In this document: in pieces, positions 1-64,000 of the stretch | Layout of the letters: each line of letters begins with the position of its first letter | Numbering within the stretch: the first letter of the stretch is position 1 | Source of the DNA: an uncultured Dehalococcoidaceae bacterium | GTDB lineage: Bacteria > Chloroflexota > Dehalococcoidia > Dehalococcoidales > RBG-16-60-22 | Direction: 5' to 3' | DNA: 64,000 nt | Assembly (NCBI GenBank): GCA_964462865.1 | Contig: CAYWZO010000001.1 | Span: 17,309 to 81,308, forward strand | Made by a program: the position numbers and the translations under genes | Notes under the pieces: generated by a model | Databases searched by the model: none | The model's input: the letters and a program-made list of their open reading frames with translations, nothing else | Told to the model about the DNA's origin: nothing

Positions 1-1
1 G

Positions 2-2677
2 CCCGATGATGGCAACGTCGTCGCTGTCGGCGTGTCAGCCACACCCGCAGTCTACTTTTCCACCACCGGCGGCTCTGTCTTCTCCGATCTTTCCTATGGA
101 GGCGCTTCAATCAACGACCTCCAGATTGCCCAGCAGAGCGGTCCTTACCGCTACGTCGCCGTAGCGGAAGATGACGCCCTTTACGTCTGGAACTACGGCG
201 CCACCGTACCCGCCTGGACCGATATCCTGGGTGGTGGTTTGTGGGCATTCTTTAACAACACCCCTGTTGACGTCGAAGCCATGGCCTTCTCCACCAGCTT
301 CGCCTCCGACCAGGCCATACTCTTCGTCACTGAAAATGCCACCGCTGTAGACCTTAACGTGGCTAGCTTCAATACGAGGACTTTCAACAGCGCCGTGGAC
401 ACGACCTTCCCGAGGAACCTCGAAACCCACGGTACCGCTAGCAGCACCAAGGCCGAAATTTCGCTCGACCCGAACTTCTACCTTGGCGACGAGGCCACCC
501 AGATAGGCTTTGTGGCCGCTTCTATCAGCGATGGTACGAGTGCGACTGGCGGCGTTTACCGGATCAGCACTTACACCTTCTCCGGCGGCGTTTACTCGCT
601 GACCCAAATCATGAGCGGCTCCGACATGGGCAGCATCGCCTGGGACGGCACCAACCTGGTGACCGCTCCTTACGTTGCCTCGCAACTCACGGCGACAGCC
701 ACTACCATCTACCGCTCGAGCAATGCCCTGGCCTCGTCCGGCGTGACCTTCCTGCCCAGCTCCACGGCCAAGACGCCGACCACCGGCTTTGAAGCCAAGG
801 TCATCTGGAACGGCGGGAACGTCCTGTGCATGTCCCGCGGCACCAACGGCGGCGTCGCCAAGTCCACCGACCTGGGCAAGTCCTTCAACGGCATCGCCCT
901 GCTCAACACCGACTGGTCTGATGTCGAAGATATATGGGTAAGCCCGGACGGCTCCGTGGTCTACCTGGTCACCGGCGACGGCACCGACCTCAACATATGG
1001 CGCAAGATGAGCGGCTCCTGGCAGCGCGTCATGATTACGCCCGGAGCTACCGGCGTTGACTGGCTGGTCCGCGGCGCAGCGAGCGACCCGACGGCCGTCG
1101 TGCTCGGCCTTCAGCATGGCAAGAACATGTACATCTCGACCGATTCCGGCGAGACCAAATGGACGGCACGCTCCTCTTCATATGATATCCAGGACATTGC
1201 CGTGGAGTCCAAGGATGTCATCTACGTCGGCCGCTACAACAACGGCGGAGTCATCAAGAGCACCAACGGCGCTTTCACCTGGGGCTCTTCGAAGGAAGCA
1301 CTAACCACCGACACATGCTATAGCCTTACTCTACTTTCTGCCGGCAACCTGCTCGTCGGCGGTGCCACAGGCTATGTAGCCTACTCCACCGACAGCGGAT
1401 CAAGCTTCACCATGATTAGCTCCGCCATCGAATCTAGCCCTGGCAATACGCTGGTTACGGCGACAGGCCTGTCCGATGGCGACACAATCATCGCCGGGGG
1501 CAGCAGCTCCACCGCTGTCAAGAAGTGGATAATCGGCTCCAGCGTTTTATGGGTAACGGGGCAGACAGTCGGCAGTGTCGACGGCCTGGCATTGGCTAGC
1601 GGCGTTCTCTATGCAAACTCCACTACCGACAATGCCACCTACAGGTTCCTCACCCCGACCATACCTCCATCCTCGATGTCGGCCACTGATACCGTCAGCG
1701 CGTGCGGCGCCGCCAGCTTTACAACCCATGTCAACGGCCTCCAGGCGTCCACCGGCAGCACCAAGCTGTGGGCTATCACCACGTCCGGGATAAAGAGCTA
1801 CACGGAGTACCTGGCCACCGCGGCTGACGCTGTTGCCCTCAGTTTCCCGACCGACGGCTACATGCTCCAGGTGAACAGCCTCAGCGGCAATCCCAACAAC
1901 TTCACGTTCCAGTGGAAGAGCCCGCCAGCCATCTCGACAACCCAGGCCTACGGCTACGACATCTACGTTTACCTGGATTCCGTCGGTCTGATTTCCGTTG
2001 GCAGTTCCACCGTCGGGGATACCCCTGCCGGCACTGTATCTAAAGCGTCAGCGGATGTCTTCACACCTATCCCCGGCACGACCTACTACTGGAGAGTCAG
2101 GGTGTCGGCTAACAGCCCTGTCAGGAGCGCCTGGTCAGAGATGCGGACCTTAACCGTTCAGCCTCTGGCGGCGTCCGTACCTGCTATCTCATCACCGGCC
2201 AACGGCGCCACCATCAAGAACCAGAGCCCGGCTTTCTCCTGGTCGCCGGTAACCAGCTGCACCAAGTACGAGTTCCAGCTCTCCACCACGCCGACCTTCG
2301 GCACGACGGTCCTCACCGACACGCCTGCCTCGGCCGGCACGCTGGTGCCCGTCACCATCAAGCTGGAGAAGGGCAAGCAGTACTTCTGGAGAGTCAGAGC
2401 TCTCGAACCGGTGCAGGGCGACTGGTCAACCGTCGGCAACTTCATCGTTGCCGTGGATGAACCGGCACCGCCTTCACCAACACCTCCAGTAACGATTACC
2501 CAGGTCCCGGCCCCGACCTTCACGATTCCTCCGGCTCAAGCGGCACCGACCTACACCCTGACGACGCCCGAGACCAAGGAAATCGCTCCGACCTATATCT
2601 GGGCGATAATCATCATCGGCGCCATCCTGGTGATCGCGGTAATTGTCCTGATTGTCAGGACCAGACGTTCCGTCTAA
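2..2677 (+). CDS. Cell-surface (S-layer-like) protein, 5' end cut by the window edge: Asp-box/BNR beta-propeller region, two Fn3-like modules, Pro/Thr-rich stalk, C-terminal TM anchor
   Basis: The frame is open from nt 2, with no stop before the listed GTG at 32. Asp-box-like strings are STDLGKSF, STDSGETKW, STNGAFTW and STDSGSSF. Two ~90-aa modules end in GTTYYWRVRV and GKQYFWRVRA. The linker is EPAPPSPTPPVTITQVPAPTFTIPPAQAAPTYTLTTPETKE. A hydrophobic IWAIIIIGAILVIAVIVLIV segment is followed by RTRRSV. Confidence 0.6.
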   Translation, partial: PDDGNVVAVGVSATPAVYFSTTGGSVFSDLSYGGASINDLQIAQQSGPYRYVAVAEDDALYVWNYGATVPAWTDILGGGLWAFFNNTPVDVEAMAFSTSFASDQAILFVTENATAVDLNVASFNTRTFNSAVDTTFPRNLETHGTASSTKAEISLDPNFYLGDEATQIGFVAASISDGTSATGGVYRISTYTFSGGVYSLTQIMSGSDMGSIAWDGTNLVTAPYVASQLTATATTIYRSSNALASSGVTFLPSSTAKTPTTGFEAKVIWNGGNVLCMSRGTNGGVAKSTDLGKSFNGIALLNTDWSDVEDIWVSPDGSVVYLVTGDGTDLNIWRKMSGSWQRVMITPGATGVDWLVRGAASDPTAVVLGLQHGKNMYISTDSGETKWTARSSSYDIQDIAVESKDVIYVGRYNNGGVIKSTNGAFTWGSSKEALTTDTCYSLTLLSAGNLLVGGATGYVAYSTDSGSSFTMISSAIESSPGNTLVTATGLSDGDTIIAGGSSSTAVKKWIIGSSVLWVTGQTVGSVDGLALASGVLYANSTTDNATYRFLTPTIPPSSMSATDTVSACGAASFTTHVNGLQASTGSTKLWAITTSGIKSYTEYLATAADAVALSFPTDGYMLQVNSLSGNPNNFTFQWKSPPAISTTQAYGYDIYVYLDSVGLISVGSSTVGDTPAGTVSKASADVFTPIPGTTYYWRVRVSANSPVRSAWSEMRTLTVQPLAASVPAISSPANGATIKNQSPAFSWSPVTSCTKYEFQLSTTPTFGTTVLTDTPASAGTLVPVTIKLEKGKQYFWRVRALEPVQGDWSTVGNFIVAVDEPAPPSPTPPVTITQVPAPTFTIPPAQAAPTYTLTTPETKEIAPTYIWAIIIIGAILVIAVIVLIVRTRRSV

Positions 2678-2712
2678 CCCCTGACCTGATGGACGACCTT
2701 GCCAAAAAGGTC

Positions 2713-2750
2713 AGAGAGCCCCGACCAAGCGTCGGGGCTCTCTCTTTTTG
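2713..2750. terminator. Bidirectional rho-independent terminator between convergent genes
   Basis: A 13-bp perfect stem agagagccccgac / gtcggggctctct (loop caagc) is flanked by ccaaaaagg upstream and ctttttg downstream. Confidence 0.65.
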
Positions 2751-2782
2751 TCGGGGGGAAATGGGGATGGGCTTTCAAAAAT

Positions 2783-4993
2783 CTATTTACTGCCCGGAGC
2801 GATATCGCCGGCGGCAGATGCCGGAGGCACGGGATGCCCGGTATCCGCCCTGGCGGCCTCGATGCCGACACGGCTCACGCTGAAAACACCCTTAACAGCG
2901 TCAATCTTCTTCAGTATCTGGCTCAACTGCGCCAGGCCTTTGGTCTCCAGGGTCATAAACATGGTGATGTTCTGGCCGTTACCGTTGGCCAGACTCACCG
3001 AGGCGATATTTACCTTCTCTTCGGCAACGACGGTAGTGACATCACGCATCAGGCCGACCCTGTCCCAGGCATCCAACTGTATCTTCACCGGGTAAAGCAG
3101 GTCGCTCTGCCCCCACTCCACCGGGATGAGGCGCTCTTTTTCGTCCTCGTTAATGATGTTGTGGCAGTCCGCGCGGTGAATGCTGACGCCGCGGCTGCGC
3201 GTGATGTAGCCGATTATTTTATCGCCGGGGACCGGGTGGCAGCACTGGGCGATGTTGGTCATCAGGTCACCGACGCCCAGCACCTGCACCCCGGAGGGCA
3301 CCTGTCTCAGCGGGGCGACCTCGGCGGCCTGTTCCTCTTCCTCTTCCTGGGCGGCCAGCTTGAGGACAATCTGGTGCGCGGTAACACTGCCGTTACCCAC
3401 CGCTACATGAAAATCATCCAGGTTGGCATAACCAAAAAGCCCGGCCAGGACCTGGCGTTCGGTCTTAATGCCCAGCCTCCGCAGTTCCTTATCCAGTATC
3501 TGCCGACCGCGCTCGATGTTCTCCGCCCGCGTCTGTTTGTTGAACCACTGCCTGATTTTAGTCATGGCGTGCGAGGTCCGGATATATCCCAGGTTGGGAT
3601 TCAGCCAGTCCAGACTGGGCGCCCGGGCCCCCTTGGACGCGATAATTTCCACGACGTCCCCGTTCTTTAACTCATAGTTAAAGGGCACCAGTTTGCCGTT
3701 GACTTTAGCGCCGATGCAGCGGTGCCCCAGGTCCGTATGGACGCGGTAGGCAAAATCGAGAGGGGTAGCGCCCCGGGGCAGGTCTTTGATTTCGCCTTTG
3801 GGGGTATAGACAAATACCTGGTCGATAAAGATATCGGTCTTGACCGACTCTAAAAATTCCTCGGCCCCGGAGAGTTCGCGGTGCCACTCGATGAGCTGGC
3901 GTAGCCAGGCAACCCTGTCTTCGAACATCATGTCCGTCTTGCTGCCTTCTTTATAGCGCCAGTGGGCCGCGACGCCGTACTCGGCGACATGATACATCTC
4001 GCGGGTGAGAATCTGGATTTCCAGCGGGGTGGTGCCGAGGCACATCACCGCCGTGTGCAGCGCCTGGTAGCCGTTCGGCTTGGGATTGGAAATATAGTCA
4101 TCGAAAGTCTCGGGTAGCGGGTGCCACAGGCTATGAATGATACCAACGGCGCTGTAGCATTCCGCCAGATTGCCGACCAGCACCCTCATCGCCAGGAGGT
4201 CATAAATCTCATCGAAGTGCTTGCCGATGGCGGCATACTTTTTCATCTTCTGGTGGATGCTGTAAATATGCTTGGGCCGGCCGGAGATATCCGCCACCAG
4301 GCCCACCTTTTCAAACTCTTTTTTCAGGAGTTCAATCGCCCGGGCGATGAACTTTTCCCGCTGGATCCGTTTGGCGTCGACCAGACTGGCGATTTGCTGG
4401 TATTCCTGCGGAAGTAAATAACGGAAGGAAAGGTCTTCAAGCTGCCATTTCAGTTCCCAGATTCCCAGCCGGTGAGCCAGCGGGGTATATATTTCCAGTG
4501 TTTCCTGGGCGATACTCAATTGCCTCTCCCGGGGCAGGGCGTCCAGGGTGCGCATGTTGTGCAGCCGGTCGGCCAATTTGATAAAGACAACACGCAGATC
4601 CTCGGCCATGGCCAGCAGCATCTTCCTCAAGTTTTCCGCCTGCGTGGCACTGGCGGCGGCGGCGGAAGACGTGAGAGCCACCTTACCAAGCTTGGTGGTA
4701 CCGTCAACCAGCCTGGCTATTTCCTGCCCGAAGCGCGTCTCAATATCGGCGATGGGCAGGCCGGTGTCTTCGGGGATATCATGGAGCAGGGCTGCCGCCA
4801 GCGTACTGGCATCAAACTGAAGTTCGGCGAGGATGTAGGCCGTTTGCAGCGGGTGTTCCAGGAATGGCTCGCCGGACAGTCGTGTCTGTCCGTGGTGTTT
4901 TTCCGAGGCGAACAGATAAGCCGCCTCCACCACCCCTATCTTCTCGGCTGGCAGATAGTTCTTTATTTTCTCCAGAAGTACATTGAATTCCAT
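2783..4993 (-). CDS. rel: Bifunctional (p)ppGpp synthetase/hydrolase (RelA/SpoT homologue)
   Basis: HD hydrolase region (HHGQTRLSGEPFLEHPL...LLHDIPED), synthetase region (HRLGIWELKWQLEDLSFRYL, GRPKHIYSIHQKM, YQALHT), and TGS and ACT-like C-terminus. I place the start at ATG 4993 (MEFNVLLEKIK), not the upstream ATG 5083. Confidence 0.92.
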   Translation of the reverse strand: MEFNVLLEKIKNYLPAEKIGVVEAAYLFASEKHHGQTRLSGEPFLEHPLQTAYILAELQFDASTLAAALLHDIPEDTGLPIADIETRFGQEIARLVDGTTKLGKVALTSSAAAASATQAENLRKMLLAMAEDLRVVFIKLADRLHNMRTLDALPRERQLSIAQETLEIYTPLAHRLGIWELKWQLEDLSFRYLLPQEYQQIASLVDAKRIQREKFIARAIELLKKEFEKVGLVADISGRPKHIYSIHQKMKKYAAIGKHFDEIYDLLAMRVLVGNLAECYSAVGIIHSLWHPLPETFDDYISNPKPNGYQALHTAVMCLGTTPLEIQILTREMYHVAEYGVAAHWRYKEGSKTDMMFEDRVAWLRQLIEWHRELSGAEEFLESVKTDIFIDQVFVYTPKGEIKDLPRGATPLDFAYRVHTDLGHRCIGAKVNGKLVPFNYELKNGDVVEIIASKGARAPSLDWLNPNLGYIRTSHAMTKIRQWFNKQTRAENIERGRQILDKELRRLGIKTERQVLAGLFGYANLDDFHVAVGNGSVTAHQIVLKLAAQEEEEEQAAEVAPLRQVPSGVQVLGVGDLMTNIAQCCHPVPGDKIIGYITRSRGVSIHRADCHNIINEDEKERLIPVEWGQSDLLYPVKIQLDAWDRVGLMRDVTTVVAEEKVNIASVSLANGNGQNITMFMTLETKGLAQLSQILKKIDAVKGVFSVSRVGIEAARADTGHPVPPASAAGDIAPGSK

Positions 4994-5217
4994 AGTTTTC
5001 CGCCCCGGGCCGGAACCCTGGAGCTCTTTTCCCCTGATTAACATAAACACTGGCAATTTCAGTATAGCCCAAAAAACGGGCACTGTAAAATACTGGCTTG
5101 GTCTTTTAATTGCATAAAATCCCCGGTTTTGATATTGTTTTCAGGGATAGATATAAAACGATAGCGACAAAGCCCAGATACGCGATGCCAATTTAACCAT
5201 CCCGGAGGCAGTATATC

Positions 5218-6870
<1,653 letters not shown>

Positions 6871-6874
6871 TTGC

Positions 6875-7012
6875 TGTCATTGCGAGACCATCCGCCGCAG
6901 GCGGAGGCGTGGCAATCTCTATCATTGAATTAATTTCATCATGGGGATTGCCGCATTGCTCTCTCTGTTTAACAACCTTGATTTATGAAAAAGGTCACTC
7001 CTAGCAATGACA
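6875..7012. repeat. REP/MITE-like palindromic element ('gtcattgcgag ... ctagcaatgac' family), copy 1
   Basis: Terminal inverted repeats are tgtcattgcgag / ctagcaatgaca. The core blocks cgtggcaatctctatcatt and ttcatcatggggattgc recur reverse-complemented in the element at 47492..47576. Confidence 0.7.
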
Positions 7013-7063
7013 TTTGCAGGTATTAGCGATTACTCGTGAGAACAAGAAAGGGACAGTAATCCG

Positions 7064-7474
7064 ATGATAAAGCGGGTCCACCATATCGGCATCGCGGTCA
7101 ACAGCCTCAAGGAAAGCGCCGCCCTTTTTGAAAAAGTGCTGGGGGTCAAGGCGCATTACCACGACGCCCCCTGCCAGAAGGTGAGCGAGGCAGTCTTTAA
7201 AATCGGTGAAGGCGCGGAAATCGACCTCGTCGAGCCGACCGGCCCTGAAAGTACCGTGGCCAGGTTCCTGGAAAAGCGGGGGGAGGGGCTGCACCACCTC
7301 GCTTTAGAGGTCGATAATGTAGATAACGAACTTAAAGTGCTGGAGAGTAAAGGCGTCCAGCTTATCGATAAAGAGGGGAGAGAGGGGGTGGCGGGGCAAA
7401 TCGGTTTCCTCCACCCTAAATCGCTGGCCGGAGTACTGATTGAGCTCGTCCAGCCGGAAAAGGAAGGGAAATAA
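7064..7474 (+). CDS. mce: Methylmalonyl-CoA epimerase (VOC/glyoxalase fold)
   Basis: 136 aa; MIKRVHHIGIAVNSLKES...FLEKRGEGLHHLALEVDNVD...GFLHPKSLAGVLIELVQ. It sits between the two mutase subunit genes. Confidence 0.85.
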   Translation: MIKRVHHIGIAVNSLKESAALFEKVLGVKAHYHDAPCQKVSEAVFKIGEGAEIDLVEPTGPESTVARFLEKRGEGLHHLALEVDNVDNELKVLESKGVQLIDKEGREGVAGQIGFLHPKSLAGVLIELVQPEKEGK

Positions 7475-7480
7475 CAGGAA

Positions 7481-7891
7481 ATGAGCCAGAAAAAGATACG
7501 CGTACTTATCGCCAAGCCGGGACTGGACGGGCATGACCGCGGCGCTAAAGTGGTCGCCCGCGCCCTGCGGGACGCCGGCATGGAGGTCATCTATACCGGC
7601 ATCCGCCAGACACCGGAGATGATTGTCCAGGCGGCCCTGCAGGAGGACGTGGACGTCATCGGGTTGAGCTGTCTTTCCGGCGCTCACCTGGAGCTCTTCG
7701 GGGACGTGATGGCGGGGCTGGGGGAGAAGGGGCTGAAAGATATCAGCGTGGTGGCGGGGGGCATCATACCGGAGGACGATATCCCCGCGTTGGAGCAAAT
7801 AGGCATTAAAGCCGTCTTTGGGCCGGGGACGCCCACTACCGAAATTGTTGCCTCGATTGAAAAGCTTGTTGCCGGTGGAAAACAGGATTAA
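7481..7891 (+). CDS. Acyl-CoA mutase small subunit (cobalamin-binding domain)
   Basis: [34 protein letters not shown] contains the DxHxxG B12-binding motif. 136 aa. Confidence 0.88.
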
Positions 7892-7911
7892 GATACATCG
7901 CGGAGAGAAAA

Positions 7912-8343
7912 ATGACCGACCGTGAATTATCGACAGAAGAACTGGAAGAAGGCTCCGAACTTCACCTTGACTTCGATAAGGTATCGAAAGTAGCGGCAGA
8001 GGTCGCCGGTGTCATGCCCGCCGCCGTCCAGAACGTGGATACCAAAGAGGTCATTCTGGTTGCCTACGTGAATAAGGCAGCCTTCCAGAAAAGTATCGAG
8101 ACCGGCATCGCTACCTTCTGGAGTACTTCGCGTAACGAACTCTGGGTAAAGGGCGCTACCTCGGGTAATGCCTTTGAACTGGTCGAGGTAAGGGTCAACG
8201 ACGAGCAGAACGCACTGGTATATATCGTCCGACCGAAAGGCGAAGGTATCTGTCACACCCGTAACTCAAAAGGTCAAGCCCGCAACTGTTTTTACCGCAG
8301 GTTAAATACTGATACCGGTACGCTGGAAAACCTCGACCCCTAG
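7912..8343 (+). CDS. HisI-like protein (PR-AMP cyclohydrolase fold), divergent
   Basis: ILVAYVNKAAFQKSIETGIATFWSTSRNELWVKGATSGNAFELVEVRVNDEQNALVYIVRPKGEGICHT...NCFYR aligns to the HisI core. The usual DCDxD box reads NDEQN and KGETSGH reads KGATSGN. Confidence 0.6.
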   Translation: MTDRELSTEELEEGSELHLDFDKVSKVAAEVAGVMPAAVQNVDTKEVILVAYVNKAAFQKSIETGIATFWSTSRNELWVKGATSGNAFELVEVRVNDEQNALVYIVRPKGEGICHTRNSKGQARNCFYRRLNTDTGTLENLDP

Positions 8344-8719
8344 TTCCACGCTTTCAGGCTACGGAAGAACCTGTCCGGATTTTTACCAGAGAGCTCTATT
8401 AGCCTTCGGAGGCGACTCAGGTCATATTCTCCCTTCAACAATCCTTGATATCATCGAATCAATGATTTTGTGGGGAGGACAAAATGGTTCTATGCTAAGT
8501 ACTTATCTCTCTCAAAATATTCATTATTTATCTTTTTTTTACTTTTTTTGAACATTCTTTATCATGCATATACTATTTTCATGCTATATTGAATTTGACC
8601 GTCAGAACGAGCAGCCACGCAGCCTGGAGGAAATAACTTAATGAGATTTTCCCTTATTAAGTTAAAGTACTCTTCAGTAAAAACGGTTAAAACTTAGGTT
8701 TGGCAGATTATTAGCTAAT

Positions 8720-10735
8720 ATGGGTGAACAGAAGAAAAAAAACGTATTTCCTGAAGAGAAATTTAGCAAAATATTTGACGAATACCGTGACAGGATAGAC
8801 CAGATTGTCCGGAAATCCTCAAATAATTTCGTTGAAAACGAAACGTTAACTGTTGTTACGACTGAGGATGTCCCTGCTGAACCAGGCACAGAGGTCCGGG
8901 GGGCCCAGGAGAATACCGAAAATCAGCCCGGGATGGATAAGCAACCATCCAGAATAAAACTGCCTGATACTAAAAAATCCGCTAAGAAAATCAGCGAGAC
9001 CGAACCTAAAGCTAAAAACATCATGTTAAAACAATCAATCAACTATACGGATATCACCAGGAGAATGAATAAAAAAAGATTGGGCGACCTCCTGATAGAA
9101 AACAAGATAATTACCCAAGCCCAGTTACAAAAAGCCCTTGAAGTGCAGAGCCAGGAAAGTGGCAGGTTAGGTGAAATCCTTATCAAGCAGGGGCTTATAA
9201 AATATGATACCCTGCTGGAATTTCTTAGTAAGCAACTGGAAATACCCATAGTAAATTTACAGGGCCGCATCATCAAGCAAGAAGTGCTGGAACGGGTCCC
9301 GGAGCACATAGCCCGAGGGCGTAACATTATTCCCGTGGAAATCGTTGATGATAAATTGGCCATCGTCATGGGATATCCCGAGGACATCATCACCATCGAT
9401 GATATTCAACTGATAACGGGTATGAAAATATGTATCGCGCTGGGTAACCCGGCCGATATAGAAGCCGCCATCGATTTCAACTACGAATCAAGCCGAAAAC
9501 TAGATATGGAAATAAACGAGGCCGAGGGTACAGCGAAGGATGAAGAAGAGGAAATTCAGGACAATATCGATTTTTCGCCAGCGGCCCAGAACCTCAATAA
9601 AATAATCAATCAGGCCGTACACGATGGCGCCTCGGACATACATATAGAACCTTATAAAAAGCGGCTACGTATACGCTTACGAATCGACGGCGTATTGCAG
9701 GATAAATATTCGCTGCCGGTCTCCGCTAATGATGTCATCGTAAGCAGAATAAAAATACTTGGAAAAATGAATATCGCGGAACACAGGCGCCCGCAGGACG
9801 GTCAATTCACAATTAAGTCAGGTCATAAATATATTGATATCCGGACCGCCACCGTAGGTACGGCCAACGGGGAAAGGGCCACCCTGCGTATTCTGGATAA
9901 GTCCCTGACCCTGATTAACCTGGATAAGCTCGGCTTCTTACCCGATACCCTGGAACAGTTAAAAAATATGCTGAAAAACACCTTCGGCATGGTCCTCGTG
10001 GGCGGCCCGACCGGGTCCGGTAAGACCACCACTTTATATTCCATGATAAACAATCTGGACCGCCACGAACTCAATATCATGACCATTGAGGACCCGATTG
10101 AGTACAGTTTTACAGATATCACTCAAATGCAGGTCAATGAGAAAGCGGGTATCAATTTTTCAAGCTGTTTGAAGGCATCGTTACGCCATGACCCCGATGT
10201 CCTCCTGATAGGTGAGATACGTGACCCGGATACGGCTAAAATAGCCGTTCAGGCGGCGCTGACCGGCCACCTGGTACTTGCCTCCATCCATGCCAATGAT
10301 GTTTCCAGCATGCTTTTCCGGTTGGTTCATCTCGGCATAGAGCCATATCTAATTTCTTCAACACTTATCGGCCTGCTGGCGCAACGCCTGGTCCGCTGTG
10401 TTTGTTCCTATTGTGCTGAAGAGACGGCCCCGTCGGCGGAGGAGGTCAAAGCCTTCAAGGAACTCACGGGAGAGACACTGACCGCCGTGCATACCGGCAA
10501 AGGCTGCGGTATTTGCTCCAACACCGGCCATCACGGTCGGACGGGGATATTCGAGCTGATGGCCATGAATGACACTATCAGAAGCAAACTGATTGCCGGC
10601 GCCAGCGCCTCGGAAATCCGGCACGAGGCGATCAATCAGGGTATGGTAACGATAAGCCAGTCAGGCATGACCAAAGTCAAGCTGGGTCTATCTTCGACCA
10701 AAGACGTACTGCGTTCGATAAACGCGCTGGGATAA
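8720..10735 (+). CDS. GspE/PilB/MshE-family secretion/pilus ATPase with N-terminal MshEN domain; start codon uncertain
   Basis: Walker A GGPTGSGKTTT, Asp/His boxes (LLIGEIRD, LVLASIHAN), C-terminal Cys cluster (CSYC...GCGICSNTG), and two tandem RLGxx(L/I)(L/I)xxG(L/I)(L/I)xxxxLxxxLxxQ-type motifs. The first ~115 aa are Lys-rich and low-complexity. Alternative starts are M102 and M116 (nt 9065). Confidence 0.85.
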   Translation: MGEQKKKNVFPEEKFSKIFDEYRDRIDQIVRKSSNNFVENETLTVVTTEDVPAEPGTEVRGAQENTENQPGMDKQPSRIKLPDTKKSAKKISETEPKAKNIMLKQSINYTDITRRMNKKRLGDLLIENKIITQAQLQKALEVQSQESGRLGEILIKQGLIKYDTLLEFLSKQLEIPIVNLQGRIIKQEVLERVPEHIARGRNIIPVEIVDDKLAIVMGYPEDIITIDDIQLITGMKICIALGNPADIEAAIDFNYESSRKLDMEINEAEGTAKDEEEEIQDNIDFSPAAQNLNKIINQAVHDGASDIHIEPYKKRLRIRLRIDGVLQDKYSLPVSANDVIVSRIKILGKMNIAEHRRPQDGQFTIKSGHKYIDIRTATVGTANGERATLRILDKSLTLINLDKLGFLPDTLEQLKNMLKNTFGMVLVGGPTGSGKTTTLYSMINNLDRHELNIMTIEDPIEYSFTDITQMQVNEKAGINFSSCLKASLRHDPDVLLIGEIRDPDTAKIAVQAALTGHLVLASIHANDVSSMLFRLVHLGIEPYLISSTLIGLLAQRLVRCVCSYCAEETAPSAEEVKAFKELTGETLTAVHTGKGCGICSNTGHHGRTGIFELMAMNDTIRSKLIAGASASEIRHEAINQGMVTISQSGMTKVKLGLSSTKDVLRSINALG

Positions 10736-10971
10736 CCGCCCCCGAGAAATGCTCCCCTTCCAATCAGTGTTTTCACTGCCACGATATCTTTATATCCCAC
10801 CGACCAATTTCCCTGACACTCCTTTTTTACAGGGGGATAACAGGGAAGATTCATCTCATTCACGCGTGCATCAGGCGCGCAGGATTATCACGATATCCTG
10901 TTTGACAAAGCCGTGCCCATCGCCTACATTTAATATATCGACACCGATGCGTTCAAGGAGGGCTATCGAAA

Positions 10972-11760
10972 ATGGAATGGGGAATGGCCAACCGCCTGGC
11001 GCAGCTGATTCCGGCGGACGGGCGCTGTGTTTTCATGCCCATCGACCACGGCTATTTTCAGGGACCGACCCGGAACCTGGAAGAGCCGGGAAAGACGCTC
11101 GAACCGATAATGCCGTATGCCGATGGCGTCTTCGTCACCCGCGGCGTACTGCGCGCGACGATTGACCCGGCCAAATCCAAACCGATTATTCTACGCGTGT
11201 CCGGCGGTACCAGCATGGTGGGCGCCGACCTGGCCAACGAGGGCATCACCACCGATATCGAAGAGGTCATTCGGCTGAACGCCGCGGCCGTCGGCATTTC
11301 CGTCTTTATCGGCACCAGCTACGAAAAGGAATCGCTGCTTAACCTCTCCCGGCTGGTCAACGAGGGCGAAAAGTACGGCGTCCCCGTAATGGCAGTCACG
11401 GCGGTAGGGAAAGAACTGGGGAAAAGGGACGCCCGCTATCTGGCTTTGAGCACGCGCATCTGCGCCGAGCTGGGCGCCCGCATCGTCAAGACCTACTGGT
11501 GCGAAAACTTCGAAAAGATAGTCCGGGGCTGTCCGGTGCCGGTGGTCATGGCGGGCGGGCCACAGACGGAAACGGAGCTGGAGGTATTCGAGTTCGTCCA
11601 TGACGGCATCCAGAAGGGCGCTATCGGCGTCAACCTGGGGAGGAACGTCTGGCAGAACGACCATCCGGTGGCCATGATTAAAGCGATACGTGCCATTGTC
11701 CATGACGATGCCACCCCCCAGCAGGCGCAAAAGATATACGACACCGCGAAAAATGAGTGA
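10972..11760 (+). CDS. Class I aldolase of the DhnA/FbaB/LsrF (COG1830) family
   Basis: FMPIDHGYFQGP, ILRVSGGTSM and GARIVKTYW (Schiff-base Lys context). An AGGAGG SD lies ~9 nt upstream of ATG 10972. Confidence 0.7.
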   Translation: MEWGMANRLAQLIPADGRCVFMPIDHGYFQGPTRNLEEPGKTLEPIMPYADGVFVTRGVLRATIDPAKSKPIILRVSGGTSMVGADLANEGITTDIEEVIRLNAAAVGISVFIGTSYEKESLLNLSRLVNEGEKYGVPVMAVTAVGKELGKRDARYLALSTRICAELGARIVKTYWCENFEKIVRGCPVPVVMAGGPQTETELEVFEFVHDGIQKGAIGVNLGRNVWQNDHPVAMIKAIRAIVHDDATPQQAQKIYDTAKNE

Positions 11761-12805
11761 GCCGTCAGCCGGGAAAATGCGCGTCGCCGTCTGGTACAAC
11801 AACCAGGACGTCCGTATCGAGGAGAGGCCGCTGCCCCGCATCGGCGCGGGAGAGATGCTGGTGCGTATCATGGCCAGCGGCATCTGCGGCAGCGACGTCA
11901 TGGAGTGGTACCGGCTCGACCGCGCGCCGCTGGTGCTGGGGCATGAAATCGCCGGCGAGGTCGTGGAGACAGGCGAGGGGGTGAAGCAGTATCAGGTCGG
12001 CGACCGCGTGGCCGTCGCCCACCACGTCCCCTGCAACACCTGCCACTACTGCTTGAGCGGCAACCAGACCGTCTGCGATACTTTACGCCGCACCAACTTC
12101 GACCCCGGCGGTTTCGCCGAGTACGTACGTTTGCCTGCCATTAACGTTGAACGCGGCGTTTTCCCCCTGCCCGATGATATGTCCTACGAAGAGGCCACCT
12201 TCATCGAGCCGCTGGCCTGCGTCCTGCGCGGGCAAAGAAGGGCACACCTCAAACCGGGCCAGAGCGTGCTCGTCATCGGCAGCGGCATCTCCGGACTGCT
12301 CCACATCATGCTGGCGCGGGCGTCCGGCGCGGGAAAAATTACGGCGGTGGACATCAACAATTACCGCCTGGCGGCGGCCCAAAAGTTCGGGGCAGACACG
12401 GCTTTTTCGGCAAACGAATATTCGCCCGAACGGCTACGTGAAGTCAACGGCGGCTATCTGGCCGACCTGGTCATCGCGTGCACCGGCGCCATGGAGGCCA
12501 TCAACCAGGCACTCGCCTCTGTGGAACGTGGCGGCACCATCCTTTTCTTCGCCCCCACCGGCCCCGGCGTGTCCATCCCGCTTTCAATTAACGATGTCTT
12601 CTGGCGTAACGACGTGACATTGACCACCTCTTACGCCGGCAGCCCCGCCGACTACGCCGCGGCGCTCAAGTTGATAACGGCCTACCGCTTGCCGGTGAAG
12701 CAGATGATTACCCACCGGCTGGGGCTGGCGGAGACAGGGGCCGGGTTCCGCCTGGTCGCCGGAGCGGGGGAGTCTCTAAAGGTAATCATCGAGTCGCAGC
12801 GCTAA
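11753..12805 (+). CDS. Zn-dependent medium-chain alcohol/polyol dehydrogenase
   Basis: GICGSDVMEW, GHEIAGEVVETGEGV, the structural Zn Cys cluster CNTCHYCLSGNQTVC and the Rossmann motif VIGSGISGL. The start is either ATG 11753 (overlaps the upstream stop) or ATG 11777 (MRVAVWY). Confidence 0.85.
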   Translation: MSEPSAGKMRVAVWYNNQDVRIEERPLPRIGAGEMLVRIMASGICGSDVMEWYRLDRAPLVLGHEIAGEVVETGEGVKQYQVGDRVAVAHHVPCNTCHYCLSGNQTVCDTLRRTNFDPGGFAEYVRLPAINVERGVFPLPDDMSYEEATFIEPLACVLRGQRRAHLKPGQSVLVIGSGISGLLHIMLARASGAGKITAVDINNYRLAAAQKFGADTAFSANEYSPERLREVNGGYLADLVIACTGAMEAINQALASVERGGTILFFAPTGPGVSIPLSINDVFWRNDVTLTTSYAGSPADYAAALKLITAYRLPVKQMITHRLGLAETGAGFRLVAGAGESLKVIIESQR

Positions 12806-12944
12806 GTAGGTTGCGGTGATAACGCAATTTCATAATGACGATATATTAAACAGGTATGGTGTTGAAAATATTACCCAAAAAACACCAATCGTCCTTATCC
12901 GGTTTGATTTTAATTAATCCGTACCAATTGATCATACTTACTTT

Positions 12945-13130
12945 TATCCTTACCCCCTGCCCCCCTTTCCAAACGGGTCTCCGGACGGATTCAGGAATTC
13001 CTGTTTGGAAAGGGGGAGATGTTTGAGAGGGTGGCGGAGCCCCCCTCTCTGTTGCGCTCCCCTCTCCAGCCAATTGTGACTTGGTCTATATCCGATGCAT
13101 AGGCTGGAGAGGGGATAAAGGGGTAAGGCA
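12945..13130. repeat. Composite palindromic element: three perfect stem-loops enclosed by an outer 9-bp helix
   Basis: The outer helix is ccttacccc (12948-56) / ggggtaagg (13120-28). Inner stems are 12961-74/13003-16 (14 bp), 13025-31/13043-49 (7 bp) and 13059-71/13102-14 (13 bp). All pairs are Watson-Crick. Confidence 0.65.
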
Positions 13131-13169
13131 GGCACGCCATCGTATATAAAAAGTAAAACCCTCTTCTTT

Positions 13170-13198
13170 TTGAACTTCTTGGTTTGGCAGACTATAAT
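13170..13198 (+). promoter_or_regulatory. Sigma-70-type promoter for the response regulator/kinase operon
   Basis: TTGAAC (13170-75), a 17-nt spacer, then TATAAT (13193-98), 31 nt upstream of ATG 13229. Confidence 0.55.
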
Positions 13199-13228
13199 GG
13201 TATTGAGACTTCAGGCCGCAGCATACAA

Positions 13229-13891
13229 ATGAACAAGATAAAAGTGCTGATTGCCGACGACCATGCCCTCTTCCGCGAGGGGACACGCAGCCTCATCGAA
13301 CAGGAGAAGGACATGGAGGTGGTGGGCGAGGCCAGCGACGGGGCCGAGACCATCAAACTGGTCAGGGAGCTGCGCCCCCACGTCGTACTGATGGACATCG
13401 CCATGCCGAAGGTCAATGGCATCGAAGCTACCCGTCAGACTAAAGTTGATTACCCGGCGACGGCCGTTTTAATACTGACCGCCTATGACAACGACCAGTA
13501 CATCGTGGCTTTGCTGGAGGCGGGCGCCGCCGGATACCTGCTGAAAAACGTCAGCGGCGCCGACCTGGTCAACGCCATCCGTGCCGTATATGCCGGTGAA
13601 GCCGTACTCCACCCCACCATTGCCCAGAAAGTCTTCGGCCGCCTGGGATTGAGCAGCCGGCCATCGGCCACGTCCCAGGAAGCCGAGCTTAGCGAGCGGG
13701 AAATGGAGATACTGAAGCTGGCCGCCCGTGGGATGAGCAACCAGGACATTGCCGCCCAGCTTTACTTGAGCCGCCGCACGGTACAGGCGCACCTGGCCAA
13801 TATCTTCCGTAAAATGGACGTCGGCTCCCGGACGGAGGCTGTGTTGCAGGCCCTTAGAAAAGGCTGGCTCGTCCTGGACGACCTAGCATAA
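13229..13891 (+). CDS. NarL/LuxR-family response regulator
   Basis: Receiver domain (KVLIADDH, VVLMDIAMPKVNG, VLILTAYD, GYLLKN) plus a LuxR HTH (LSEREMEILKLAARGMSNQDIAAQLYLSRRTVQAHLANIFRKM). I place the start at ATG 13229 rather than TTG 13184. Confidence 0.9.
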   Translation: MNKIKVLIADDHALFREGTRSLIEQEKDMEVVGEASDGAETIKLVRELRPHVVLMDIAMPKVNGIEATRQTKVDYPATAVLILTAYDNDQYIVALLEAGAAGYLLKNVSGADLVNAIRAVYAGEAVLHPTIAQKVFGRLGLSSRPSATSQEAELSEREMEILKLAARGMSNQDIAAQLYLSRRTVQAHLANIFRKMDVGSRTEAVLQALRKGWLVLDDLA

Positions 13892-13896
13892 AGGCT

Positions 13897-15873
13897 ATGG
13901 CGAAGCGTAAACTCGTGAAGCGATTTTACCAAATTCCTCATTTCTGGGGCATATTGGCCATCATGTACATCGGCGCCCTTTTATACTATGCTGACCATAT
14001 TCCCTGGTACCAGACCTTCTTTCCCCGAGCGCCTATCGAGCTAGCTCAATATTCGACCTACCGCATCCTCTCCATCATCCCGGTAGCCTACGCCGCCTTC
14101 GTTTTTCGCTGGAGGGGCGGTGTGATAACTGCGGTATTTATTTTTATAGCCCTCCTGCCGCGCGCTATATTTTTTTCCACGCAGGTATACGAGGCGATAA
14201 CCGAGACCTTTGCCTTCTTTTTCATCGGCCTACTGGTGACCTGGCTGATCCACCGGCAACAGCAGGCGGTCCACCAGCTGGAAAACGCTCATCAGGAACT
14301 TAAGGCGGATATTCAGATTATCAAAGATGATGAGAAGCGGATGACGGCCTTGAATCGGATAGCGAGTACTGTAGCGGAATCTTTGGAACTAAGCACGGTC
14401 TTGAGCAATGCCATCGATAACGTCGTCGATGTGATGAAGGCGGATGTCGCCTGGATTTTTCTGCTGGATGAGGACGGCGGCGAACTTTCCCTGGAAGCCC
14501 ACCGTGGCTCGGCCGAGGAGCTGGCCCGGGGCGTGGACCGGCTCAAGCTGGGCGAGGGTTTCAACGGGCGGGTAGCCCAGTCAGGCCAGCCCCTTTTCGT
14601 CGAAGACGCCTCCCAGGACCCGCGCCTTACCCGGGAGGTGGTCAGCAAGTTCAAACTCCGTTCGACACTTATCGTCCCGGTCAGTTCCAAAAAGAAAGTC
14701 AACGGCACCATCTGCATCGCCATGTACAGCCACCGCCAGTTCCAGCCGGAGGAGGTCGAGCTTTTAACAGCCATGGGCAACCAGATCGGCGTGGCCGTGG
14801 AGAATGCCCACCTTTACCGGCAACAGCAGGTCACCACCCAGCAGTTGCGAATCTCCGAAGAGCGCTACCGCGGCCTCTTTGAAAACTCCACCGATGCCCT
14901 TTTCGTCGTCTCGACCACCGCCCGGATTATCTCGGTCAACCGGGCCTGCGAAGAACTGACCGGCTACACGCGCAAGGAACTGACGTCCACGACCATATAC
15001 AACCTGTTTTCCAGCGATACCAGGGAAAAGCTGGTGCAAATGTTCACAAGCAATCTGGACCGGTTTCCGGCAGGCGGAATCGAGGATGCGCGGCTCACCC
15101 GGAAAAACGGAACGGAAGCCTATGTCGAACTCCGTATCAGCCCCATTCTCCGGAAGGATGAGGTGCTCGGGTTGCAGGTAATCGCCCAGGACGTGACCGA
15201 GGAAAAGCAGCTACGGCGGAACATGGAGTATTATATAAAACAGGTGACCAAGGCCCAGGAAGATGAACGCCTGCGTATCTCCCGCGAGCTGCACGACGAC
15301 ACCGTCCAGGTACTGGCGACGCTATCCCGGGGTATCGATTCCTTTATTGCCGGTGAGAAAAAAAGCCCCCGGCCGACGGTAGAACAGCTGAAAAAGCTGC
15401 ACGAGATGGCCAACTCGGCCCTGGAAGGGGTACGGCGTTTTAGCCAGGACTTGAGGCCTTCCATACTGGATGACCTCGGTCTGGTGCCTGCCCTCGAGTG
15501 GCTCATTACCGACCTCGAAAAAGGATACGGTATGACTACCAAGGTCGATATCACCGGCAGCCAGCGCCGTCTTTCACCGGAAATAGAGCTCACCGTCTTC
15601 CGCATCGCCCAGGAGGTGTTCAGCAACATCAGGCGGCACTCACAGGCTTCGACAGTAGAGATGGGGCTGGACTTCAGCGCCGATGCCCTGACTCTGGTGA
15701 TCAACGATAACGGCCAAGGCTTTAATATTCCCGCGCGTACCAGCGACCTCGCTGTATCTGGAAAACTTGGCATCCTCGGCATGCGGGAAAGGGCCCGCTT
15801 GGTGGGGGGCACGCTGATAGTGCAATCGGAAAAGGATAGTGGCACCACGGTCACCTTGAGGATTCCGGCCTAG
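13897..15873 (+). CDS. Membrane sensor histidine kinase (multi-TM N-terminus, GAF, PAS, HisKA_3, HATPase)
   Basis: TM-rich first ~110 aa; GAF (ADVAWIFLLDEDGGELSLEAHRG...); PAS (EERYRGLFENSTDALFVV); H-box ERLRISRELHDDTVQVL; ATPase G-boxes. It follows its regulator gene by 5 nt. Confidence 0.88.
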   Translation: MAKRKLVKRFYQIPHFWGILAIMYIGALLYYADHIPWYQTFFPRAPIELAQYSTYRILSIIPVAYAAFVFRWRGGVITAVFIFIALLPRAIFFSTQVYEAITETFAFFFIGLLVTWLIHRQQQAVHQLENAHQELKADIQIIKDDEKRMTALNRIASTVAESLELSTVLSNAIDNVVDVMKADVAWIFLLDEDGGELSLEAHRGSAEELARGVDRLKLGEGFNGRVAQSGQPLFVEDASQDPRLTREVVSKFKLRSTLIVPVSSKKKVNGTICIAMYSHRQFQPEEVELLTAMGNQIGVAVENAHLYRQQQVTTQQLRISEERYRGLFENSTDALFVVSTTARIISVNRACEELTGYTRKELTSTTIYNLFSSDTREKLVQMFTSNLDRFPAGGIEDARLTRKNGTEAYVELRISPILRKDEVLGLQVIAQDVTEEKQLRRNMEYYIKQVTKAQEDERLRISRELHDDTVQVLATLSRGIDSFIAGEKKSPRPTVEQLKKLHEMANSALEGVRRFSQDLRPSILDDLGLVPALEWLITDLEKGYGMTTKVDITGSQRRLSPEIELTVFRIAQEVFSNIRRHSQASTVEMGLDFSADALTLVINDNGQGFNIPARTSDLAVSGKLGILGMRERARLVGGTLIVQSEKDSGTTVTLRIPA

Positions 15874-17039
15874 TCCGGCGGGGTATAAGGTTCCGGGGAT
15901 TGCGAGCCGGTATGTATCCGGAGACCGGAAACAAAGGCTGTCACCGCGACGGGGCAGAACTGGGTGCCCGAACATTCCTGCAGTTCTTCAATCGCCTGTT
16001 CAATGCTCATAGCCTGGTGGTAGGCGCGTCCGGTTGTCATGGTGTCAAAAGCATCAGCAATAGCTATCAGCCTGGCGCCCAGGGGTATCTCTTCGCCCCG
16101 AAGCCCCTCGGGATAGCCTTTGCCATCGAACCTTTCATGATGATAGAGCACAAGTTCGCTCGCTTTTTCCAGGTAGGTGATTTCCCTTAATAAATTAGCT
16201 CCTTTGGCCGGGTGCTGGCGGATTACCTCCCATTCCTCCGGCGTGAGGGCGTCTTTTTTATTCAATATACAGGAGTCAATTTCTATTTTGCCGATATCAT
16301 GCAGTATCGCCGCACTCCGTAATATTTCATTCTCGTCGGGGGAGAGGGAAAAGTAGGTCCCGGCCATGACCGTGTATTCCATCACCCTTTGAGAGTGGCC
16401 GCAGGCATACGGGTCCTTGGCATCGATGGCCGCCGCCAGCGTCGAGATGGTGTTTTTAAATGCATCCAGAATGACCTGATACTGCCGTGTATTCTCTATC
16501 GCCATGGCGGTGGTAGTGGCGACGGAAACAATGGCTTCCAGGTCATGCTCTTCGAATTCCGTATCATCCATCTTGTTGATAGCTTCAATGACGCCCAGGA
16601 TTTTATGCTGGACCATCAGCGGAGCACAGATCAGGGCTTTAGTTTGAAAACCCGTGGTATCGTCAATCATTTTATGAAATTTTTCACTGCGGGCTACATC
16701 ATTGACGATGAGGGGTTTACCCGTACGGGCTACCTGACCGGCGATGCCGTACCGCGTGGACAATTTTACCTGCCGCAGCGCTTTACCTACCGGGCCGGAG
16801 GCGACCTCAAAGAATAACTCTTCCTCATTATCCCCGAAAAGGAGGATAGAGGCCGCCGCTATATTTAGTGTCTTCTGGGACGTCTTGATGACCTGTTCCA
16901 GCATCTGGGTCATCCGCGGCGATGACCTGATTTTTTTACTGACCCCGCATACCAGTTCCAGCCCGGGTTTAGGCTCTCCCTCCACATGGGCTGGTACCGA
17001 ACCGGATAGCATTCTTTCCAGACTATATACCATATTCAA
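15870..17039 (-). CDS. GAF-domain HD-GYP phosphodiesterase
   Basis: The N-terminal GAF has ASILLFGDNEEELFFEVASG...GIAGQVARTGKPLIVNDV. The HD-GYP part has GHSQRV, ILHDIGKI and HHERFDGKGYPEGLRGEEIPLGARLIAIADAFD. The listed start is TTG 17039; ATG 17033 is an alternative. Confidence 0.88.
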   Translation of the reverse strand: MNMVYSLERMLSGSVPAHVEGEPKPGLELVCGVSKKIRSSPRMTQMLEQVIKTSQKTLNIAAASILLFGDNEEELFFEVASGPVGKALRQVKLSTRYGIAGQVARTGKPLIVNDVARSEKFHKMIDDTTGFQTKALICAPLMVQHKILGVIEAINKMDDTEFEEHDLEAIVSVATTTAMAIENTRQYQVILDAFKNTISTLAAAIDAKDPYACGHSQRVMEYTVMAGTYFSLSPDENEILRSAAILHDIGKIEIDSCILNKKDALTPEEWEVIRQHPAKGANLLREITYLEKASELVLYHHERFDGKGYPEGLRGEEIPLGARLIAIADAFDTMTTGRAYHQAMSIEQAIEELQECSGTQFCPVAVTAFVSGLRIHTGSQSPEPYTPPD

Positions 17040-17074
17040 ATACCCATAATGGTGATACTTGGTACTTTCTAGAC

Positions 17075-17899
17075 TTACACCCCCACCGTCTCGAGACTGC
17101 GGAACATCTCACGGTTTTTCTCCGTCAAACGGGAATATTCTTCATTGACCACCCAGACCAGTTCATTGTCACCTACACCAGGGATGGAAACATATTTGGG
17201 CACAAAAACCTGGCGGAATTGCGCCGGCATGTGCTCGCGAACCTGGAACCCACGGTGCGGAAAGCAAAAGGTCAAAGAACTCAAACGGGAGAGTCGCGTA
17301 GCATTGTTGATACAATGCCCGACGTATTCTTTATCATTACCGATGCCGTAGACCTTACCCCGCGCCACCCCGCATCTAAGAGTAGCCGGTGGTTTATTAA
17401 CAACCATTGAGATACGCGGGTAAAACTCCGTCCGGTAGGCACAACAGACTTTATGGAGAGTGCCGGCCAGCTGGCATATCTGCTCTTCCGTCATCTTCTG
17501 GGCGTCCCAGAGCACCAGGAGGCCATCGCCCAGAAACTTGACCATGATAGGCAGCCCTGTCCAGAGCGTACTATGGTCGCCGTAGTCTTTTTCCGTAATC
17601 CTTTTACGGATATTACTGAAAAACCACTCCAGAAAATCGTTTAGGAACTTGGGGATGACCAGATACGAGTCCACCTGGTTACAGAACGCCGTAAAGCCCG
17701 TCAGGTCAAATACGGCGGCCACGGCCTCTTTTTCCCGGCAGGGAGCATTGATATCGCCGAGCTCCAGCACCGAGGGATTGAACCTTTTAATGGTCTCGTT
17801 ATCAATCAGTTTAGAGTTATTTCCCCGGCCATCCGGCAACGAGCCCCTGGAGCCGGGAGCCCTAACCCTTCTTACGATTACCCGTCTTACTTTTCCCAT
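17075..17899 (-). CDS. Stand-alone class III nucleotidyl (adenylyl/guanylyl-type) cyclase catalytic domain
   Basis: VAAVFDLTGFTAF (metal Asp 1), MVKFLGDGLLVLW (Lys plus metal Asp 2) and RCGVARGKVYGIG...EYVGHCINNATRLSRL (Asn/Arg transition-state pair). It has an Arg-rich ~45-aa N-terminus, no sensor domain and a weak SD, so the start is uncertain. Confidence 0.7.
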   Translation of the reverse strand: MGKVRRVIVRRVRAPGSRGSLPDGRGNNSKLIDNETIKRFNPSVLELGDINAPCREKEAVAAVFDLTGFTAFCNQVDSYLVIPKFLNDFLEWFFSNIRKRITEKDYGDHSTLWTGLPIMVKFLGDGLLVLWDAQKMTEEQICQLAGTLHKVCCAYRTEFYPRISMVVNKPPATLRCGVARGKVYGIGNDKEYVGHCINNATRLSRLSSLTFCFPHRGFQVREHMPAQFRQVFVPKYVSIPGVGDNELVWVVNEEYSRLTEKNREMFRSLETVGV

Positions 17900-18054
17900 C
17901 AAACAAGCCTGTCTACCGGAGCATCGAATATCAAGCTACATAACTGATATAATGCTCTTAGAATATTTATAATCCGCCTGATGGTTATATTATTAGCAAG
18001 CAGGTAAATAAAACGTAAACATAGCTGGCGGGCGTCTAAATAATTTGTTAATAA

Positions 18055-18123
18055 CACGGCATATTGCCGTGCCGGGCCAGCCATGATAATATTAAAGATA
18101 TACGGTAAATATTTGCCGTATAT
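18055..18123. promoter_or_regulatory. Two operator-like palindromes sharing the half-site TGCCGT upstream of the atypical OmpR-type regulator
   Basis: Site 1 is cACGGCA-tat-TGCCGTg (18055-71). Site 2 is atatACGGTAaat|atTTGCCGTatat (18098-18123, 13-bp arms, one mismatch). Both lie in an AT-rich gap 35-100 nt upstream of ATG 18158. Confidence 0.5.
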
Positions 18124-18157
18124 TTCAAAAGTAAGTAAACACAACATAAGAAGAAAA

Positions 18158-18826
18158 ATGGCCAGAGCCTTAATCATTACCAGAGACGCCGATTCCAGGG
18201 AAGAGCTGCGGAAAACCTTATCCTATAATGATATTACGTTCCTTTTTATCACTTACAGCAACGGGTTCCGGCAGGAAATAACCGGTAAGCAACCCGAAGT
18301 CCTCCTCCTGGAAATGGGAGAACAGCTTCCAGGACCGGAAACCCAGGAAATTATCAGGAAGGTCAAAAAGGAGAAAAGGGTACCGGTTATCGCCCTGATT
18401 CCCAGGGAATATCTGGATAAAATGGACGCCAACCCGGACATTGATGATTTTCTGGTAACACCCTACGATGTCCAAGAGCTGGTTATAAGGATAAACAGGC
18501 TCCTCGGCAGCCGCGGCCCGGAGAGCCAGGAGCCCATCCAGGGCCAGGGACTGACCATCGACCCGGACACCTGCGAGGTGACAGTAGACGGCAGCAAAGT
18601 GGAACTTACCTTTAAAGAATATGAATTGCTCAAACTGCTGGCGAGCCACAAAGGGCGCGTCTTTACCCGGGAGGTCCTGCTCGATAAAATCTGGGGCTAT
18701 GACTATTACGGCGGCGACCGCACCGTCGATGTACACATCCGCCGGTTAAGGAGCAAAATCGAACAGAACCGCGGCTACATCGAGACGGTGCGCAATATCG
18801 GCTACCGCTTCGTTAAAGACTCTTAG
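18158..18826 (+). CDS. OmpR/PhoB-family regulator with a degenerate (pseudo-)receiver domain
   Basis: The winged-helix C-terminus is intact (LTFKEYELLKLLASHKGRVFTREVLLDKIWGYDYYGGDRTVDVHIRRLRSKIE...IETVRNIGYRF). Receiver key residues are replaced: LLLEMGE (Asp to Glu), ALIP (Thr/Ser to Ile) and LVTPY (Lys to Thr). Confidence 0.85.
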   Translation: MARALIITRDADSREELRKTLSYNDITFLFITYSNGFRQEITGKQPEVLLLEMGEQLPGPETQEIIRKVKKEKRVPVIALIPREYLDKMDANPDIDDFLVTPYDVQELVIRINRLLGSRGPESQEPIQGQGLTIDPDTCEVTVDGSKVELTFKEYELLKLLASHKGRVFTREVLLDKIWGYDYYGGDRTVDVHIRRLRSKIEQNRGYIETVRNIGYRFVKDS

Positions 18827-18990
18827 AAACGTTCCCGGTGATACTTCCTCACTGCCGGTAAAGAACAGGCAATCCCCGTTCTAATATAACCAACTCGCCC
18901 CTGACGACTACAAACAAAAGGCACCTGTCTGCGTCTTTCTTACTGACTTTGTAACATGATTGTAATATAACAAGGTTAAAGTATAAGTAA

Positions 18991-19506
<516 letters not shown>

Positions 19507-19606
19507 AAAACACGGGGGAAGATATATGGAATAAGGCGCGCCGCTAAGAAAATTAATGACAAAAGGCTGAATAACATCTATAATAACAATATTACAGGAG
19601 AGGGAA

Positions 19607-20953
19607 ATGGCAAATAAAAGAAGCAAAGAGGAAGCTAAGGAATACATACTCAAGATGGCTAAAGAACATGACGTCAAGTTTATCTGGCTCTGGTTTACCG
19701 ATATCCTGGGCATACTGAAGAGCTTCGCCATCACGGTGGAGGAACTGGAAGGGGCGATGGAAGAAGGGATGGGCTTCGACGGCTCCTCAATCGAGGGATT
19801 TGCGCGCATTGACGAGAGCGACATGGTGGCCATGCCCGACCCGGACACCTGGCAGCTGCTGCCCTGGACACCGCCCGAGCACCGTGCCACCGCCCGTATG
19901 TTCTGCAACATCTTGAGGCCCGGCGGCGAACCTTTCGAGGGCGACCCCAGGTATATCCTGAAAAAGAACCTGAAAAGGGCCGCCGACCTAGGTTATACGT
20001 ATTACGTGGGACCGGAGCTGGAATATTTCTATTTCAAAGATGCCCAAGGCACCGAATTCCTGGACCGGGGAGGGTACTTCGACCTGACGACGCGTGATGC
20101 TGCCATCGAGCTAAGGAGGGATACCGTACTACAGCTGGAAAAAATGGGCATAGGCTGCGAATACTCCCACCATGAGGTCGCCGATAGCCAGCATGAAATC
20201 GATATGCGCTACACCGATGCCCTCACCATGGCGGACAACGTGATGACCTACCGCCTGGTGGTCAAAGAGGTTGCCCTGAAAAACGGGGTTTACGCCACTT
20301 TCATGCCCAAGCCGGTCTTCGGCATCAACGGCAGCGGCATGCATGTCCACCAGTCGCTTTTCAGAGGCGAAAAGAACGCCTTTTTCGATGCCAAAGACTC
20401 CTATCATCTCTCCAAGGATGCCCGGGGCTACATCGCCGGCCTGCTCAAACACGCCCCGGAGATAACTGCCGTCTGCAACCAGTGGGTCAATTCCTACAAG
20501 AGGCTGGTGCCGGGTTATGAGGCGCCGGTCTACCTTTCCTGGGCGCGGCGTAACCGCTCCGACCTCGTCCGCGTGCCGGAATACCGGCCGGGCCGCGAGA
20601 AAGCCACCCGTATCGAGTTCCGGAGCCCGGACCCTGCCTGCAATCCCTACCTTTGCTTCAGCGTCATGCTGGCGGCGGGTCTGGAGGGAATCGAAAAGGG
20701 GTATAAAGAGCCGGACCCCATCGAAGAGAACGTCTACGAAATGAGCGATGAAGAGCGGAAGGAACGGGGTATCGGTACGTTGCCCGGCAGCCTGATGGAA
20801 GCCATCCGGCTGACGGAAAACAGCGAGGTAGTTAAAAAAACCCTGGGCGACCACATCTTTTATTCTTTCATCGATAACAAAAAACAGGAATGGGACAATT
20901 ACCGTACCCACGTAACCGAGTACGAGCTCGAACGCTACCTGCCGATTTTATAA
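19607..20953 (+). CDS. glnA: Glutamine synthetase type I
   Basis: 448 aa; FDGSSIEGF, GPELEYFYF, HHEVADSQHEIDMRY, NGSGMHVHQS, NSYKRLVPGYEAP and RIEFRSPDPACNPYL. Confidence 0.93.
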   Translation: MANKRSKEEAKEYILKMAKEHDVKFIWLWFTDILGILKSFAITVEELEGAMEEGMGFDGSSIEGFARIDESDMVAMPDPDTWQLLPWTPPEHRATARMFCNILRPGGEPFEGDPRYILKKNLKRAADLGYTYYVGPELEYFYFKDAQGTEFLDRGGYFDLTTRDAAIELRRDTVLQLEKMGIGCEYSHHEVADSQHEIDMRYTDALTMADNVMTYRLVVKEVALKNGVYATFMPKPVFGINGSGMHVHQSLFRGEKNAFFDAKDSYHLSKDARGYIAGLLKHAPEITAVCNQWVNSYKRLVPGYEAPVYLSWARRNRSDLVRVPEYRPGREKATRIEFRSPDPACNPYLCFSVMLAAGLEGIEKGYKEPDPIEENVYEMSDEERKERGIGTLPGSLMEAIRLTENSEVVKKTLGDHIFYSFIDNKKQEWDNYRTHVTEYELERYLPIL

Positions 20954-20970
20954 GTGGAGGCTGAACCGAA

Positions 20971-22728
20971 TTGACCAAGTGGCGTGATACCCGCCGACTT
21001 CGCGTCGGGATGGCGCAGATCAACGTCACAGTGGGAGATTTTGCCGGCAACCAGCGGAAAATACTGAAAGCGATTGAAGAGGCCAGGGCTGCGGGCGTGG
21101 ACCTCCTCACCTTCCCGGAGCTGGCCGTTTGCGGCTACCCGCCCGAAGACCTCCTCTTCAAGCCGCAGTTCATCGCGGAAAACCTGAATCTGCTGGATAA
21201 AGTAATCGAGGCCTCGCCGGGCATCACGCTGGTCATCGGCTTCGTGGACGCCGACGGCGATATTTATAACGCCGCCGCGATTATCCATGACGGCCGCCTC
21301 ATCGATACCTACCACAAGACCTACCTGCCGAACTATGGCGTCTTCGATGAGAACCGCTATTTCCGGGCCGGCAGCCGCTACCCGGTGTACGTCATCGGCG
21401 GCATAAATGTGGGCGTTAATATCTGCGAGGACATCTGGTACGAGTCAGGGCCTTCTACCGTTCAAACATACTCCGGGGCCGACGTCATCATCACCATCAG
21501 CGCTTCGCCTTACCACTTCGGCAAGACACATACCCGGGAAAGAATGATTGCCACCCGCGCTACCGATAACGTGGCCATCTTCGCCTTCAACAACCTGGTG
21601 GGAGGGCAGGACGAGCTGGTCTTCGACGGCAACAGCCTGATACTGGACGAGAGGGGGCAGCTCATCGCCCGGGGCCGGCAGTTCCAGGAAGACCTGATAA
21701 TCGCCGACCTCGACGTCGAAAACGTTTTCCGCACCCGCCTGCACGACCCCCGCTGGCGCCAGGGACAGCTCAAGCGCGAGGAGGAGGGACTGCCGGAGAC
21801 GGAGACCATCGTTATTACCGAAGCACCATCGGGCGCGGCCAAACCGACTCTGCCGGCCCGAAAGACAGAGGTATCGGACGTCACCGCCGAGATATACCAG
21901 GCCCTGGTGCTGGGCACGCAGGACTATGTCCTGAAAAACGGCTTTAAAAAGGTGCTCATCGGCCTTTCTGGCGGCGTGGACTCCAGCCTGGTAGCCGTGA
22001 TAGCCGTCGACGCGCTGGGGAAGTCGAACGTGGTCGGCGTAGCCATGCCGTCGCGGTACTCCTCGCCCGGCAGCCTGACCGATGCCGAAATCTTGAGTAA
22101 AAACCTGGGCATCAAGCTTTACAACATCCCCATCGAACAGGTATTCCAGGGTTACCTGGATACCCTGGCCGAGGCCTTTAAGGGGATGGAGCCGGGCATC
22201 GCCGAAGAAAACCTCCAGGCGCGCATCCGGGGCAATTTGTTAATGGCGCTTTCCAACAAGTTCGGCTGGCTGGTGCTGACCACCGGCAATAAAAGCGAGT
22301 ATGCCACAGGCTATACCACGCTGTACGGGGACATGGCGGGGGGCTTCGCCGTCATCAAGGACGTGCCCAAGACCATGGTCTACAAGCTGGCGGCGCACCG
22401 TAACGCCCTGGCCGGCAATGACCTGATACCGGATACCGTATTCAAAAAACCGCCTTCCGCCGAACTGCGGCCCGACCAGAAGGACACCGATTCGCTGCCC
22501 ACCTATGAGGTGCTCGACCCCATACTGACCGCCTATGTTGAAGAAGATAAAAGCATCGAGCAGATTGTAGCCACCGGCATCGATGAGAAAATCGTCCGGC
22601 GGGCGGCGCGGCTGGTGGACACCAGCGAATACAAACGGCGGCAGGCGCCGCCCGGTGTGAAGATAACGCCGCGGGCCTTCGGCAGAGATAGAAGGCTGCC
22701 CATCACCAACCGGTTCAAGAGAGATTAA
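20971..22728 (+). CDS. nadE: Glutamine-dependent NAD+ synthetase (nitrilase/CN-hydrolase domain + NadE domain)
   Basis: The N-terminal CN-hydrolase has FPELAVCGYPPEDL and VNICEDIW. The C-terminal part has the P-loop GLSGGVDSS and NKSEYATGYTTLYGDMAGGFAVIKD. The listed start is TTG; an alternative lies a few codons downstream. Confidence 0.9.
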   Translation: MTKWRDTRRLRVGMAQINVTVGDFAGNQRKILKAIEEARAAGVDLLTFPELAVCGYPPEDLLFKPQFIAENLNLLDKVIEASPGITLVIGFVDADGDIYNAAAIIHDGRLIDTYHKTYLPNYGVFDENRYFRAGSRYPVYVIGGINVGVNICEDIWYESGPSTVQTYSGADVIITISASPYHFGKTHTRERMIATRATDNVAIFAFNNLVGGQDELVFDGNSLILDERGQLIARGRQFQEDLIIADLDVENVFRTRLHDPRWRQGQLKREEEGLPETETIVITEAPSGAAKPTLPARKTEVSDVTAEIYQALVLGTQDYVLKNGFKKVLIGLSGGVDSSLVAVIAVDALGKSNVVGVAMPSRYSSPGSLTDAEILSKNLGIKLYNIPIEQVFQGYLDTLAEAFKGMEPGIAEENLQARIRGNLLMALSNKFGWLVLTTGNKSEYATGYTTLYGDMAGGFAVIKDVPKTMVYKLAAHRNALAGNDLIPDTVFKKPPSAELRPDQKDTDSLPTYEVLDPILTAYVEEDKSIEQIVATGIDEKIVRRAARLVDTSEYKRRQAPPGVKITPRAFGRDRRLPITNRFKRD

Positions 22729-22763
22729 GCGGCGGTTATTACCTGCTGGCCGACCCCGTCCGT

Positions 22764-23822
22764 TTAAGCCTGATATTTACCCAGGGCGTCATAGAAGGCC
22801 CGCCAGAACGGGTCGACGATGGGGTGCTCCAGCTTCCTCTCCTGCCCTTCCTCCACCAGCACCATGCCCTTCTCCGGCGCGGTCAGCTCGCCGACCACGG
22901 AAGATTTGATGCCCTTCCCGGCCAGGGCCCGTACCACGGCGTCGGCTTTGGGCGCCTTGCAGGAAATAATCAACGTTCCTTCGCTGATGGAGGCATAAGG
23001 TTCGATATCAAAGAACCGGCACACCTCGGCGATACACTCTTCCATGATAATTTTTTCCTTTTCAACCCGGACGCCCAGTCCGGCGGCCTGCGCCAGCTCG
23101 TAAAGGCCGCCCCACACGCCGCACTCGGTGGCATCGTGCATGGCGGTCACGCCGCTATCGCGGACGCCCACGCTCACGGCGGTGAGGGCATCCTCCACGA
23201 CGGACATCTTGTAAAATATCCCCTGCGCTTTATCGCTGAACTCCGTCCCGAACTCCTTCTCGATAATTTTAGGGAACATGGCCGCAAAGATACCCGTGGC
23301 CTCGATGGCCGGGCCCTTGGTGATGATTATCTTGTCACCAGCCCGGCAGAATTTAGGAGTAACGTATTCATCCAGCCCGCCGATGCCGACGATAGTGGCC
23401 CCGCCGACCATGGGATAGTGGCAGTTCTCGTAGCGGGCGGTATGGCCGGTAATTACCGTTATGCCCAGTTTTTCACACTCCCGGTGCATGACCTCCCAGA
23501 CCGTTTCCAGCTGCTTCTTGGTCATCTCCATCGGCAGGTTGAGGTCGATGGCGAGGAACTTCGGCTTGAGCCCGCTGGTGACGGAATCGGAGGCGATGAT
23601 GTGGATGGCGAACCAGGCCGCCCGCTCCCAGCCGTACTCCGGCACGATGAAGACGGGGTCGCAGGTAAACGAGGCCGCCTGTCCCCCTATTTCCGCGATG
23701 CCGACATCCACGCCGTGCTGCGGCCCCACCAGGACTTTATCGCTCCTGGCGCCCAGGCGGGGGAAGATAAGCTCTTTGAAGATTTCCGGGGAAATTTTAC
23801 CGATTTCCGGCATGTCGTTCAT
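22764..23822 (-). CDS. PurM/ThiL/HypE-superfamily ATP-dependent enzyme ('AIR synthase-related protein'), TPP-riboswitch controlled
   Basis: GPQHGVDVGIAEIGGQAASFTCDP..., ITGHTARY and AMHDATECGVWGGLYELA match the PurM-like N/C domain pattern. An AAGGAG SD lies 8 nt before ATG 23822. Confidence 0.65.
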   Translation of the reverse strand: MNDMPEIGKISPEIFKELIFPRLGARSDKVLVGPQHGVDVGIAEIGGQAASFTCDPVFIVPEYGWERAAWFAIHIIASDSVTSGLKPKFLAIDLNLPMEMTKKQLETVWEVMHRECEKLGITVITGHTARYENCHYPMVGGATIVGIGGLDEYVTPKFCRAGDKIIITKGPAIEATGIFAAMFPKIIEKEFGTEFSDKAQGIFYKMSVVEDALTAVSVGVRDSGVTAMHDATECGVWGGLYELAQAAGLGVRVEKEKIIMEECIAEVCRFFDIEPYASISEGTLIISCKAPKADAVVRALAGKGIKSSVVGELTAPEKGMVLVEEGQERKLEHPIVDPFWRAFYDALGKYQA

Positions 23823-23853
23823 GGGTATGGCTCCTTAAACATGTATTTTAATC

Positions 23854-23988
23854 AATAAAAAACCAGAAGCTGAAAAGGGACGGCTTCCGGTCTTAACTTC
23901 ACTTCCCTACGCTCGCATTACCGAGTTCAGGTTCAAAGGGTGTGTCCCGATAAAATCGGGGCTCTCAGCCTTCCAGCTCCCCTAGTGG
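23854..23988 (-). promoter_or_regulatory. TPP (THI-box) riboswitch with terminator expression platform
   Basis: The minus strand reads CCACUAGGGGAGCUGGAAGGCUGAGAGCCCCGAUUUUAUCGGGACACACCCUUUGAACCUGAACUCGGUAAUGCGAGCGUAGGGAAGUG. It contains the CUGAGA, ACCUGA and GGUAAUGC..GCGUAGGGAA consensus blocks. It is followed by the hairpin ACCGGAAGC...GCUUCUGGU plus UUUUUUAUU (23854-23891). Confidence 0.88.
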
Positions 23989-24154
23989 CAATATTCAGTT
24001 TGACTATATTCTAGCCCATCGGCAGCCCGGGTTTCAAGTTACCCGTACCCGCGGCCGTTTTCAACACCTTTGACCGCCGGCTAGCCTGCGGCTTATAATT
24101 CACCTCGGAGTGAGGTAAGTCTTTGACGCCAAAACATCGCCGGGGGTCCGACAC

Positions 24155-25312
24155 ATGGAACTAAAAAGCCTGAAAGACAAAGTGGCCATCGTGGGGGTGG
24201 GCTATACCCCGCAGGGAAAGATACCCGGCCGGAGCGCGTTGAGTTTCCACCTGGAAGCCGGGAAAAACGCCATCGCGGACGCCGGCCTCAAGATAGCGGA
24301 TGTTGACGGGCTGTTGATACAACCCGCCATGGGCGACCCCACCGTTACCGCCCCGCTGGTGGCCCAGCATCTGGGCCTGCGTCCCCGTTTCCTGGCGGCG
24401 CACGATGTCTGGGGCGCTTCCGCCGGCTGCCAGGTACAGCTAGCCGTCTGGGCGGTGACTCACGGCGCGGCCAACTATGTACTCTGCACCTACGGCGAAG
24501 ACGCCCGCTCCGGCGTCAGCGAATACAACACCAACCTGAACGGCGGAGCCGAGTGGGGCTACTACGGCGCGGCGGCCAGCTACGCCCTGGCCGCCCGCAG
24601 GGCCATGTACGAGTTCGGCACGGGGCCGGAGACCTGGAAAGAGATAGCCGTAGGGCAGCGCCGCTGGGCCAACCTCAACCCGCGGGCGATGATGTACGGC
24701 AAGACCATGTCTTACGAAGACTACTATAACTCGAGTCTTTACGTGGAGCCTTTCAGGCTCTTTGATATCTGCCAGATATCCGATAGCGGGCGGGCTTTCA
24801 TCGTGACGACCTCCGAGCGCGCCAGGGACCTGAAAAAGCGCCCGGTCTACGTGATGGGAATGGGACAGAGCCACCCGGTCAATAATCCCCCCCAGGCTGT
24901 CCATCTGACCGGCAATACCGGCGCCAGGCAATCCAAGGAGGACGCCTTCAGGATGGCCGGCATCACCCTGAAAGATATCGACGCCTGCGAGTTCTATGAC
25001 TGCTTCACCTATACGGTGGAGGTGGAGCTGATGGACTACGGTTTCTTCGGCCGCGGCGAGGGCAAAGACTTCCTGAAGGCCGACAGGATTGGCCCCGGTG
25101 GGGATTTCCCCCTGAACACCTCCGGGGGGCTGCTTTCCGAGGCCTACCAGATGGGTTTTACGCCCCTCACCGAAGCGGTAGTGCAGCTACGGGGCGAGGC
25201 CGGGGAAAGGCAGCTGGGAAAACCGACCGGCACGAAAGAACCGGAGATTATCCTCGTGGGGAATAACGGTGGGGTGATGCAGACCCACAGCACCGTCATC
25301 TTAAGGAGATAG
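24155..25312 (+). CDS. Thiolase-fold protein (SCP-x/archaeal acetoacetyl-CoA thiolase type)
   Basis: 385 aa; VAIVGVGYTPQGK, a GASAGCQ nucleophile region, and a C-terminal NTSGGLLSEAY...NNGGVMQTHS thiolase signature. Confidence 0.75.
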   Translation: MELKSLKDKVAIVGVGYTPQGKIPGRSALSFHLEAGKNAIADAGLKIADVDGLLIQPAMGDPTVTAPLVAQHLGLRPRFLAAHDVWGASAGCQVQLAVWAVTHGAANYVLCTYGEDARSGVSEYNTNLNGGAEWGYYGAAASYALAARRAMYEFGTGPETWKEIAVGQRRWANLNPRAMMYGKTMSYEDYYNSSLYVEPFRLFDICQISDSGRAFIVTTSERARDLKKRPVYVMGMGQSHPVNNPPQAVHLTGNTGARQSKEDAFRMAGITLKDIDACEFYDCFTYTVEVELMDYGFFGRGEGKDFLKADRIGPGGDFPLNTSGGLLSEAYQMGFTPLTEAVVQLRGEAGERQLGKPTGTKEPEIILVGNNGGVMQTHSTVILRR

Positions 25313-25315
25313 CCC

Positions 25316-25741
25316 ATGGCGAATTATAACAAACCTTTGCCGTTGCTCAACGAAGAGACGAGACCATACTGGGACTACTGCCGAAAGCACGAGTTGAGGA
25401 TGCAGAAATGTAGTCAATGCGGTTATATCCGTTTCCCCATCAGTGTTATCTGCCCGAAATGTCATTCTATGGAAGCTGAATGGACGAAATTGAGCGGGAA
25501 AGGAAAGATTTACAGCTTTACCATCTACCGTGTGCCCTACCATCCGGCTTTCAAGGACGATATCCCGTATGTGCTGGCGATTGTCCAGCTGGACGAGGGG
25601 CCCCGGATGGAAAGTAATATCATCGGGTGCAAGGTGGAACAGGTGAGGATGGAGATGCCGGTGGTGGTCGCTTTCGATGATGTCACGCCCGAGGTCTCGC
25701 TACCGAAATTCAGACCGGCCGATGCGGAGGCGGGGAAATGA
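25316..25741 (+). CDS. DUF35 Zn-ribbon/OB-fold protein (thiolase partner)
   Basis: CSQCGYIRFPISVICPKCHS zinc ribbon followed by GKGKIYSFTIY...VLAIVQLDEGPRM OB-fold. It starts 4 nt after the thiolase gene. Confidence 0.75.
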   Translation: MANYNKPLPLLNEETRPYWDYCRKHELRMQKCSQCGYIRFPISVICPKCHSMEAEWTKLSGKGKIYSFTIYRVPYHPAFKDDIPYVLAIVQLDEGPRMESNIIGCKVEQVRMEMPVVVAFDDVTPEVSLPKFRPADAEAGK

Positions 25742-26517
25742 CTTACGCTAGTCTGCTGCTGACCAGGGAGGACGGCATCGGCACCGTCACCATCAACCGT
25801 CCCGAGGTCATGAACGCCCTGAATATCGAAGTATTCGAAGAGCTTTACCGGATGTTCACGGAAATAGAAAACGACCCGGATATCCGTGCGGTCATACTGA
25901 CAGGAGCGGGTAAGGCGTTTGTCGCCGGCGTGGACATCCGGGAAATGAAGGACAACGATTCTAAAAGCATCCGGAAGTTCATCAAAATCGCCCGCCGGGC
26001 CGGTGACGCCGTGTACAATTTGAGCAAGCCCGTGATAGCCGCCGTCAACGGCTACGCCTTCGGCGGGGGCAACGAGCTGGCCCTGGTCTGCGACTTGAGG
26101 ATAGCCTCGGAAAACGCCCGATTCGGCCAGCAGGAAATCAACCTGGGGATTGTCCCGGGGGGCGGGGCTATCCAGCGGCTCACAAGGCTGGTGGGCCTGA
26201 CCAGGGCCAAGGAACTAGTATATTTCGGTGAGGTGATTGACGCCCAAACAGCCCTGGAAATAGGTTTCATCAACAAAGTAGTACCCGCAGATAAATTAAT
26301 GGATGAAGCCCGGGCCTGGGCGCAGAAACTGCTGGGTAAAAGCTCCGTGGCGCTGTCTTACGCCAAGAAAGCTTTTCAGGCCGGGGCCGATATGGACTTG
26401 GCGGCTGGCCTGGACCTGGACGAGAGCTATTTCGCCCGGTGCTTTGACACGGAAGACCAGAAAGAGGGGATGCAGGCCTTCGTGGAGCGGCGGAAACCGA
26501 AATTCAAGAACAGGTAA
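25738..26517 (+). CDS. Enoyl-CoA hydratase/isomerase (crotonase family)
   Basis: TINRPEVMNALN, VILTGAGKAFVAGVDI and AAVNGYAFGGGNELALVCDLRIAS. It overlaps the upstream stop by 4 nt. Confidence 0.88.
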   Translation: MTYASLLLTREDGIGTVTINRPEVMNALNIEVFEELYRMFTEIENDPDIRAVILTGAGKAFVAGVDIREMKDNDSKSIRKFIKIARRAGDAVYNLSKPVIAAVNGYAFGGGNELALVCDLRIASENARFGQQEINLGIVPGGGAIQRLTRLVGLTRAKELVYFGEVIDAQTALEIGFINKVVPADKLMDEARAWAQKLLGKSSVALSYAKKAFQAGADMDLAAGLDLDESYFARCFDTEDQKEGMQAFVERRKPKFKNR

Positions 26518-26527
26518 AAGATAAAGT

Positions 26528-27709
26528 CTATTTTTTGCCTTTTAACAAGGGTGACATGGCCCGCAACCGGGCAACAATGGGGGGCAGTACCTCGATGACC
26601 TGCTCTATCTCCTTATCTGTTGTCCATTTCCCAAGGGTAAAGCGCAGGGAGCCACGCGCCTGCTGGTGAGGCAGTCCCAGGGCCAGCAGCACGTGGGACG
26701 CCTCGAGGCTGCCCGAGGAGCAGGCGGAACCGGTTGAAGCGTAAATTCCGGCGAGGTCGAGATTGAGGAGCATCGACTCTCCTTCGACGTACTTAATACT
26801 CAAGTTGACGTTATTGGGCAGGCGCCGCACCGGATGGCCATTCAGGCGAGTATCTTTGATACGCTCCATGAGTCCGGCGATTAATTTGTCCCTCAATCGG
26901 GTCAGTTGCCGCATTTCCTCCGGCATTTCCTTAAGGGCGAGTTCCGCCGCTTTACCGAAGCCGACGATGCCGGGGACATTCTCGGTGCCGGCCCGCCGGC
27001 TGCTCTCCTGCTCGCCACCGTGGACGAATGAGGCCAGGTTTACGCCTTTTCTTATGTAAAGCGCACCCACGCCCTTAGGACCGTACAGCTTGTGGGCCGA
27101 CATGGAGAGGAAAGCGACGCCCAGATCGTTCACATCTACAGGAATGTGCCCGGCTGTCTGGACGGCGTCGGTGTGTAAAAGGACACCGGCCTCACGGGTG
27201 ATTTTTCCTATTTCCGCCAGGGGCTGTATCGTCCCCACCTCGTTGTTAGCGTGCATTACGGATACCAAAATAGTCTCCGGAGTAAGCGCCTTTTTCACCG
27301 CGTCGGGGTCGACCAGGCCGTAAGCGTCCACCGGCAGATAGGTAACTAGAAAGCCTCTCTTTTCAAGGAATTTACACGTCTCCAGCACGGCGTGGTGTTC
27401 GATGGCGGTGGTGATAATATGATTGCCCCGGCCTTCACTCGCGAACATTACGCCCTTGATGGCGTAGTTATCCGCCTCGGTGCCGCTGCCGGTGAAGACT
27501 ATCTCTTCCGGTCGGCCGCCGATAAGCGCGGCGACGCCCGCCCTGGCCCCCTCGACCGCCGCCCTGGCGGCCTGCCCGCAGGCGTGAATCGCCGAGGGAT
27601 TACCGAAGTTCTCCGTAAAGTATGGCCGCATCGCCTCCAGGACATCAGGGTGCACCGGCGTGGTAGCGGCATAGTCGAGGTAAATTCCTGTCATTAATTC
27701 ACCTGTCAA
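26528..27709 (-). CDS. Cysteine desulfurase (NifS/IscS, class V aminotransferase)
   Basis: YLDYAATTP, the PLP-Lys context [17 protein letters not shown], and the active-site loop [17 protein letters not shown]. Confidence 0.9.
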
Positions 27710-27796
27710 ATAATCAATGCCATCCGGGATAGGGCACCCTCTTTTTCGTCACCCTACCCCGGATATTATCTCAATATTACCCCGGCACCTTCAACT

Positions 27797-29011
27797 CTAA
27801 ACCGGCACTTCTTCTATCTTGCGTTCTTCGAGGCTCTTGAAGATGATGCCGGCCTCCACGCCGGGCAGCGGCGCCACCGGCTCCGTCAGGGTAAAGTCCC
27901 CTTTTTGAATCCAGGCTTTCAGGGTCTGGGCAATCTCCACCGCCTTGGGATAGCTGGAGAGCGATGAAGTGGGCACCGGCTTGCCGCGTACCTCAATCCG
28001 GCCGGTCTTAAGCTGGGCGTAGCTGACCTCGCCCAGGATATCCGGCTGACGCTGGGGGTAGGCCCCGGAATAGTCCACGATGGGAGCGAAGATTTCGGCA
28101 TCCATTACCGTTGTGTAGCGGAGTATTTCCTCGGAGAGCACCGGTATGGGCACGCCGATACCCACGGCCATGGTGGCGCCGTAGCCCTGCATGCTGATGC
28201 CGCGGAGCCAGGCCGGCTTCATCTGTTTCAGGTCGCCGATGACGGCCAGGGTGCCGGCGGCCCTCCGGGGCACACCGTTTTCGCCCCGGGGGACACCCGG
28301 ATTGTGCTGCGTCCCCTGCCAGGCCACGTAGCCGACACCGCCGCCCAGAAACAGCCTTGTACCGATGCCGATGGTCTTATAGAAGGGGTCGTTGAGCAGC
28401 GGCGAAAGCTGGCCGGCGCTACAGTAGTTAGCGTTACCCAGGTTAGGCTTTAAAGTCCCCATGTAAGTATATATCGTCTTGGCGGAGAAGTTTACCGCCA
28501 CGTTATAGTTCTGGTAGCAATTCCGGGGATTGAAAAGGACGGCCTCGTTGACGTCCTTGAGGTTGAGGAGGGTCTCCAGTTTCTTCCTCGGATAGCAGTC
28601 CGTACCATAAGCCGTGGCCACCAGCCGGACGTCCTTGCCGGAAACAAGCTCCTCGATGACGTGACCGCCGCCGTACCGGAACTCGCCGGGGTGCACCCGA
28701 TTCCGTGGGTCGTCGTCCGGCAGCGCTGTACAGCCAACAAGGATATCCACGGCGGCCAGACCGGTATATGCGGGCACATCATTGAGATAGACCCGCCCGC
28801 CGCCGAGCTTGATGCGCGGCCGGCTGTGCCCGACGTTGAGATAGGCGGCGGAAGAACACATCGGCCCGAAAGTCCCGGTGGTGACCACGTCCACCTCCCG
28901 GGCCGCCTGCGCAAGGCCTTTCTCTTTGACGACATCGACTATCTCTTCAGCCGTAAAGACCACCGCCAGCCCTTTACGTACGCGCGCGTTGATTTCCGCG
29001 ATTGTCTTCAT
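27797..29011 (-). CDS. COG1900/DUF39 protein (archaeal-type homocysteine biosynthesis, sulfur incorporation)
   Basis: MKTIAEINARVRKGLAVVFTAEEI..., VDVVTTGTFGPMCSS..., CYQNYNVAVN and GVGYVAWQGTQHNP match my recollection of the MA1821/MJ0100 N-domain family. The family assignment is from memory. Confidence 0.6.
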   Translation of the reverse strand: MKTIAEINARVRKGLAVVFTAEEIVDVVKEKGLAQAAREVDVVTTGTFGPMCSSAAYLNVGHSRPRIKLGGGRVYLNDVPAYTGLAAVDILVGCTALPDDDPRNRVHPGEFRYGGGHVIEELVSGKDVRLVATAYGTDCYPRKKLETLLNLKDVNEAVLFNPRNCYQNYNVAVNFSAKTIYTYMGTLKPNLGNANYCSAGQLSPLLNDPFYKTIGIGTRLFLGGGVGYVAWQGTQHNPGVPRGENGVPRRAAGTLAVIGDLKQMKPAWLRGISMQGYGATMAVGIGVPIPVLSEEILRYTTVMDAEIFAPIVDYSGAYPQRQPDILGEVSYAQLKTGRIEVRGKPVPTSSLSSYPKAVEIAQTLKAWIQKGDFTLTEPVAPLPGVEAGIIFKSLEERKIEEVPV

Positions 29012-29227
29012 TTTTATATCATTCCTTTCTGGATTTATCTTCCCGTCCGAAAAGCCCTTGCGGGCGGCGCATGATACATAGTACGGGCATCACCTCCCGT
29101 ACCATAGCCGACCCCGCTCCGGAGGAAATTTCCCAGAAAGCGTTATCGCCCCAGACCCCGGTTAAAATACCTTCTTGAATTACGTGTACTCTCATATTTC
29201 CTGTACCAGACTCCACGCTTACTTTAG

Positions 29228-30241
29228 CTATAGGCCTGAAGGCTTAGCCGACGATTCCTGGAAAAGCCAGGTGGACAGGTAGCGCTCACCCGTGTCCGGT
29301 AATATCACCACGATGAGCTTGCCCTTATTTTCCGGGCGTCCGGCTACCTTCAGAGCCGCCCAGACCGCCGCGCCGGAGGAGATACCCGCCAGTATCCCTT
29401 CCTCCCGCGCGAGGCGACGGGCCGCCAATCCGGCGTCTTCGTTATTAACCGTGATGATTTCATCGATGAGGTCGGGCCGGAAAACGTCAGGTACAAAGCC
29501 AGCGCCGATGCCCTGAATCTTGTGCGGCCCCGCCTTCCCGCCGGAAAGCACCGGGGAGCCGGCCGGCTCGACGGCCACCGCTTTAAAACCCGGCTTCCTG
29601 GTCTTAAGCACCTCGGAAATGCCGGTAATCGTCCCGCCGGTGCCCACGCCTGCGACGAGTATATCCACCCTGCCGACGGTATCCCGCCAGATTTCCTCGG
29701 CGGTGGTCAGACGGTGTATTTCCGGGTTGGCCGGGTTTTCAAATTGCTGCGGTATGAAGTAGTTACGGTTTTCCGCAGCCAGCTGCTCCGCTTTTTTAAT
29801 CGCCCCGGGCATACCTTCGGCACCCGGGGTGAGTATCACCTCCGCCCCCAGGATGGTAAGCAGCTGCCGCCTTTCCAGCGACATCGTTTCGGGCATGGTC
29901 AGGATGAGGCGGTAGCCCCGGGCGGCGCAGACGAAGGCCAGGGCGATGCCGGTGTTGCCGCTGGTAGGTTCGACGATGACGGTGTCTTTATTAATCAGCC
30001 CTCTGGCCTCGGCATCGACAATCATGGCCACACCTATCCTGTCCTTGACGCTGCTTAAAGGATTAAAAGACTCGAGCTTGGCGATGACTTCGGCACCGAG
30101 GCCTTTGGTGATATGGTTCAGCCTGACGAGCGGGGTGTTGCCGATAAGCTCGGTACTGTCCGCGGCGATGCCCCGGGTCAGCCTGGGTAGACTGACGGTC
30201 TTATATTTAAACTTCTCAACTTTAAAGGCTGGCTCTTCCAT
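29228..30241 (-). CDS. cysK: Cysteine synthase / O-acetylserine sulfhydrylase
   Basis: [25 protein letters not shown] (PLP Lys), [11 protein letters not shown] and [11 protein letters not shown] prefer ATG 30241 to the listed TTG 30271. Confidence 0.88.
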
Positions 30242-30267
30242 GCCACCGGTCTCCCCTGAACGAATGG

Positions 30268-30711
30268 TCAAATGTAATACATTGATGGTTCTTTCTGGCC
30301 TTTACTTCTCTGTCTCTCCACCAGGTCCTGCAGAGTTGTCATCTCCAGGACTCCATCCATCGCCTCTTTGAGCTGGCCCCAGACGTCCCTGGCGGCGCAG
30401 AACCCCGAGCGCTGGCAGACTTCCGGGTTATCGACACATTCAACCGGCGCTAACGAGCCTTCCAGCAACCGCGTGATTTCACTTAATGTAATGTCCGCGG
30501 GCTTCCTGGCCAGGGAGACGCCACCCCTGGGTCCTTTGGCGCTGCGGATAATACCACCGGCAATCAGCGGGGCGATAAGGTGCTCCAGATACGGCAGAGA
30601 AATCTGCTGCTTCCGGGCGATTTCCTTTAAAAAAACCGGCCCTCTTTCCTGGCGCAGGGCCAGTTCCAGGAGCGCCCTGACCCCGTAGCGTGTCCGCGTG
30701 GATAATTTCAT
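30268..30711 (-). CDS. Rrf2-family transcriptional regulator with three-Cys cluster (IscR/CymR-like)
   Basis: [19 protein letters not shown]...[13 protein letters not shown] wHTH, and the Cys motif [14 protein letters not shown]. Confidence 0.88.
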
Positions 30712-30719
30712 AGTCTTAC

Positions 30720-30780
30720 CTCGGGTATCTTATTGTTGACTAATTTTATCAACAATATCAAAAATATAACATACCCGGGG
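30720..30780. promoter_or_regulatory. Nested inverted repeat, candidate Rrf2 operator
   Basis: The inner repeat is attgttga (30732-39) / tcaacaat (30749-56), a perfect 8-bp pair with a 9-nt AT-rich spacer. The outer repeat is cgggtat (30722-28) / atacccg (30771-77). It begins ~10 nt upstream of the Rrf2 start. Confidence 0.5.
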
Positions 30781-30830
30781 TTGCCATGTCAATACCAGTA
30801 TTGAGAACTTTCAACATTACAATTATGCTA

Positions 30831-30858
30831 AAAAACCTCACCCCGGGGTGAGGTTTTA
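30831..30858. terminator. Bidirectional rho-independent terminator
   Basis: aaaaa-cctcacc-ccgg-ggtgagg-ttttaaa. Confidence 0.65.
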
Positions 30859-30870
30859 AATTATTATATC

Positions 30871-30914
30871 TGAAAAGAGCGAGGCTGGATACCTTTTTCA
30901 GATTATCCAGCCTC
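30871..30914 (-). terminator. Rho-independent terminator downstream of the small membrane protein gene
   Basis: On the minus strand, an 11-bp stem gaggctggata/tatccagcctc is followed by gctcttttc. Confidence 0.55.
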
Positions 30915-30979
30915 AACTCGAGTCCGGGGTTCTTTTAGCTTTCTCCAGTTTTTACCTCCTTCTCATGTCCTGTCTGTTG

Positions 30980-31144
30980 TTACCGGGCGGCTGCTTTATC
31001 GGCTACAGCTTTCTTTTCTTTGGCTGTTCTGGCCTCACGGACTGCATGGACGATGCCGCCGATATTCAGGTACCAGACGAAAGCTGCCGGGAAGAGGATT
31101 ACCGGGATGGCTATTACCAGCGCTACGATTAATTCCCACGTCAT
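30980..31144 (-). CDS. Small single-pass membrane protein (54 aa)
   Basis: An AAGGAGG SD lies 8 nt upstream of ATG 31144. The protein reads MTWELIVALVIAIPVILFPAAFVWYLNIGG, followed by a basic tail with REARTAKEKKAVADKAAAR. It is flanked by two terminators. Confidence 0.6.
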   Translation of the reverse strand: MTWELIVALVIAIPVILFPAAFVWYLNIGGIVHAVREARTAKEKKAVADKAAAR

Positions 31145-31438
31145 TTTTTTGTACCTCCTTTTTCTTATTTCCACTTAAAGCTTACCACCGGGCGCGGAAA
31201 ACCGGCTTCCGCCGTGATACCTATTTGCTTCCATAGAAAACGCCTAATCTGGCCGGTGTGCCACCGCAACGATATGCCTACCCCGGTATGACGAAAATAA
31301 GTAAAAATACCTACCCGCGACCGAAAAAGACTTCAGGGGGCTGGCCCCCAGCTTATCGCACCAATGGCCTAGTCCAGAAATAGGCCAGTTTGACATCAGA
31401 TATTAAGCCTGTAGCTGGATGGAATGCCCGCTCTTGAA

Positions 31439-31606
31439 TGTTAACCTTGAAAACAGGGAACCTGAAGGAGGCATCTATGGATAGGGAAAGTAACAATAAT
31501 ATCCTCAGTCTCTCGACGGTAGTTAACCAGAGGAACCTGAAGGAGGCATCTATGGAGAAGGAGCACGAAGAAGATTTCCTCAGTATCTCGACGGTACTTA
31601 ACGAGT
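31439..31606 (+). repeat. Two tandem 75-nt units, each carrying SD + ATG + anti-SD
   Basis: ggaacctgaaggaggcatctatgga is identical at 31457-81 and 31532-56. tcctcagtNtctcgacggtaNttaac recurs at 31502-28 and 31577-603. The centres of the two units are divergent. The offset is exactly 75 nt (25 codons). Confidence 0.85.
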
Positions 31607-31890
31607 TGGAAAAAGACCTGTCCAGCCAGACCATTGAGCTCAAGAAAGAGAAAGCGCCCTCCGGAAAGGAGGCCATCCTCAAGATACTCTCCCGGGCGGC
31701 GGATGACCATAAGTTCCTGGCGCGTATGGCCGAGGACCCGGCTAAAGTGCTGAAGGAGTATGACCTGACCGCCGAAGAAAAAGCCGCCCTGATATCGGCA
31801 GACCTGCGCCGGATAGAGTCATGGGTTGGTAAGCTGGACAAAAGACTGGGTACCTGGATATGGTGCCGCCTCCAGCAGGAGAAATGGTAA
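31477..31890 (+). CDS. Hypothetical protein with C-terminal 'KIESWVGKLD...QEKW' module (paralogue of the FdhA tail)
   Basis: A GAAGGAGG SD lies 6-7 nt before ATG 31477; a second equivalent start is ATG 31552. The C-terminal 74 aa align gap-free with the last 74 aa of the FDH catalytic subunit. Confidence 0.7.
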   Translation: MDRESNNNILSLSTVVNQRNLKEASMEKEHEEDFLSISTVLNELEKDLSSQTIELKKEKAPSGKEAILKILSRAADDHKFLARMAEDPAKVLKEYDLTAEEKAALISADLRRIESWVGKLDKRLGTWIWCRLQQEKW

Positions 31891-31907
31891 TTTTAGCGAG
31901 GTCTGGA

Positions 31908-32459
31908 ATGAGTACAATAGCAGCGAAGCAAAGTACCGCAACGACCGGGCAGGATGAAAAAACCATCGCTTCCAAGGTGGACGAAGTCCTGGGAAAATTT
32001 ACCGGCGAGAAGGCCAATCTGATCCCCATTTTACAGCAGGTACAGCAGGTCCTGGGCTACCTGCCGGAAGAGGCTATGAGCCGCATCGCCCGGTTCGTGG
32101 ACGTCCCGGAATGCAGTGTCTTCGGCGTGGCCACCTTCTACGCCCAGTTCCAGCTCTTCCCCAGGGGACGCAACCTCGTCCGGGTATGTCGGGGCACCGG
32201 CTGCTATGTCAAGGGGGCACCGCGCCTGATTGATGAACTGGAGAAACTGCTGGGCATCAAAGAAGGCGAGACGACGCCGGATATGGAGTACACCCTGGAA
32301 ACAGTGGCCTGCTTCGGTTCCTGCGCGCTGGCGCCGGTGATGGTGGTCAACGACAGGGTGTACGGCCGGGTGACGCCGGACAAGGTGAAAGAGATACTGG
32401 GACGGAAGGCCTCCGGTCCAGTCCCGGCGCAGCCTGTAGAGAGCAGCTCCGGTCAGTAA
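31908..32459 (+). CDS. NuoE/HndA-like [2Fe-2S] subunit of NAD(P)-linked formate dehydrogenase
   Basis: LIPILQQVQQVLGYLP and the Cys pattern VCRGTGCYVKG...TLETVACFGSCALAPVMVVND. I place the start at ATG 31908. Confidence 0.88.
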   Translation: MSTIAAKQSTATTGQDEKTIASKVDEVLGKFTGEKANLIPILQQVQQVLGYLPEEAMSRIARFVDVPECSVFGVATFYAQFQLFPRGRNLVRVCRGTGCYVKGAPRLIDELEKLLGIKEGETTPDMEYTLETVACFGSCALAPVMVVNDRVYGRVTPDKVKEILGRKASGPVPAQPVESSSGQ

Positions 32460-32474
32460 GTTCAGGGGGAAACG

Positions 32475-34382
32475 ATGAATTACGAAGAAATTAAAAAGCG
32501 GGCCGCCTCACAATGGAAGGAAATGCAAAAAAGTCTGAAACCCCGGATTTTAGTGGGCACCGGGACCTGCGGCCTGGCCGCCGGAGCCGCTGCCGTACTG
32601 GAGACCCTCCGCCAGGAACTCGCCGAACACAGCCTGGAGGCGGACATCATCCAGGTGGGCTGCATTGGCCTGTGCTACGCCGAGCCCCTGATGGAGGTGG
32701 CTAAACCCGGCCAGCCAAGCGTCTTCTACGGCAACCTCACGCCGGCGCTGGTGACCGAGATTGTACGTGACTATCTCACGGGGGACAATGCCCGGCCGGA
32801 CCTTGCCCTGGGCACCCGGGGCGAAGGCAGCATCGACGGCATCCCCAATCTTTTCGACCTGCCGGTGCTCAAGCCCCAGAGGCGCATCGCCCTGCGTAAC
32901 TGCGGCAACATCGACCCCGCGGACATCAACCACTACCTGGCTAACGAAGGTTACGACGGATTATATAAAACCCTGAAGATGAAGCCCCAGGAAGTCATTA
33001 ACGATATTCAAAAGTCCGGGCTGCGCGGCCGCGGCGGCGCCGGCTTTCCCACGGGGATGAAATGGCAGTTCTGCCATGACGCCCCCGGTTCTCAAAAATA
33101 CATCATCTGCAATGCCGATGAAGGCGACCCCGGGGCCTTCATGGACCGGGCAGTGCTGGAGGGAGACCCCCACGCCGTGCTGGAAGGGATGCTCATCGGC
33201 GCGTATGCCATCGGCGCTTCCGAGGGATATATCTATATCCGGGCCGAGTACCCGCTAGCCATCGAGCGCCTGAAGGTGTCGATAACGCAGATGGAGAAAG
33301 ACGGCTTGCTCGGCGATAATATCATGGGTTCCGGCTTCAATTTCCATATCAAGATAAAGGAAGGCGCCGGAGCCTTTGTCTGTGGTGAGGAGACCGCGAT
33401 GATGGCCTCGATAGAAGGCAGCCGCGGCATGCCCCGTCCCCGTCCCCCTTTCCCTGCCAACTCGGGGCTCTGGGGCAAACCTACCAATATTAATAACGTC
33501 GAGACCTGGGCAAATGTCTCCGCCATCATGCAGAAAGGGGCGGACTGGTACGCCGGCTTCGGCACGGAAAAGAGCCGGGGCACCAAGACCTTCGCCCTGG
33601 TAGGCAAGGTGGTGCGGACCGGGCTCATCGAGGTGCCCATGGGCATTACATTACGCGAGATAATTTACGGTATCGGGGGCGGCATCGCCGAAGGTAAACA
33701 GTTCAAGGCCGTCCAGACAGGGGGTCCCTCGGGCGGCTGCCTGCCGGCCAGCTTCCTCGATTCGCCGGTGGACTTCGAATCGCTGGCGGCCGCCGGCTCC
33801 ATCATTGGGTCGGGTGGCATGGTGGTCATGGACGAGGACAACTGCATGGTGGACGTGGCCCGGTATTTCCTGACCTTCACCCAGCTCGAATCGTGCGGCA
33901 AATGCATCCCGTGCCGCTGGGGCACCAGGCAGATGCTGGACATCCTCCAGGACATCGTCAGCAGCCAGGGCCGGCCGGGAGACATCGATTTGCTCCTGGA
34001 GCTCGGCGACGCCATTAAAAACGGCTCGCTCTGCGCCCTGGGCGGCACGGCCCCCAACCCGGTATTGACCACCATCCGCTACTTCCGTGACGAGTACGAA
34101 GCCCATATCAATGAAAAACGCTGTCCGGCGCTGTCCTGCAAGGCACTTACCACTTACTACATCGATGCTGAAAAATGCCAGGGCTGCGGTATCTGCGCCC
34201 GCGCCTGCCCCGCCGGAGCGATTAATGGCGGTAAAAGGATGGTGCACGTTATTGACCAGGCGAAGTGCATCAAGTGCGGTAGTTGCCGGGAAGCGTGCCC
34301 GGCCAAGTTCGGTGCCGTGGTCAAGACGTCCGGCGGGACTATCGAGGCCCCCGCCGAGCCGGTGCCGGTAGGCGAGGCGTAA
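32475..34382 (+). CDS. NuoF/HndC-like FMN- and NAD(P)H-binding Fe-S subunit
   Basis: GLRGRGGAGFPTGMKW, YIICNADEGDPGAF, ESCGKCIPCR and a C-terminal 2x[4Fe-4S] motif (CQGCGICARACP, CIKCGSCREACP). Confidence 0.92.
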   Translation: MNYEEIKKRAASQWKEMQKSLKPRILVGTGTCGLAAGAAAVLETLRQELAEHSLEADIIQVGCIGLCYAEPLMEVAKPGQPSVFYGNLTPALVTEIVRDYLTGDNARPDLALGTRGEGSIDGIPNLFDLPVLKPQRRIALRNCGNIDPADINHYLANEGYDGLYKTLKMKPQEVINDIQKSGLRGRGGAGFPTGMKWQFCHDAPGSQKYIICNADEGDPGAFMDRAVLEGDPHAVLEGMLIGAYAIGASEGYIYIRAEYPLAIERLKVSITQMEKDGLLGDNIMGSGFNFHIKIKEGAGAFVCGEETAMMASIEGSRGMPRPRPPFPANSGLWGKPTNINNVETWANVSAIMQKGADWYAGFGTEKSRGTKTFALVGKVVRTGLIEVPMGITLREIIYGIGGGIAEGKQFKAVQTGGPSGGCLPASFLDSPVDFESLAAAGSIIGSGGMVVMDEDNCMVDVARYFLTFTQLESCGKCIPCRWGTRQMLDILQDIVSSQGRPGDIDLLLELGDAIKNGSLCALGGTAPNPVLTTIRYFRDEYEAHINEKRCPALSCKALTTYYIDAEKCQGCGICARACPAGAINGGKRMVHVIDQAKCIKCGSCREACPAKFGAVVKTSGGTIEAPAEPVPVGEA

Positions 34383-34422
34383 TTTTATAACCAGGGTTAC
34401 CTGAAGGTAAGGGAGGGAACCG

Positions 34423-37386
34423 ATGACAATAACTGGCCCGACTGTAGCGGGAGAGCGAAAAACGGGGACAGTATCCCTGATAATAGATGGCGTAAAAGTT
34501 GAGGTGACGGAAGGGACGACGGTGCTGGAAGCGGCCCGACAGGCCGGAATTTACATCCCCACGCTGTGCTATGACCCCGACCTTAAGCCGTACGGGGCCT
34601 GCCGCCTGTGTATCGTAGAAATCGAAAAGATGCGCGGCCTGCCCACCTCCTGTACTACGGCGGCGGCCGAAGGCATGGTCGTCCATACCGAATCGAAGGC
34701 GGTCAACCAGTCGCGCCGCATCACCATGGAACTCATCATGGCCAACCATCACGGCGATTGCCTCACCTGTGCCAAGAACCAGAACTGCGAGCTGCAGACG
34801 GTGGCGCGCTACCTGGGCATCGAGCAGGAGCACTTCGACCGGATGCGGAAGAGCCAGGTGGTGCATCCCGTCGATGATAGCCATCCCGCTTACATCCGCG
34901 ATATGAACAAGTGCATCCTTTGCGGACGCTGCTGGCGCGCCTGCCACGAGATTGCCGGCGTCGAAGCAATCGACGTCGCCTTCCGGGGCAACGCGGCCAC
35001 AGTCAGCACCTTCGGCAATAAACCCATCGCGGAGTCCATCTGCGAGGCCTGCGGCGAGTGCCTGGAGCACTGTCCCACCGGCGCCCTGACACCGAAAAAT
35101 ATCCGGCAGGCGGCGCGTGAAGTGAAAACAATCTGCCCGTACTGCGGCGTCGGCTGCTCCATTTTCCTGGGCGTCCGCGGCAATGAAATCGTCAGCGTCC
35201 GCGGCGATAAAGACAGCCCGGTCAACCGGGGCGGCCTCTGCGTGAAAGGGCGTTTCGGCTTTGACTTCGTCAACCACCCCGACCGTCTGACCAAACCGTT
35301 GATACGGCGGGAGGGCTGGAGCAAGGCCATCGAGGTCAACGGCAATTTCAAAGACATTTTCCGCGAGGCCACCTGGGACGAGGCCCTGGACCTGGTGGCT
35401 GATAGATTGTCCCTGATAAAAGCCGAGCACGGCCCGGACAGCCTCGGCGTTTTAAGCTCCGCCAAGTTCACCAACGAGGAGAACTACCTGGTGCAAAAGT
35501 TCACCCGGGCGGTCATCGGCACCAATAACGTCGACCATTGCGCCCGTCTCTGACATGCTTCTACAGTGGCCGGTGCGGCCGCAGCCTTCGGCGACGGTGC
35601 TATGAGCAACTCCATCGCTGATTTTCAGAAGGCCGACCTTCTCTTCGTCATCGGCTCCAATACCACCGAGTGCCATCCCATTATCGGGCGCTACGTCCGC
35701 CAGGCAGCGCGCTCGGGCACGGCCAAACTCATCGTGGCCGACCCCCGTACCATCCAGCTGGCCAAGAGGGCAGCCATTCACCTGCGCCAGAAACCGGGCA
35801 CCGACGTAGCGCTGCTCAACGCCATGATGAACGTCATCCTCACCGAGGGGCTTGAGGACAAGGAATTTGTCACGGAGCGTACCGAAGGCTTCGAGGAGAT
35901 GGCTGCGACCGTGAAAAAATACACTCCGGAGATGGCCGAGGAAATTACCGGCGTTTCCCGGGCCGATATCATCCGGGCGGCGCGGCTCTTCGCCAATGCG
36001 GAGCGAGCCTGCGTGCTCTACGGCATGGGCATCACCCAGCACACCACCGGCACGGACAATGTCAAAAGCGTCGCCAACCTGCTGATGTTGACCGGTAACA
36101 TCGGCCGCGAGGGCACCGGCTTCAGTCCGCTAAGGGGCCAGAACAACGTCCAGGGGGCCTGCGATATAGGCGCCCTGCCCAATGTCCTGCCCGGCTACCA
36201 GCCGGTGACCAACCCGGAGGCCAGGCAGAAGTTCGAGGCGGCCTGGAACTGTAAAATCAAGGACAAACCGGGCGTGCCCGTGACCGAAATGGTTGAAGCA
36301 GCCATTCGCAAAGACATCCGGGCGATGTACATCGTCGGTGAGAACCCGGCACTGACCGAGCCTTACACCACCCATGCCAGAAAAGCGCTGCAAAAGCTGG
36401 ACTTCCTAGTGGTGCAGGATATCTTCCCCACCGAGACGGCGGTGCTGGCCGACGTGATTTTACCGGCGGCGGCCTTCGCCGAGAAGGACGGCACCTATAC
36501 CAGCACGGAAAGAAGGGTGCAGAAAGTGTGCCAGGCCGTTAGCCCGCCCGGAGAAGCTAAACCGGACTGGGAGATTATCTCGCTGCTGGCGAACAAAATG
36601 GGATACCCCTTCCCTTACCAGACCATCGAGGAAATCAACCTCGAGATGACATCACTCACCCCCATTTACGGTGGTATGCAATTTGACCGGCTGGACAATT
36701 ACGGGCTGCAGTGGCCATGCCGCGATAGGAACGACCCCGGTACCCCAACCCTCCACGCGGGCAAGTTCACCCGCGGGCTGGGCAAGTTCCACGCCGTGGA
36801 GTACCGGCCGCCGGCGGAGTCCGTCTCGCCGGACTATCCGCTTACCCTTACCACCGGCCGGATACTGGAACAATACCACACCGGTACCATGAGCCGCCGC
36901 ACCAAAGTGCTGAACGAGTTGCATCCCAAGGGGGGGATAGATATCCATCCCGAGGATGCCATCAAGCTCGGCATCACGGACGGAGATCTGGTAAGCGTGG
37001 CCTCGGAGCGGGGAAAGATTGAAGCGACAGCCAACATAACCGATACAACTGCGCCCGGACTGGCTTTTATGGCCTTCCACTGGAAGGAATCGCCGGCCAA
37101 CATGCTCACCAACCCGGCGCTCGACCCGGTAGCCAAGATACCGGAGTTCAAGGTATCGGCCGTTAAAGCAGTGCTGGCGGTGCTGGACCGGGCCACCCAG
37201 GACAATGCCTTCCTGGCCCGGCTGGCCGAGAACCCCGCCGAGGCACTGAAGGAATATGACCTGACCCCCAAGGAGAAGATAGCCATCGCCAGCGGCGATA
37301 TTCGTAAAATCGAGTCGTGGGTGGGCAAGCTGGACGAACGCCTCAAGAAATGGCTGGTGGCCCGGCTGGCCCAGGAGAAATGGTAG
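34423..37386 (+). CDS. fdhA: Formate dehydrogenase catalytic subunit, selenocysteine-containing (in-frame TGA at 35551-35553), with a ~70-aa C-terminal extension
   Basis: The two listed ORFs (34423..35553 and 35566..37386) are in the same frame. They join as [30 protein letters not shown], the canonical Sec/Cys active-site context. The N-terminus has 2Fe-2S and 4Fe-4S NuoG-like domains, followed by the CPYCGVGC molybdopterin domain. Confidence 0.9.
35551..35585 (+). promoter_or_regulatory. UGA-Sec codon plus candidate bacterial SECIS hairpin
   Basis: A GC-rich stem-loop gtggccg-gtg-cggccgc (35566-35582) starts 13 nt after the TGA. Confidence 0.5.
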
Positions 37387-37419
37387 CCGGTAAGAGTCAT
37401 CTTTTAATAATAAGCCTAT

Positions 37420-37447
37420 GAGGGGGGCCAGGCCCCCCTCTTTTCTT
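37420..37447 (+). terminator. Rho-independent terminator of the FDH operon
   Basis: gaggggggcc-a-ggcccccctc followed by ttttctt. Confidence 0.8.
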
Positions 37448-37502
37448 AAGGCAGCGGGCTTTTTACTACTGAATAGCTTTAAAAGAGTATAATATATTGT
37501 AG

Positions 37503-38726
37503 ATGGAAGAGATAACCGACAGGCAGGAGTTTACAGAGAAAGACATTCTTTCATCGGGAGTGACGCGGCGGCTCCTGGAAGCCAAGGCGCCCGGGGGACT
37601 ACGCAGCCCCCACGCCTGGATAATCGCGGGCATTTTTATCGTCTTTACCTACATTTACTACGGTGTCCTGAAGTCCTACCATGATATCTATGTCATCATC
37701 TTCTTCTACCCGATGATTTCAGCCGCAATCGTCTACCGCCTCAAGGGAGTGCTCGTCAGCGGTATTGCCTTCCTCGGCGTCATCATTCCCCAGGCCCTTC
37801 TCTTCGGCCACGACCTGGTATCACTGATGAGAACGCTCATCTTCGCCCTTTTTGCCTTCCTCATCAGCGGCCTGGGGGCGACGCTGCTGAACTACATCGA
37901 GCACCAGGTAGAAGCCTATAAAGAGATTGTTTCGCTTAACGAAGAGCTGAATAAATACATCGAGCGCCTGCAAAAGACACAGCAGCAGTTGATTCAGGCG
38001 GCCAAGCTCGGCTCCATCGGCGAGCTTTCAGCGGGGGTGGCCCACGAGCTAAACAATCCACTGGCCGGCGTGCTGGTCTACACCAGGCTGATTAAAGACA
38101 AGCTGGCGAGGGACGCCTATAATAAAGAGCAACTGACGAGCAACCTGGATAAAATAGAATCGGCCATAGAGTACTGTACCGGGATTACTCGCGGTCTGCT
38201 CGATTTTGCCCGGCAGTCACCGCCGCTGCTGCGGCCGGTCACGGTGAGCCGTGCCGTGGATAAGGCCCTGTCTCTGGTGGGGCACCAGGCCAAGATAAAG
38301 CGGATTGAGGTCGTCAGGGAGGAAGCCCCGGCGCTGCCGCTGGTCGTGGCGGACTTCAACCAGCTGGTGCAGGTCATCATCAACCTGGTAGTCAACAGCA
38401 TCGATGCCATGCAGGAAGGCTGCCAGGTGACTATCGGCACCTCTGGGGATAACGGGTGGGTCAGGATACGTGTCAGTGATACCGGCTGCGGCATTACCCC
38501 GGAAAACATGGAAAAGCTGTTCACCCCGTTTTTCACCACGAAGGAAGAGGTCAAAGGCGTGGGGCTGGGGCTGGCGGTATCCTATGGCATCATCGAGCGC
38601 CACGGAGGCAGGATTGAGGTTCAGAGCGAGGCAGGCAAGGGGAGCACCTTTACCGTTGTTTTACCGGCCTGCCAGAGCGAGGAGCCGCCCAAGCCAACCG
38701 AAAACCAGACTAACACTAGTCGTTAA
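37503..38726 (+). CDS. Orphan membrane sensor histidine kinase (HisKA/HATPase_c)
   Basis: Multi-TM N-terminus, coiled-coil linker, H-box GELSAGVAHELNNPLAG, N-box LVVNSIDAM, and G-boxes SDTGCGI and GVGLGLAVS. No cognate regulator is adjacent. Confidence 0.88.
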   Translation: MEEITDRQEFTEKDILSSGVTRRLLEAKAPGGLRSPHAWIIAGIFIVFTYIYYGVLKSYHDIYVIIFFYPMISAAIVYRLKGVLVSGIAFLGVIIPQALLFGHDLVSLMRTLIFALFAFLISGLGATLLNYIEHQVEAYKEIVSLNEELNKYIERLQKTQQQLIQAAKLGSIGELSAGVAHELNNPLAGVLVYTRLIKDKLARDAYNKEQLTSNLDKIESAIEYCTGITRGLLDFARQSPPLLRPVTVSRAVDKALSLVGHQAKIKRIEVVREEAPALPLVVADFNQLVQVIINLVVNSIDAMQEGCQVTIGTSGDNGWVRIRVSDTGCGITPENMEKLFTPFFTTKEEVKGVGLGLAVSYGIIERHGGRIEVQSEAGKGSTFTVVLPACQSEEPPKPTENQTNTSR

Positions 38727-40191
38727 GCGGCCAGGGTAAGGTCACGGTCAGCTCGGTCCCCTCGCCCGGCGCCGATTTTATTTGAAGACTGCCGTTGAGG
38801 AGACTGGCCCGTTCGTACATACCCATAATACCGAGTCGGCCTGCACTGACGCCTTCCCCCATTCTTTCTTTCACCACGAACCCCCGGCCATTATCGGCCA
38901 CGGTCATGGTAATACAGTTGTTACTGCCTTCGACGGTAATGGTCGCCCGGGAGGCCTGGGCATGTTTCCTGATGTTGTTCAGGGCTTCCTGGGCGATTCT
39001 GAAGAGGACTATCTGCGTTTCCGGCGTCAGCGCCCGGTCAAAGCCGGCCACCTTGACCTGTGTTTCAATACCCTGGTCGTTTTCCAGTTCCTCGGCGATC
39101 CACTCCAGGGCAGCCACCAGGCCAAGGTCATCGATGATGCGCGGCCTCAAGCCCTGGGCAGTGGCACGCAGGGCCTCCAGGGACTCCACGGCCTGGCCGC
39201 GGAGCCCGGCGATATTCTCTTTCAGGGACGATAGCTTGATACGCTGACCGGAGGACAGGTTGTCCAGCTTCTGAATGAGAATGAGTATGTTCGGAGAAAC
39301 ATCATCATGGAGGTCGCGGGCGATGCGTTTCCGCTCTTCCTCCTGGGCCATGGTGATCTGCTTGATATAGGCACGCATGTTTTCCTGCTGCTGCTTTTCC
39401 TGGGTGACGTCCCGGGCGACATGCTCGAAGCCCGTTATCCTGCCGCCGGAAATAATAGCGTTGGTGGTCATTTTGACCGTCCTGACCACGCCGGGGCTAA
39501 TATAGAATTGCTGCTCGTAAGGCTGCTCGAAGTCCTCCCCGTCCACCAGCTTGTTCCTGACCTCCCTGGCCAGTACCAGCGATTCCTCGCTCATAAATTT
39601 ACCAAGGTGGGTTCCTCTCACCTCGGCTATCTTAAGCCCGGTCAATTTCTCAAACGCCCGGTTGCCATCGACCAGGTAGCCATTGACATCCTGCACCCAG
39701 ATGGCATCACTGGCGTTTTCAAACAGATAGCGGTACTTCTGTTCGGAAATAGTCATGCCGCGCTCGGATTCTTCAAGACGGGACACGAGCTGCCGGTACA
39801 GGTCGCTCTCTTTTCTTTTCGTCTCGAACCACAGGTTTACCAGCACCCCAAGAATAACCACCGCACCGCTCTGCAAGAAGGCTTCCACGCGGTATTCAGA
39901 CATGAAATAAACCCGGGGCAGGATGATAATCAGCGATATCACCAGGGCGGCCATCCCGGCCCTCAAGCCGAAAAACATACCGGCGTAGGTTATCGGCACC
40001 AGGAAAAGGGTCCGCTCCACGGCAAAATGCGTCAACCCGAGAAAGGAAAGAAGGGAGGGCGATTCGACCGGCAGAAATTGCTGCGGATAATGGAAGATGG
40101 TGCCGATGATGAAAAAGGCCAACAATATCCAGAAATGGGGATTGGAGATGGTGATGGAAGCCTGTTTCAACGTACGAAAATAGTTGGCCAC
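38716..40191 (-). CDS. Membrane sensor histidine kinase (PAS, HisKA_3, HATPase)
   Basis: TM N-terminus, PAS (SEQKYRYLFENASDAIWVQD), H-box ERKRIARDLHDDVSPNI and C-terminal GEGTELTVTLP. GTG start. Confidence 0.88.
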   Translation of the reverse strand: MANYFRTLKQASITISNPHFWILLAFFIIGTIFHYPQQFLPVESPSLLSFLGLTHFAVERTLFLVPITYAGMFFGLRAGMAALVISLIIILPRVYFMSEYRVEAFLQSGAVVILGVLVNLWFETKRKESDLYRQLVSRLEESERGMTISEQKYRYLFENASDAIWVQDVNGYLVDGNRAFEKLTGLKIAEVRGTHLGKFMSEESLVLAREVRNKLVDGEDFEQPYEQQFYISPGVVRTVKMTTNAIISGGRITGFEHVARDVTQEKQQQENMRAYIKQITMAQEEERKRIARDLHDDVSPNILILIQKLDNLSSGQRIKLSSLKENIAGLRGQAVESLEALRATAQGLRPRIIDDLGLVAALEWIAEELENDQGIETQVKVAGFDRALTPETQIVLFRIAQEALNNIRKHAQASRATITVEGSNNCITMTVADNGRGFVVKERMGEGVSAGRLGIMGMYERASLLNGSLQIKSAPGEGTELTVTLPWPLND

Positions 40192-40227
40192 AATTCGCTG
40201 TCCTGCCGCGCCTCTGGAATATGGTAT

Positions 40228-40890
40228 TTACTGTATATCGTTAAGGTCGATATAGCCCTGCTTTAGTCCCTTGATGATGGCATCGGTGCGGCTGCTGCAG
40301 CCGAGTTTATTGAAAATATTGGTCATATGGGCTTTGACGGTGCGCAGGCTGATAAACAGTTTTTCAGACAGTTCCTTGTTGCTCAACCCCCGTGCCGCCC
40401 ATTTGAGAATTTCCATCTCCCTTGAGGTCAACTGCCCGCTCGTTTCACGCTCGTCCGGGCTTTTCGACAGGCTGGCCAGGCGCTGTACCAGCTTGCGGGT
40501 GACCTCGGAGTCGAGCACTGACTCGCCGGAACGCACCGCGCGTATCGCCCTGACAACATCATTGCCGGGGGAGTTCTTCAACAGATAGCCGCAGGCCCCG
40601 GCTTCCAGCAGGCCGATAATATAGCGGATATCACTGTAGGCCGTTAAAATCAGCAAAGCGGTGGCCGGGCTGACCTGCTTGATCTGCTTGGTGGCCTCGA
40701 CGCCGTTAAGTTTGGGCATCACGATGTCCATGATAATGATATCGGGCTTTATCTTGGCGGCCAGTTGGACGGCTGCTTCGCCATCGGCGGCCTCACCCAC
40801 CATCTCGAAATCCTTCTCCTTCTCGAGGAGATTGCGCATGCCCTCCCGAAGCATGGCATGGTCATCCGCGATCATAATCCTTGTTTTCAT
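40228..40890 (-). CDS. NarL/LuxR-family response regulator
   Basis: RIMIADDH, IIIMDIVMPKLNG, LILTAYS, GYLLKN and LTSREMEILKWAARGLSNKELSEKLFISLRTVKAHMTNIFNKL. Confidence 0.9.
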   Translation of the reverse strand: MKTRIMIADDHAMLREGMRNLLEKEKDFEMVGEAADGEAAVQLAAKIKPDIIIMDIVMPKLNGVEATKQIKQVSPATALLILTAYSDIRYIIGLLEAGACGYLLKNSPGNDVVRAIRAVRSGESVLDSEVTRKLVQRLASLSKSPDERETSGQLTSREMEILKWAARGLSNKELSEKLFISLRTVKAHMTNIFNKLGCSSRTDAIIKGLKQGYIDLNDIQ

Positions 40891-41212
40891 ATTGCTCCTA
40901 GCGGTTGATTTGAATGCCTATCTAAAGTGTTTCTCTACCATTCTAAAACGTTAACAGGAAAATGGCAATCGTTCGGGCTATATCCGGCAATCCACGACCT
41001 GTGTCCGGGACACAATTGTTCAAGATTGAGAAAAAAGATACAAATTGGAGACTGGATTAACATAAATAAGCATCCGGTTCTAGTACTTTGGGGCAATCAG
41101 AAATATGACTTACTGACTGCCAGGATGAGCCGTGGGGTCGGTTAAAGACGATGGTAAGAGGTGTTAACATAAATTGGTTAGGTGGTGCGGAAGGTTGGTA
41201 AGGTTGACCGGA

Positions 41213-41482
41213 ATGAGAGAAAGAAAAAACACCAATCATGATGCCAGGCTGGAAAAACGGAATGCCATCCTGGCAGCCCTGACTAAAGCCAGGGGTGAAA
41301 CGCCTGCCTCCGAGGTTACGGCAGAACCGGATGACGGGCATAACAGCTATTACACGATGAGCAAGGACGAAGTAGACGCCCTGGTTAAAGGTAATATGGA
41401 AAAAATAGAGAGCTGGGTCAACAACCTGGACAGGCGTCACGCGACCTGGCTTTTACGCTGGCTCATTAAAGAAAGCGGGTGA
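41213..41482 (+). CDS. Small hypothetical protein with the third copy of the 'KIESWV..LD' module
   Basis: YTMSKDEVDALVKGNMEKIESWVNNLDRRHATWLLRWLIKESG aligns with YDLTAEEKAALISADLRRIESWVGKLDKRLGTWIWCRLQQEKW. I prefer ATG 41213 to the listed TTG 41174. Confidence 0.55.
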   Translation: MRERKNTNHDARLEKRNAILAALTKARGETPASEVTAEPDDGHNSYYTMSKDEVDALVKGNMEKIESWVNNLDRRHATWLLRWLIKESG

Positions 41483-41542
41483 AAAAACGGTATGCATCGA
41501 TGACACGAAAAAGACCGATAGATGTAAAAGGAGAAGGATAAA

Positions 41543-43954
41543 ATGAAAGAAAGTAAAAAGATATTAATTGCAGACGACGAAAGTATTATACGCGACTCCC
41601 TGACGGACTGGCTGACCGACCGCGGTTATAAGGTGGTCACCGCCGAGGATGGCACCAAGACACTGAAAATGTTGACGCAGGAGAACAACTTCGGGGTGGT
41701 TGTCCTGGACGTCCGCATGCCGGGCAAAGACGGTTTCGCGGTTCTGGAAGAAGCCAAAAGACGCCATCCCGGCCTGAAATATGTATTCATCAGCGGGTAC
41801 CCCTCGGTAGATGCCATGACGCGGGGGATAAGGCTGGGGGCCGCCGGTTTCCTGACCAAGCCTTTCGACCCGGAAGAGTTGGAAAAGCTCATCCAGCACG
41901 CCCTGTACGGAGACGAAAAGACCGCCGCGGCAGCCACCGCCGAGTCCGCCCGGGCGGAAGAAGATATCCTGGGGCAGATATCCGGCAAAGAAATAGCGTC
42001 CATGATGGCGGAGAACCGCGTTTTCCAGCCCTCGAAAGAGTTCGCGGAGACGGCCGCGCTGAAGAGCCTTGACGAGTATAAAGCGTTATATAACTGGTCC
42101 ATCAAGAACCCGGAGGAATTCTGGGGCCAGATGGCCAACCAGCTTGACTGGTACAAGAAATGGGACAGGTTCCTGGAGTATGACTTTAAAAATAAGCCCG
42201 AGGTCAGGTACTTTATTGGCGGCAAGATTAATGTCAGCCAGAACTGCCTGGACCGTCACCTCGGTACCTGGCGCAAGAACAAGGCCGCCCTCATCTGGCA
42301 GGGCGAACCCGACGAAGATTCCAGGATTTTTACCTACCAGCAGCTGCACCGCGAGGTGTGCAAGTTCGCCAACGTTTTAAAGAAGCTCGGCGTGAAAAAA
42401 GGCGACACCGTTTCCCTGTATCTGCCGATGATTCCCGAGCTGGCCGTCGCCATGCTGGCCTGCGCCCGCATCGGCGCGGTGCACAGCGTGGTCTTCGGCG
42501 GTTTCAGCGCCGAGGCCCTGCGTGACCGCATCCAGGACGGCCGTTCGAAGATACTCGTCACGTCCAACGGCTACTGGCGCAGCGGCAAACAGATTAACAG
42601 CAAAGCCAACGCCGATACCGCCCTCAAGGACTGCCCCGACGTTGCCAACGTCGTCGTGGTCAAGAGGCTGGCCGGACTTAATGTCTCCATGCAGACCGGC
42701 CGCGACCAGTGGTGGCACGAGCTCATGAACGCCGCCGATATTTCCGACGAATGCGAGCCGGAACCGATGGACGCCGATGCCCCGCTCTTCATCCTTTATA
42801 CCAGCGGCAGCACCGGCAAGCCCAAGGGCGTGGTCCACACGCAGGCGGGCTATCTCCTGCACTGCTACCAGAGCATGAAATGGATATTCGATATTAAAGA
42901 AGAGGACACCTACTGGTGCACCGCCGATGTGGGCTGGGTCACCGGCCACAGCTACATCGTCTACGGCCCGCTGGCCATCGGCGCCGCCAGCCTCATGTTC
43001 GAGAGTGCCCCCAACTACCCCCAGCCCGACCGCGGCTGGCAGATTGTGGAGAAGTACGGCGTCAACGTCTTCTACACCGCCCCCACGCTTATCCGGGCCC
43101 TGATGCGGGAAGGTGAGGAGTGGCCCAACCAGCACGACCTTTCCAGCCTCCGTCTCCTCGGCAGCGTCGGCGAGCCCATCAACCCCGAGGCCTGGATGTG
43201 GTTCCACCGCGTTATCGGCAAGGAAAAGTGCCCCATCGTGGACACGTGGTGGCAGACGGAGACTGGCGGTATCCTGATTACGCCACTGCCCGGCGCTATT
43301 CCCACCAAGCCCGGCTCGGCCACGGTGCCCTTCCCCGGCGTCGAGCCGGTAGTCCTGCGGGAAAACGGGACCGAGGCCGGCGTCAACGAGGGCGGCTGGC
43401 TCTGCATTAAGAAACCGTGGCCCGGCATGATGCGCACCATCTATCGGGACCCCGAGAGATTCAAACAGACCTACTTCAGCAAGTTCCCCGGCTATTACTG
43501 CACGGGTGACGGCGCCCGCAAGGACGCGGACGGTTACTACTGGCTTATGGGCCGCATTGACGACGTGATTAACGTCTCCGGTCACCGCATCGGTACCGCC
43601 GAGGTGGAAAGCAGCCTGGTAGCCCACCCCAAAGTGGCCGAGGCGGCGGTCGTCGGTATGCCGCATTCTCTCAAAGGCCAGGGAATCTACGCTTACGTCA
43701 CCGTCAAGACCGGTATCAAGCCGGATGCGGACCTGGAGAAAGAGCTGAAAAACCACGTCCGCCAGATGATAGGCCCTATCGCCACGCCGGATGTCATCCA
43801 GTTCGCCGACGGCCTGCCCAAGACGCGTTCCGGTAAAATCATGCGCCGGATACTGGTCAAGATTGCCGCCGGCACGACCGATGACCTGGGCGATACCTCG
43901 ACCCTGGCTGACCCGTCGGTGGTGACGACGCTGGTTGCCGGTAAAAAGAAGTAA
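41543..43954 (+). CDS. acs: Response-regulator receiver domain fused to acetyl-CoA synthetase (AMP-forming)
   Basis: Residues 5-120 form a complete REC domain ([33 protein letters not shown]). After an Ala/Glu-rich linker comes a full Acs ([76 protein letters not shown]). Confidence 0.9.
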
Positions 43955-44061
43955 ATACCATGAGTCGCCGGGGCGGCAGGTGCTGCCGATGGGCGTGATA
44001 GCCAAATAAAGATAATCTATTAACCTCAACGCTTTTAGTTCCCCCTCTCCCTTCGGGGGAT

Positions 44062-44222
44062 GTTGTATCAAAAGTGCCGCTTAATGTCACCCTGAGCCCT
44101 TCGGTTACCCTCAGGATAAACTCCGCGAAGGGTCTCGGAGTGGTGGGGTTGATACGTACGGCGCCCCGCCTTACGCCGAGATTCTTCGTCGCTCCGCTCC
44201 TCAGAATGACGTTTGATACAAA
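44062..44222. repeat. REP/MITE-like palindromic element ('gtcaccctgag ... ctcagaatgac' type)
   Basis: The outer inverted repeat is ttgtatcaaa (44063-72) / tttgatacaa (44212-21). The inner ends are gtcaccctgag (44086-96) / ctcagaatgac (44200-10). Only spurious ORFs occur on either strand. Confidence 0.65.
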
Positions 44223-44263
44223 ACCCTCTTTGGGGCCAGGGGGACGCGTTTTTCTTCAACGCC

Positions 44264-45181
44264 TCAAGGCTGGTCGGCCCGCGGCAGGTTGCAGATAAGT
44301 CCCGTGGGGCAGGACTCGCACTCGAGCTGGAGGGTGGTGTGGGTGATGTTGAACTCCCCGGCCAGCACCTCGTTCACCTTCGTGATAATATCACAGCTCT
44401 GGCTTACCGTCTGGTCGGCGATGGCCAGGTGGGCGCTCAAGGCATAGATACCGGAAGTAATCGTCCAGATATGAATATCATGCAGGTCGACCACGCCGGG
44501 AACGGCTTTCACGGCATTGATTACCTTATCCATCTCGATATGCGGTGGCACCGATTCCAGCAGGATATCCACCGACTCTTTGACGATGCGCACGGCCCCC
44601 CAGAGAATCACGATACCAATAATGACCGCCAGGACGGGGTCGGCGAGATACCAGCCGGTGAAGAAAATGATGACGCCGGCGATAATGACCCCCACCGAGG
44701 ACAGCGTATCGCCAATGACGTGCCAGAAAGCGGCCCGGACATTGATACTCTTCCGGCTACCCCGCCGTAAAAGGAGCATCCCGACGAGGTTGGCCACCAG
44801 GCCGATACCCGCCACCGCCATCATCAGCGGGCTTTTGACCACTGGCAGCGCAAAGAACCTGTGATAGGCCTGGTAAAAGATATAGACCGAGACCAGGATG
44901 AGGACCGTGCCGTTGACCAGGGCGGCCATGATTTCGGCGCGGTGATAGCCGTAGGTCCGGGTAGGGGTCGCTGGCCTTTTAGCTAAATTAATGGCGAACA
45001 GGCTCAACCCCAGGGCCAGGGCGTCGGTCAGCATATGGCCGGCGTCGCTTAAAAGCGCCAGGCTGTTGCTGAAGATGCCGCCGATGACCTCGGCGACCAT
45101 GATGGCGAGCACGATGCCGAGGGTTATTTTCAGCGGCCTGCCGATAAGGGAATCCCGGCGCTCTTCCTCATGACGGTGCAT
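44264..45181 (-). CDS. Cation diffusion facilitator (CzcD/ZitB-type) metal efflux protein
   Basis: SNSLALLSDAGHMLTDALALG, HVIGDTLSSVGVI, six TM segments and a C-terminal cytoplasmic domain. Confidence 0.88.
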   Translation of the reverse strand: MHRHEEERRDSLIGRPLKITLGIVLAIMVAEVIGGIFSNSLALLSDAGHMLTDALALGLSLFAINLAKRPATPTRTYGYHRAEIMAALVNGTVLILVSVYIFYQAYHRFFALPVVKSPLMMAVAGIGLVANLVGMLLLRRGSRKSINVRAAFWHVIGDTLSSVGVIIAGVIIFFTGWYLADPVLAVIIGIVILWGAVRIVKESVDILLESVPPHIEMDKVINAVKAVPGVVDLHDIHIWTITSGIYALSAHLAIADQTVSQSCDIITKVNEVLAGEFNITHTTLQLECESCPTGLICNLPRADQP

Positions 45182-45224
45182 ACTACTACTCTAACGCGCC
45201 AACAGACGGGATTCAAGCCGGGAG

Positions 45225-46232
45225 TTACTTCTCTTCAGGTAGACCCAGTATTTCAGCCAGCTGCGTGGCGGTGTATTTACCTGGAGTCTCGTGATTGGCC
45301 GCCATTTCGCGGGCAATCGCTACCAGCTTCTCATTCAGGGGCGCTTTCAGGCCCAGCCTCGCCGCCAACCGCACAATCTCGCCGTTGAGGAACTCCGTCT
45401 CCACGCTCCCCTGACGGCGGGCCAGGCTCTGCCATGTCGAGCTCTGGGCCTCGGTGTCGAGCCGGGCGCGCACGGAAGTCTCGGTTTCCGGCCAGTCCCG
45501 GCCGACCTGCTCCTGGGATATCCACCTTATACCGGCTTTTTCGATGATAGCCCGCGCTTCCTCGAACACGGCGCGATGCAGCGCCCGCGGGCTTCCCCAT
45601 TCACCGCCGGTGATAGCGCCGATAACGTTGCTTAAATTGGTCATGAGTTTGCCCCACTTATAGGGCATAACATCCGCCGAAGTCCTGACGAGGTAGCCGG
45701 CCTCGCGCAGTCCTCCGGCCACCGCCTCCACCAGAGCGTCATTCCCGGCGGGATACCGCCCGATGATATACCACCCGGGCGGGTCGCGGCGGGCGATGAC
45801 CTCACCATCCGTCAGATAAACCGCGCCAACGCGTACCATAGCGCCGTAGACATCAGCGAAATAGCGGGCCGCTATTTCTTCGTTACGCACGCCGTTCTGG
45901 AAGCAGAAGACCGGCACACCTTCGGTTACTTTTTTGAGGTCTTTAAGGGCGGTCTCCGTATCATGCCCCTTCATGCAGAGGCAGACGACGTCATCCGCGG
46001 TAAAATTTATCTGCTCTGGAGCAGTGACCGCCGGTATCTTCAGCGCGTACGTATCCAGGGGCGTGATGAGGCGCAGTCCCCGGTCATTAATGACGTTAAC
46101 ATGTTCCGGCCGGCCGATAAGGACGACGTCATGTCCAGTGCGCGCCAGGTGGCCCCCCATGATGCTACCGATGCCACCCGCGCCGTAAATGATATAGCGC
46201 AAGTCCACCCCTTTTACTGGTTCTAAAACCAA
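45225..46232 (-). CDS. 2-dehydropantoate 2-reductase (PanE/ApbA) family oxidoreductase
   Basis: IIYGAGGIGSIMGGHLARTGHDVVLIGR Rossmann N-terminus, plus an ApbA-type C-domain (KWGKLMTNL, STWQSLARRQGSVETEFLNGEI). Confidence 0.8.
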   Translation of the reverse strand: MVLEPVKGVDLRYIIYGAGGIGSIMGGHLARTGHDVVLIGRPEHVNVINDRGLRLITPLDTYALKIPAVTAPEQINFTADDVVCLCMKGHDTETALKDLKKVTEGVPVFCFQNGVRNEEIAARYFADVYGAMVRVGAVYLTDGEVIARRDPPGWYIIGRYPAGNDALVEAVAGGLREAGYLVRTSADVMPYKWGKLMTNLSNVIGAITGGEWGSPRALHRAVFEEARAIIEKAGIRWISQEQVGRDWPETETSVRARLDTEAQSSTWQSLARRQGSVETEFLNGEIVRLAARLGLKAPLNEKLVAIAREMAANHETPGKYTATQLAEILGLPEEK

Positions 46233-46877
46233 TTATAAAGGTCGGATGACGGCACGGCAGGGACCGGCATCGCCCTGGCGTAAGCGCAAAGGCAAAGCGA
46301 TAAGCTCGTACCGGCCGGCCCTCACTCCTTTGAGATTTATTTCTTCGAGGATGGAGACGCCGTTTTCCAGGAAAGTCATGTGCAAGAAGCGGTTGTCCTC
46401 GCGGTCTTCCCAGCCGCCCACGGTGAGATAGTCGATACCCACCAGCCGCACTTTCTTCTTGACCAGGTAAAGGGCCGCCTCCCGGGTGATATAGACATAG
46501 CCCGTGACGGACCTGTCATCATCGTATACCCAGGAGGAGTTTCTGGTCTTGAAAAGGATACGTTCCCCCGGCTGGATATCATAAGGCTCAAGCTCGGCGG
46601 GTTTTATCGACACGGTATCCTTGATTTCGATAACGCGCGCCGGTCCGATGAAGGTATCCAGAGGCAGCTCATCAATGGGCGTCCCATCGACGAAGAAGTG
46701 GCGGGGGGCATCGATATGCGTGCCGGTATGAGTGACCATGGTTATCTGCGCCATGGTGACCCGGTCGCCTTTAGCCGGGTCGCGGACGAGCTTAATCTCC
46801 ACCTTGGGGGCGCTGGGCCCGCCCAGCATTCCGGCGTATACCGGCAGGGAAATGTCTATCCAGTCTGATTTAGCCAT
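46233..46877 (-). CDS. Putative cyclase / arylformamidase (KynB-like) family protein
   Basis: The HTGTHIDAPRHF metal-binding motif; 214 aa. Confidence 0.75.
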   Translation of the reverse strand: MAKSDWIDISLPVYAGMLGGPSAPKVEIKLVRDPAKGDRVTMAQITMVTHTGTHIDAPRHFFVDGTPIDELPLDTFIGPARVIEIKDTVSIKPAELEPYDIQPGERILFKTRNSSWVYDDDRSVTGYVYITREAALYLVKKKVRLVGIDYLTVGGWEDREDNRFLHMTFLENGVSILEEINLKGVRAGRYELIALPLRLRQGDAGPCRAVIRPL

Positions 46878-46907
46878 ATGGTCACCTCCTGTATAAACAA
46901 GAATTAT

Positions 46908-47462
46908 TTACGGACTTAACCGGTACCTGGCCCTCCCCTCCTCGTACAGGTCCCCTCCGTAGATGTCATTAATCACGGTCACCGGGAAGTCTTTCACTTC
47001 CAGGCGCAGGAGGGCCTCCGGGCCGAGGTGTTCGTAAGCTATTACCTCTGATTTGACAATACTCTTGGATAATAACGCGCCCGTACCGCCGATGGCCGCC
47101 AGGTAGACCGCCTTGTGTTTCTTCATGGCCTCCTTGACCTCCGCCGAGCGGGGCCCTTTGCCGATCATTCCCTTCAGTCCCGCGGCGAGCAGTTGTGGCG
47201 TGTAATCGTCCATGCGCGTGCTGGTGGTCGGTCCCGCGGAGCCGATGGCACGGCCGGGGGGCGCCGGGGAAGGGCCGACGTAATAGATGGTCTGCCCCGT
47301 GACGTCAAACGGTAGCGGTTCGCCCCGCTCCAGCGTCTCCACCATTCTCTTATGGGCGGCGTCGCGGGCGGCGTACACCACGCCGGAGAGCCGCAGTCCG
47401 TCCCCGGCTTTGAGGGAGGCAATTACTTTTTCGGTCAGGGGTAATTTTTCTTTTTTTACCAT
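46908..47462 (-). CDS. Class I (Fe-S) fumarate hydratase / tartrate dehydratase, beta (C-terminal domain) subunit
   Basis: GVVYAARDAAHKRM, IYYVGPSPAPPG, GPTTSTRMD and MIGKGPRS. Confidence 0.85.
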   Translation of the reverse strand: MVKKEKLPLTEKVIASLKAGDGLRLSGVVYAARDAAHKRMVETLERGEPLPFDVTGQTIYYVGPSPAPPGRAIGSAGPTTSTRMDDYTPQLLAAGLKGMIGKGPRSAEVKEAMKKHKAVYLAAIGGTGALLSKSIVKSEVIAYEHLGPEALLRLEVKDFPVTVINDIYGGDLYEEGRARYRLSP

Positions 47463-47491
47463 TGCTATACCCTAAATTAACGACTAATCCA

Positions 47492-47576
47492 GTCATTGCG
47501 AGCGAAGCGAAGCAATCCCCATGATGAACGTAACCCAATGATAGAGATTGCCACGGGCTTCCGCCCTCGCAATGAC
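47492..47576. repeat. REP/MITE-like palindromic element ('gtcattgcgag ... ctcgcaatgac' family), copy 2
   Basis: Perfect 11-bp terminal inverted repeats. The core gcaatccccatgatgaa...aatgatagagattgccacg equals the reverse complement of the core of the 6875..7012 copy. It lies between the two fumarase subunit genes. Confidence 0.75.
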
Positions 47577-47585
47577 AAACAATAA

Positions 47586-48431
47586 TTAAAGCACCGTCTC
47601 CCGATGCCGGGCGCTGTGGCACTGGAAATTGACCGCTACCGGCAGGGCGGTGATGTGCGCTGGAAAAGTCTCCGCGTGCACGGCCAGGGCGGTAACCCGC
47701 CCCCCGTAACCCGCCGGGCCGATGCCCAGTTTATTCACCCTGTCTAATACCTCTTTTTCGAGGTCGGCGGTTTCCGGGTCGAAGCTGGGTTCGCCCACCT
47801 TTCTCAATAAAGCGTATTTGGCCAGGTACATCGCCTTTTCCGCCGTACCGCCAATGCCCACCCCGATAATCAGCGGGGGGCAGGGCCGGCTCCCCGCCTC
47901 ATCAACGGCCCTGACGACGAAATCCACCACGCCTTCTTTTCCCGCCGCCGGCAGCAGCATGCCCAGCCGCGCCATGTTCTCCGCGCCGCCGCCCTTGGGC
48001 AAAACGGCTATTTTAAGCTTATTGCCGGGGACGATATCGATATGAATGACGGCCGGGGTGTTATCGCCGGTGTTTTTGCGGGTGGAAAAGGGACGTTCGA
48101 CCATGGAGCATCTCAAATACCCCTCTTGGTAGGCGCGGCGCACGCCCCCGTTCACGGCGTCGTAAGGGTGGCCTTTGACGATGAGAACATCCTGCCCTAT
48201 TTCCAGAAAGACAACCGCGGTGCCGCAGTCCTGGCAGAGGGGAATCCTCTCGGCGGCAGCGATACGAGCATTTTCCAGTAAAGAACTGATAACCTCGCGG
48301 CCGGCGGGCGATTCTTCCGCATCTCTCGCTTTCCCAAGAGCCGCCAGGACATCTCCACCGAGTTCATAATTGGCCTGCTTGAGAAGATTTGAGACAGCTT
48401 CGGTAATCTCGGCAGCATAAATAAGGCGCAT
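47586..48431 (-). CDS. Class I (Fe-S) fumarate hydratase / tartrate dehydratase, alpha (N-terminal domain) subunit
   Basis: PLCQDCGTAVVFLEIGQDV, KGGGAENM and VGIGGTAEKA. Confidence 0.85.
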   Translation of the reverse strand: MRLIYAAEITEAVSNLLKQANYELGGDVLAALGKARDAEESPAGREVISSLLENARIAAAERIPLCQDCGTAVVFLEIGQDVLIVKGHPYDAVNGGVRRAYQEGYLRCSMVERPFSTRKNTGDNTPAVIHIDIVPGNKLKIAVLPKGGGAENMARLGMLLPAAGKEGVVDFVVRAVDEAGSRPCPPLIIGVGIGGTAEKAMYLAKYALLRKVGEPSFDPETADLEKEVLDRVNKLGIGPAGYGGRVTALAVHAETFPAHITALPVAVNFQCHSARHRETVL

Positions 48432-49642
48432 TACGTCAGCTCGCCCTCCGCCAGCATCTTCCGCAGTTCGATAATCATCTCGGGGACGTCAATCTTCACC
48501 GGGCACCTCTGCCGGCACCGCCCGCAGGTCAGGCAGGTGTAAGCGATGGAGGCCGCCTTCTCCATGTCCCTGCTGACGATGGCCGCCCAGACGGCGCCGA
48601 TGCCGGTAAAATACTTGTCCCCGAAGTGGCCGGCGGTGACCGCGAAAACGGGGCATTCGTAGAGGCAGCCGCCGCAGCGCAGGCAGTAAAGGGCCTGCCG
48701 CAATTTCGGGTACCTGGCCAGCCGGGTGCGGCCGCCGTCCAGGAAAATAACATGGAACTCCTTGGGGCCATGAGCGCCGTAGGTAGTGACCTTCTCGATA
48801 TCGCCGGTCTTGCTCGGGCCGGATATCAGGCTGACATAAGAGGGTATTGTGTAGTTGGCATAGCGCCAGGTTACCTCGGCGACCTTGCAGGCATCGGAGA
48901 TGGAGGGCACCAGCTTTTCCATACCCACCAGGGCGATGTGCACCGGCGGCGCCCCGGTAGAAAGGCGGATATTGCCCTCGTTTTCAATAATAAAAAGCGT
49001 ACCGGTTTCGGCGGCGACGACGTTGGCCCCGCTGATGCCGATATCGGCCCTGAAAAACTTGTCCCGCAGGAATTCCCGGGCGGCGCCCACCATGCTGGCG
49101 ATGTCCGCATCCGGCGCGATTTCCTGTCCCAACACCCTGTTAAAAAGGCGGGCGACGTCCTCACGGGGTACGTGGATGGACGGCGAGGTGATGTGCATCG
49201 GGCGGGAGCCCATCTTCTGGATAATGAACTCGCCGAGGTCGGTCTCGTATACCTCGTTGCCTTTCTCTTCCAGATACTCGCGCAGGCCAATTTCCTCGCC
49301 TGTCATTGTCTTCCCCTTGACGATGAGCCTGCCTTTCCCGGTCAGCCCGGCGATAATCCCCAGGGCCTCGTCCGCCGTCCGGGCAAGGTAGCCCTTACCC
49401 CTGTTCTCCTCGATGGCGGCGATGGCCTGCCTGGTGAGTTTTTCCATGTTAGGGATGGCCTTTTCCTTGATGGCCGTGACTTCTTCCGCCATGTCCACGG
49501 TGTGGGGAAATTTTTCCAGGGCGCTTTTAACGTTGGCGCGGAAGCTCTTGATAGCGCGTGTCAGCGCCAGCCGGAGCCGGTCGTCATGGGCCGCCCCCAT
49601 AATTTCTTTCTTATACTCTTTAAAGCCCGATGTCTTTTTCAT
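48431..49642 (-). CDS. LUD-domain (DUF162) protein fused to a 2x[4Fe-4S] domain (LutB/LutC-like)
   Basis: ISGANVVAAETGTLFIIENEGNIRL LUD core, plus CLRCGGCLYECP and CLTCGRCRQRCP. Confidence 0.7.
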   Translation of the reverse strand: MKKTSGFKEYKKEIMGAAHDDRLRLALTRAIKSFRANVKSALEKFPHTVDMAEEVTAIKEKAIPNMEKLTRQAIAAIEENRGKGYLARTADEALGIIAGLTGKGRLIVKGKTMTGEEIGLREYLEEKGNEVYETDLGEFIIQKMGSRPMHITSPSIHVPREDVARLFNRVLGQEIAPDADIASMVGAAREFLRDKFFRADIGISGANVVAAETGTLFIIENEGNIRLSTGAPPVHIALVGMEKLVPSISDACKVAEVTWRYANYTIPSYVSLISGPSKTGDIEKVTTYGAHGPKEFHVIFLDGGRTRLARYPKLRQALYCLRCGGCLYECPVFAVTAGHFGDKYFTGIGAVWAAIVSRDMEKAASIAYTCLTCGRCRQRCPVKIDVPEMIIELRKMLAEGELT

Positions 49643-50643
49643 GATTCCATCGCCATCGCGACAATTTCTGCTAAATCCAGGACCTCAATGCCTTCAACCT
49701 TAAGCTGGCGCAGGCCGTCTTTCAGCTGCATGATACAGCCCGGACAGTGCGTCACGATAATCTCCGCCCCGGTCTCCAGAAGCTCACGCGTACGGTTGAC
49801 CGCCAGCATCTGGCTCAATTCCGGGAAGACGGCTTCAAAACCGCCGCCGCCCCCGCAGCAGGTCGCCCACTCGCCGTGCGTCCACTCTGTTTCCACGAGT
49901 GTAATATTCTCAATGGCCTGCAATATCCGGCGCGGCTCTTCGATGAGTTTCAAAAACCGTACCAGCTGGCACGGGTCATGATAGGTAACTTTTACCTTCC
50001 GGGGGAACCGCAGCTTGAGCGACGGTACGGCCGCGGCCACCAACTCCAGGAAATGCTTTACTTCCAGGTCATAGCCGTCCACGTAAAGCGGGAAGAGCCT
50101 GGCAATGGCGTGCGTGCAGTACGGGACGACGCCGATAACCTGTTTGACGCCCGCAGACTTCAGCTGGTCATAGGCGTGGCGGGCATTGGCCGCAAAATCT
50201 GCCTGCAGTCCGGCCTGGAATAATGGCGCCCCGCAGCAGGGCTCGGCCTCGGCCAGGTAACCCGGCCGGAGTCCGAGATTACGGAGCACCTTTACGGCCG
50301 CCTCAAGTGGTTTGACCTCATTTTCTCCGATGCGGGAGAGGACCATGCTGTATATCCCGGGGAGGTTCAACCCCAGTTTCTTCTGAAAGCGGGCAAAGCG
50401 GAGCGGCAGTTCGGCGCCGATGACGCTTTTATCTATCCCCCTCACCAGAGACATCAGCGCTTCCAGGTGGCCGGAAAACTGGTACCCGCAACCGGCGAAG
50501 AATACGGTCTCGGCCCGGGCGGGGAGTCCCAGGCCATGGGCCCACCTGGCGCTCTGTTCCTTGGTAACACCCAGAATGTTCTGTCGGGAGATAATGTTAT
50601 CGGTGAGGTAGGTCAGACCTGGAGGTACTAAATCACTATCCAT
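49639..50643 (-). CDS. CCG-domain Fe-S oxidoreductase (LutA/GlcF/HdrD-like)
   Basis: Two Cys-rich CCG-type repeats (FFAGCGYQF...CCGAPL and YHDPCQL...CCGGGGG). I place the start at ATG 50643. Confidence 0.72.
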   Translation of the reverse strand: MDSDLVPPGLTYLTDNIISRQNILGVTKEQSARWAHGLGLPARAETVFFAGCGYQFSGHLEALMSLVRGIDKSVIGAELPLRFARFQKKLGLNLPGIYSMVLSRIGENEVKPLEAAVKVLRNLGLRPGYLAEAEPCCGAPLFQAGLQADFAANARHAYDQLKSAGVKQVIGVVPYCTHAIARLFPLYVDGYDLEVKHFLELVAAAVPSLKLRFPRKVKVTYHDPCQLVRFLKLIEEPRRILQAIENITLVETEWTHGEWATCCGGGGGFEAVFPELSQMLAVNRTRELLETGAEIIVTHCPGCIMQLKDGLRQLKVEGIEVLDLAEIVAMAMES

Positions 50644-50804
50644 AAACAAATACAAGCCCCAGCCAATAATGATACATCCTCGGAGAAAGTTGAGCAAGTG
50701 AAGGATAACACACTTAAAAGGTGCCCGCTAAATAATGAAATGATCTTTCATTGTTTAGTTTTACTTCTTTCCTTATCCGTGTTAAAATACGCCAGAAAAA
50801 CCAC

Positions 50805-50880
50805 TTGACCCAAGGCAACAAGGTATAATATAGTGGTGAGAGAACAAGGCTTGACCCGGTATTCAGGGATATATTATAGT
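50805..50880 (+). promoter_or_regulatory. Two tandem sigma-70-like promoters
   Basis: TTGACC (50805-10), 18 nt, TATAGT (50829-34); then TTGACC (50851-56), 18 nt, TATAGT (50875-80). The -10 hexamer is the same as in the nrpR-like gene promoter. Confidence 0.4.
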
Positions 50881-50894
50881 ACGAGGGGCTTGAT

Positions 50895-51878
50895 ATGTCA
50901 TTATTAGAAGTCAAAGACCTGCAAACCCAGTTCAAGACCGAAGCCGGCCTGGTCAAGGCCGTTGACGGTGTATCCTATCATATTGAAGAGCAGGAGATCG
51001 TCGGTCTGGTGGGTGAAAGCGGCTGCGGAAAATCCGTCAGCCAGCTATCCGTGATGCAGCTTATCAGCGCTCCGGGAAAAATCGCTGGCGGTGAGGTCAC
51101 TTTTGAAGGGCAGAACCTGCTTCATTTCGAGGCCAACGGCCCCGAAATGAGGGCAGTACGCGGTGCCAGAATAGCCATGATTTTCCAGGAACCCATGACA
51201 TCGCTCAACCCGGTACTGACTATCGGGCAGCAGGTTACGGAGATGCTGGTACTGCACATGAAGATGAATGACGAGGCTGCCCGCAAGAGGGGCATCGAGT
51301 TGATGAGCCTGGTAGGCATACCGGCCGCCGCCAACCGTATCGATGACTACCCCCATCATTTCAGCGGCGGTATGAGGCAGAGGGTTATGATTGCCATGGG
51401 CCTCTCCTGCAACCCAAAAATTCTCATCGCCGATGAGCCGACCACCGCCCTGGATGTCACCACGCAGGCCCAGCTGCTGGAACTGATGAAAGATATGGTC
51501 ACGCATTTCCGTGCCTCGCTGGTCATCGTGACCCATAACCTGGGCGTGGTGGCGCGTTACGCCCAGAGGATTTATATCATGTACGCCGGCCGTATCGTTG
51601 AGGAAGGCACCACTAAGGATATCTTCAGTAATCCCCGCCACCCGTACACGGTGGGCCTCCTCAAGTGCATCCCCCGTCTCGACGAAGAAGAGGGCAGGAA
51701 GCTCGTCCCCATCGATGGGCTACCACCCAACCTGATTAATATGCCACCCACCTGCGCTTTCCTTCCCAGATGCACCCAGCGTATTGACACGTGCGCGAAG
51801 GAACCATGGCCCCCACTTACCTCTGTCAACGGTGATAAAAGTCATTTCATCCGCTGTTACCTGAATAAGGAGAAATAA
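50895..51878 (+). CDS. Oligopeptide/dipeptide ABC transporter ATP-binding protein (OppD/DppD type)
   Basis: Walker A GESGCGKS, signature FSGGMRQR, Walker [12 protein letters not shown], and the C-terminal Opp-type Cys/His extension. Confidence 0.88.
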
Positions 51879-52868
51879 GTGAACCAGAAATCAAACAACG
51901 TTGTTTTGGACATCCAGAACCTGAAAATGTATTTCCCGGTTACCCGCGGCCTGTTGCGCCGCAAGGTCGCCGACGTTAAAGCCGTTGACGGCGTCAGCTT
52001 CAAGCTGAATAAGGGTGAAACGCTGGGTCTGGTGGGTGAAAGCGGCTGCGGCAAGACTACCATCGGACGCTGTGTCCTGGGGCTTTACCGTCCCACCGAA
52101 GGCAATATCATGTTCGGGGCCGAGGACATTGCTACCCTGCCGGAGAAAAAGCTGCGGGAGTTACGCAAAAACATGGCCCTTATCTTTCAGGACCCCTATA
52201 GCTCGCTGGACCCCCGTCAGAGTGCCGGCAGCATCGTTGGTGAACCCCTTAAAATTCACAGCATGATATTGAATAAAGCCGAATATAAAGACAAGGTGGA
52301 GCAGCTCTTCCGGGTCGTCGGCCTGGACCCCTCCATGACCGACCGTTTCCCGCACGAGTTCAGCGGCGGGCAGCGCCAGCGTATCGGAGTAGCCCGCGCT
52401 CTGGCCTGTGACCCTGCCCTCATCGTTTGCGACGAGCCCATCTCCGCCCTTGATGTTTCTATCCAGGCCCAGATTATCAACCTCCTGGAAGAACTACAGT
52501 CAAGAAGCCAGGGGTTAAGCTATCTCTTCATTGCCCACGACCTTTCCGTGGTACGCCATATCAGTGACCGTGTGGCCGTTATGTACCTCGGACATGTTGT
52601 GGAGATATGTAAGTCACGCGTGCTTTATGAAAACCCCCTGCATCCTTATACCCGTGCCCTGCTTTCCGCCGTGCCCATTGCCGACCCGTTCATCGAAGAG
52701 ACCCGCGAACGCATCATCCTCAAGGGCGAGGTGCCCAGTCCCCTTAACCCGCCGCCGGGCTGCGCCTTCCACCCGCGTTGTTTCATGGCGATACCCGAGT
52801 GCAGCCAGGCCGTACCGCCGCTGCGGGATGTCGGTGAAGGCCACGAGGTAGCCTGTATCAGGGTCTAG
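51879..52868 (+). CDS. Oligopeptide/dipeptide ABC transporter ATP-binding protein (OppF/DppF type)
   Basis: [34 protein letters not shown] and a C-terminal [11 protein letters not shown]. Confidence 0.88.
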
Positions 52869-52883
52869 ACCAGCGTTCTCAGG

Positions 52884-52930
52884 AAAAACGGCCGTAGTCT
52901 TAAAACTATCAGGCCGTTTTCTATTTTTCT
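52884..52930 (+). terminator. Rho-independent terminator after the ABC ATPase pair
   Basis: aaaacggcc...ggccgtttt followed by ctattttt. Confidence 0.55.
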
Positions 52931-53182
52931 GGCCTATCCGTTCCATCATACACCTATTTGCTTTACACTCTGTAAGGCACTGAAATATCCCTGAAAATAT
53001 TAAAAAATGAGCAGTTCTATAAAACAGAGCCTTCTAAACCACGTTGGAACGGATAGCCGTGGCTCGGCCGACGTCAACATCGAAACAAAACTGCGCGGCC
53101 TGGCCCACGACCTCACCGAGTCCCGCATGGCCGAGACCGCTCTGAAGAAATCCTCACCCTGCTGGCCCGCGTTAAAGCAGTA

Positions 53183-53515
53183 TTGCGGCGGTCAGAGGGA
53201 CCTCCTCTAAAGGACAGCCGGGACTCCGCCGTCAGCCCCCGCCTGAAAATCGACTTCATTAACCAGAAAGTCACGCTGGATAACCAGCCCATCAGGCTAA
53301 CACCCGTGGAATACCGCCTTCTTGTCCTCCTGGTCAAGAACAAAGACGACATCGTCCCTTACGACCGCATCATGACGGATGTCTGGGAAACCAGGTTCCG
53401 GGGAGACACGGAGAATATCCGCACCTACATCCGCCGCCTGCGGAAAAAGCTCAAGGACAGCCCGCCCAGCATGATGATCAATAAACACGGGACCGGTTAC
53501 ATGTTTAAGGGGTGA
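53183..53515 (+). pseudogene. Remnant of an OmpR-family response regulator (winged-helix domain only)
   Basis: IRLTPVEYRLLVLLVKNKDDIVPYDRIMTDVWE...ENIRTYIRRLRKKL...GTGYMF is a complete Trans_reg_C domain with no receiver. Upstream frames (53007-53210) contain only scraps resembling the receiver's last helix (EEILTLLARVKAVLRR). Confidence 0.6.
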
Positions 53516-53592
53516 TTCGATGGCCGTCTATCGTTCCTTGGTGGTGGTACAGATATCTATCTGATGTAACAAAAAATTCACATTGTGACATC

Positions 53593-53621
53593 TTGACAAC
53601 GTTATAACTTTATTATATAGT
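53593..53621 (+). promoter_or_regulatory. Sigma-70-type promoter of the nrpR-like gene
   Basis: TTGACA (53593-98), a 17-nt spacer, then TATAGT (53616-21), ~45 nt upstream of ATG 53665. Confidence 0.55.
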
Positions 53622-53664
53622 GGTAATCGGTAAGTGCTTGCCGTAATAATATAAGGGGACATTT

Positions 53665-54681
53665 ATGACCTTCGGAACACAAGATGTAGAGAGAAAAATC
53701 CTTTCCATTCTCAAGGTGCTGCAAAACCTGAATAAACCCGCCGGCGGCAGGATTATCGCCCAGCGCTTGAAAGACTACGGCGTCATCCTTAGCGAAAGGG
53801 CAGTGAGGTATCACCTCCGGCTGATGGACGAACGCGGTCTGACCCGCCTGGTGGGAGGCCGGGACGGCCGCACCGTGACGGCAAAGGGACTCGACGAGAT
53901 AAAAAAAGCCCTGGTCAAAGACAAGGTGGGCTACGCCATCACCAAGATAGAGCTGCTGGCCTTCCGCACCAGTTTCGACTACAAGGAGCGGCGTGGCGCC
54001 GTGCCGGTGAATATCTCTTTCTTCCCCAGAGCCAGCTTTAAAAAGGCGCTCGCGGTGATGAGACCCGTCTTCGAAAGCGTTTACTGCCCCAGCCGCCTGG
54101 TGGCCGTCGCCAATGCCGGAGAACAGATAGAAGATGTGGTTATCCCGGAGGATACGGTCGGGCTGCTGACCGTATGCAGCATCGTCATCAACGGGGCCCT
54201 GCTCAAAGCCGGTATCCCGATGGATTCCCGTTTAAGTGGTACATTGCAAATAGATAACCACAGGCCGCTGCGCTTCACGGAAATTATCCATTATAACGCC
54301 TGCTCGCTTGACCCCACGGAAATCTTCATCAAGGCCAGGATGACCTCTGTCATGGAGGTAGTCTCAACCGGCAGCGGGGAAATCCTGGCCAACTTCAGAG
54401 AAATACCCGCCCCTTGCCTCGCCATCGCCGAAGAAGTGCTGGCGGGACTGGAAAGCGCCGGTATCAACGGCGTCCTTGTAAAAGGTGCCACCAACGACCC
54501 GGTATGCGAAGTAGCCGTTGACCCGAATAAAGTGGGCCTTATTCTGATAGGCGGCCTTAATCCCGTGGCCGCCGCCCAGGAAGCCGGCATCACGGTGGAA
54601 AACCGTAGCATGTCCGCGGTCGTGGATTATCAGCAGCTACGTGATTTCAGAGAGTTAACAGGCAAAAAAATAACAAAATAG
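53665..54681 (+). CDS. nrpR: NrpR-like nitrogen repressor (wHTH + one DUF128/NrpR regulatory domain)
   Basis: ERKILSILKVLQNLNKPAGGRIIAQRLKDYGVILSERAVRYHLRLMDERGLTRLVGGRDGRTVTAKG matches the archaeal NrpR N-terminus as I remember it. ~230 further aa are consistent with a single NRD domain. Confidence 0.7.
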   Translation: MTFGTQDVERKILSILKVLQNLNKPAGGRIIAQRLKDYGVILSERAVRYHLRLMDERGLTRLVGGRDGRTVTAKGLDEIKKALVKDKVGYAITKIELLAFRTSFDYKERRGAVPVNISFFPRASFKKALAVMRPVFESVYCPSRLVAVANAGEQIEDVVIPEDTVGLLTVCSIVINGALLKAGIPMDSRLSGTLQIDNHRPLRFTEIIHYNACSLDPTEIFIKARMTSVMEVVSTGSGEILANFREIPAPCLAIAEEVLAGLESAGINGVLVKGATNDPVCEVAVDPNKVGLILIGGLNPVAAAQEAGITVENRSMSAVVDYQQLRDFRELTGKKITK

Positions 54682-54696
54682 AAGATAGGAGAAGAC

Positions 54697-56289
54697 ATGA
54701 ATCTGCAACGCCCTAATTCTAACGAGGCCACCAGGTCGGCCAACCGCTCCAGGAGCGTATCTCCGAGTAGCGGCATCTGCACCCGCTGTATCGACGGCTG
54801 CACCGGCAACTGTGAGGTATTCAGAGCAACCTTCCGCGGCCGGGAGCTGATTTACCCCGGACCTTTTGGCGAAATAAGCGCCGGGGCCGATAAGGACTAT
54901 CCCATCGATTACTCGCACCTGAACATCCAGGGTTACGCCCTCGGCGCCAGGGGTTTACCCCAAGGCGTGGTCGGCGACCCGGACACGGCCACCTTCCCCG
55001 GCGTCAACACCGAGACGGAATACGGCTGGACGAAAAAAGTCCGGATGAAGGTACCCGTCTTTACCGGCGCCCTCGGCTCGACCGAGATTGCCCGCAAGAA
55101 CTGGGAGCACTTCGCCGTCGGCGCGGCGCTGGCCGGTATCACGCTGGTCTGCGGAGAGAACGTCTGCGGCATCGACCCCAAGCTGGAGCGCGACGCCAGG
55201 GGCAAGGTCACCGCGGCCCCGGACATGGACCGACGCATCGAAATTTACCGCCGCTACCACCAGGGATACGGCGAAATCCTGGTGCAGATGAATGTTGAAG
55301 ACACCCGGCTGGGCGTGGCCGAATACGTGAGTAAAAAGCACGGGCTCGATACCATCGAGCTGAAATGGGGACAGGGCGCCAAGTGCATCGGAGGCGAAAT
55401 CAAGGTCAACAGCCTGGAAAGGGCGCTGGAACTCCAGAAACGTGGCTACATCGTCACACCCGACCCTTCCAACCCCGTGAACCAGGCCGCTTTTAAAGAC
55501 GGCGCCATTAAAGAGTTCGAGCGTCACAGCCGCCTCGGCTTTATCGATGAAGACGGCTTTTATGAGGAGGTTGAGCGACTCCGCAAACTCGGTTTCAAGC
55601 GCATCACCCTCAAGACCGGTTCCTATGGCCTGCGCGAGCTGGCGATGGCCATCAAATGGGGCTCGAAGGCGAAAGTCGACCTGCTGACGATAGACGGTTC
55701 GGGCGGGGGCACGGGCATGAGCCCGTGGCGGATGATGGAGGAATGGGGTATGCCCAGCCTCTATCTCCACGCCGCCGCCTACGAATTCTGCCAGAAGCTG
55801 GCCGAGCGTGGCGAGAAAGTACCCGATATCGCCTTTGCTGGAGGCTTCAGCAGCGAGGACGGCATTTTTAAGGCGCTGGCCCTCGGCGCGCCCTTTACGA
55901 AGGCGGTCTGCATGGGACGTGCCCTGATGATCCCGGGCATGGTCGGCAAAAATATCCACATATGGCTCAAAGAAGGCAAACTCCCCCAGACCGTCAGCCA
56001 GTTCGGCACCACGCCGGAAGAGATATTCGTTAACTGGGAAGATGTGAAAAACATCGTCGGCGCTAATGAAATAAAGAACATACCGCTGGGCGCGGTCGGC
56101 ATCTACAGTTACGTGGAAAAATTGAGAGTCGGCCTGCAGCAGCTGATGGCGGGGGCACGGTGTTTCAGCGTCCCGGCCATCACCCGGCGTGAGCTGATGT
56201 CCCTCACGGAGGAATGTGCCAAGGTCACCGGCATACCTTACCTGATGGACGCCTACCGCGAAGAGGCCATGGCTGTCCTGAACAGCTAG
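54697..56289 (+). CDS. Glutamate synthase-related FMN/Fe-S protein (GltB central-domain family)
   Basis: An N-terminal Cys cluster CTRCIDGCTGNCEV and the hallmark LTIDGSGGGTGMSPW. Confidence 0.78.
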   Translation: MNLQRPNSNEATRSANRSRSVSPSSGICTRCIDGCTGNCEVFRATFRGRELIYPGPFGEISAGADKDYPIDYSHLNIQGYALGARGLPQGVVGDPDTATFPGVNTETEYGWTKKVRMKVPVFTGALGSTEIARKNWEHFAVGAALAGITLVCGENVCGIDPKLERDARGKVTAAPDMDRRIEIYRRYHQGYGEILVQMNVEDTRLGVAEYVSKKHGLDTIELKWGQGAKCIGGEIKVNSLERALELQKRGYIVTPDPSNPVNQAAFKDGAIKEFERHSRLGFIDEDGFYEEVERLRKLGFKRITLKTGSYGLRELAMAIKWGSKAKVDLLTIDGSGGGTGMSPWRMMEEWGMPSLYLHAAAYEFCQKLAERGEKVPDIAFAGGFSSEDGIFKALALGAPFTKAVCMGRALMIPGMVGKNIHIWLKEGKLPQTVSQFGTTPEEIFVNWEDVKNIVGANEIKNIPLGAVGIYSYVEKLRVGLQQLMAGARCFSVPAITRRELMSLTEECAKVTGIPYLMDAYREEAMAVLNS

Positions 56290-56309
56290 AAATATTAACA
56301 GGTGCGCCA

Positions 56310-56348
56310 GGAAACGGGCTCTGGGAATACGGGGCCCGTTTCCTTTTT
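56310..56348 (+). terminator. Rho-independent terminator
   Basis: ggaaacgggc (56310-19) / gcccgtttcc (56334-43) followed by ttttt. Confidence 0.75.
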
Positions 56349-56444
56349 ACGTCAATTTCCCTCACCCTTTCTCTGACGCCGGACTTGCATTCTGCCTGTC
56401 AATATTTCCTATAATAGGGGACTGTTAAATAAGGAGGCAATCAG

Positions 56445-57074
56445 ATGGCGACGCTGGAGGAGTTACAAGCCAGGATAAACCGGCTGGAGGATATCAGGCA
56501 GATTGAAAAACTGCAAAAAATTTACGGCTATTATCGTGATTACGGCGACTGGCAGAAGGTCGTCGACCTGTTTGCGGAGAAAGATGCCTCGGTGGAGGTG
56601 GCGGACCACGGCGTCTACAGGGGCAAAGCGGGTGTGAGACGGTTCTACATCGACCTGCTGGGCGGCGGCGCTGACAGGCCGCCGCGGCCGGGAGTCCTCT
56701 CCCACGTCTTCCAGCTCCAGGGCGCCGTCACCGTCGACTCCGATGGTAAGACGGCCCGGGGCAGGTGGTACGGGATGGGCATGGAGGCCCGGCCCATCGC
56801 CTCTTTACATGAAGGCGAGCTACGGCAGACCTGGATACACGGCGTCTACGAAAACGAGTACGTTAAGGAGGACGGCAGGTGGAAGATAAAGAAGCTCCAT
56901 TTCAACCTCACCTTCCGCACCCCATACGAGGCAGGCTGGCTCAAGGTGCCGGTAGTCGGCCAGCACGGCCCGGACGCGGTGATAAAGCCCGATGCCCCGC
57001 CCACCGCCTATCACCCCTACCCCTCCGGCTACCACGTCCCCTTCTCCTTTAAGAACCCGGTGACGGGCAAGTAG
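56445..57074 (+). CDS. SnoaL-like / NTF2-fold protein, paralogue A
   Basis: IRQIEKLQKIYGYYRDYGDWQKVVDLFAEKDA...GVYENEYVKEDGRWKIKKLHF...HPYPSGYHVPFSFKNPVTGK. Confidence 0.65.
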   Translation: MATLEELQARINRLEDIRQIEKLQKIYGYYRDYGDWQKVVDLFAEKDASVEVADHGVYRGKAGVRRFYIDLLGGGADRPPRPGVLSHVFQLQGAVTVDSDGKTARGRWYGMGMEARPIASLHEGELRQTWIHGVYENEYVKEDGRWKIKKLHFNLTFRTPYEAGWLKVPVVGQHGPDAVIKPDAPPTAYHPYPSGYHVPFSFKNPVTGK

Positions 57075-57104
57075 CAATTATCCCTCCAAGAAAGGCGGTG
57101 AGAT

Positions 57105-57713
57105 ATGGACCTTGAAGAACTGGGAAAAAAGGTAGTCCTGATGGAGGACATCCAGGCGATAGAAGACCTCCAGCAAATGTACGGCTATTACATGGATACG
57201 CACCAGCGGGAGCAGGTGGTCAGTCTGTTCTCAGAAGACGCGGAATCCCTGGAAATAGAAAGCGTGGGGCTGTTCCTGGGGAAAAAGGGTGTGAAGCAGT
57301 TCTTCCTCGAGAACGACCTGCTTAAAGGAGATGAAACGGTCGTCCCGAACTGGATAAACATCCTCATCATGATGTTCCAGGACGTTATCGACGTAGCGCC
57401 CGACGGGAAGACAGCCAAGGGGCGGTGGAACACCTGGCTGGCCGAGGCGATGCCGGTGGAGGGAATACCGCGGCAGCAGTGGTGCCAGGGATATTATGAA
57501 AATGAGTACGTCAAGGAGAACGGCAAGTGGCTCTTTAAAAAGCTGCACTGGAACGTGACCGTTTTCACCTCTTTCGAGGCGGGGTGGCTGAAGGTGCCGC
57601 TGCTGGGCCTATTGACCCGCCCGGACGCCGACGCCCCCGCCCCCCATTTCCACCCCTACCCCTCGGGCTACCACCTGCCGTACCACTTTAAACACCCGGT
57701 CACGGGGGAGTGA
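57105..57713 (+). CDS. SnoaL-like / NTF2-fold protein, paralogue B
   Basis: Collinear with paralogue A: IQAIEDLQQMYGYYMDTHQREQVVSLFSEDA...GYYENEYVKENGKWLFKKLHW...HPYPSGYHLPYHFKHPVTGE. Confidence 0.65.
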   Translation: MDLEELGKKVVLMEDIQAIEDLQQMYGYYMDTHQREQVVSLFSEDAESLEIESVGLFLGKKGVKQFFLENDLLKGDETVVPNWINILIMMFQDVIDVAPDGKTAKGRWNTWLAEAMPVEGIPRQQWCQGYYENEYVKENGKWLFKKLHWNVTVFTSFEAGWLKVPLLGLLTRPDADAPAPHFHPYPSGYHLPYHFKHPVTGE

Positions 57714-57797
57714 GAGAGGCTGAAATAGCTTTAGTGCAATAGTTGCGCTGGTGCCTGGCGAGGTCCTATAATAAATCAATTTTTACTGGAAGGTAAT

Positions 57798-58382
57798 ATG
57801 CTCACCCCGGTAGATGGTTGGACGATTGCCCACGGCCTCGTAGGTCTCTTCTTAGGAAGAATCAAATTAAACAGGTTGCTGTTTTATCCCGTTCCGATTG
57901 TATGGGAGATATATCAACTATACTTTCATTATCAACCGAAAGGTATTTTCCTGGCGCACGTCTGGCTCAACTCTTTAAGCGATATTCTCGCCTGCATCAT
58001 ATGTTACGAATTAGCCGTGAGATATTCGTTTGATATCGAACGATATCCCCTCTGGACAAGAGTAAATAACAAGACTAAGGCAATTATCGCTTATGTTCTG
58101 ATTACTCTAAGCGTAACCTGGATTTTCTACGATGATATATTCAGGGGAGGGCTATGGACGCGTATGCCCATAGGCCAGCTCCCGCTGGTGTTAGGGGCGC
58201 TCTCGCCGGCAATCGCATCATTTATTGTCTGGATATGGATTAAGCGGGATACTTTTCGTTTTGTCGGATTATTAAAGATATTCGGCAAGCAGTTGTCCTA
58301 TTACCTCTTTACGGGTGTCTTGCCGTCGGTGGCTATTCTTTTCACCGTATCTCTGGTAATAATTTTAAATTCCCATTTTTAA
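57798..58382 (+). CDS. Integral membrane protein of unknown function
   Basis: 194 aa with 5-6 hydrophobic segments and lower GC than its neighbours. I recognised no motif. Confidence 0.5.
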   Translation: MLTPVDGWTIAHGLVGLFLGRIKLNRLLFYPVPIVWEIYQLYFHYQPKGIFLAHVWLNSLSDILACIICYELAVRYSFDIERYPLWTRVNNKTKAIIAYVLITLSVTWIFYDDIFRGGLWTRMPIGQLPLVLGALSPAIASFIVWIWIKRDTFRFVGLLKIFGKQLSYYLFTGVLPSVAILFTVSLVIILNSHF

Positions 58383-58414
58383 TATTTTGTGAAACAAGGC
58401 CGGAGGTTACTCTT

Positions 58415-59845
58415 TCACGCTCTTTTCACTGCCAGCCGGATTATCTTTCTGATGTCGTCCACTTCCTCCAGTCTGTCCACCAGCTCTATCAGTCTCTCCG
58501 CATTCTCCCGGGTGACAATATGGGAAAAATCCACCTGGACCATGAACTTTTTCACTAAAGCGTCCCACGACAGCGGGTGCGGTATCTCGCCGGTGGCTTC
58601 ACGCACGTATTCTGCTATAACACTACCATCTTTCAGGCTGACCTCAAGCTCCACACCGTCCTTTTTGTCCAGATCCGGGGCTAACTCAATCTTACCAATC
58701 AGCGCCTGCACCCGCGGGTCGCGTATCGATTCCTCGGTGAAGTTCTCGGCGGTCACGCTTCTCCTTAACAGCGCCGTGGCCGTGGCGTACTTATAGCTGA
58801 AAAGGGCGTCGCCGGTGGGGTAATCGCCGACCTTATACGGCTTCATGTAGTGGGCGAAGCGCATGGGTGGGGATAAATGCACGATGACCTTGTTGATGTC
58901 CTCAATATTGATAGCGTTTTGGCGTACCAGCGCCAGCGCCGCATCGATACAGGTATGCGTGGGCCGACCGCCGGGATAGGGTTTGAAAAGGAGTTCCACG
59001 TAATACTTTTTCCCTAAATCCCTGGTCAGGATTTCAGGGCGCTCGCAGCCGGGCGTGAAATTGGCGTAATAGCCGTTCTTCCCGAAAAACGGGTCGGGGA
59101 TACCCGTCCAGCCGGCTCTGGCCAGCTGCGCCGCCAACACGCCGCTGCGGGCGGAGGTACCCTGGCTCAATTTGAAGGTGGTGGCCCCGGCGGAAAGGCC
59201 GCCACCGGCCCCGGATATCATGTTAATGACGATGCCAAAGGCATGTTTTAACTGTCGATGGTTCAGGCCGAGCAGGCGCCCGGCGATGGCCGCCGCGCCG
59301 AAGGCGGGCACGGTGCCCCAGGCATCGAAGGTGGGGGACTTTCCCAATCCCTGGCGGCCCGCCTGGCTCATCTTCCAGGGTTCGCCGCCCGCGGTGTATA
59401 TCCTCTCGGCCACATCGTCGCCGGCGACCAGCGCGGTAATCAACTCCCGGCCACGGCAACCGCGGCTCTCGCCTACCGTAAGCGCCGTGGTAACCGTCGT
59501 GCCGCTGACGTGCCCGGGATAACGCTTGCCGTCGATGATAGCTAACAGCGGCTCCCAGTCGAAGGAGCGGCACAGGATGGCGTTGGCCCAGGCCGCGTCC
59601 TGCACCGGTGCTTTCAGGCCATAGGCCAGGATGGTCGCCTCCTCTTTTCCGCCCCACCCCTTCACCAATTCAACTAAAGCGTCGTTACCGGGGGCCGCCG
59701 CGCCGCCGATGGCGCATCCGATAACATCCAGGACACGTTTTTTCGTATTTTCCAAAATGGCCAAGGCGATGTCCTCGAAGCGGGTTTGAAGGACATTCTC
59801 CGCGAACGCTCCAACCACATTTTCACCGCTGACAGGGTCGGTCAC
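58415..59845 (-). CDS. MmgE/PrpD-family protein (2-methylcitrate dehydratase-like)
   Basis: 476 aa. The N-terminal pattern FENVLQTRFEDI...KKRVLDVIGCAIGG and the overall length and layout are typical of PrpD-family proteins. Confidence 0.75.
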   Translation of the reverse strand: MTDPVSGENVVGAFAENVLQTRFEDIALAILENTKKRVLDVIGCAIGGAAAPGNDALVELVKGWGGKEEATILAYGLKAPVQDAAWANAILCRSFDWEPLLAIIDGKRYPGHVSGTTVTTALTVGESRGCRGRELITALVAGDDVAERIYTAGGEPWKMSQAGRQGLGKSPTFDAWGTVPAFGAAAIAGRLLGLNHRQLKHAFGIVINMISGAGGGLSAGATTFKLSQGTSARSGVLAAQLARAGWTGIPDPFFGKNGYYANFTPGCERPEILTRDLGKKYYVELLFKPYPGGRPTHTCIDAALALVRQNAINIEDINKVIVHLSPPMRFAHYMKPYKVGDYPTGDALFSYKYATATALLRRSVTAENFTEESIRDPRVQALIGKIELAPDLDKKDGVELEVSLKDGSVIAEYVREATGEIPHPLSWDALVKKFMVQVDFSHIVTRENAERLIELVDRLEEVDDIRKIIRLAVKRA

Positions 59846-59847
59846 CG

Positions 59848-61029
59848 TCAGGCCTTCTTATACTCTACGACAGTAGGCTTCTTGCCGGGAGTAATCAACT
59901 TCTGGACAACCTCTTCATTAAGCTCCATCCCCAGCCCCGGCCCGTCCGGCGGGTAGAGATAGCCGTTTTCATATCTGGGCACTTTTACGGCTAGGTCGTC
60001 GGTAATCGGCTTGCTGACGGTATCGAGACAATCGTGCAGGGACAGCGGGCCGGTGTTCTCCTGCTCCAGGCGTCCCATCCACTCGGTGCCGGCGATAAAG
60101 TGCGCCTGGGCGGCGGCCTCGAAGCCGGAGCCGGTCAGGCAGCCGCACATGACCGGGATATTGGCCGCTTTGGCGATGGCCACCCACTTTTGCGCCTTGC
60201 AGATACCGCCGACCCTGGCCACTTTCAGGAAAAACACGTCGGCCGCTTTCTTCTGGATAATCTCCAGCAGGTGGCTCAACTCGGTGGTGGACTCGTCGGC
60301 GCATATCGGGGTGCCCACTTTCTGGCGGAGGCGCGCCATGCCGTCGATGTCCCAGTAAGGCAACGGCTGCTCGAACATGAAAAGGTTATATTTCTCCATT
60401 TTCCTCAAAGCGTCCAGGGCCGTGTAGAAGTCCCAGCCGCCGTTAGCGTCCATCCCCAGCCGGAAATCATCGCCGACTACTTGCCGTACCGCCCTGATAT
60501 TCTCGATGTCCGCGGCGATGTTGCCGGCGGATACCTTCAGCTTGATGCTCTTGAAACCGGCCTTTTTTATCCGGGCGGCTTTCTCCGCCACCACGTCAGG
60601 AGGGCCGAAGGTAATCACCGTCCCCAGCGGTATCTTTTCGTTACAGAGCCCGCCGAGAAGCTGGTAAACGGGAACGCCCAGTTTCTTGCCCTTCAAATCG
60701 TGCAGGGCGAAGTCAATGGCCGTAATCGCCTGATTGTTGTGCTTGGTCATCCGGTCCATCTGCGTGGTCAGCTTTTCGATGTTCATCGGGTCAGCCCCGA
60801 GGAGGAGGCGGGGCGCGAACCACTCGTTAATAACGCTCATCAGCGAGGCCTGCCCTTCGCCGATATATCCCAGCGACGTGTGGCCGGCCTCGGCGATGCC
60901 GGTGATACCCTCATCCGTATGTATCTTCACAATGACCGGCTCGGAGGCGGGTATCACGCCCGTCCCCATGTAGTGAACCGTCTTATATTTGAACTGTACC
61001 GGGATACATTCAATCTTGGTAATTATCAT
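59848..61029 (-). CDS. Enolase-superfamily enzyme (mandelate racemase/muconate lactonizing family)
   Basis: KxK (FKSIKLKV), metal ligands GMDANGGW, FEQP and CADES, and an N-terminal capping domain. Confidence 0.82.
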   Translation of the reverse strand: MIITKIECIPVQFKYKTVHYMGTGVIPASEPVIVKIHTDEGITGIAEAGHTSLGYIGEGQASLMSVINEWFAPRLLLGADPMNIEKLTTQMDRMTKHNNQAITAIDFALHDLKGKKLGVPVYQLLGGLCNEKIPLGTVITFGPPDVVAEKAARIKKAGFKSIKLKVSAGNIAADIENIRAVRQVVGDDFRLGMDANGGWDFYTALDALRKMEKYNLFMFEQPLPYWDIDGMARLRQKVGTPICADESTTELSHLLEIIQKKAADVFFLKVARVGGICKAQKWVAIAKAANIPVMCGCLTGSGFEAAAQAHFIAGTEWMGRLEQENTGPLSLHDCLDTVSKPITDDLAVKVPRYENGYLYPPDGPGLGMELNEEVVQKLITPGKKPTVVEYKKA

Positions 61030-61203
61030 GCGTCTCCTTAATATCGCCTGATTCGGGGAAAAGCGTCACCCCATTTTAATTCGCCTCGTCTTTACAGTCA
61101 AACCCGCTTGGGGTACAAGCGGTAGAGACCTTTTTCAAGCTTGACACGATTAACGATATTTCCAGGCTGATGCGGGAAATCACTCTTATTAAAGATTAAA
61201 TCA

Positions 61204-62061
61204 TTAAAACGGCTTCAGGACTATCCTGTACTTCAGCCCGTAAATAGTCGCTGCGACGACGTAGATAACAATGAAACCCATCAGCGCCATGACCAGGGCG
61301 AGTATCAGCACGCCGTAGACGGCGCCCAGCCAAGACGCCATGAAGGGAAAAATTACGTCGCTACCGGTCCCGGCGACGAGTGCTATAAAATTCAACAGCA
61401 AAAACGGTAAGACCACACACCCCAGACCCGAAAGAGAATGCTTAATATCTGACCAGCTTAACCTGATATTGGCCGAGACGCAAACGGCCAGGTAGAGAAA
61501 GACCCAGAACCACCAGCCGGCCAGGTTTTCTGGGGTGAAAATCAGCTTTACCAGCGCCAGCGCCGATTGCCCCCACACCTCAAAATAGCTGCCAACCGAA
61601 TAAGCAGCAATCTCACCGGTCCGCACCAGGATAGCGTCCCAGACCTGCGAGCTGCCGGGAATGAGTATATAAAACAGCCCGAAGAGCACGGCACACCCGA
61701 GGAGCACCGGCCCAATCCCGATGAAGAAGTTGCCGAGGATATGCCACGGGTTTTTCTTGTGCCACTTGTGATAAACGTACCCCAGCGTACCGGTTACGGG
61801 ATCAGGCTTGAAGAACCTGATTTCCACGATTTTATGCAGGAATATCAGGCAAAATAAAGCGTGTCCCAGCTCGTGAACGGGCGTGCCCAGCCAGGCTACC
61901 AGGTAGACGCCCCGGCGGCCGAAAGACCTCTCCAGCGATTTGAAGGTAAGCTGGGAGAGTGAATGTATTAAAAGTCCGAAGATAAAGACCCCGGCGAACA
62001 GGGAAGCCATCTGGCCGAGCGTGGCCACAATGAGGTCCCTGATGAAGACGAGTGCGGACAT
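61204..62061 (-). CDS. Polytopic membrane protein with HExxH motif (putative membrane zinc metallopeptidase)
   Basis: GTPVHELGHALFCL lies within a ~7-TM protein. Confidence 0.5.
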   Translation of the reverse strand: MSALVFIRDLIVATLGQMASLFAGVFIFGLLIHSLSQLTFKSLERSFGRRGVYLVAWLGTPVHELGHALFCLIFLHKIVEIRFFKPDPVTGTLGYVYHKWHKKNPWHILGNFFIGIGPVLLGCAVLFGLFYILIPGSSQVWDAILVRTGEIAAYSVGSYFEVWGQSALALVKLIFTPENLAGWWFWVFLYLAVCVSANIRLSWSDIKHSLSGLGCVVLPFLLLNFIALVAGTGSDVIFPFMASWLGAVYGVLILALVMALMGFIVIYVVAATIYGLKYRIVLKPF

Positions 62062-62152
62062 ACCGGTTGCATCATATCCGCACTATCCAGGCATGTCAAG
62101 AGGAAGGAAATGCAAACACAGGTCTTCCCGAAAAGTTTTGGATTACCAAAAG

Positions 62153-62228
62153 TGGTGGGCGGTACAGGACTTGAACCTGTGACCTCCTGCGTGTGAAGCA
62201 GGCGCTCTAACCACTGAGCTAACCGCCC
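62153..62228 (-). tRNA. tRNA-Val (anticodon CAC), CCA encoded
   Basis: The minus strand reads GGGCGGTTAGCTCAGTGGTTAGAGCGCCTGCTTCACACGCAGGAGGTCACAGGTTCAAGTCCTGTACCGCCCACCA. It folds by hand into a 7/4/5/5-bp cloverleaf with anticodon loop TTCACAC. Confidence 0.93.
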
Positions 62229-62302
62229 GGATGGGAGTACTATTTATTGTACCCTTTCAAGGCCCCTTTGTAAATCTGAATCCGGGAGGGTAATAGCGCC
62301 GG

Positions 62303-64000
62303 CTACTTCAGGTATTCAAATATCTTTATCTCCGGGGCCGTAGCGTTTTCAGCGTAAGGGACGTAGTACCTTGAAGTGTAGACCATCTTGTAATCTGAAA
62401 GCGCTTCCAGGGGTACAGGGCTGACGAACGGGTTGCCACCGACGATATCATATTTCCCTGACGTTTGACTGGCAATAAAGTTCTGCGCCTCGCCATAATT
62501 ATTGTATTGTTTGGCTGCGGTGACTATTTTGTAACGCACGCCACCTTTGACTGTCTCGTTATAAGTAAGAACGATGGGTTTCTCGCCGGTTGTTTCCTGA
62601 CCATCGAAGTTAAACAGCCTGACCACCAGGCAGTTATAGTAGTCGGTATTAAGGAAGATTTTCCACGGTTTGATAATACCCTGCTCTTCGGTATAATACA
62701 CATTTATATACTTTTCCTGGTCTTTATCTGCCCAGGTGGCCAAAGCATGGAATTTCCCGGACCAAGCATTAACCATATCAAAATCGATGATTATATAAGA
62801 CGAGTCCAGCTCATCCATAATCTTATCGGCCGCCGCCTCCTCCTGGGACAGGAAGAGACTGGCCACCTTGATAATAGGCACCGGGTCCTGGGAGGGATTG
62901 GTCGAGGGGAGGCGGTGGGCTATCCGGGAAATCCAGTAGCCGTAGTCCCACCAGGCGGTGACGCCGTAAGCCGAGGCCGGGTACTCATAGTCTAAATCAT
63001 AGACCTTATAATAGGCCCCGGGGTCTCCCAGGGGGTCCGGGGTATTATTCTTCATCCAGGTCAAAGATTCCTCCCAGCCATCCGAAGGGGCATAGGGGGC
63101 TGCTGAAGCCGCATCCTTTGACTTGGTAACATTCCAGAAAGTTACCAGAGGAAGAACGATAATAATGGCTATTATCGTATAAGCCACGTACCGCGAGTTG
63201 TCAGATTCCTGCCGTCGTTTTTTCCTGGCCCCGGCGCTTTCCGCCTTGTCCTCTCCCGGACTACCGGCCTGCCTTTCAGCCAGTTTTTTCAACCCCGCCC
63301 ACCAGATAATCTCCCAGGAGATAAAAGCTGTAAGCAACGCGACGTTGACCACAGAATAATACGCGAATCGGCGCTGCACCAGCGTGGCGAACAGCGTCAC
63401 TAGAGACCAGACGATGAACAGCAGAATGAGTTCCTTTTGGCCATGGGCTTTGATAACCTGCCAGAGTAAAACGACCAGAGCGATGAGGCCGAAGCCGGGA
63501 ATAGCCCAGTTTTTGGTGAGGAAAAAGCCTGTGGTGAAATTGCCCCAGGCAAGGGTAGTGGTAAAACTGCCATAGGGCGAAAGTAAGGGCTGCATTTCCT
63601 GTGTGGTCGTGGCGGTCGAGCCCCCTCCCGGTGCAAAGACGAAGAGGAAATTGTTCCATAAAGCGCTCACCGTATCCCGACCTACCGCGTAAAAAAGTCC
63701 GATGACTACGACGCCGATTGCGACCAGTGATAGCGGGTAATAATACGATTTCAGGCCACGGCCTAACATTAACCGTGAAAAACCGGTCAGGACGAGGGGA
63801 ACAAACACGGCGGCGGTCATGGCCAGGGACAGGTTCTTGTTAGGTGAAATCGGTAAAAAGATGATGAGGGCGACCACGAAAACAATGAAACTGACGATGC
63901 CCAGATGTTCCGAGGATTTCTGTCTGAAATGGTTGATAATAAACTGAATGAGCAGGTAAAGACAGATGATAAAGACAAAGAGCAGCGCCCCCATCCAGGT
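62303..64000 (-). CDS. AglB/STT3/PglB-family oligosaccharyltransferase, N-terminus beyond the window edge
   Basis: The WWDYGYW motif lies at nt 62939-62953 (minus). Downstream is SYIIIDFDMVNAWSGKFHALATWA (the DK/MI-motif region). A TIxE-like TTQEMQP loop and more than 8 TM segments are present. The frame stays open to nt 64000. Confidence 0.8.
   Translation of the reverse strand, partial: TWMGALLFVFIICLYLLIQFIINHFRQKSSEHLGIVSFIVFVVALIIFLPISPNKNLSLAMTAAVFVPLVLTGFSRLMLGRGLKSYYYPLSLVAIGVVVIGLFYAVGRDTVSALWNNFLFVFAPGGGSTATTTQEMQPLLSPYGSFTTTLAWGNFTTGFFLTKNWAIPGFGLIALVVLLWQVIKAHGQKELILLFIVWSLVTLFATLVQRRFAYYSVVNVALLTAFISWEIIWWAGLKKLAERQAGSPGEDKAESAGARKKRRQESDNSRYVAYTIIAIIIVLPLVTFWNVTKSKDAASAAPYAPSDGWEESLTWMKNNTPDPLGDPGAYYKVYDLDYEYPASAYGVTAWWDYGYWISRIAHRLPSTNPSQDPVPIIKVASLFLSQEEAAADKIMDELDSSYIIIDFDMVNAWSGKFHALATWADKDQEKYINVYYTEEQGIIKPWKIFLNTDYYNCLVVRLFNFDGQETTGEKPIVLTYNETVKGGVRYKIVTAAKQYNNYGEAQNFIASQTSGKYDIVGGNPFVSPVPLEALSDYKMVYTSRYYVPYAENATAPEIKIFEYLK

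Follow-up and report, generated by a model that had tools for sequence, protein, structure and literature searches.

A conserved operon in uncultured Dehalococcoidales joins genes for a divergent class III cyclase and a GAF-HD-GYP phosphodiesterase

GAF-HD-GYP proteins belong to a phosphodiesterase family named after PmGH of Persephonella marina (4MCW/4MDZ), a c-di-GMP phosphodiesterase that has a trinuclear iron centre and is described without a partner cyclase (PMC4159591). For the cyanobacterial protein Tlr0485, work published in 2020 (cited in PMC8846402, PMC10124867 and 10.1101/2021.11.05.467447) is described as showing that binding of cAMP to the GAF domain leads to hydrolysis of c-di-GMP by the HD-GYP domain; these citing accounts indicate no dedicated co-transcribed cyclase. 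In Leptospira interrogans, cAMP likewise controls c-di-GMP metabolism, here through Lcd1, a GAF-GGDEF protein that is a cAMP-activated diguanylate cyclase.

We analysed a 64,000-nucleotide stretch of DNA from an uncultured Dehalococcoidaceae bacterium (the window), which encodes a class III cyclase and a GAF-HD-GYP protein in a two-gene operon that is conserved across uncultured Dehalococcoidales. We favour, with a probability of roughly 0.55, the reading that cAMP made by this dedicated cyclase binds the GAF domain and switches on breakdown of c-di-GMP, or possibly of 3'3'-cGAMP, by the HD-GYP domain. Tlr0485, compared here by description only, shares the two-domain architecture and the proposed logic of the window protein; the differences are the dedicated cyclase gene found here and an RxxH sequence at the guanine-contact motif of the window protein. 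Compared with Lcd1, whose GGDEF output makes c-di-GMP, the crosstalk would have the opposite sign, as an HD-GYP domain degrades c-di-GMP. The initial annotation knew of no characterisation of this specific gene pair; for the mechanism, however, Tlr0485 and Lcd1 provide published precedent, and the GAF-HD-GYP protein falls into the named PmGH family. The mechanism is not new because cAMP-activated GAF-HD-GYP activity has already been published for Tlr0485. New are the dedicated cyclase operon, the divergent lineage to which the cyclase belongs and the conserved (putative) operator.

Conservation and setting of the gene pair

Both open reading frames lie on the minus strand where the initial annotation had placed them. 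The cyclase gene (17075-17902) encodes 275 amino acids when counted from a TTG, although translation more probably starts at the ATG at 17899, giving a protein that begins MGKVRR like the homologs. It is followed, after a 35-nt spacer (17040-17074) in which no minus-strand terminator-like site was found, by the GAF-HD-GYP gene (15870-17039; 389 amino acids; alternative ATG at 17033). In 36 orthologous loci this spacer mostly measures 30-40 nt. Among 47 loci with a cyclase at least 52% identical to the window cyclase, 45 have a co-oriented GAF-HD-GYP gene as the next gene downstream, far more than chance would give, so that synteny is conserved. The pair lies in core chromosome, near glnA, nadE and a two-component system, and 45 of 47 loci of one order share this neighbourhood. 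Cyclase relatives in the PVC group have a different type of hydrolase, an MBL-fold enzyme, as their partner.

A divergent class III cyclase

The cyclase did not match any Pfam or NCBIfam model, and its assignment was impossible with standard domain models, requiring a structure model, Foldseek and hhalign. An AF2 model (pLDDT 76, pTM 0.72) had class III cyclases as its best Foldseek matches, led by CyaC (1wc5; E 1.3e-9, TM 0.65-0.70 on the target) and followed by Cya2, Rv1625c and CyaB; the uridylate cyclase 8jsz was also among the matches. The motifs quoted in the initial annotation are present, namely FDLTGFT (D66), VKFLGDG (K122, D126) and CINNATRL (N199, R203). Alignment to Rv1625c by hhalign assigns D66 and D126 to metal binding, K122 and E192 to substrate recognition and N199 and R203 to the transition state, with D256, K296, D300, D365, N372 and R376 as the six Rv1625c counterparts. 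Each of these six residues is conserved in 88 to 92 of 93 family representatives, and the mapping and family-wide conservation together argue for the class III call made earlier. Many relatives are named "class 3 adenylate cyclase" by JGI.

Compared with canonical class III cyclases (PF00211; Mycobacterium tuberculosis Rv1625c, Spirulina platensis CyaC), the window family has the same predicted fold (Foldseek E ~1e-9) and the same six catalytic residues with matching spacing (K-x3-D and N-x3-R), but its sequence similarity lies below Pfam and NCBIfam detection. A HMMER search with the family profile retrieved no canonical cyclase from the PDB or from 1.84 billion representative sequences. Particular to the family are the motifs FTxFCNQVD and GHCINN, a conserved triad of Cys residues and an N-terminal segment that is distinct; unlike canonical class III cyclases, it has no sensor or membrane domain. 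In the window protein, the catalytic domain spans approximately residues 56-252 (nt 17147-17737) and an Arg-rich leader occupies residues 1-14. To the leader and catalytic domain of the initial annotation must be added a conserved N-terminal segment (F41...G49) that precedes the catalytic domain.

With regard to product specificity, the Lys/acidic pair formed by K122 and Glu(Asp)192 predicts an adenylyl cyclase, and the 275-aa protein would accordingly form, as judged from fold and residues, a class III homodimer with two complete active sites that turns ATP into cAMP. However, family members are as weakly similar to the Pycsar cyclase PycC (matches in 14 of 37, best E 5e-4) as to PF00211 (weak matches in 7 of 37), and the product may therefore be a pyrimidine nucleotide instead of cAMP.

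The absence of matches to curated cyclase models could also indicate a catalytically inactive protein that regulates its GAF-HD-GYP partner, for instance by means of the Arg-rich leader; conservation of this leader is confined to the clade that has GAF-HD-GYP as its partner. We consider this very unlikely, since near-invariance of the six catalytic residues across 93 divergent representatives is hard to explain without catalysis.

The initial annotation further likened the pair to Pycsar anti-phage systems, in which a minimal class III-like cyclase likewise lies beside a putative cyclic-nucleotide sensor protein. A distant family member (P0210) is a fusion to an AbiTii domain. Under a Pycsar-like reading, infection would trigger synthesis of a cyclic (pyrimidine) nucleotide with GAF-HD-GYP as the effector, which would fit the minimal cyclase-plus-receptor layout, the PycC similarity (E 0.028 for the window cyclase against PADLOC PycC), the Foldseek match to 8jsz and the AbiTii fusion. 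Pycsar effectors are, however, TM or TIR killers, whereas the candidate effector here is a degrading enzyme that lacks TM, TIR and other toxic modules; its only PADLOC similarity is a generic HD one to Cas3. The pair is also vertically conserved in its core neighbourhood rather than in a defence island, no relatives of it were found on phages or plasmids, the Lys/Asp specificity pair is of the purine (adenine) type, and a putative dedicated transcriptional operator is conserved. We thus rejected the analogy as highly improbable.

The GAF-HD-GYP protein and its candidate ligand and substrate

Pfam identifies HD_5/HD-GYP (E 3e-39), HD (E 4e-20) and GAF (E 7e-17) in the 389-aa protein, with GAF at approximately residues 43-183 (nt 16491-16913) and HD-GYP at approximately residues 201-361 (nt 15957-16439); these domains, and a full-length match to PmGH (4mcw; E 8e-53, residues 22-371), agree with the domain call of the initial annotation. 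The HD-GYP domain, which also matches V-cGAP3 (5z7c), has an intact HHERFDGKGYP motif and keeps the metal ligands H215, H247, D248, H276, H300, H301 and D329 as well as G308-Y309-P310 and R338. Relative to PmGH, the window protein retains seven of eight metal ligands, both catalytic residues (D183 and K225), the GYP motif and R314; the PmGH third-iron ligand E185 is replaced by Tyr211, a change shared with V-cGAP3 and suggestive of a binuclear metal site. The guanine-binding motif reads RxxH rather than Rxx(K/R), as PmGH K317 corresponds to His341 in the window protein and to Arg in most orthologs; RxxR, which has been read as a c-di-GMP-type motif (10.1101/600031), is found in 30 of 37 orthologs.

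Among orthologs, conservation of the protein peaks in the GAF pocket region. The solved GAF closest to that of the window protein is the cAMP-bound GAF of Lcd1 (5W10; E 3e-25, 32% identity and 58% similarity over 168 aa with one gap), followed by PDE5, PDE2, PDE10, CyaB2 and PDE6, while a control GAF from a neighbouring kinase reached only ~1e-11 against the same solved set. This similarity is suggestive of cAMP as the ligand, and only suggestive because cNMP-binding GAFs are over-represented in the PDB and a generic GAF matches them too. The Lcd1 match supports the earlier proposal that a mononucleotide gates dinucleotide hydrolysis. On homology and precedent, the GAF-HD-GYP protein co-expressed with the cyclase would be a PmGH-like dimer joined by the GAF and a long helix, and binding of cAMP to its N-terminal GAF domain would allosterically activate the HD-GYP metal centre; hydrolysis of c-di-GMP, or possibly of 3'3'-cGAMP, would then lower the dinucleotide signal.

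A different arrangement would be a closed loop, in which HD-GYP hydrolyses the cyclase's own cNMP and GAF provides product-activated feedback, yielding self-limiting pulses for receptors elsewhere. Tight coupling of a maker and a phosphodiesterase in one operon, resemblance of the window GAF to regulatory GAFs of the mammalian cNMP phosphodiesterases PDE2, PDE5 and PDE10, the RxxH deviation and the pairing of PVC-group cyclases with another hydrolase would all fit; in addition, neither the window nor the sampled loci showed a GGDEF diguanylate cyclase gene. The RxxH motif, Tyr211 at the E185 position and the lack of a GGDEF gene in the DNA searched also count against the favoured cAMP-gated reading. 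To our knowledge, however, hydrolysis of cyclic mononucleotides by an HD-GYP enzyme has not been reported; the substrates of characterised members are c-di-GMP, pGpG and 3'3'-cGAMP. Retention of RxxR by most orthologs, the full-length PmGH match and a c-di-GMP receptor of the MshEN type encoded in the window (a tandem MshEN c-di-GMP-binding motif in a PilB/MshE-type ATPase, 8720-10735) also argue against a closed loop, which we regard as unlikely. The MshEN motif speaks at the same time for the use of c-di-GMP in this genome and so for the favoured reading.

A conserved repeat element and the input to the operon

Upstream of the cyclase gene, a predicted operator/promoter element on the minus strand (18005-18053; 103-151 nt upstream of the cyclase ATG) consists of four direct hexamer repeats, TATTAA-N5-TATTTA(GAC)-N15-TGTTTA-N5-TATTTA, with a -10-like TAATAT/TATAAC 12-15 nt downstream of the last box. 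The window and 43 loci gave 44 usable sequences, 34 of which have a three-box form upstream of the cyclase gene. A search of ~750 kb on both strands gave 38 matches to the strict pair T[GA]TTTA-N5-T[GA]TTTA, of which 36 lie directly upstream of a cyclase gene and on its strand and none in loci L048-L064, where the GAF-HD-GYP partner is missing; the window holds three matches (0.25 expected), two of them in the element.

The proximal pair (TGTTTA-N5-TRTTTA) has the form of the PhoP box, (T/G)GTTTA-5nt-(T/G)GTTTA (PMC3335776). As in PhoP and GlnR boxes (PMC3335776, PMC10235972), the repeats are direct hexamers with 11-bp periodicity and the proximal box occupies the -35 position, and four boxes on one DNA face recall a four-protomer GlnR site; unlike in these systems, the inner boxes are 21 bp apart, compared to an even 11 bp in GlnR a-b sites, and the host is a member of the Chloroflexota. 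The element thus has the form of a putative OmpR/PhoB-family operator. A candidate binder is possibly the product of the divergent gene at 18083-18826 (plus strand; likely start 18158), which heads an amt-glnB-glnA-nadE cluster and encodes a GlnR-like, atypical OmpR-family regulator (Trans_reg_C, E 7.5e-29; best solved relatives the actinobacterial GlnR structures 8hig/8hih/8hml, E 2e-31). Its receiver domain is degenerate (E 0.16) and, as read from the sequence, its phospho-acceptor Asp appears to be replaced (LLLEMG). The gene is adjacent and divergent in approximately 12 related loci, and the TGTTTA repeats are also kept where it is not adjacent.

This neighbourhood, with the operon beside amt-glnB-glnA-nadE and a GlnR-like regulator in many loci, would also fit two genes that share one regulon with no coupling between their products, with GAF sensing another signal, such as nitrogen status (2-oxoglutarate or glutamine), nitrate or redox state, and the cyclase product acting on other receptors. 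GAF domains bind many ligands, that of PmGH has no assigned ligand (PMC4159591), generic GAFs match cNMP-type GAFs in the PDB, and NCBIfam finds weak similarity of the window GAF to those of NifA, PtsP and NreA. The NifA and PtsP matches fall far below the family cut-offs, however, whereas the Lcd1 similarity exceeds that of the control GAF by ~14 orders of magnitude; cyclase adjacency is near-universal in the clade, and the strict TGTTTA pair was not found in the amt and glnA promoters of the sampled loci. Uncoupled co-expression hence appears rather unlikely.

Returning to the cAMP-gated reading, "self-contained" and "sensor-less", the terms first applied to the pair, need qualifying in light of the conserved repeats, which indicate that the input to the operon is probably transcriptional. 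TGTTTA direct repeats would take the place of the promoter -35 region and serve as binding sites for a winged-helix regulator of the OmpR/PhoB family, which may be the divergently encoded GlnR-like protein. If the proposed mechanism is true, a single two-gene operon would link a cyclic mononucleotide to the turnover of a cyclic dinucleotide.

Operon layout and genomic context

The two genes lie on the minus strand, with the cyclase ORF (17075-17902; 275 aa) upstream of the GAF-HD-GYP ORF (15870-17039; 389 aa) and a spacer of 35 nt between them, and all of the sequence motifs quoted for the pair in the initial annotation are present in the two ORFs. From the gene structure, protein fold, residue conservation, synteny and a cis-element, which are direct observations, we infer a product, a ligand, a substrate, a sign of regulation and a regulator that would together make up a four-step relay, to which we assign a probability of roughly 0.55. 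In this relay, an OmpR-family regulator would switch the operon on, the cyclase would produce cAMP, the GAF domain of the co-expressed dimer, which resembles the Persephonella marina c-di-GMP phosphodiesterase PmGH, would bind cAMP, and the HD-GYP domain thus activated would hydrolyse c-di-GMP.

The cyclase ORF carries a TTG start that is immediately followed by an ATG at 17899, and it is this ATG that agrees with the MGKVRR/MKR starts of the homologs. Directly 5' of the cyclase start, a 92-aa ORF (17899-18177, minus strand) without a domain match spans the AT-rich divergent promoter and its repeats, and is probably not a gene. An Rfam scan of positions 15700-18400 identified no riboswitch or other element near the operon, even at E 1; the sole riboswitch in the window, a TPP riboswitch (RF00059; 23887-23993, minus strand; 63.9 bits against a gathering score of 54.3), is located far from the operon. 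For the operon, scans for sigma-70 promoters and terminators came back empty on the minus strand, a result that fits an activator-dependent promoter yet is uninformative.

The pairing from which the initial annotation had derived its relay proved to be conserved across genomes. A synteny scan with one genome per species yielded 64 loci; among the 47 with a cyclase at least 52% identical, 45 carried a GAF-HD-GYP ortholog immediately downstream on the same strand, and the two exceptions represent one contig end and one gene loss. Spacers between the two orthologous genes were mostly 30-40 nt, and the same arrangement was found on two further metagenome contigs. Paired close loci, together with distant relatives that have other partners, mark the pairing as a clade-specific, vertically inherited operon. 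The core-genome order around it is NadE-GlnA-(PII-Amt)-OmpR-like regulator, followed by the divergent operon and then by a convergent GAF-PAS histidine kinase and LuxR-type response regulator. In the window, these last two genes occupy 13184-15873 on the plus strand, and the kinase is a membrane protein of GAF-PAS-HisKA_3 architecture; the kinase and GAF-HD-GYP genes share 4 nt at their stops, the kinase/regulator pair adjoins the operon in many loci, and the GAF domain of the kinase is generic in type (best PDB match 3e0y, E 6e-13). Between the GlnR-like regulator and glnA, the window holds only fragments of amt and glnB (18826-19607, plus strand), namely an ORF with an ammonium-transporter-like start (19010-19390) and an ORF with a PII-like end (19186-19506); the same slot in a relative (locus L065) contains a complete Amt (410 aa) and PII (112 aa). 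These fragments look like the outcome of a deletion of approximately 1 kb that left a pseudogene, or of a misassembly.

The cyclase and its family

Pfam and NCBIfam searches with the 275-aa protein gave no match and phmmer against the PDB gave nothing usable; since no curated model matched the ORF, the cyclase call needed testing by other means. PF00211 did not match the window cyclase even at E 10, and in a member-by-member search it weakly reached 7 of 37 relatives (best E 2.3e-4). The PADLOC model for PycC, the cyclase of the anti-phage system Pycsar, gave a sub-threshold match to the window cyclase (E 0.028, 11.5 bits) and weak matches in 14 of the 37 relatives (best E 5e-4) that were no better than those to PF00211. 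With weak matches to both models, the family is therefore a class III outlier at a similar distance from each, and its link to class III was obtained only via structure prediction and hhalign.

An AlphaFold (AF2) model built on the family alignment (A1; 37 members) had a pLDDT of 76 and a pTM of 0.72, with core blocks at 80-93 and a disordered N-terminus (residues 1-32). Top Foldseek matches of this model were CyaC of S. platensis (E 1.3e-9; TM 0.65-0.70 on target), the guanylyl cyclase Cya2, Rv1625c, CyaB and soluble guanylate cyclase (sGC), with E values of 1e-9 to 1e-7; a Pycsar-type uridylate cyclase (8jsz) was also among the matches, at lower TM. As modelled, the 275-aa protein has the class III cyclase homology domain fold. 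For hhalign, the Rv1625c catalytic domain used as reference was 100% identical to PDB 4p2m_A; the family profile aligned to it with an E value of 1.7e-4 over 130 columns, and conservation was counted across 93 family representatives at 50% clustering. The metal-binding Asp residues D66 and D126 correspond to Rv1625c D256 and D300 (each kept in 91/93 representatives), the substrate pair K122 and E192 to K296 and D365, and the transition-state pair N199 and R203, arranged as N-x3-R on helix alpha4, to N372 and R376. K122 is kept in 92 of the 93 representatives, the position of E192 is acidic in 92 (Asp in 90, Glu in 2), and N199 and R203 are kept in 92 and 88, respectively. In class III enzymes, Lys with Asp specifies ATP and Glu with Cys specifies GTP; by this established rule the substrate pair is of the adenylyl-cyclase type and ATP is the predicted substrate. 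We weighed a cyclase-like pseudo-enzyme partner, with the null results of the curated models on one side and the conserved catalytic residues on the other, and consider it very improbable; residues and model together indicate that the protein is most likely a catalytically competent homodimeric cyclase. The lineage thus belongs to class III by fold and residues, not by a curated model.

The initial annotation had also compared the layout to that of Pycsar, in which a PycC cyclase acts with a cNMP-activated effector. A Pycsar-like defence role, toward which the sub-threshold PycC match and the uridylate cyclase among the structural matches might point, was rejected, and we give it almost no credence. 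The partner consists of GAF and HD-GYP rather than a cNMP-binding domain with a TM/TIR-like toxic module and had no PADLOC effector match; the surroundings, with glnA, nadE, amt, glnB and the two-component system kept across the order, are a conserved core context rather than a variable, defence-island or mobile one; and tblastn in 50,697 phage and 72,556 plasmid records found no relatives.

Homolog searches delineated a tight family of stand-alone proteins of approximately 270 aa, nearly all from Dehalococcoidales/Chloroflexota metagenome bins; no family homolog found carries a precomputed Pfam domain, many are labelled 'class 3 adenylate cyclase' by JGI, and NCBI records list these proteins as hypothetical. 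The A1 profile found no canonical cyclase in the PDB; against 1.84 billion representative proteins it retrieved 393 relatives, again with no canonical cyclase, so that at about 390 clusters at 50% identity the lineage is small and, by sequence, isolated. Its distant members (36-48% identity), which include Spirochaetota, Bacteroidota, Verrucomicrobiota, Kiritimatiellia and Lentisphaerae, lack a GAF-HD-GYP partner and adjoin other gene types. In members from the PVC group (L060-L064), the co-oriented upstream partner is an MBL-fold hydrolase (Lactamase_B_2); two loci (L053 and L054) have a co-oriented KaiC-like ATPase upstream and T2SSE and T2SSF downstream; and a Dehalococcoidia subgroup (L048-L052 and L055) has a co-oriented, Ala/Glu/Lys-rich coiled-coil protein upstream, with a C-terminal membrane anchor, a conserved KPLPEILDEME N-terminus and no Pfam match. 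These differing partners rule out one universal partner for the family, and the GAF-HD-GYP pairing is specific to its clade. A search of longer family members for N-terminal sensor domains yielded none, apart from an AbiTii fusion and one likely gene-fusion artefact. In the former (P0210, a distant representative of 405 aa), an N-terminal AbiTii domain (E 3.9e-15) is fused to this cyclase type, the sole hint that some far relatives may act in defence.

The Arg-rich leader is restricted to the clade paired with GAF-HD-GYP. A Cys triad occurs family-wide (C74 in 72/93, C177 in 83/93 and C197 in 84/93 representatives) and adjoins catalytic elements: C74 follows the metal loop, C177 neighbours R176, and C197 precedes N199 by two residues. 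The paired clade additionally has C55, C143 and H196. The hosts of the operon are strict anaerobes. A more speculative idea, which we regard as improbable, is that the seemingly sensor-less cyclase has a hidden sensor, with the Cys triad as a putative metal or redox site controlling the synthesis of cAMP; if true, the operon would be a two-input device in which the TGTTTA operator (transcriptional input) and the cyclase (redox or metal input) turn cell state into c-di-GMP clearance.

The GAF-HD-GYP partner and c-di-GMP

Pfam recognizes GAF (E 7e-17), HD_5 (E 3e-39) and HD (E 4e-20) in the 389-aa protein, the HHERFDGKGYP signature is unbroken, and a PDB sequence search aligned PmGH (4mcw) to residues 22-371 with an E value of 8e-53; the HD-GYP half additionally matches the cGAMP phosphodiesterase V-cGAP3. 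By these matches, the protein has the N-terminal GAF and C-terminal HD-GYP architecture of the PmGH family. Active-site residues were mapped via the PmGH alignment onto the residue list of the PmGH paper (PMC4159591). Metal ligands H215, H247, D248, H276, H300, H301 and D329 correspond to PmGH H189, H221, D222, H250, H276, H277 and D305, and both PmGH catalytic residues, the GYP motif (G308-Y309-P310) and R314 are also kept. The one exception among the eight metal ligands is PmGH E185, a ligand of the third iron (PMC4159591), which is replaced by Tyr211; a Tyr at this position is common to the window protein and V-cGAP3.

Substrate preference was approached through the guanine contacts, for which the motif Rxx(K/R) is of the c-di-GMP type (10.1101/600031). 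PmGH K317, the second guanine-contact residue, corresponds to His341 in the window protein (R338-x-x-H341); 30 of 37 orthologs have RxxR, so that the canonical c-di-GMP-type motif prevails in the clade, and the cGAMP-type Rxx(Q/N) is not the majority state. Alternatively, the operon could be a closed make-and-break loop, in which the HD-GYP domain degrades the cNMP itself and would be the first cyclic-mononucleotide phosphodiesterase of its class; the adjacent cyclase and the His341 of the window protein leave some room for such a loop and the prevailing guanine-binding motif speaks for c-di-GMP, and we consider the loop quite unlikely.

The nearest solved GAF domain is 5W10, the cAMP-bound GAF of Lcd1 (E 3e-25; 32% identity and 58% similarity over 168 aa, with one gap), followed by the cNMP-binding GAFs of PDE5, PDE2, PDE10, CyaB2 and PDE6; the control, a GAF from the adjacent histidine kinase, reached only about 1e-11 against the same PDB set. 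Because the PDB is biased towards cNMP-binding GAFs, these matches suggest, and do not prove, a GAF of the cyclic-nucleotide-binding kind, though the signal over the control is real. Among orthologs, conservation of the protein is highest in the GAF pocket region. Under a further alternative, the two genes are co-expressed without direct coupling and the GAF senses some other metabolite, which might be tied to nitrogen status. The site beside a GlnR-like regulator and nitrogen-assimilation genes, which hints that second-messenger control may be connected to nitrogen status, would accommodate this alternative, as would the PDB bias; the excess over the kinase control favors a cyclic nucleotide, and we judge uncoupled co-expression to be unlikely, if worth keeping in view.

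For the proposed relay from cAMP to c-di-GMP hydrolysis, use of c-di-GMP by this genome is probable because the window encodes an ATPase with the MshEN motif. This PilB/MshE-type secretion ATPase (671 aa; 8720-10735, plus strand; T2SSE E 2e-116, MshEN E 2e-11) has a long N-terminal extension and is encoded inside a low-GC stretch (GC 0.445 over 8001-10000). Its residues 120-172 hold a tandem 24-residue MshEN c-di-GMP-binding motif with a 5-residue spacer; the match is perfect in motif II, and Lys takes the turn-glycine position in motif I. The ATPase gene is not syntenic with the operon in related loci; 46%-identical homologs in L053 and L054 directly adjoin the distant cyclase-family members found at these loci. 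A motif search for GGDEF genes, which covered the window and approximately 730 kb of loci (one neighbourhood only), gave none that was convincing. The window also encodes a full-length (p)ppGpp synthetase/hydrolase of the RelA/SpoT type (2783-5140, minus strand) with HD_4, RelA_SpoT, TGS and ACT domains, which brings its nucleotide second-messenger enzymes to three.

Putative operator, candidate regulator and significance

Direct repeats of the TGTTTA type came to light when the sequences 5' of the cyclase gene were aligned; in the window they are found at 18005-18053 (minus strand) and read TATTAA-N5-TATTTAGAC-N10-TATGTTTAC-N4-TATTTA. Box starts at 18053, 18042, 18021 and 18010 are 11, 21 and 11 bp apart, which places all boxes on one DNA face. 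The three-box form was present in 34 of 44 usable sequences (43 loci and the window), and the strict pair motif occurred 38 times in approximately 750 kb on both strands, with 36 occurrences directly upstream of a cyclase gene on the same strand and none in loci without GAF-HD-GYP; the window had three motif matches against 0.25 expected by chance, two of them at the repeat site. In many loci, the proximal box is located approximately 17 nt upstream of a TAtTAa-like -10, in place of a -35. The PhoP box, (T/G)GTTTA-5nt-(T/G)GTTTA, is a classic direct repeat of the OmpR/PhoB family (PMC3335776), and the proximal pair of window repeats has the same form; as direct hexamer repeats with a period of about 11 bp that overlap the -35 region and are essentially confined to this promoter, the boxes represent a putative operator of the OmpR/PhoB-family type.

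Divergent from the operon, an OmpR-family regulator (18083-18826, plus strand; likely start 18158) heads the amt-glnB-glnA-nadE cluster. It has a strong winged-helix domain, a degenerate receiver (Pfam E 0.16) and, by reading of the sequence, a Glu at the position of the phospho-acceptor Asp; its best solved relatives are actinobacterial GlnR proteins (8hig, 8hih, 8hml; E 2e-31), and the protein is a possible Chloroflexota nitrogen regulator of the GlnR type. GlnR, an orphan regulator, occupies four direct sites with four protomers (PMC10235972). The divergent regulator is a plausible candidate binder of the repeats; the boxes persist in loci where its gene is not adjacent. A weak, reverse-oriented resemblance was seen at the amt promoter, and we do not claim a TGTTTA regulon shared with amt and glnA.

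The initial annotation knew of no study of this specific gene pair. GAF-HD-GYP proteins are a named family (PmGH), cAMP-activated activity has been published for one such enzyme, the cyanobacterial Tlr0485, and the mechanism is therefore known in kind; cAMP also controls c-di-GMP enzymes in the further cases of Lcd1, a diguanylate cyclase of Leptospira that cAMP activates, and Bd1971. The searched literature does not describe a minimal cyclase that is both dedicated and co-transcribed, a class III lineage that curated models miss or an operator conserved across a lineage, and a search for Dehalococcoidia with c-di-GMP, cAMP or GGDEF returned nothing specific. The operon is a clean, testable module, and not a surprise.

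Crosstalk from cAMP to c-di-GMP via GAF domains is known from few biochemically studied enzymes, for which the source of cAMP and the physiological reason are unclear. Here, maker and receiver are hard-wired in one operon, with a sharply delimited promoter element, across a lineage of uncultured Dehalococcoidales from peat, fen and sediment. With two proteins and one operator, the system is compact enough to be reconstituted in vitro or heterologously, for direct tests of how dinucleotide hydrolysis is gated by a mononucleotide signal. The Dehalococcoidales lineage that holds the operon is environmentally important and, as its class III cyclases are missed by standard annotation, cyclic-nucleotide signalling in Chloroflexota MAGs is probably under-counted.

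Follow-up and report, generated by a model that had tools for sequence, protein, structure and literature searches.

Which step of thiamine metabolism would be carried out by a protein of the PurM/HypE superfamily whose gene lies behind a TPP riboswitch? The question is raised by one locus in the window, a stretch of 64,000 nucleotides from the genome of an uncultured Dehalococcoidaceae bacterium. An earlier note, made from the letters of the window, had described a TPP riboswitch there, followed by a terminator, a Shine-Dalgarno sequence and an ATG, and a single regulated gene that was not a classical thiamine gene. We recovered all of these features, and we refer to the protein as P0001. The parts of the locus, in the order of transcription, are:

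24008..24037, minus strand: sigma-70-like promoter (TTGAAA, 18-nt spacer, TAGAAT), matching 10/12 positions in a consensus scan; a pattern match only
23887..23993, minus strand: TPP riboswitch aptamer (THI element, RF00059), 63.9 bits by cmscan against a gathering score of 54.3
23857..23894, minus strand: expression platform, a terminator hairpin and U-run from RNA folding, which overlaps the 3' end of the aptamer match
23831..23836, minus strand: Shine-Dalgarno sequence AAGGAG, read from the sequence, 8 nt before the ATG at 23822
22764..23822, minus strand: coding sequence of P0001, 352 amino acids, with the Pfam domains AIRS and AIRS_C

The riboswitch is genuine. The covariance match spans the full model (positions 1-105; E 3.5e-11), and the aptamer was recovered again when we searched the whole genome for TPP riboswitches. 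Only two were found in this genome, and the second one sits upstream of thiC. The locus is where the earlier note had placed it, but the end that it gave (23988) lies 5 nt inside the Rfam boundary. The promoter-like site is 15 nt upstream of the aptamer. The terminator has a fold energy of -19.3 kcal/mol (z -2.0). Its stem, with a 9-bp core (ACCGGAAGC/GCUUCUGGU) that grows to 12 pairs in the MFE structure, is followed by six U. A simple terminator scan overlooked this hairpin because its loop is 12 nt long and the scan is limited to loops of 3-8 nt.

A full-length aptamer above the gathering score, with a terminator that overlaps its 3' end, is what is expected of a TPP riboswitch, and the OFF-switch layout is typical of Gram-positive-style control; only the regulated gene is out of the ordinary. 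When TPP is plentiful, the aptamer is predicted to bind it, so that the terminator hairpin would form and transcription would stop before the P0001 gene; when TPP is scarce, the gene would be transcribed. The neighbours of the P0001 gene are nadE and a thiolase gene. Because the next gene is nadE, which is convergent and ends at 22728, the transcription unit is monocistronic.

P0001 has the fold of the PurM superfamily, yet it matches none of the superfamily's named members. Pfam finds the domains PF00586 (AIRS, 41.9 bits) and PF02769 (AIRS_C, 70.8 bits). A Foldseek search with the AlphaFold model (pLDDT 96.3) gave 112 matches in the PDB at E ≤ 0.001, and all 50 of those listed are members of the PurM superfamily; the nearest folds are HypE and ThiL, at no more than 22% identity. 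Against NCBIfam, P0001 reached no equivalog cut-off, and no PurM model (TIGR00878) is among its matches. On a tree, P0001 falls in a separate clade of 103 sequences that is sister to HypE. (Relatives at about 30% identity, our "clade C," were rejected as members of the family because they group with HypE on the tree.) Near the N-terminus, P0001 has a near-invariant glycine and an invariant lysine (G8-K9) and no cysteine.

HypE is the carbamoyl dehydratase of [NiFe]-hydrogenase maturation. That P0001 would be nearer to HypE than to ThiL was borne out by profiles (87 versus 55 bits), by Foldseek and by the tree. HypE is the best profile match (TIGR02124, 86.8 bits, although the cut-off of 251.6 is far higher) and also the best structural match (PDB 3WJP, 2Z1E and 2I6R; TM 0.76-0.81). 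Both proteins have the PurM fold with its two domains and can be presumed to share the ATP site, and P0001 has a motif, MHDATE(G/C)G, that we take to resemble the D-x-T-R-G-G motif of HypE. However, the substrate-bearing C-terminal cysteine tail of HypE is missing from P0001, and unlike HypE, P0001 has no hyp neighbours and is under thiamine control. Of the other named members, SelD (TIGR00476) gives P0001 just 43.5 bits against a cut-off of 125, and P0001 lacks the cysteine of SelD's N-terminal Cys/Sec glycine-rich loop. True members of both families, as well as ThiL, are encoded elsewhere in the same genome (HypE at 455 bits).

To our knowledge, ThiL, the ATP-dependent thiamine-monophosphate kinase, is the sole thiamine enzyme of the PurM superfamily. 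It shares the fold of P0001 (PDB 3C9T; TM 0.67-0.80), and this fold, the riboswitch control and a gene order with the family downstream of ThiE or ThiN would all suit a second, TPP-regulated thiamine-monophosphate kinase. But P0001 scores 55 bits with the ThiL model (TIGR01379), far from the cut-off of 184.15, and lies outside the ThiL branch of the tree, while the true ThiL of this genome (298 bits) is on another contig. As the earlier note had suspected, P0001 is not the canonical ThiL. A ThiL isozyme would also be redundant, as canonical ThiL accompanies the family in nearly every genome that we examined: in this one and in 30-35 of 35 family-bearing genomes from other phyla (above the cut-off in 30). 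Furthermore, riboswitch control sets the family apart from thiL, as do its fusions to, or adjacency with, ThiE, ThiN and ThiD. We consider a ThiL isozyme very improbable.

The link to thiamine extends far beyond this locus. Our survey of the order covered 151 Dehalococcoidales genomes; from other phyla, we used 80 loci for neighbours, which were called by tblastn against reference proteins, and 35 family-bearing genomes for pathway genes. (The loci were retrieved with an alignment of a 34-sequence subset.) The family comprises 338 clusters at 50% identity (E ≤ 1e-30) from at least 12 bacterial and archaeal phyla, and across much of Dehalococcoidales its members are 66-82% identical. In at least 19 Dehalococcoidales genomes, which fall in two clades that are about 40% identical, TPP riboswitches above the Rfam cut-off lie directly upstream of family genes. 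The same arrangement was found in 5 of 5 Bacteroidota loci, in one Bipolaricaulota locus and in two Actinomycetota loci. The wider survey that the earlier note had proposed thus found the linkage in Dehalococcoidales and in three other phyla, or four bacterial phyla in all.

Gene neighbourhoods and fusions point the same way. Across many phyla, ThiE or ThiN adjoins the family gene in 52 of the 80 loci (41 and 11, respectively). Fusions of the family to ThiN occur in both orders, fusions to ThiD (X-ThiD, where X is the family gene) are 47-51% identical to P0001, and in haloarchaea the family gene lies beside ThiDN. The operons that we observed include RS-X-ThiN, RS-X-ThiE and RS-Thi4-ThiN-X, where RS is the riboswitch. 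(Long open frames had suggested ThiE-X fusions in Actinomycetota as well, but Pfam found no in-frame ThiE, and ThiE is a separate upstream gene.) The link of the family to thiamine is robust, as it is supported by three independent kinds of evidence: the riboswitches in four phyla; the fusions to ThiN or ThiD; and operons with ThiE, ThiN, Thi4 or transporters for thiamine or its precursors. This evidence ties the family to thiamine-phosphate synthase and not specifically to the pyrimidine branch.

The canonical pathways of thiamine synthesis are regarded as having no missing steps (PMC11223231), and salvage is poorly known. Because the family was detected in only 71 of the 151 genomes of the order, we view it as accessory. 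It probably stands for a step of B1 metabolism, accessory or in salvage, that has so far gone unnoticed. P0001 would then belong to a large thiamine-dedicated branch of the PurM/HypE/ThiL superfamily and would act as an ATP-using, salvage-type accessory enzyme alongside ThiE or ThiN.

The earlier note had thought it conceivable that thiamine pyrimidine synthesis or salvage includes a dedicated AIR-forming step, AIR being the substrate of ThiC, or some other ATP-dependent step. At first sight this genome is compatible with a dedicated AIR synthase: there is no PurM above the cut-off in this 90%-complete assembly, and thiC is its only other riboswitch-controlled gene. But canonical PurM is above the cut-off in 132 of the 151 Dehalococcoidales genomes, including all 7 other genomes of the same taxonomic family and every closed genome that carries the P0001 family, which speaks against a replacement of PurM. 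Because the relatives keep a canonical PurM, we read its absence here as an assembly gap. Furthermore, the search for PurM in this genome misses the P0001 gene, and 27 of the 35 family-bearing genomes from other phyla lack ThiC. The AIR-forming step did not hold up, and an AIR synthase is barely credible.

Another apparent gap in the order is ThiD, which is above the cut-off in just 1 of the 151 genomes. We found that the long ThiE of this genome has an N-terminal ThiD2 domain (PF17792), and that all 11 Dehalococcoidales genomes tested (this one and 10 others) carry a ThiD2-ThiE fusion, whether or not they have the family. ThiD2 is a known HMP-P kinase that cannot use free HMP (PMC12345177). 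The fusions close the apparent gap, and this genome has a complete de novo route (ThiC, ThiD2-ThiE, Thi4 and ThiL). Since the route is already complete, P0001 adds capacity and does not fill a gap. A replacement of ThiD is ruled out by five good genomes in which ThiC, ThiE and ThiL are present while ThiD and the family are both missing, and also by the ThiD2 domain on ThiE and by the X-ThiD fusions. With this, two inviting but wrong answers are set aside: AIR synthase and a ThiD substitute.

A broader kinase of the pyrimidine side is a separate matter. If P0001 phosphorylated HMP and/or HMP-P, it would restore HMP salvage in organisms that rely on ThiD2, with its inability to use free HMP, and would supply HMP-PP where both ThiD and ThiD2 are absent. 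The X-ThiN fusions and operons do mirror archaeal ThiD-ThiN (ThiD is PF08543; the analogy is functional only), and the family is frequent in genomes without ThiD: among the 35 genomes from other phyla, 14 combine the family with ThiE in the absence of ThiD, and the 5 of these that were tested lack ThiD2 as well. One such operon contains a ThiY-type pyrimidine importer. Also, ThiL itself phosphorylates a phosphate monoester. However, the HMP-P step is already covered by ThiD2-ThiE here and throughout the order (in all 11 genomes tested, 5 good family-less ones included), and the family is itself fused to ThiD or, in haloarchaea, placed beside ThiDN. ThiD is present in 19-21 of the 35 family-bearing genomes from other phyla and in 9 of 9 family-carrying Actinomycetota. 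On balance, we consider a pyrimidine-side kinase unlikely.

The reading that we favour, with a probability of about 0.3, is that P0001 supplies thiazole phosphate, at the expense of ATP, from a salvaged thiazole alcohol (HET or carboxy-HET). This is a guess, in which the consumption of ATP, the part in salvage and the thiazole as substrate are all inferred. Such a role would resemble that of ThiM (hydroxyethylthiazole kinase; PF02110), and there are genomes with a slot for it: 7 of 9 Actinomycetota genomes have ThiD, ThiE and ThiL and lack ThiG, Thi4 and ThiM, as do one Thermoplasmatota genome and one Marsarchaeota genome. An operon with X-ThiD, ThiE and CytX is likewise without any supplier of thiazole phosphate. 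ThiM never lies beside the family gene in about 120 loci, and at its curated cut-off it is found in none of the 35 family-bearing genomes from other phyla (two matches are near the cut-off). Within Dehalococcoidales, there is no clear anticorrelation between ThiM and the family; ThiM is too rare there to be informative (5 of 151 genomes, 2 of which also carry divergent family members).

The likeness to ThiM is only a functional analogy. Both occupy the same niche, namely TPP-riboswitch salvage operons with thiD and thiE, and both combine an accessory distribution with fusion to the synthase; yeast THI6 is a ThiM-type fusion of this kind. The folds are unrelated, as ThiM is ribokinase-like and P0001 is PurM-like. 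We know of no PurM-superfamily enzyme that phosphorylates an alcohol, which counts against a thiazole kinase; the known acceptors in the superfamily are an amide or carbonyl oxygen, selenide and phosphate. It also counts against a supply of thiazole phosphate that this genome makes its own thiazole with Thi4 and that our search of it turned up no transporter for a precursor. Moreover, the analogy fails to account for the lineages without ThiD. In 14 family-bearing genomes (from Bacteroidota, Bathyarchaeia and others), both ThiC and ThiD are missing, and the 5 tested also lack ThiD2; if the family were only a thiazole kinase, ThiE would receive no HMP-PP there. The family gene is accompanied in these lineages by a methyltransferase, a pyrimidine-type ABC binding protein or ThiT. 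These neighbours hint at other substrates, and the family may have more than one function.

Could P0001 instead help with de novo synthesis of the thiazole, for instance by ATP-dependent activation or delivery of sulfur to Thi4? Thi4 is in the same riboswitch operon as the family gene in three Dehalococcoidales genomes, the window has a cysteine desulfurase cluster some 3-5 kb away from the P0001 gene, and SelD, from the same superfamily, activates a chalcogenide. Nevertheless, NifS is adjacent to the family in 0 of the 80 loci from other phyla, 23 of the 35 family-bearing genomes lack both Thi4 and ThiG, and there are Dehalococcoidales with Thi4 and without the family. We consider this improbable.

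Another candidate role is that of a thiamine kinase, which would convert imported or recycled thiamine to TMP for ThiL to convert to TPP. ThiT-X pairs occur in 5 loci. Two of the genomes with such pairs were surveyed, and apart from ThiL or a weak ThiL-like match, none of the thiamine biosynthesis genes tested is present in them. In nearly all genomes the family occurs together with ThiL, a search for thiamine pyrophosphokinase came up empty in 4 of 5 genomes (this one included), and the role would not duplicate that of any canonical gene seen next to the family. However, a thiamine kinase would leave it unexplained that the prevailing partners of the family, by adjacency and by fusion, are ThiE and ThiN, which yield that same product. 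In some Bacteroidota a PnuT-linked kinase-like gene is already present, and we found no transporter for thiamine, or for its precursors, in this genome. As with the thiazole alcohol, the acceptor would be an alcohol, which is without precedent in the superfamily. A thiamine kinase seems quite unlikely.

Closer to the chemistry of the superfamily is an ATP-dependent conversion or repair. PurL, PurM and HypE activate an amide or lactam oxygen, and P0001 could do the same to a damaged or alternative precursor (deaminated HMP, oxythiamine phosphate and formylaminopyrimidine are candidates) and so restore it for ThiD, ThiE or ThiN. This would be in line with HypE as the closest relative, would suit both the patchy, accessory distribution and the operons with ThiY-like and CytX-like importers of pyrimidine precursors, and clashes with none of the co-occurrences with ThiD, ThiE, ThiN, ThiL or ThiC, fusions included. 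Furthermore, the literature on ThiD2 stresses that toxic products of HMP damage enter through ThiD (PMC12345177). On the other hand, we saw no glutaminase or ammonia-donor partner, and the feeding of ThiE in genomes without both branches is left unexplained. Because no genome needs such a repair to complete its pathway, comparative genomics cannot indicate the substrate. We regard repair as possible, but tentatively so.

A bolder and somewhat doubtful proposal would account for the lineages that the thiazole reading leaves unexplained. The family might catalyse an ATP-dependent step that is absent from the thiamine map and that gives thiamine phosphate without ThiC, ThiD, ThiD2, ThiM, ThiG or Thi4. 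The operon would be riboswitch, methyltransferase, family enzyme and ThiE-type synthase, and the imported compound on which it would act would be neither HMP nor the thiazole alcohol. Bacteroidota, Bathyarchaeia, Bipolaricaulota and others would then possess a new route to B1, by salvage or by bypass, of which the gene in Dehalococcoidales would be a variant or a remnant that stands alone.

Assigning a reaction to the family would give the PurM superfamily a new chemistry or substrate class and would alter predictions of which organisms in sediments, aquifers, soils and dechlorinating consortia are auxotrophic for B1 or take part in its cross-feeding. Thousands of annotations would be corrected as well. 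We found no characterisation of the family in the literature within our reach, which excluded most papers in subscription journals, among them the early comparative genomics of thiamine regulons. In the databases, members of the family are labelled "HypE" or "AIR synthase."

The gene for P0001 lies behind a genuine TPP riboswitch, as the earlier note had proposed: in a covariance scan with the Rfam model RF00059, the full-length model matched at 63.9 bits (gathering score, 54.3).

Features of the riboswitch-controlled unit (window positions)
22764-23822, minus strand: open reading frame of P0001, 352 amino acids, Pfam domains AIRS and AIRS_C
23887-23993, minus strand: TPP riboswitch (RF00059)
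24037-24008, minus strand: promoter-like TTGAAA-18-TAGAAT, directly upstream of the riboswitch
24070-24099, plus strand: promoter-like site, 11 of 12 positions to consensus

The two promoter-like sites stand back to back in a spacer of 160 nt that separates the riboswitch gene from a divergent thiolase/DUF35/crotonase operon. On the 3' side of the aptamer, RNA folding gives a hairpin of 12 pairs (-19.3 kcal/mol) and then six U; the 9-bp stem described previously is the core of this hairpin. AAGGAG and the ATG (23822) both follow the terminator. The open reading frame ends just 35 nt from the stop codon of the convergent nadE, in keeping with the single-gene unit described before. Given this spacing and the hairpin with its U-run, the unit is monocistronic and a predicted OFF switch of the terminator type.

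P0001 reached none of the NCBIfam equivalog cut-offs: it scored 87 bits for HypE (cut-off 252), 55 for ThiL (184), and 44 for SelD (125). The source genome (1.96 Mb in 97 contigs, 90% complete, and Dehalococcoidales-like) encodes a true ThiL (298 bits), HypE (455), and SelD (352) elsewhere. The closest solved folds to a confident AlphaFold model (pLDDT 96.3) were HypE (TM about 0.8), ThiL, SelD, and PurM, with no more than 22% identity to any of them. In a maximum-likelihood tree, 103 family sequences formed one clade (SH-aLRT 97) that is sister to HypE and lies outside ThiL, SelD, and PurM. P0001 has neither the C-terminal cysteine that is the hallmark of HypE nor the N-terminal cysteine or selenocysteine that is the hallmark of SelD. 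Near the N-terminus, all family members share K9, and the G8 before it is nearly invariant. Thus, P0001 is not a canonical ThiL, and it is nearer to HypE than to ThiL, as the earlier note had suspected from the N-terminal region. A full-text literature search found no characterization of the family. A more distant paralogue from the PurM superfamily (clade C; L147, L148, and L149 from G076, G110, and G090) has about 350 amino acids and is about 30% identical to P0001; it groups with HypE in the tree, yet is distinct from it. Also, a metagenomic contig (L176:461-2608) carries an FAA-hydrolase gene and then two tandem family-like AIRS/AIRS_C genes (354 and 339 amino acids).

The link between this family and thiamine is robust. 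In the source genome, the only other TPP riboswitch is upstream of thiC. The family is present in 71 of 151 sampled genomes of the order and forms two clades there, with 56-82% (clade A) and about 40% (clade B) identity to P0001. A riboswitch lies at the 5' end of a family gene in at least 9 genomes with clade A and at least 10 with clade B. If RS is the riboswitch and X the family gene, operons include RS-X-ThiN, RS-X-ThiE, RS-Thi4-ThiN-X, and RS-Thi4-X; one alternative for the family is a Thi4 helper. Outside the order there were 338 family clusters (50% identity, E ≤ 1e-30). We fetched 80 loci, from Actinomycetota, Thermoplasmata, haloarchaea, Bathyarchaeia, Nitrososphaerales, Bacteroidota, Omnitrophota, and others; the family gene neighbors ThiE in 41 and ThiN in 11, whereas nifS adjoins it in none, so a general link to nifS was not confirmed. 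A riboswitch heads one Bipolaricaulota operon, and two Actinomycetota loci have RS-ThiE-X. Domain fusions include X-ThiN, ThiN-X, X-ThiN-isochorismatase, and X-ThiD. We conclude firmly, at the level of the family, that this is a widespread family of thiamine-pathway enzymes.

Two closed genomes, G043 (contig C1; L050, L166) and G084 (contig C1; L053, L168), each encode two thiamine-phosphate synthases: a ThiD2-ThiE fusion encoded a few kb away from thiC, and a ThiN or short ThiE that is paired with the family gene behind a separate TPP riboswitch. This arrangement points to two distinct modules for making TMP.

The earlier note had raised an AIR-forming step for the thiamine pyrimidine, which our data rule out. 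Although no PurM above the cut-off was found in the 90%-complete source assembly, a gap in the assembly is the likeliest reason: PurM is above the cut-off in 132 of the 151 genomes of the order, and it is matched in all 7 other genomes from the same taxonomic family and in the closed genomes that carry the P0001 family. Furthermore, among 35 genomes of other phyla that carry the family, 27 have no ThiC and thus no need of AIR from a dedicated enzyme.

HMP-P kinase first looked the likeliest activity, because across the order ThiD is above the cut-off in just 1 of 151 genomes whereas ThiC is in 123. However, five high-quality genomes have a riboswitch-controlled ThiC along with ThiE and ThiL but neither ThiD nor the family, and ThiE carries a ThiD2 domain (in the source genome, its N-terminal 168 residues):

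Contig C35:13928-15043 of the source genome (L007:1468-2586), minus strand: ThiD2-ThiE fusion, 372 amino acids (PF17792 at residues 29-151, 131 bits, then TMP-TENI)

Together with the X-ThiD fusions (family part 47-51% identical to P0001), this rules out the family as a ThiD substitute. All 11 Dehalococcoidales genomes tested had ThiD2, whether they carried the family or not, so the apparent ThiD gap is explained by ThiD2-ThiE. According to a paper that cites the original study, ThiD2 phosphorylates HMP-P and not HMP (PMC12345177). Dehalococcoidales should be incapable of salvaging free HMP via ThiD2. With the ThiD2 domain, the de novo route in the source genome is complete (ThiC, ThiD2-ThiE, Thi4, and ThiL), and the riboswitch-controlled P0001 gene is accessory. 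In two Dehalococcoidales without the family (L042 in G147:C1 and L043 in G123:C12), a second TPP riboswitch controls Thi4 and then a DUF362 protein, which may be an undescribed partner of the sulfide-dependent Thi4.

Thiamine genes in 35 family-bearing genomes from other phyla
ThiL: above cut-off in 30; the remainder near cut-off or fragmented
ThiD: above cut-off in all haloarchaea, all Actinomycetota, and two more archaea, with a single weak match in Aminicenantes; none in the 5 Bacteroidota, the Bathyarchaeia, or certain other genomes
ThiC: in only 8
ThiM: none above cut-off
ThiG: 3
Thi4: 9 haloarchaea only

The reaction that we favor, tentatively and at roughly a 30% chance, is that the family would supply thiazole phosphate in a ThiM-like role, because the family is complementary to genes for thiazole phosphate sources: nine genomes that have ThiD, ThiE, and ThiL lack a recognizable source, as does a compact operon of X-ThiD, ThiE, and a CytX-type importer, and ThiM adjoins the family gene at none of about 120 loci. 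On the other hand, no alcohol kinase is known in the PurM superfamily, and within the order ThiM and the family show no anticorrelation. Also, 14 of the 35 genomes have neither ThiC nor ThiD (ThiD2 was also absent from the 5 tested), and there the family gene has a methyltransferase, a ThiY-like binding protein, or ThiT as its neighbor, which argues against a ThiM-like role. Instead, the family might be a pyrimidine-side kinase, an amide-activating repair or conversion enzyme, or a thiamine kinase; the last is favored by the absence of thiamine pyrophosphokinase from 4 of 5 genomes tested.

Methyltransferase-X-ThiE-type operons occur at L116, L125, L127, L129, and L132 (about 7100-9990 in each) and at L092, L100, L107, L096, and L113. 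All 5 Bacteroidota loci share a TPP riboswitch followed by a class I methyltransferase, the family gene, a ThiE-like protein, and a Trm112-like protein; this operon is conserved in cultured Emticicia, Marivirga, Rufibacter, and Chryseobacterium. ThiC, ThiD, ThiM, ThiG, and Thi4 are missing from the Bacteroidota with this operon, as is ThiD2 from both that were checked. A kindred form in Bathyarchaeia and Bipolaricaulota has ECF-S or ABC/ThiY, then the methyltransferase, the family gene, and ThiE. In one lineage (L173/L174:4206-11074), the methyltransferase-X-ThiE trio is directly 5' of dihydrolipoamide dehydrogenase, lipoate ligase, and an E2 component of a 2-oxoacid dehydrogenase, a complex that depends on TPP.

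Follow-up and report, generated by a model that had tools for sequence, protein, structure and literature searches.

Results

Organization of the formate dehydrogenase locus

The window analysed in this study, a stretch of 64,000 nucleotides from an uncultured Dehalococcoidaceae bacterium, carries a formate dehydrogenase (FDH) operon in which a small gene precedes the genes for NuoE-like, NuoF-like and FdhA subunits (Table 1). FdhA aligned with FdsA of R. capsulatus (6tg9; E 1e-233) over residues 11-917, and its 606-aa C-terminal ORF is identical to an ORF in JGI data annotated as "formate dehydrogenase alpha subunit". The alpha subunits of NuoEF-linked, metal-dependent FDHs (FdsA/FdhF type) are defined by Fe-S N-terminal domains, Mo/W-bisPGD domains, and Sec or Cys in the active-site motif; FdhA possesses all three and belongs to this type. 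Its reading frame has a sole interruption, an in-frame TGA. At the aligned codon, 36 related loci have TGC or TGT and 18 have TGA, and since this column holds either Cys codons or TGA, the TGA is read as selenocysteine. The sequence 3' of the TGA, searched for a SECIS-like hairpin, folded no better than shuffled sequence (z=-0.06). The selenocysteine codon had been overlooked in the earlier reading of FdhA.

Table 1. Features of the FDH locus and of the neighbouring module genes (positions within the window)
Feature	Position	Strand	Basis or remark
Free module gene, first in FDH operon	31552..31890	+	NF038399, 50.1 bits; orthologue starts (P0017)
NuoE-like [2Fe-2S] thioredoxin-like subunit	31860..32459	+	Pfam PF01257, 3.9e-50
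NuoF-like FMN/NAD subunit, extra C-terminal 2x[4Fe-4S] domain	32475..34382	+	Pfam PF01512, PF10589, Fer4
FdhA, selenocysteine-type metal-dependent FDH alpha subunit, N-terminal Fe-S domains	34423..37386	+	987 codons including Sec
Selenocysteine codon TGA, active site	35551..35553	+	In-frame, inside FDH motif "ARL*HAST"
Os1348-family / LigA-like module, FdhA C-terminus (residues 918-987)	37174..37386	+	NF038399, PDB alignment limits, AF2, Foldseek
fdhA stop codon TAG	37387-37389	+	Directly after module
Histidine kinase directly 3' of fdhA	37503..38726	+	Pfam HisKA, HATPase_c
Third, divergent free module gene (alternative start 41174)	41213..41482	+	Family HMM; outside FDH operon
Receiver domain + AMP-forming acetyl-CoA synthetase (ACS) fusion	41543..43954	+	Pfam Response_reg, ACAS_N, AMP-binding, AMP-binding_C

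FdhA carries a C-terminal module beyond the FDH fold

Translation of positions 37162-37389 (VKAV-LAVLDRATQ...LAQEKW*) matched the sequence quoted in the original prediction, which had proposed an extension of roughly 70 aa past the canonical end of FdhA. The termini of characterised FdhA/FdsA/FdhF proteins bear this out. Alignments of solved FDH alpha subunits to FdhA (987 residues) start at residue ~14 and end at ~916-923, and the solved proteins reach their own C-terminus only 3-26 residues past the end of the alignment; their last aligned residues are 932/958 in FdsA (6tg9), 692/715 in FdhH (1aa6), 981/995 in 7e5z and 671/674 in 9t1s. A relative without the module terminates "...KIPETKVCAVRVEKLKE*". 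Because the solved alpha subunits stop aligning at ~918-923 and end 3-26 residues later, the extension is real; it adds about 69-70 residues after the final FDH strand and is not part of the standard FDH fold. Among species-representative genomes, the module was found at the FdhA C-terminus in 48 loci.

The tail passes the NCBIfam model NF038399, "Os1348 family NHLP clan" (50.1 bits; curated cutoff 40 bits), and judging from this score and the 48 loci, it is not a chance sequence. The AlphaFold2 (AF2) monomer model of the tail shows six helices (pLDDT 80), the last of which is predicted with low confidence (pLDDT 69 falling to 52), which is compatible with its ordering on a partner. A model of the 606-aa C-terminal ORF, built with 51 homologues, was poor (pLDDT 58, pTM 0.52). 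The best Foldseek match of the tail model was the C-terminal domain of DesB (TMq 0.68, prob 0.99, rmsd 2.3 A, 68 columns), followed by SonA (TMq 0.60-0.62), LigA (TMq 0.57) and Os1348 itself (6lk7_A; TMq 0.51, rmsd 6.7, prob 0.35); the predicted structure contains the three-helix core common to LigA, DesB and SonA. At the profile level, the module matched SonA leaders at E 1e-3 and Os1348 6lk7 at E 0.024, and Pfam LigA (PF07746) at 14-15.4 bits, under the gathering score of 25.3. In ECOD, Frankia_peptide is assigned to the LigA-like X-group (PMC12353581). The catalogued family of the module (NF038399, LigA-like) had escaped the earlier reading. A literature search found no description of an Os1348-type domain with FDH, FocA or Dehalococcoidia. 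The fold of the tail is thus already known, and its setting in formate metabolism is new.

Free copies of the module in the window

The free gene at the head of the operon has alternative upstream starts at 31477 and 31438, whereas its orthologues begin at the position equivalent to 31552; its last 31 nt overlap the nuoE-like gene. This copy, with its module proper at 31666-31887, is 61% identical to the FdhA tail. The third module matches NF038399 weakly (12.4 bits, E 0.13); it is identified by 101.6 bits against the family HMM built in this analysis and by 32% identity to the FdhA tail over the full module length. Searched with the family HMM, the window contains no further copy. The FdhA tail and the free proteins predicted at 31477 and 41213 are therefore one module, as had been proposed; the claim that both free copies come from the fdhA operon stands for the copy before nuoE, whereas the other belongs with the receiver-ACS gene 3' of it, an order found in 9 loci. 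Other products encoded near the modules in the window include Rrf2, PALP, HcyBio, NuoE/F, PAS-HK and a LuxR response regulator. The histidine kinase after fdhA keeps its position in L002-L006, L009 and L015.

Co-encoding of fused and free modules

In species-level Dehalococcoidia genomes, nuoE is preceded by a free module gene in 34/34 assessable loci whose fdhA encodes the tail, and conversely the free module gene is accompanied by an FdhA with the tail in 35/35. The same FDH arrangement occurs on 13 further metagenome contigs; a metagenome scan with receiver-module tails used 4 query sequences. An FDH paralogue lacking the tail (L066) is encoded in an operon lacking the free module gene, and in L131, where the FDH has no tail, the free-module remnant carries two stop codons. 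Genes for the formate channel FocA fused to a module have a free module gene directly 5' in all 10 of 10 cases, and the fused module is the only element that the FDH and FocA systems have in common. It is attached to FocA via a ~40-residue linker.

The module is also fused to NuoE (P0218, P0221), to receiver (REC) domains and to an HTH; it occurs in tandem in single chains (P0122, and P0121, an HTH followed by two modules), and REC-module and REC-REC-module proteins are common. In some lineages each FocA has just one module, which is fused to it (L086) or encoded separately (L087), and REC-module genes adjoin genes for module-free REC-FocA or FDH (L078, L081, L064/L067). The carriers FocA, NuoE, receiver domains and HTH had gone unnoticed in the earlier reading. 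Among the many 105-aa database "proteins" that start with MAFHW, the L001 case is explained by a 56-bp deletion and a frameshift.

Conservation and class-specific residues

In 42/42 orthologues the tail exceeds the catalytic core in conservation; mean identity is 85% in the module, compared with 74% and 71% in the FdhA core. Retention of the tail in relatives, on which the original prediction depended, is hence evident, and as judged from these identities the tail is under strong purifying selection. The module ends in an invariant W. Its class-specific residues are located in a1 and a6. Modules of the fused classes (FdhA, FocA) have E59, K/R62, I/V/T66 and A/S67 (module numbering), whereas those of the free classes have K59, A/S62, W66 and C67; these four positions are on the same face of a6, the final helix, and in sequence the two sets look complementary. 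FdhA-fused modules are nearer to free modules (0.64-0.70) than to FocA-fused modules (0.57). A partial Mantel (mirror-tree) comparison of fused and free module distances, controlled for the FdhA core, was not significant (r=0.12, p~0.08). Concerted evolution of modules within genomes was not detected (0.648 vs 0.641).

Discussion

The relatives of the module suggest a role in protein-protein contact. Os1348 forms a stable crystal homodimer via helices a1, a4, a5 and a6 (PMC7726476), and DesB forms a swap dimer via its C-terminal LigA-like domain, which pairs with the neighbouring subunit (PMC3962378). SonA is found in a heteromeric complex with SonM, according to the structure descriptions among the Foldseek matches, and RiPP leaders of the NHLP/Nif11/SonA type, which share a homologous helical core with the module, work by docking onto a partner protein in this way. 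Os1348 from Pseudomonas sp. Os17 (PDB 6LK7) is a small all-alpha domain with six helices, the number also predicted for the module, and gives its name to the family HMM that the module passes, although the similarity is low; it is a free 85-aa protein, encoded in a putative bacteriocin cluster alongside genes for modification and efflux, unlike the FdhA module, which is an enzyme tail with a co-encoded free copy and no such genes nearby. The closest structural matches show that the helical domain may be either a free subunit (LigA) or fused C-terminally to the catalytic chain (DesB). In the present case, however, free and fused copies coexist, and the partner is a molybdopterin/tungsten FDH or a FocA channel instead of a LigB dioxygenase. 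The module is not the small subunit of a LigAB-type dioxygenase: there is no LigB-type gene, and the host protein is FdhA.

Since the tail is an extra conserved domain and its free copy is always encoded in the same operon, we favour a small docking system dedicated to formate metabolism. In this system the FdhA tail, as an Os1348-family domain with six helices and a LigA-like fold, would act in protein-protein docking rather than as a peptide precursor, and the small protein at the head of the operon, which is probably coupled translationally to nuoE, would bear the partner version. The two may form a heterodimer resembling the Os1348 homodimer, with the last helix (module residues 59-70) as the specificity surface; the small protein, which also has a conserved helix at its N-terminus, would then join the NuoE-NuoF-FdhA formate dehydrogenase as an accessory or regulatory subunit. 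The FocA channel would use the same two-part device, and in other lineages the device carries receiver domains, so it may link signalling or assembly with the uptake and oxidation of formate. We infer the physical pairing and its consequence, and consider a docking pair plausible, at somewhat less than an even chance. Several observations count against it. The mirror-tree comparison gave no significant signal; REC-module genes lie beside module-free FocA or FDH, which means that a second module is not universally required and that the module may bind something else; some lineages make do with a single module per FocA; known LigA-like domains mostly bind unrelated folds (LigB, SonM); and the near-absence of a linker at the FdhA tail places the module against the enzyme. 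A role in filament or scaffold formation, or in competitive regulation, as had also been suggested, is speculation.

The tail might instead act within its own subunit. Helix 1 of the module follows the last FDH strand with essentially no linker, so the module must sit against the FdhA cap domain and could act in cis. It would then be a lock similar in function to FdsD of R. capsulatus FDH (71 aa, helical), which lies close to the C-terminal end of FdsA, touches the two MGD domains as well as the cap loop, and "locks the cap domain" (PMC7171172). The tail would pack on the cap and MGD-binding domains of its own FdhA, or of a second FdhA as in DesB, and stabilise or shield the bis-MGD cofactor; the free copy would bind another subunit such as NuoE, and the modules would never touch. 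No FdsD gene was found in the window operon, LigA/LigB and DesB are precedents for free and fused LigA-like lids on a catalytic domain, and module-NuoE fusions exist. The analogy with FdsD of the FdsGBAD complex is positional, that of a ~70-residue all-helical element at the cap end of the alpha subunit. FdsD itself belongs to another family, forms a four-helix bundle and is always a separate subunit; identity with it was rejected, as no FdsD chain of 6tg9/6tga was among the sequence or fold matches. What a lock leaves unexplained is the free-plus-fused pair on FocA, an unrelated membrane channel where the module sits on a long linker, and the same one-face class difference in both systems. 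We regard it as rather unlikely. A similarly low likelihood is given to the view that the module belongs to a signalling device serving formate and acetate metabolism, as its output or sensor part, and that it binds receiver domains or a small ligand (e.g. formate) and relays that state to FdhA, FocA and ACS, with module-module contact being incidental. The abundance of REC-module proteins argues for it, as does their placement, directly 5' of REC-FocA in 8 loci and 5' of nuoE-nuoF in L082. Moreover, a receiver domain replaces the module at the NuoE N-terminus and on FocA (P0364, P0369, P0378; L127), P0121 resembles a one-component regulator, and the window itself has a histidine kinase directly after fdhA and the third module before REC-ACS. 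Yet the FDH and FocA pairs of Dehalococcoidia have no receiver domain in their operons, one REC-module gene (L080) is in an unrelated context, and a ligand-binding precedent for this fold is not known.

The family name and the Pfam label "Frankia_peptide", together with a weak resemblance to the precursors SonA and Os1348, would suit free proteins that are RiPP precursors with an NHLP-type leader, and an FdhA tail that is a captured or decoy leader domain. Context and architecture effectively refute this reading, which we consider extremely improbable. NHLP/Nif11 precursors consist of a leader, a cleavage motif and a C-terminal core peptide; here QEKW and the stop codon end the module, which has neither cleavage motif nor core peptide and lies at the very C-terminal end of the protein instead of at the N-terminus. 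No radical-SAM, YcaO, methyltransferase, protease or exporter gene adjoins any copy in the window, FdhA, FocA, NuoE and receiver domains all occur as fusions with the module, and constraint on the fused copy exceeds that on the enzyme core. In a more far-reaching reading, the module could be a self-associating tag that assembles a formate metabolon, in which FocA-module, FdhA-module and free or receiver-bearing modules dock together and wire the channel, the cytoplasmic NuoEF-FDH and two-component signalling post-translationally. Lineages such as L127, with a receiver on both FocA and NuoE, would reach the same coupling via a different tag, and modules on the NuoE side and at the FdhA tail would lie at opposite ends of the elongated enzyme, so that head-to-tail oligomers might form. 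We think such a metabolon quite unlikely.

In sum, a domain family filed as RiPP or "nitrile hydratase leader" type peptides is, in the subfamily studied here, a conserved accessory element of formate metabolism, carried by an FDH catalytic subunit, the FocA channel and NuoE, and found in small free proteins and response-regulator outputs. Many "Os1348 family NHLP clan" entries in anaerobe genomes would need re-annotation, and a subunit not recognised before would be added to the NuoEF-type (possibly bifurcating) FDHs of the Dehalococcoidia that abound in sediment. For FDH engineering, the higher conservation of the tail relative to the catalytic core makes it likely that correct assembly or regulation depends on it. 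The module would also offer a testable handle on the coupling of formate uptake, formate oxidation and two-component signalling.

Results

The FdhA alpha subunit and its neighbours are placed as follows.

Table. Module genes and flanking features of the window (REC, receiver domain; a tilde marks fusion in one chain)
Feature	Position	Remark
Free module gene	31552-31890	31-nt overlap with the next start
NuoE-like	31860-32459	
NuoF-like with extra Fe-S domains	32475-34382	
FdhA~module	34423-37386	one frame; 37162-37389 is its end
FdhA extension, 70 residues	37174-37386	
Histidine kinase	37503-38726	after FdhA~module
Convergent PAS kinase, then LuxR-type regulator		beyond the histidine kinase, before the third module
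Third module	41213-41482	directly 5' of the REC~acetyl-CoA synthetase (ACS) fusion
REC fused to the N-terminus of AMP-forming ACS	41543-43954	

The end of the fdhA frame translates as VKAVLAVLDRATQ...LAQEKW, followed by the stop. The sole break in the frame is the codon TGA (35551-35553), which falls within the FDH active-site motif ARL-U-HAST. In related loci, the aligned codon is TGC/TGT in 36 and TGA in 18, a Sec/Cys polymorphism among close relatives; thus, this TGA is a selenocysteine codon, and FdhA is a single protein of 987 residues. Folding of the region 3' of the TGA gave a hairpin no better than that of shuffled sequence. In a search of all PDB chains, known FDH alpha subunits aligned with FdhA residues ~14-918/923 only, each having just 3-26 residues of its own left; the FDHs compared were R. 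capsulatus FdsA (6tg9), E. coli FdhH (1aa6), M. extorquens FDH (7e5z), F420-dependent FDH (9t1s) and HDCR FdhF (7qv7). The 70-residue tail lies outside the aligned region, which confirms the original prediction of an extension beyond the FDH end. A tail-less relative ends in ...KIPETKVCAVRVEKLKE. The very last residue of all module classes, fused and free, is an invariant tryptophan (QEKW-stop, 37384-37386). In one related locus (L001, 3440-3960), a 56-bp deletion relative to the window breaks the fdhA frame, and many database entries are exactly 105 aa long and begin at the same MAFHW methionine.

The tail matched NCBIfam NF038399 'Os1348 family NHLP clan protein' with 50.1 bits, above the cutoff of 40, and matched Pfam Frankia_peptide and LigA below threshold. 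The same module had also been proposed to occur as two free proteins, and it does: the protein at 31438-31890 has a NF038399 score equal to that of the tail, and the divergent one at 41174-41482 (32% identity over the full length) scored 101.6 bits against the family HMM made in this analysis. With the module-family profile, SonA RiPP-leader chains were matched at E 1e-3 and the crystal structure of Os1348 (6LK7) at E 0.024. An AlphaFold2 model of the module (68 sequences) showed six helices with a pLDDT of 80, the last helix being the least confident part. In Foldseek, this model matched DesB at its C-terminal LigA-like domain (TMq 0.68, rmsd 2.3 Å), and further SonA, Os1348 and LigA. The ECOD 'LigA-like domain' group includes Frankia_peptide, Nif11 and NHase_alpha (PMC12353581); the fold is therefore known. 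Os1348 forms a stable homodimer via helices a1, a4, a5 and a6 (PMC7726476). LigA is a free subunit of LigAB, and in DesB the LigA-like domain belongs to the catalytic chain itself, as a fusion, and forms a swap dimer (PMC3962378). In these examples, members of the fold act as protein-binding domains.

A scan with one genome per species, annotated by mapping the window proteins and the module HMM, gave 76 loci; Dehalococcoidia MAGs account for the overwhelming majority, and Desulfobacterota for a few. The tail was found in 48 FdhA genes. A free module gene preceded nuoE in all 34 tail-bearing loci with a visible upstream region, and wherever the FdhA end was visible in a free-module/nuoE locus (35 loci), the tail was present; 13 further metagenome contigs carried the same arrangement. 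The extension is conserved in relatives: in all 42 orthologues, its identity exceeds that of the catalytic core (mean 85% vs 74% and 71%). Tail-less FDH paralogues (~50% identity) are present in the same loci. In the sole tail-less operon with a visible region upstream of nuoE (L066), the free module gene is absent too. At L131, a tail-less FDH (3014-5692) is preceded by a module remnant (380-670) with two in-frame stops, which may reflect decay or sequencing error. The second, tail-less NuoE-NuoF-FdhA operon lies just upstream of the module-bearing one in L034, L043, L054, L063 and L066.

The module also occurs on FocA. The second locus type has the order ACS, SatP, free module, FocA~module (10/10 cases). 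In other lineages, FocA and the module form one chain at L086 (6101-7228) and are split at L087 (1657-2739), where a stop codon separates the two genes and the second has its own GGAGG ribosome-binding site, making a fusion/fission pair. When 1.84 billion cluster representatives were searched in full with HMMER, only 452 module clusters were found; besides small free proteins, the architectures were FdhA~module, FocA~module, module~NuoE, REC~module, REC-REC~module, HTH followed by two modules, and Fer4_22 followed by two modules. Eight loci from other lineages have REC~module directly 5' of REC~FocA, and one has it upstream of nuoE-nuoF; REC~NuoE and REC~FocA fusions occur as well. Such REC~module/REC~FocA pairs (L078 9001-10942, L081 9001-11117, L083-L085, L101, L133) lie on non-Dehalococcoidia contigs, preceded by genes for a Cache kinase and an NtrC-type regulator, with FocA lacking the module. 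One locus (L127, 1349-6266) has both REC~FocA and REC~NuoE, the receiver domain occupying the positions where Dehalococcoidia have the module.

When 135 modules were aligned by HMM, the fused classes (FdhA, FocA) differed from the free and REC classes at module position 59 (E against K), 62 (K/R against A/S), 66 (I/V/T against W) and 67 (A/S against C), with a further K/E swap at position 2. Positions 59, 62, 66 and 67 form one face of the last helix; a1 and a6 are part of the Os1348 dimer interface (PMC7726476). Overall, FdhA-fused modules are closer to free modules (identity 0.64-0.70) than to FocA-fused ones (0.57); therefore, the shared face is not simple common descent. The pattern on the last helix combines charge reversal with large-against-small residues, and we infer from the alignment that this is the appearance expected of a dedicated heterodimer interface. 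The N-terminal peptides of the free proteins are class-specific: ...ISTVLDELEKDL... in FDH and ...APTVVPKEG.AGRW... in FocA.

Several other features of the window were observed. A 75-bp tandem duplication (31457-31602; 1.9 copies, 83% match) copies the free-module gene's ribosome-binding site, ATG and first ~25 codons, so that the gene has two starts in frame, at 31477 and 31552; only one copy is present in close orthologues. The NuoF-like subunit resembles the bifurcating HydB: its N-terminal part is thioredoxin-like, and a 2x[4Fe-4S] domain lies at its C-terminus. In several relatives, its orthologue reaches ~1030 aa with an extra GltD-like Fer4_20 and Pyr_redox_2 tail (L007, 2116-5202); the diaphorase module thus differs between relatives, with both docking modules retained. 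A divergent module gene always precedes REC~ACS (9 loci), and this fusion suggests that acetate activation is under direct two-component control.

Discussion

Because the FDH and FocA systems share no element but the fused module, and a free module gene lies immediately upstream in both, module-module docking is the most parsimonious reading, to which we give somewhat less than an even chance. The free proteins would be docking modules bearing a payload, namely their class-specific N-terminal peptide or, in other lineages, the receiver domain that they carry there; such peptides and receiver domains fit a design of payload plus docking module. Lineages with one module per FocA, and REC~module genes with module-less neighbours, count against a universal module-module rule. 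A co-evolution test of fused versus free modules was not significant, and a single-chain model of the 606-residue FdhA C-terminal ORF was poor.

Alternatively, the tail may lock in cis onto the cap domain in the manner of FdsD, which is located at the FdsA C-terminus in RcFDH (PMC7171172); no linker precedes the FdhA tail, as such a lock would have it, but Foldseek with the module model gave no match to FdsD. A further rival, likewise less probable than docking, is a signalling or sensor role linked to receiver domains. A RiPP precursor role was rejected, as no maturase, protease or exporter was found near the module genes in the window.

The fold and family of the module are already known. 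Os1348 itself has been described, and our literature search found nothing linking its family to FDH, FocA or Dehalococcoidia. The pairing of a conserved tail with a free subunit on formate-handling proteins appears to be an undescribed use of this module.

Follow-up and report, generated by a model that had tools for sequence, protein, structure and literature searches.

Acetyl-CoA synthetase (Acs) is a textbook example of an enzyme controlled via lysine acetylation; the Dehalococcoidia bring acetate into their biomass through it, and assimilation by this route costs two ATP equivalents per acetate. Many isolated receiver (REC) domains autophosphorylate with acetyl phosphate, an intermediate of the alternative acetate pathway, and to our knowledge hardly any of the response regulators studied has an enzyme of central metabolism for its output. 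Two-component systems and acetate activation are known to meet in CrbS/CrbR, which governs acetate assimilation through Acs (PMC5436829), and E. coli Acs can use acetate as donor for the in vitro acetylation of CheY at Lys 91, 92, 109, 119, 122, and 126, as related in a passage of PMC2883070 that cites Barak et al. 1992 and 2004. Moreover, REC domains fused to standard metabolic enzymes are a recognised class of narrow, lineage-specific spread (PMC5847659), with REC-glycosyltransferase, REC-thioredoxin reductase, and REC-pyruvate phosphate dikinase as examples; neither Acs nor any AMP-binding output is named among the examples in a section of that census or in the other papers found.

The locus considered here lies in the window, i.e., the whole 64-kb stretch of DNA that was analysed, and encodes a REC domain joined to Acs, a combination that was first noticed in the DNA letters and was then not known to have been characterised (hereafter, the original prediction). 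A literature search for such a REC-Acs fusion found no paper, and the Acs version of a REC-enzyme fusion does appear to be uncharacterised. The regulatory logic had also been presented as different in kind, and here the conceptual novelty is smaller than was implied, because fusions of REC with metabolic enzymes already form a recognised class, as the census of PMC5847659 indicates. The features of the locus are collected in Table 1.

Table 1. Features of the REC-Acs locus, with positions counted from the first letter of the window.
Feature	Position	Strand	Basis
Candidate cognate histidine kinase, 407 aa	37503..38726	+	Pfam HisKA (H181) + HATPase_c
PAS-HisKA_3 histidine kinase	38716..40191	-	Pfam PAS + HisKA_3 + HATPase_c
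NarL/LuxR-type response regulator	40228..40890	-	Pfam REC + GerE; divergent from the X / REC-Acs unit
Small ORF, conserved, immediately preceding REC-Acs	41174..41482	+	Conservation in L001-L020
"X" helical domain, ~75 aa, in the small upstream ORF	41258..41452	+	Homology to L039 proteins
REC-Acs fusion gene, 803 aa	41543..43954	+	One ORF; Pfam REC + ACAS_N + AMP-binding + AMP-binding_C
REC domain, residues 7-117	41561..41893	+	Pfam Response_reg E 4e-26; AF2 fold
Codon of acceptor D56	41708..41710	+	
Flexible inter-domain segment, residues ~124-160	41912..42022	+	AF2 pLDDT 27-44
AMP-forming acetyl-CoA synthetase, residues 152-801	41996..43945	+	NF001208 and TIGR02188 above cutoffs
Codon of catalytic Lys K765	43835..43837	+	

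The two domains are encoded by a single unbroken ORF, whose ATG is preceded at ~8 nt by a good match to a Shine-Dalgarno sequence, AAAGGAGAAGG, and Pfam finds along it Response_reg, ACAS_N (residues 179-235), AMP-binding (residues 245-633, E 1e-89), and AMP-binding_C (residues 687-765), in this order, so that the single-protein fusion of the original prediction holds. An identical protein occurs a second time on an independent JGI contig. It is practically inconceivable that the fusion is an artefact, i.e., a frameshift, a mis-assembly, or two neighbouring genes read as one: nothing in favour of such a reading was found, and against it stand the same continuous ORF, with no frameshift or stop between the domains, in >100 independent assemblies (JGI, ENA, NCBI, Logan), the purifying selection acting on both halves, and the linker length kept across the homologs. 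Frameshift and mis-assembly were rejected on the strength of those assemblies. Regarding the surroundings of the gene, an Rfam scan found no riboswitch or other RNA element nearby, a promoter/terminator scan gave promoter-like matches no higher than background, and no second acs copy was found within the window.

The REC half scores 91.7 bits against Response_reg (PF00072), for which the cutoff is 30.2, and in the AF2 model of the full protein it folds as (beta-alpha)5 with a pLDDT of 85-93. All the elements on which the original prediction relied to call this domain complete are there, namely the acidic pocket in ADDES (D11 and D12, followed by E13), the acceptor D56, S84 in FISGY, and K106 in TKPF, to which the switch aromatic F103 is added. 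These residues are ~92-100% conserved across the fused homologs: D11 is kept in 97, D12 in 99, and both D56 and K106 in 98 of the 106 sequences, position 84 is S or T in all 106, and position 103 is Y or F in 42/42 non-redundant fused sequences. With a complete catalytic set the domain is, as judged by its residues, of the phosphorylatable type and falls outside the definition of a pseudo-receiver, and its dN/dS is ~0.08-0.17. An exhaustive search with REC only, followed by Pfam annotation of the best matches, returned mostly multi-REC proteins and hybrid kinases, and among these best matches there was no clue to function and no other enzyme fusion; where a relative with a single REC did come close, it was a stand-alone REC or one of a tandem.

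The Acs half passes the NCBIfam AcsA equivalog model TIGR02188 with 1001 bits (cutoff 725) and NF001208 with 1043 bits (cutoff 657), and remains below the cutoffs of the propionate, acetoacetate, and other ligase models, in agreement with the full-length AMP-forming Acs originally proposed. In the PDB sequence search it matches the S. enterica Acs structure 2p2f with 818 bits over residues 174-801; this search returned no solved structure with REC on Acs, and the AcsA structures 8RPK/8RPL from a "Chloroflexota bacterium" are unfused. The core motifs of the ANL superfamily, i.e., the P-loop-like motif, the WWQTETG segment, and the A10 motif with the catalytic Lys, are all present and essentially invariant in the 106 fused homologs, and W570 probably corresponds to the Trp of the acetate pocket in the S. 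enterica enzyme. On the evidence of the equivalog model and of these motifs, the Acs half is predicted to be catalytically competent. K765, cited at the outset as the acetylatable Lys, is indeed retained; its retention says nothing about acetylation control, because this residue is catalytic and invariant in all the homologs.

The Ala/Glu-rich linker reported between the two halves is present as well, even if the linker proper covers only residues ~123-140, while residues ~139-175 are the native N-terminal extension of Acs, found also in the unfused homologs. Its sequence is poorly conserved and its length is confined to a narrow range, with 35-46 residues between the KPF and SMM motifs. AF2 models both domains with confidence and the flexible stretch of ~35 residues between them with a pLDDT <45, and it does not place REC on the Acs body with confidence.

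Upstream of the fusion, the gene that the original prediction had pointed to at 37503 does encode a kinase, made of a compact N-terminal TM region (~4 TM helices), a coiled coil, HisKA, and HATPase_c, and the H, N, G1, F, and G2 boxes are conserved among its homologs along with the TM region. A homolog of this kinase lies 31-3124 bp from REC-Acs in 25 loci and in four gene arrangements, being placed upstream at ~2.75 kb, upstream at ~1.25 kb, immediately downstream in convergent orientation (31-72 bp), or immediately upstream and duplicated; at the 43 loci with unfused Acs, it was found in none. This genomic co-localisation suggests that the HisKA kinase is the candidate cognate kinase of REC-Acs, which is the only unpaired receiver nearby because the one other regulator in the vicinity, of NarL type, has a HisKA_3 kinase of its own. 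In locus L028, the same kinase type adjoins several other REC proteins, so Acs may not be its only or main target.

The PAS-HisKA_3 kinase is conserved together with the NarL gene in L001-L020 and is the expected partner of its product. The NarL-type regulator is probably the transcriptional regulator of the REC-Acs locus: it is 80-96% identical at its upstream position in the fused loci and ~50-69% identical at the same position of unfused acs loci. The small ORF that precedes REC-Acs is 46-68% identical in L001-L020 and has no Pfam match, and its X domain is homologous to the C-terminal domain of REC+X and FNT+X proteins in L039. As a separate observation, this ~75-aa domain recurs in several contexts, being borne by FdhA, an FNT channel, and a REC and also lying beside Acs; an apparent X-Acs fusion in L076 was rejected, the X and Acs matches being in different frames. 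A scan of the ten genes around the fusion turned up neither a GNAT nor a sirtuin.

Given the architecture, the intact catalytic residues in both halves, their conservation, and the kinase found beside the fusion, it is rather probable that REC-Acs is under direct two-component control at the protein level, with an architecture like that of CheB. Phosphotransfer from the kinase and an effect on Acs activity are what we infer from these observations. The membrane-embedded HisKA kinase would phosphorylate D56, and the S84/F103/K106 switch on the alpha4-beta5-alpha5 face would alter either the docking of REC on the Acs body or dimerisation, which would in turn change the activity of Acs following the CheB logic of REC, linker, and enzyme. 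Acetate assimilation could in this way be coupled within seconds to the membrane signal sensed by the kinase, plausibly the energy or redox state, and the divergent PAS-kinase/NarL pair would probably control transcription of the X / REC-Acs unit.

The phosphoryl donor might also be another. It is distinctly unlikely, in our opinion, that acetyl phosphate, rather than the kinase, is the main donor to REC, with the fusion acting as a self-contained feedback sensor from the acetyl-phosphate pool to acetate activation. The logic of such a sensor is attractive, since its ligand belongs to the alternative acetate pathway; the reaction is established for many isolated RECs, and the active site of this REC is intact. 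However, the linkage with the kinase is tight and specific (25 fused loci vs 0/43 unfused ones), and the loss of the acceptor Asp, discussed below, coincides with the absence of the kinase. Even less credit can be given to the reverse direction of information flow, in which REC is an intramolecular acetylation substrate, Acs is the input, and acetylated REC is the output. The precedent is the acetylation of CheY by E. coli Acs in vitro, mentioned in PMC2883070, and the fusion would render the same reaction intramolecular, but the lysine patch of CheY is not conserved here, with only K79 and the catalytic K106 being Lys in >90% of the sequences and K115 in 67%, and a CheY-type acetylation patch was rejected on these grounds. 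The linked kinase would also be left unexplained.

As for its spread, the REC-Acs architecture is common to >100 independent sequences, is carried by ~85 of the 120 top-ranking database clusters, and occurs in ~37 species-representative MAGs of the Dehalococcoidales. In a weakly resolved NJ tree of the Acs domains, unfused clades are nested within the fused clade, and REC would therefore be dispensable in some lineages; the internal branches are too short to choose between one fusion with later losses of REC and several fusions. L039 has a split form, in which this type of REC is encoded apart from Acs, itself unfused, within one locus. Moreover, the gene just before Acs encodes a stand-alone cNMP-binding protein, which has no GNAT domain, in 30/43 of the unfused loci and in 0/37 of the fused ones, so REC occupies a slot that is otherwise held by a small regulator.

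A subclade distant from the window protein (L031/L032/L033/L036/L037 and P0118) has turned its REC into a pseudo-receiver, with D56 replaced by S, D12 by A/V, and K106 by A/V/I. No kinase homolog was found at the five loci of this subclade with adequate flanks (0/5, the flanks extending ~1.7-8 kb to either side according to the contig), and since kinase absence and loss of the acceptor Asp are probably a single evolutionary event, the correlation counts as one observation in favour of control by the kinase and not as five. The pseudo-receivers are still under purifying selection (omega ~0.1-0.3), and REC therefore has some role that is independent of phosphorylation. This leads to the reading, which we consider unlikely, that REC is mainly structural and serves oligomerisation, docking, or localisation independently of phosphorylation. 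It would tether Acs to its partners, for instance the membrane kinase or small X-domain proteins, and phosphorylation would be secondary or irrelevant to catalysis. In addition to this subclade, the fusion of REC to the X domain in L039, the X ORF that immediately precedes REC-Acs in the window, and the lack of a fixed interface in the AF2 prediction are consistent with it. Conversely, the clade of the window protein retains all the catalytic residues together with the switch aromatic in 92-100% of its members, and the dedicated kinase has been retained through four rearrangements; these facts argue against a purely structural REC, as neither would be expected for such a domain.

Direct control by the kinase being the reading that we prefer, it may tentatively be extended to a "metabolic phosphorelay" peculiar to the Dehalococcoidales, a possible but doubtful scheme in which one type of membrane kinase would switch several core enzymes via paralogous fused receivers, with no need of transcription, and the X domain would be a docking module. 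The enzymes would be Acs and, in L028, may also include a [NiFe]-hydrogenase diaphorase-like subunit and a HycI-like maturation protease. If this were true, the oxidation of the electron donor (H2 or formate) would be coupled to carbon assimilation, and the X domain would assemble FdhA, the FNT channel, REC, and Acs components.

Direct control of REC-Acs would by itself mean that an attached receiver and a dedicated kinase give fast and reversible control of a central adenylating enzyme. Nature offers the comparisons, i.e., the kinase-less pseudo-receiver clade, the unfused Acs with its cNMP-binding protein, and the split REC of L039, so recombinant proteins are enough for a direct test of the hypothesis, an advantage given that these organisms are uncultured. 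The findings could be of use in understanding or engineering carbon flux in a group that is important for subsurface carbon cycling and is related to the organohalide-respiring strains of bioremediation.

Among the known systems, CheB is the closest in design: a REC with all its catalytic residues stands at the N-terminus, and a flexible, poorly conserved linker joins it to a C-terminal enzyme. All of this is one polypeptide, and a histidine kinase controls the enzyme activity post-translationally; it is this likeness that we propose for REC-Acs. The output of the latter differs in being an ANL-superfamily adenylating enzyme of ~650 aa with a mobile C-terminal subdomain of its own, and its candidate kinase is a membrane HisKA and not CheA. 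Since the output is AMP-binding/Acs and not a methylesterase, the likeness is an analogy of architecture and not family membership; in CheB the unphosphorylated REC occludes the active site until phosphorylation frees it, an autoinhibition that REC-Acs may share. With Galperin's class of enzymatic-output regulators, such as PleD/WspR (REC-GGDEF) and RpfG (REC-HD-GYP), REC-Acs shares the lineage-specific union of REC with a standard enzyme (PMC5847659), whereas most members that have been characterised synthesise or break down second messengers and do not act in central carbon metabolism.

The Pat/AcuA-CobB/AcuC systems, including the cAMP-dependent Pat of mycobacteria, have in common with REC-Acs that Acs is the post-translational target, K765 corresponding to K609 in S. 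enterica. Unlike in these systems, the proposed control element is here an attached phospho-acceptor domain with a kinase and not an acetyltransferase/deacetylase pair, and in the sister lineages the position of REC is taken by a stand-alone cNMP-binding protein with no GNAT domain. Finally, CrbS/CrbR provides the same link between a two-component system and acetate assimilation via Acs, but CrbR is a DNA-binding protein that acts on acs transcription, whereas the receiver is here inside the enzyme, and the transcriptional layer of the REC-Acs locus is probably supplied by the separate NarL-type regulator.

The REC-Acs gene is a single ORF of 803 aa, preceded by a good ribosome-binding site (AAAGGAGAAGG, ~8 nt 5' of the ATG), in which a receiver (REC) domain is joined to an acetyl-CoA synthetase (Acs). 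As the original prediction held, the latter is a full-length AMP-forming enzyme: ACAS_N, AMP-binding and AMP-binding_C are all found, residues 152-801 match the NCBIfam acetate--CoA ligase model at equivalog level (TIGR02188, 1001 bits; cutoff 725), and the NCBIfam models for propionate, acetoacetate, and other acyl-CoA ligases stay below their cutoffs. The REC is likewise complete, with D11-D12-E13, D56, S84 in FISGY, and K106 in TKPF. Regarding the lysine that had been called catalytic and acetylatable, K765 is present, but its presence is no evidence for acetylation control because it is the catalytic A10 lysine and invariant. Not all of the stretch between the two domains is the proposed Ala/Glu-rich linker: residues ~139-175 are an N-terminal extension that, in the alignment, also occurs in unfused relatives such as L038, so the piece added is the REC plus ~20 Ala/Glu-rich residues.

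Coordinates of the features discussed, in the window and in acs loci of other genomes (L numbers)
Feature	Location	Strand	Remarks
REC-Acs	window 41543..43954	+
Response_reg	REC-Acs residues 7-117		Pfam, E 4e-26
ACAS_N	REC-Acs residues 179-235		Pfam
AMP-binding	REC-Acs residues 245-633		Pfam
AMP-binding_C	REC-Acs residues 687-765		Pfam
HK_37503	window 37503..38726		HisKA/HATPase_c kinase, 407 aa
PAS-HisKA_3 kinase	window 38716..40191	-	expected partner of NarL/LuxR-type regulator
NarL/LuxR-type regulator	window 40228..40890	-	only other regulator nearby
FdhA	window 34423..37386	+	selenocysteine formate dehydrogenase; in-frame TGA 35551..35553, motif CARL-U-HAS
NuoE-like partner of FdhA	window 31860..32459
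NuoF-like partner of FdhA	window 32475..34382
X domain copies	window 31663..31887, 37165..37383, 41258..41452
X domain copies	L039 1752..1982, 3165..3389		also in many unfused loci
cNMP-binding gene, example	L039 3476..3991		among L039-L080
REC paralogs	L028 9..5137, 10452..10952
Acs in two pieces	L029 8493..10383
Pseudo-receiver REC	L031 about 8001..8351
TPP riboswitch	window 23887..23993	-	Rfam, 63.9 bits
tRNA gene	window 62156..62228	-	Rfam
Low-GC stretch	window 8001..10000		GC 0.445; overlaps 671-aa ORF 8720..10735

The fusion is real, conserved, and coherent. Its two domains are continuous in one ORF, and the same four Pfam domains recur in proteins of ~800 aa with 65-90% identity in ~85 of the best 120 database clusters, drawn from JGI, ENA, NCBI, and Logan assemblies; the named fused clusters among these 120 belong to Chloroflexota, Dehalococcoidia, or Dehalococcoidales, and databases label the proteins merely 'acetate--CoA ligase'. 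The exact window protein is present on an independent JGI contig. When one genome of each GTDB species was scanned, the REC-bearing form appeared at 37 loci (L001-L037). All of them come from MAGs of uncultured Dehalococcoidales or 'Dehalococcoidaceae', and identity in the REC region declines from 83% to 39%. Both halves are under purifying selection (dN/dS ~0.08-0.17 for REC and ~0.05-0.12 for Acs, with dS near saturation), which, together with the independent assemblies, refutes an assembly artefact with practical certainty.

In an NJ tree of Acs domains, two unfused clades (the P0074 group, n=8, and the L038 group, n=32) lie inside the fused clade and fused P0094, P0095, and P0106 among unfused proteins; this topology, whose internal branches are very short, would imply secondary REC loss and/or domain shuffling. 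Two further proteins with Acs domains, P0104 and P0116, have 1274 aa, ~2x the normal length; their Acs may be fused in tandem or to another enzyme.

Both active sites are intact. Across an alignment of 106 fused proteins the Acs motifs are essentially invariant, and the REC residues are conserved in 97 (D11), 99 (D12), 98 (D56), 106 (S/T84), 98 (K106), and 106 (P107) of them. Among the canonical sequences, with redundancy removed, position 103 holds the switch aromatic (CheY Y106 equivalent), Y or F in 42/42, the Y86-P87(-S-V) motif after beta4 is essentially invariant, and helix alpha1, the main kinase-docking surface in the REC family, is well conserved. Isolated degenerate RECs also occur: D56 is replaced by G in P0065 and P0066, and D11 by Y in P0067 and P0068. 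AlphaFold2, run on full REC-Acs with a 64-sequence alignment, modelled both the REC, as a (beta-alpha)5 fold (pLDDT 85-93), and the Acs core confidently, and residues 124-160 with low confidence (pLDDT 27-44); the linker is poorly kept in sequence (23-75% identity) and limited in length to 35-46 residues from KPF to SMM. The predicted picture is that of a tethered regulatory domain. No PDB entry holds the fusion, the best matches beginning at query residue ~150-174, and the published AcsA structures labelled 'Chloroflexota bacterium' (8RPK/8RPL) show an unfused enzyme of 657 aa.

The candidate input to this REC is HK_37503, a kinase whose N-terminal 135 residues are arranged as ~four TM helices joined by minimal loops, with no sensor domain recognised by Pfam; 23 homologs share the H, N, G1, F, and G2 boxes and also the TM bundle, with several of its His/Tyr/Pro positions. 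HisKA_3 kinases are the expected pairing for NarL/LuxR-type regulators, and the nearby regulator of this type has its own PAS-HisKA_3 kinase, which leaves HK_37503 and REC-Acs as two unpaired partners. Their genomic linkage is strong: a homolog of HK_37503 (48-84% identity) lies 31-3124 bp from REC-Acs in 25 loci, all with the canonical acceptor Asp, and near 0/43 unfused Acs genes. Four arrangements are seen, with the homolog ~2.75 kb upstream of REC-Acs on its strand, ~1.25-1.4 kb upstream, directly downstream and convergent at 31-72 bp (L021-L024), or directly upstream and tandemly duplicated (L028). Canonical fused loci without the kinase mostly reflect contig limits (two are 2-kb contigs and one begins inside REC). 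The only well-flanked one on the upstream side, L029, has no kinase in its ~8-kb upstream flank; its Acs is matched in two overlapping pieces in different frames, and the gene probably carries a frameshift or is a pseudogene.

Comparative evidence makes direct two-component control of Acs the favoured reading, and a reasonably probable one. One subclade (L031, L032, L033, L036, L037, and P0118) has a degenerate receiver, with D56 changed to S ('IISLE'), D12 to A/V, and K106 to A/V/I, and none of its five loci holds any kinase within the flanks, which extend ~1.7-8 kb to either side according to the contig; the neighbours in L031 are MarR, MMPL, NosD-like, and Mrp-like genes. Acceptor loss thus coincides with kinase absence, which is what input from the kinase to the REC would predict; a single evolutionary event probably underlies it, and the observation has the weight of one. 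Even so, the pseudo-receiver has been preserved (omega ~0.1-0.3), so REC must also have a phosphorylation-independent role, which is the main support for the view that it is a scaffold or docking domain regardless of phosphorylation. The associations of the X domain, a recurrent helical domain of ~75 aa, speak for the same view, but the catalytic set and the kinase are strictly retained in the window's clade, and we consider it unlikely.

Under two-component control, the membrane kinase would phosphorylate D56, the S84/F103/K106 switch would alter the alpha4-beta5-alpha5 face, and this would change Acs activity, either through the way REC docks on Acs or through dimerisation mediated by REC. 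The C-terminal subdomain of ANL enzymes must rotate widely between half-reactions (PMC11255334), and this rotation would be an obvious point at which a docked domain could hinder or promote the reaction. Sensing of acetyl phosphate by REC has an attractive logic and is compatible with kinase input, but leaves the kinase linkage unexplained and seems improbable; that Acs acetylates its own REC, for which CheY offers a precedent (PMC2883070), is more improbable still. As for the signal to the kinase, we conjecture energy or redox state, gating ATP-costly assimilation, because the sensor is made only of membrane helices and the loci hold a formate dehydrogenase or a [NiFe]-hydrogenase. The former is in the window, where two ORFs split by the in-frame TGA are one selenocysteine gene accompanied by NuoE/F-like subunits, and the latter is in L028.

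The X domain matched Pfam models only below threshold: PF14407 (Frankia_peptide), at E 1e-5 to 4e-7 and short of the gathering score, and LigA. Of the copies in the window, one is a tail at the C-terminal end of the catalytic subunit of formate dehydrogenase, one ends the 150-aa product of the first ORF in the NuoE/NuoF/FdhA operon, and one is a free-standing ORF upstream of REC-Acs; in L039 it ends an FNT channel and a REC protein. The domain may serve in docking or assembly. In L028, paralogs of the Acs REC (43-51% identity) are fused to other proteins: a [NiFe]-hydrogenase diaphorase-like subunit (REC + Fer4_22 + FAD_binding_6 + NAD_binding_1 + DHODB_Fe-S_bind, 799 aa in all) and a HycI-like maturation protease. 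The locus also has a stand-alone REC of 166 aa. All of these flank two tandem HK_37503-type kinases and REC-Acs, an arrangement found in one lineage only. A tentative idea is that several enzymes take part in a metabolic phosphorelay whose assembly relies on the X domain.

Where Acs is unfused, the acs loci of Dehalococcoidia repeatedly show the order NarL(-), X, cNMP-binding protein, Acs, X, FNT-channel+X. The cNMP-binding gene (171 aa, stand-alone, conserved, PF00027 E 4e-9) holds the position that REC has in fused loci, lying directly upstream of Acs in 30/43 unfused and 0/37 fused loci, and its product may be a cyclic-nucleotide-dependent Acs regulator. The FNT (formate/nitrite family) channel with X tail, often downstream of unfused Acs, may conduct acetate or formate. 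The divergent NarL-type regulator is conserved in fused and unfused loci alike and probably supplies transcriptional control. A split form exists in L039 (NarL(-), REC+X, FNT+X, cNMP-binding, unfused Acs), whose REC+X protein of 227 aa is 52% identical to the window REC and has the canonical Asp and the YPSV motif. Judging from these layouts, Acs in this lineage seems to be accompanied by a small regulatory module that can be exchanged, and the window's clade has fused the two-component version to the enzyme.

Elsewhere in the window, the TPP riboswitch and the tRNA were the only Rfam matches at gathering score, and the low-GC stretch (flanking windows ~0.57-0.60) may be foreign DNA.

By sequence, REC-Acs is a true member both of AcsA and of the phosphorylatable REC family. 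Acs is known to be regulated by transcription, e.g., through CrbS/R (PMC5436829), and by lysine acetylation (PMC11255334); a full-text literature search turned up no description of REC joined to Acs or to AMP-binding, in line with the original prediction, in which the fusion was not known to have been characterised. The principle is already known: REC domains on standard metabolic enzymes, each of narrow phyletic range, are a recognised class, for which a census gives REC-glycosyltransferase, REC-thioredoxin reductase, and REC-pyruvate phosphate dikinase as examples (PMC5847659). Given the specific enzyme, the controls that nature provides, and hints that phosphorelay at the enzyme level may reach further in the lineage, the fusion makes a good experimental target. 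In layout, REC-Acs resembles CheB, by analogy only, in having an N-terminal REC, a flexible linker, and a C-terminal enzyme.
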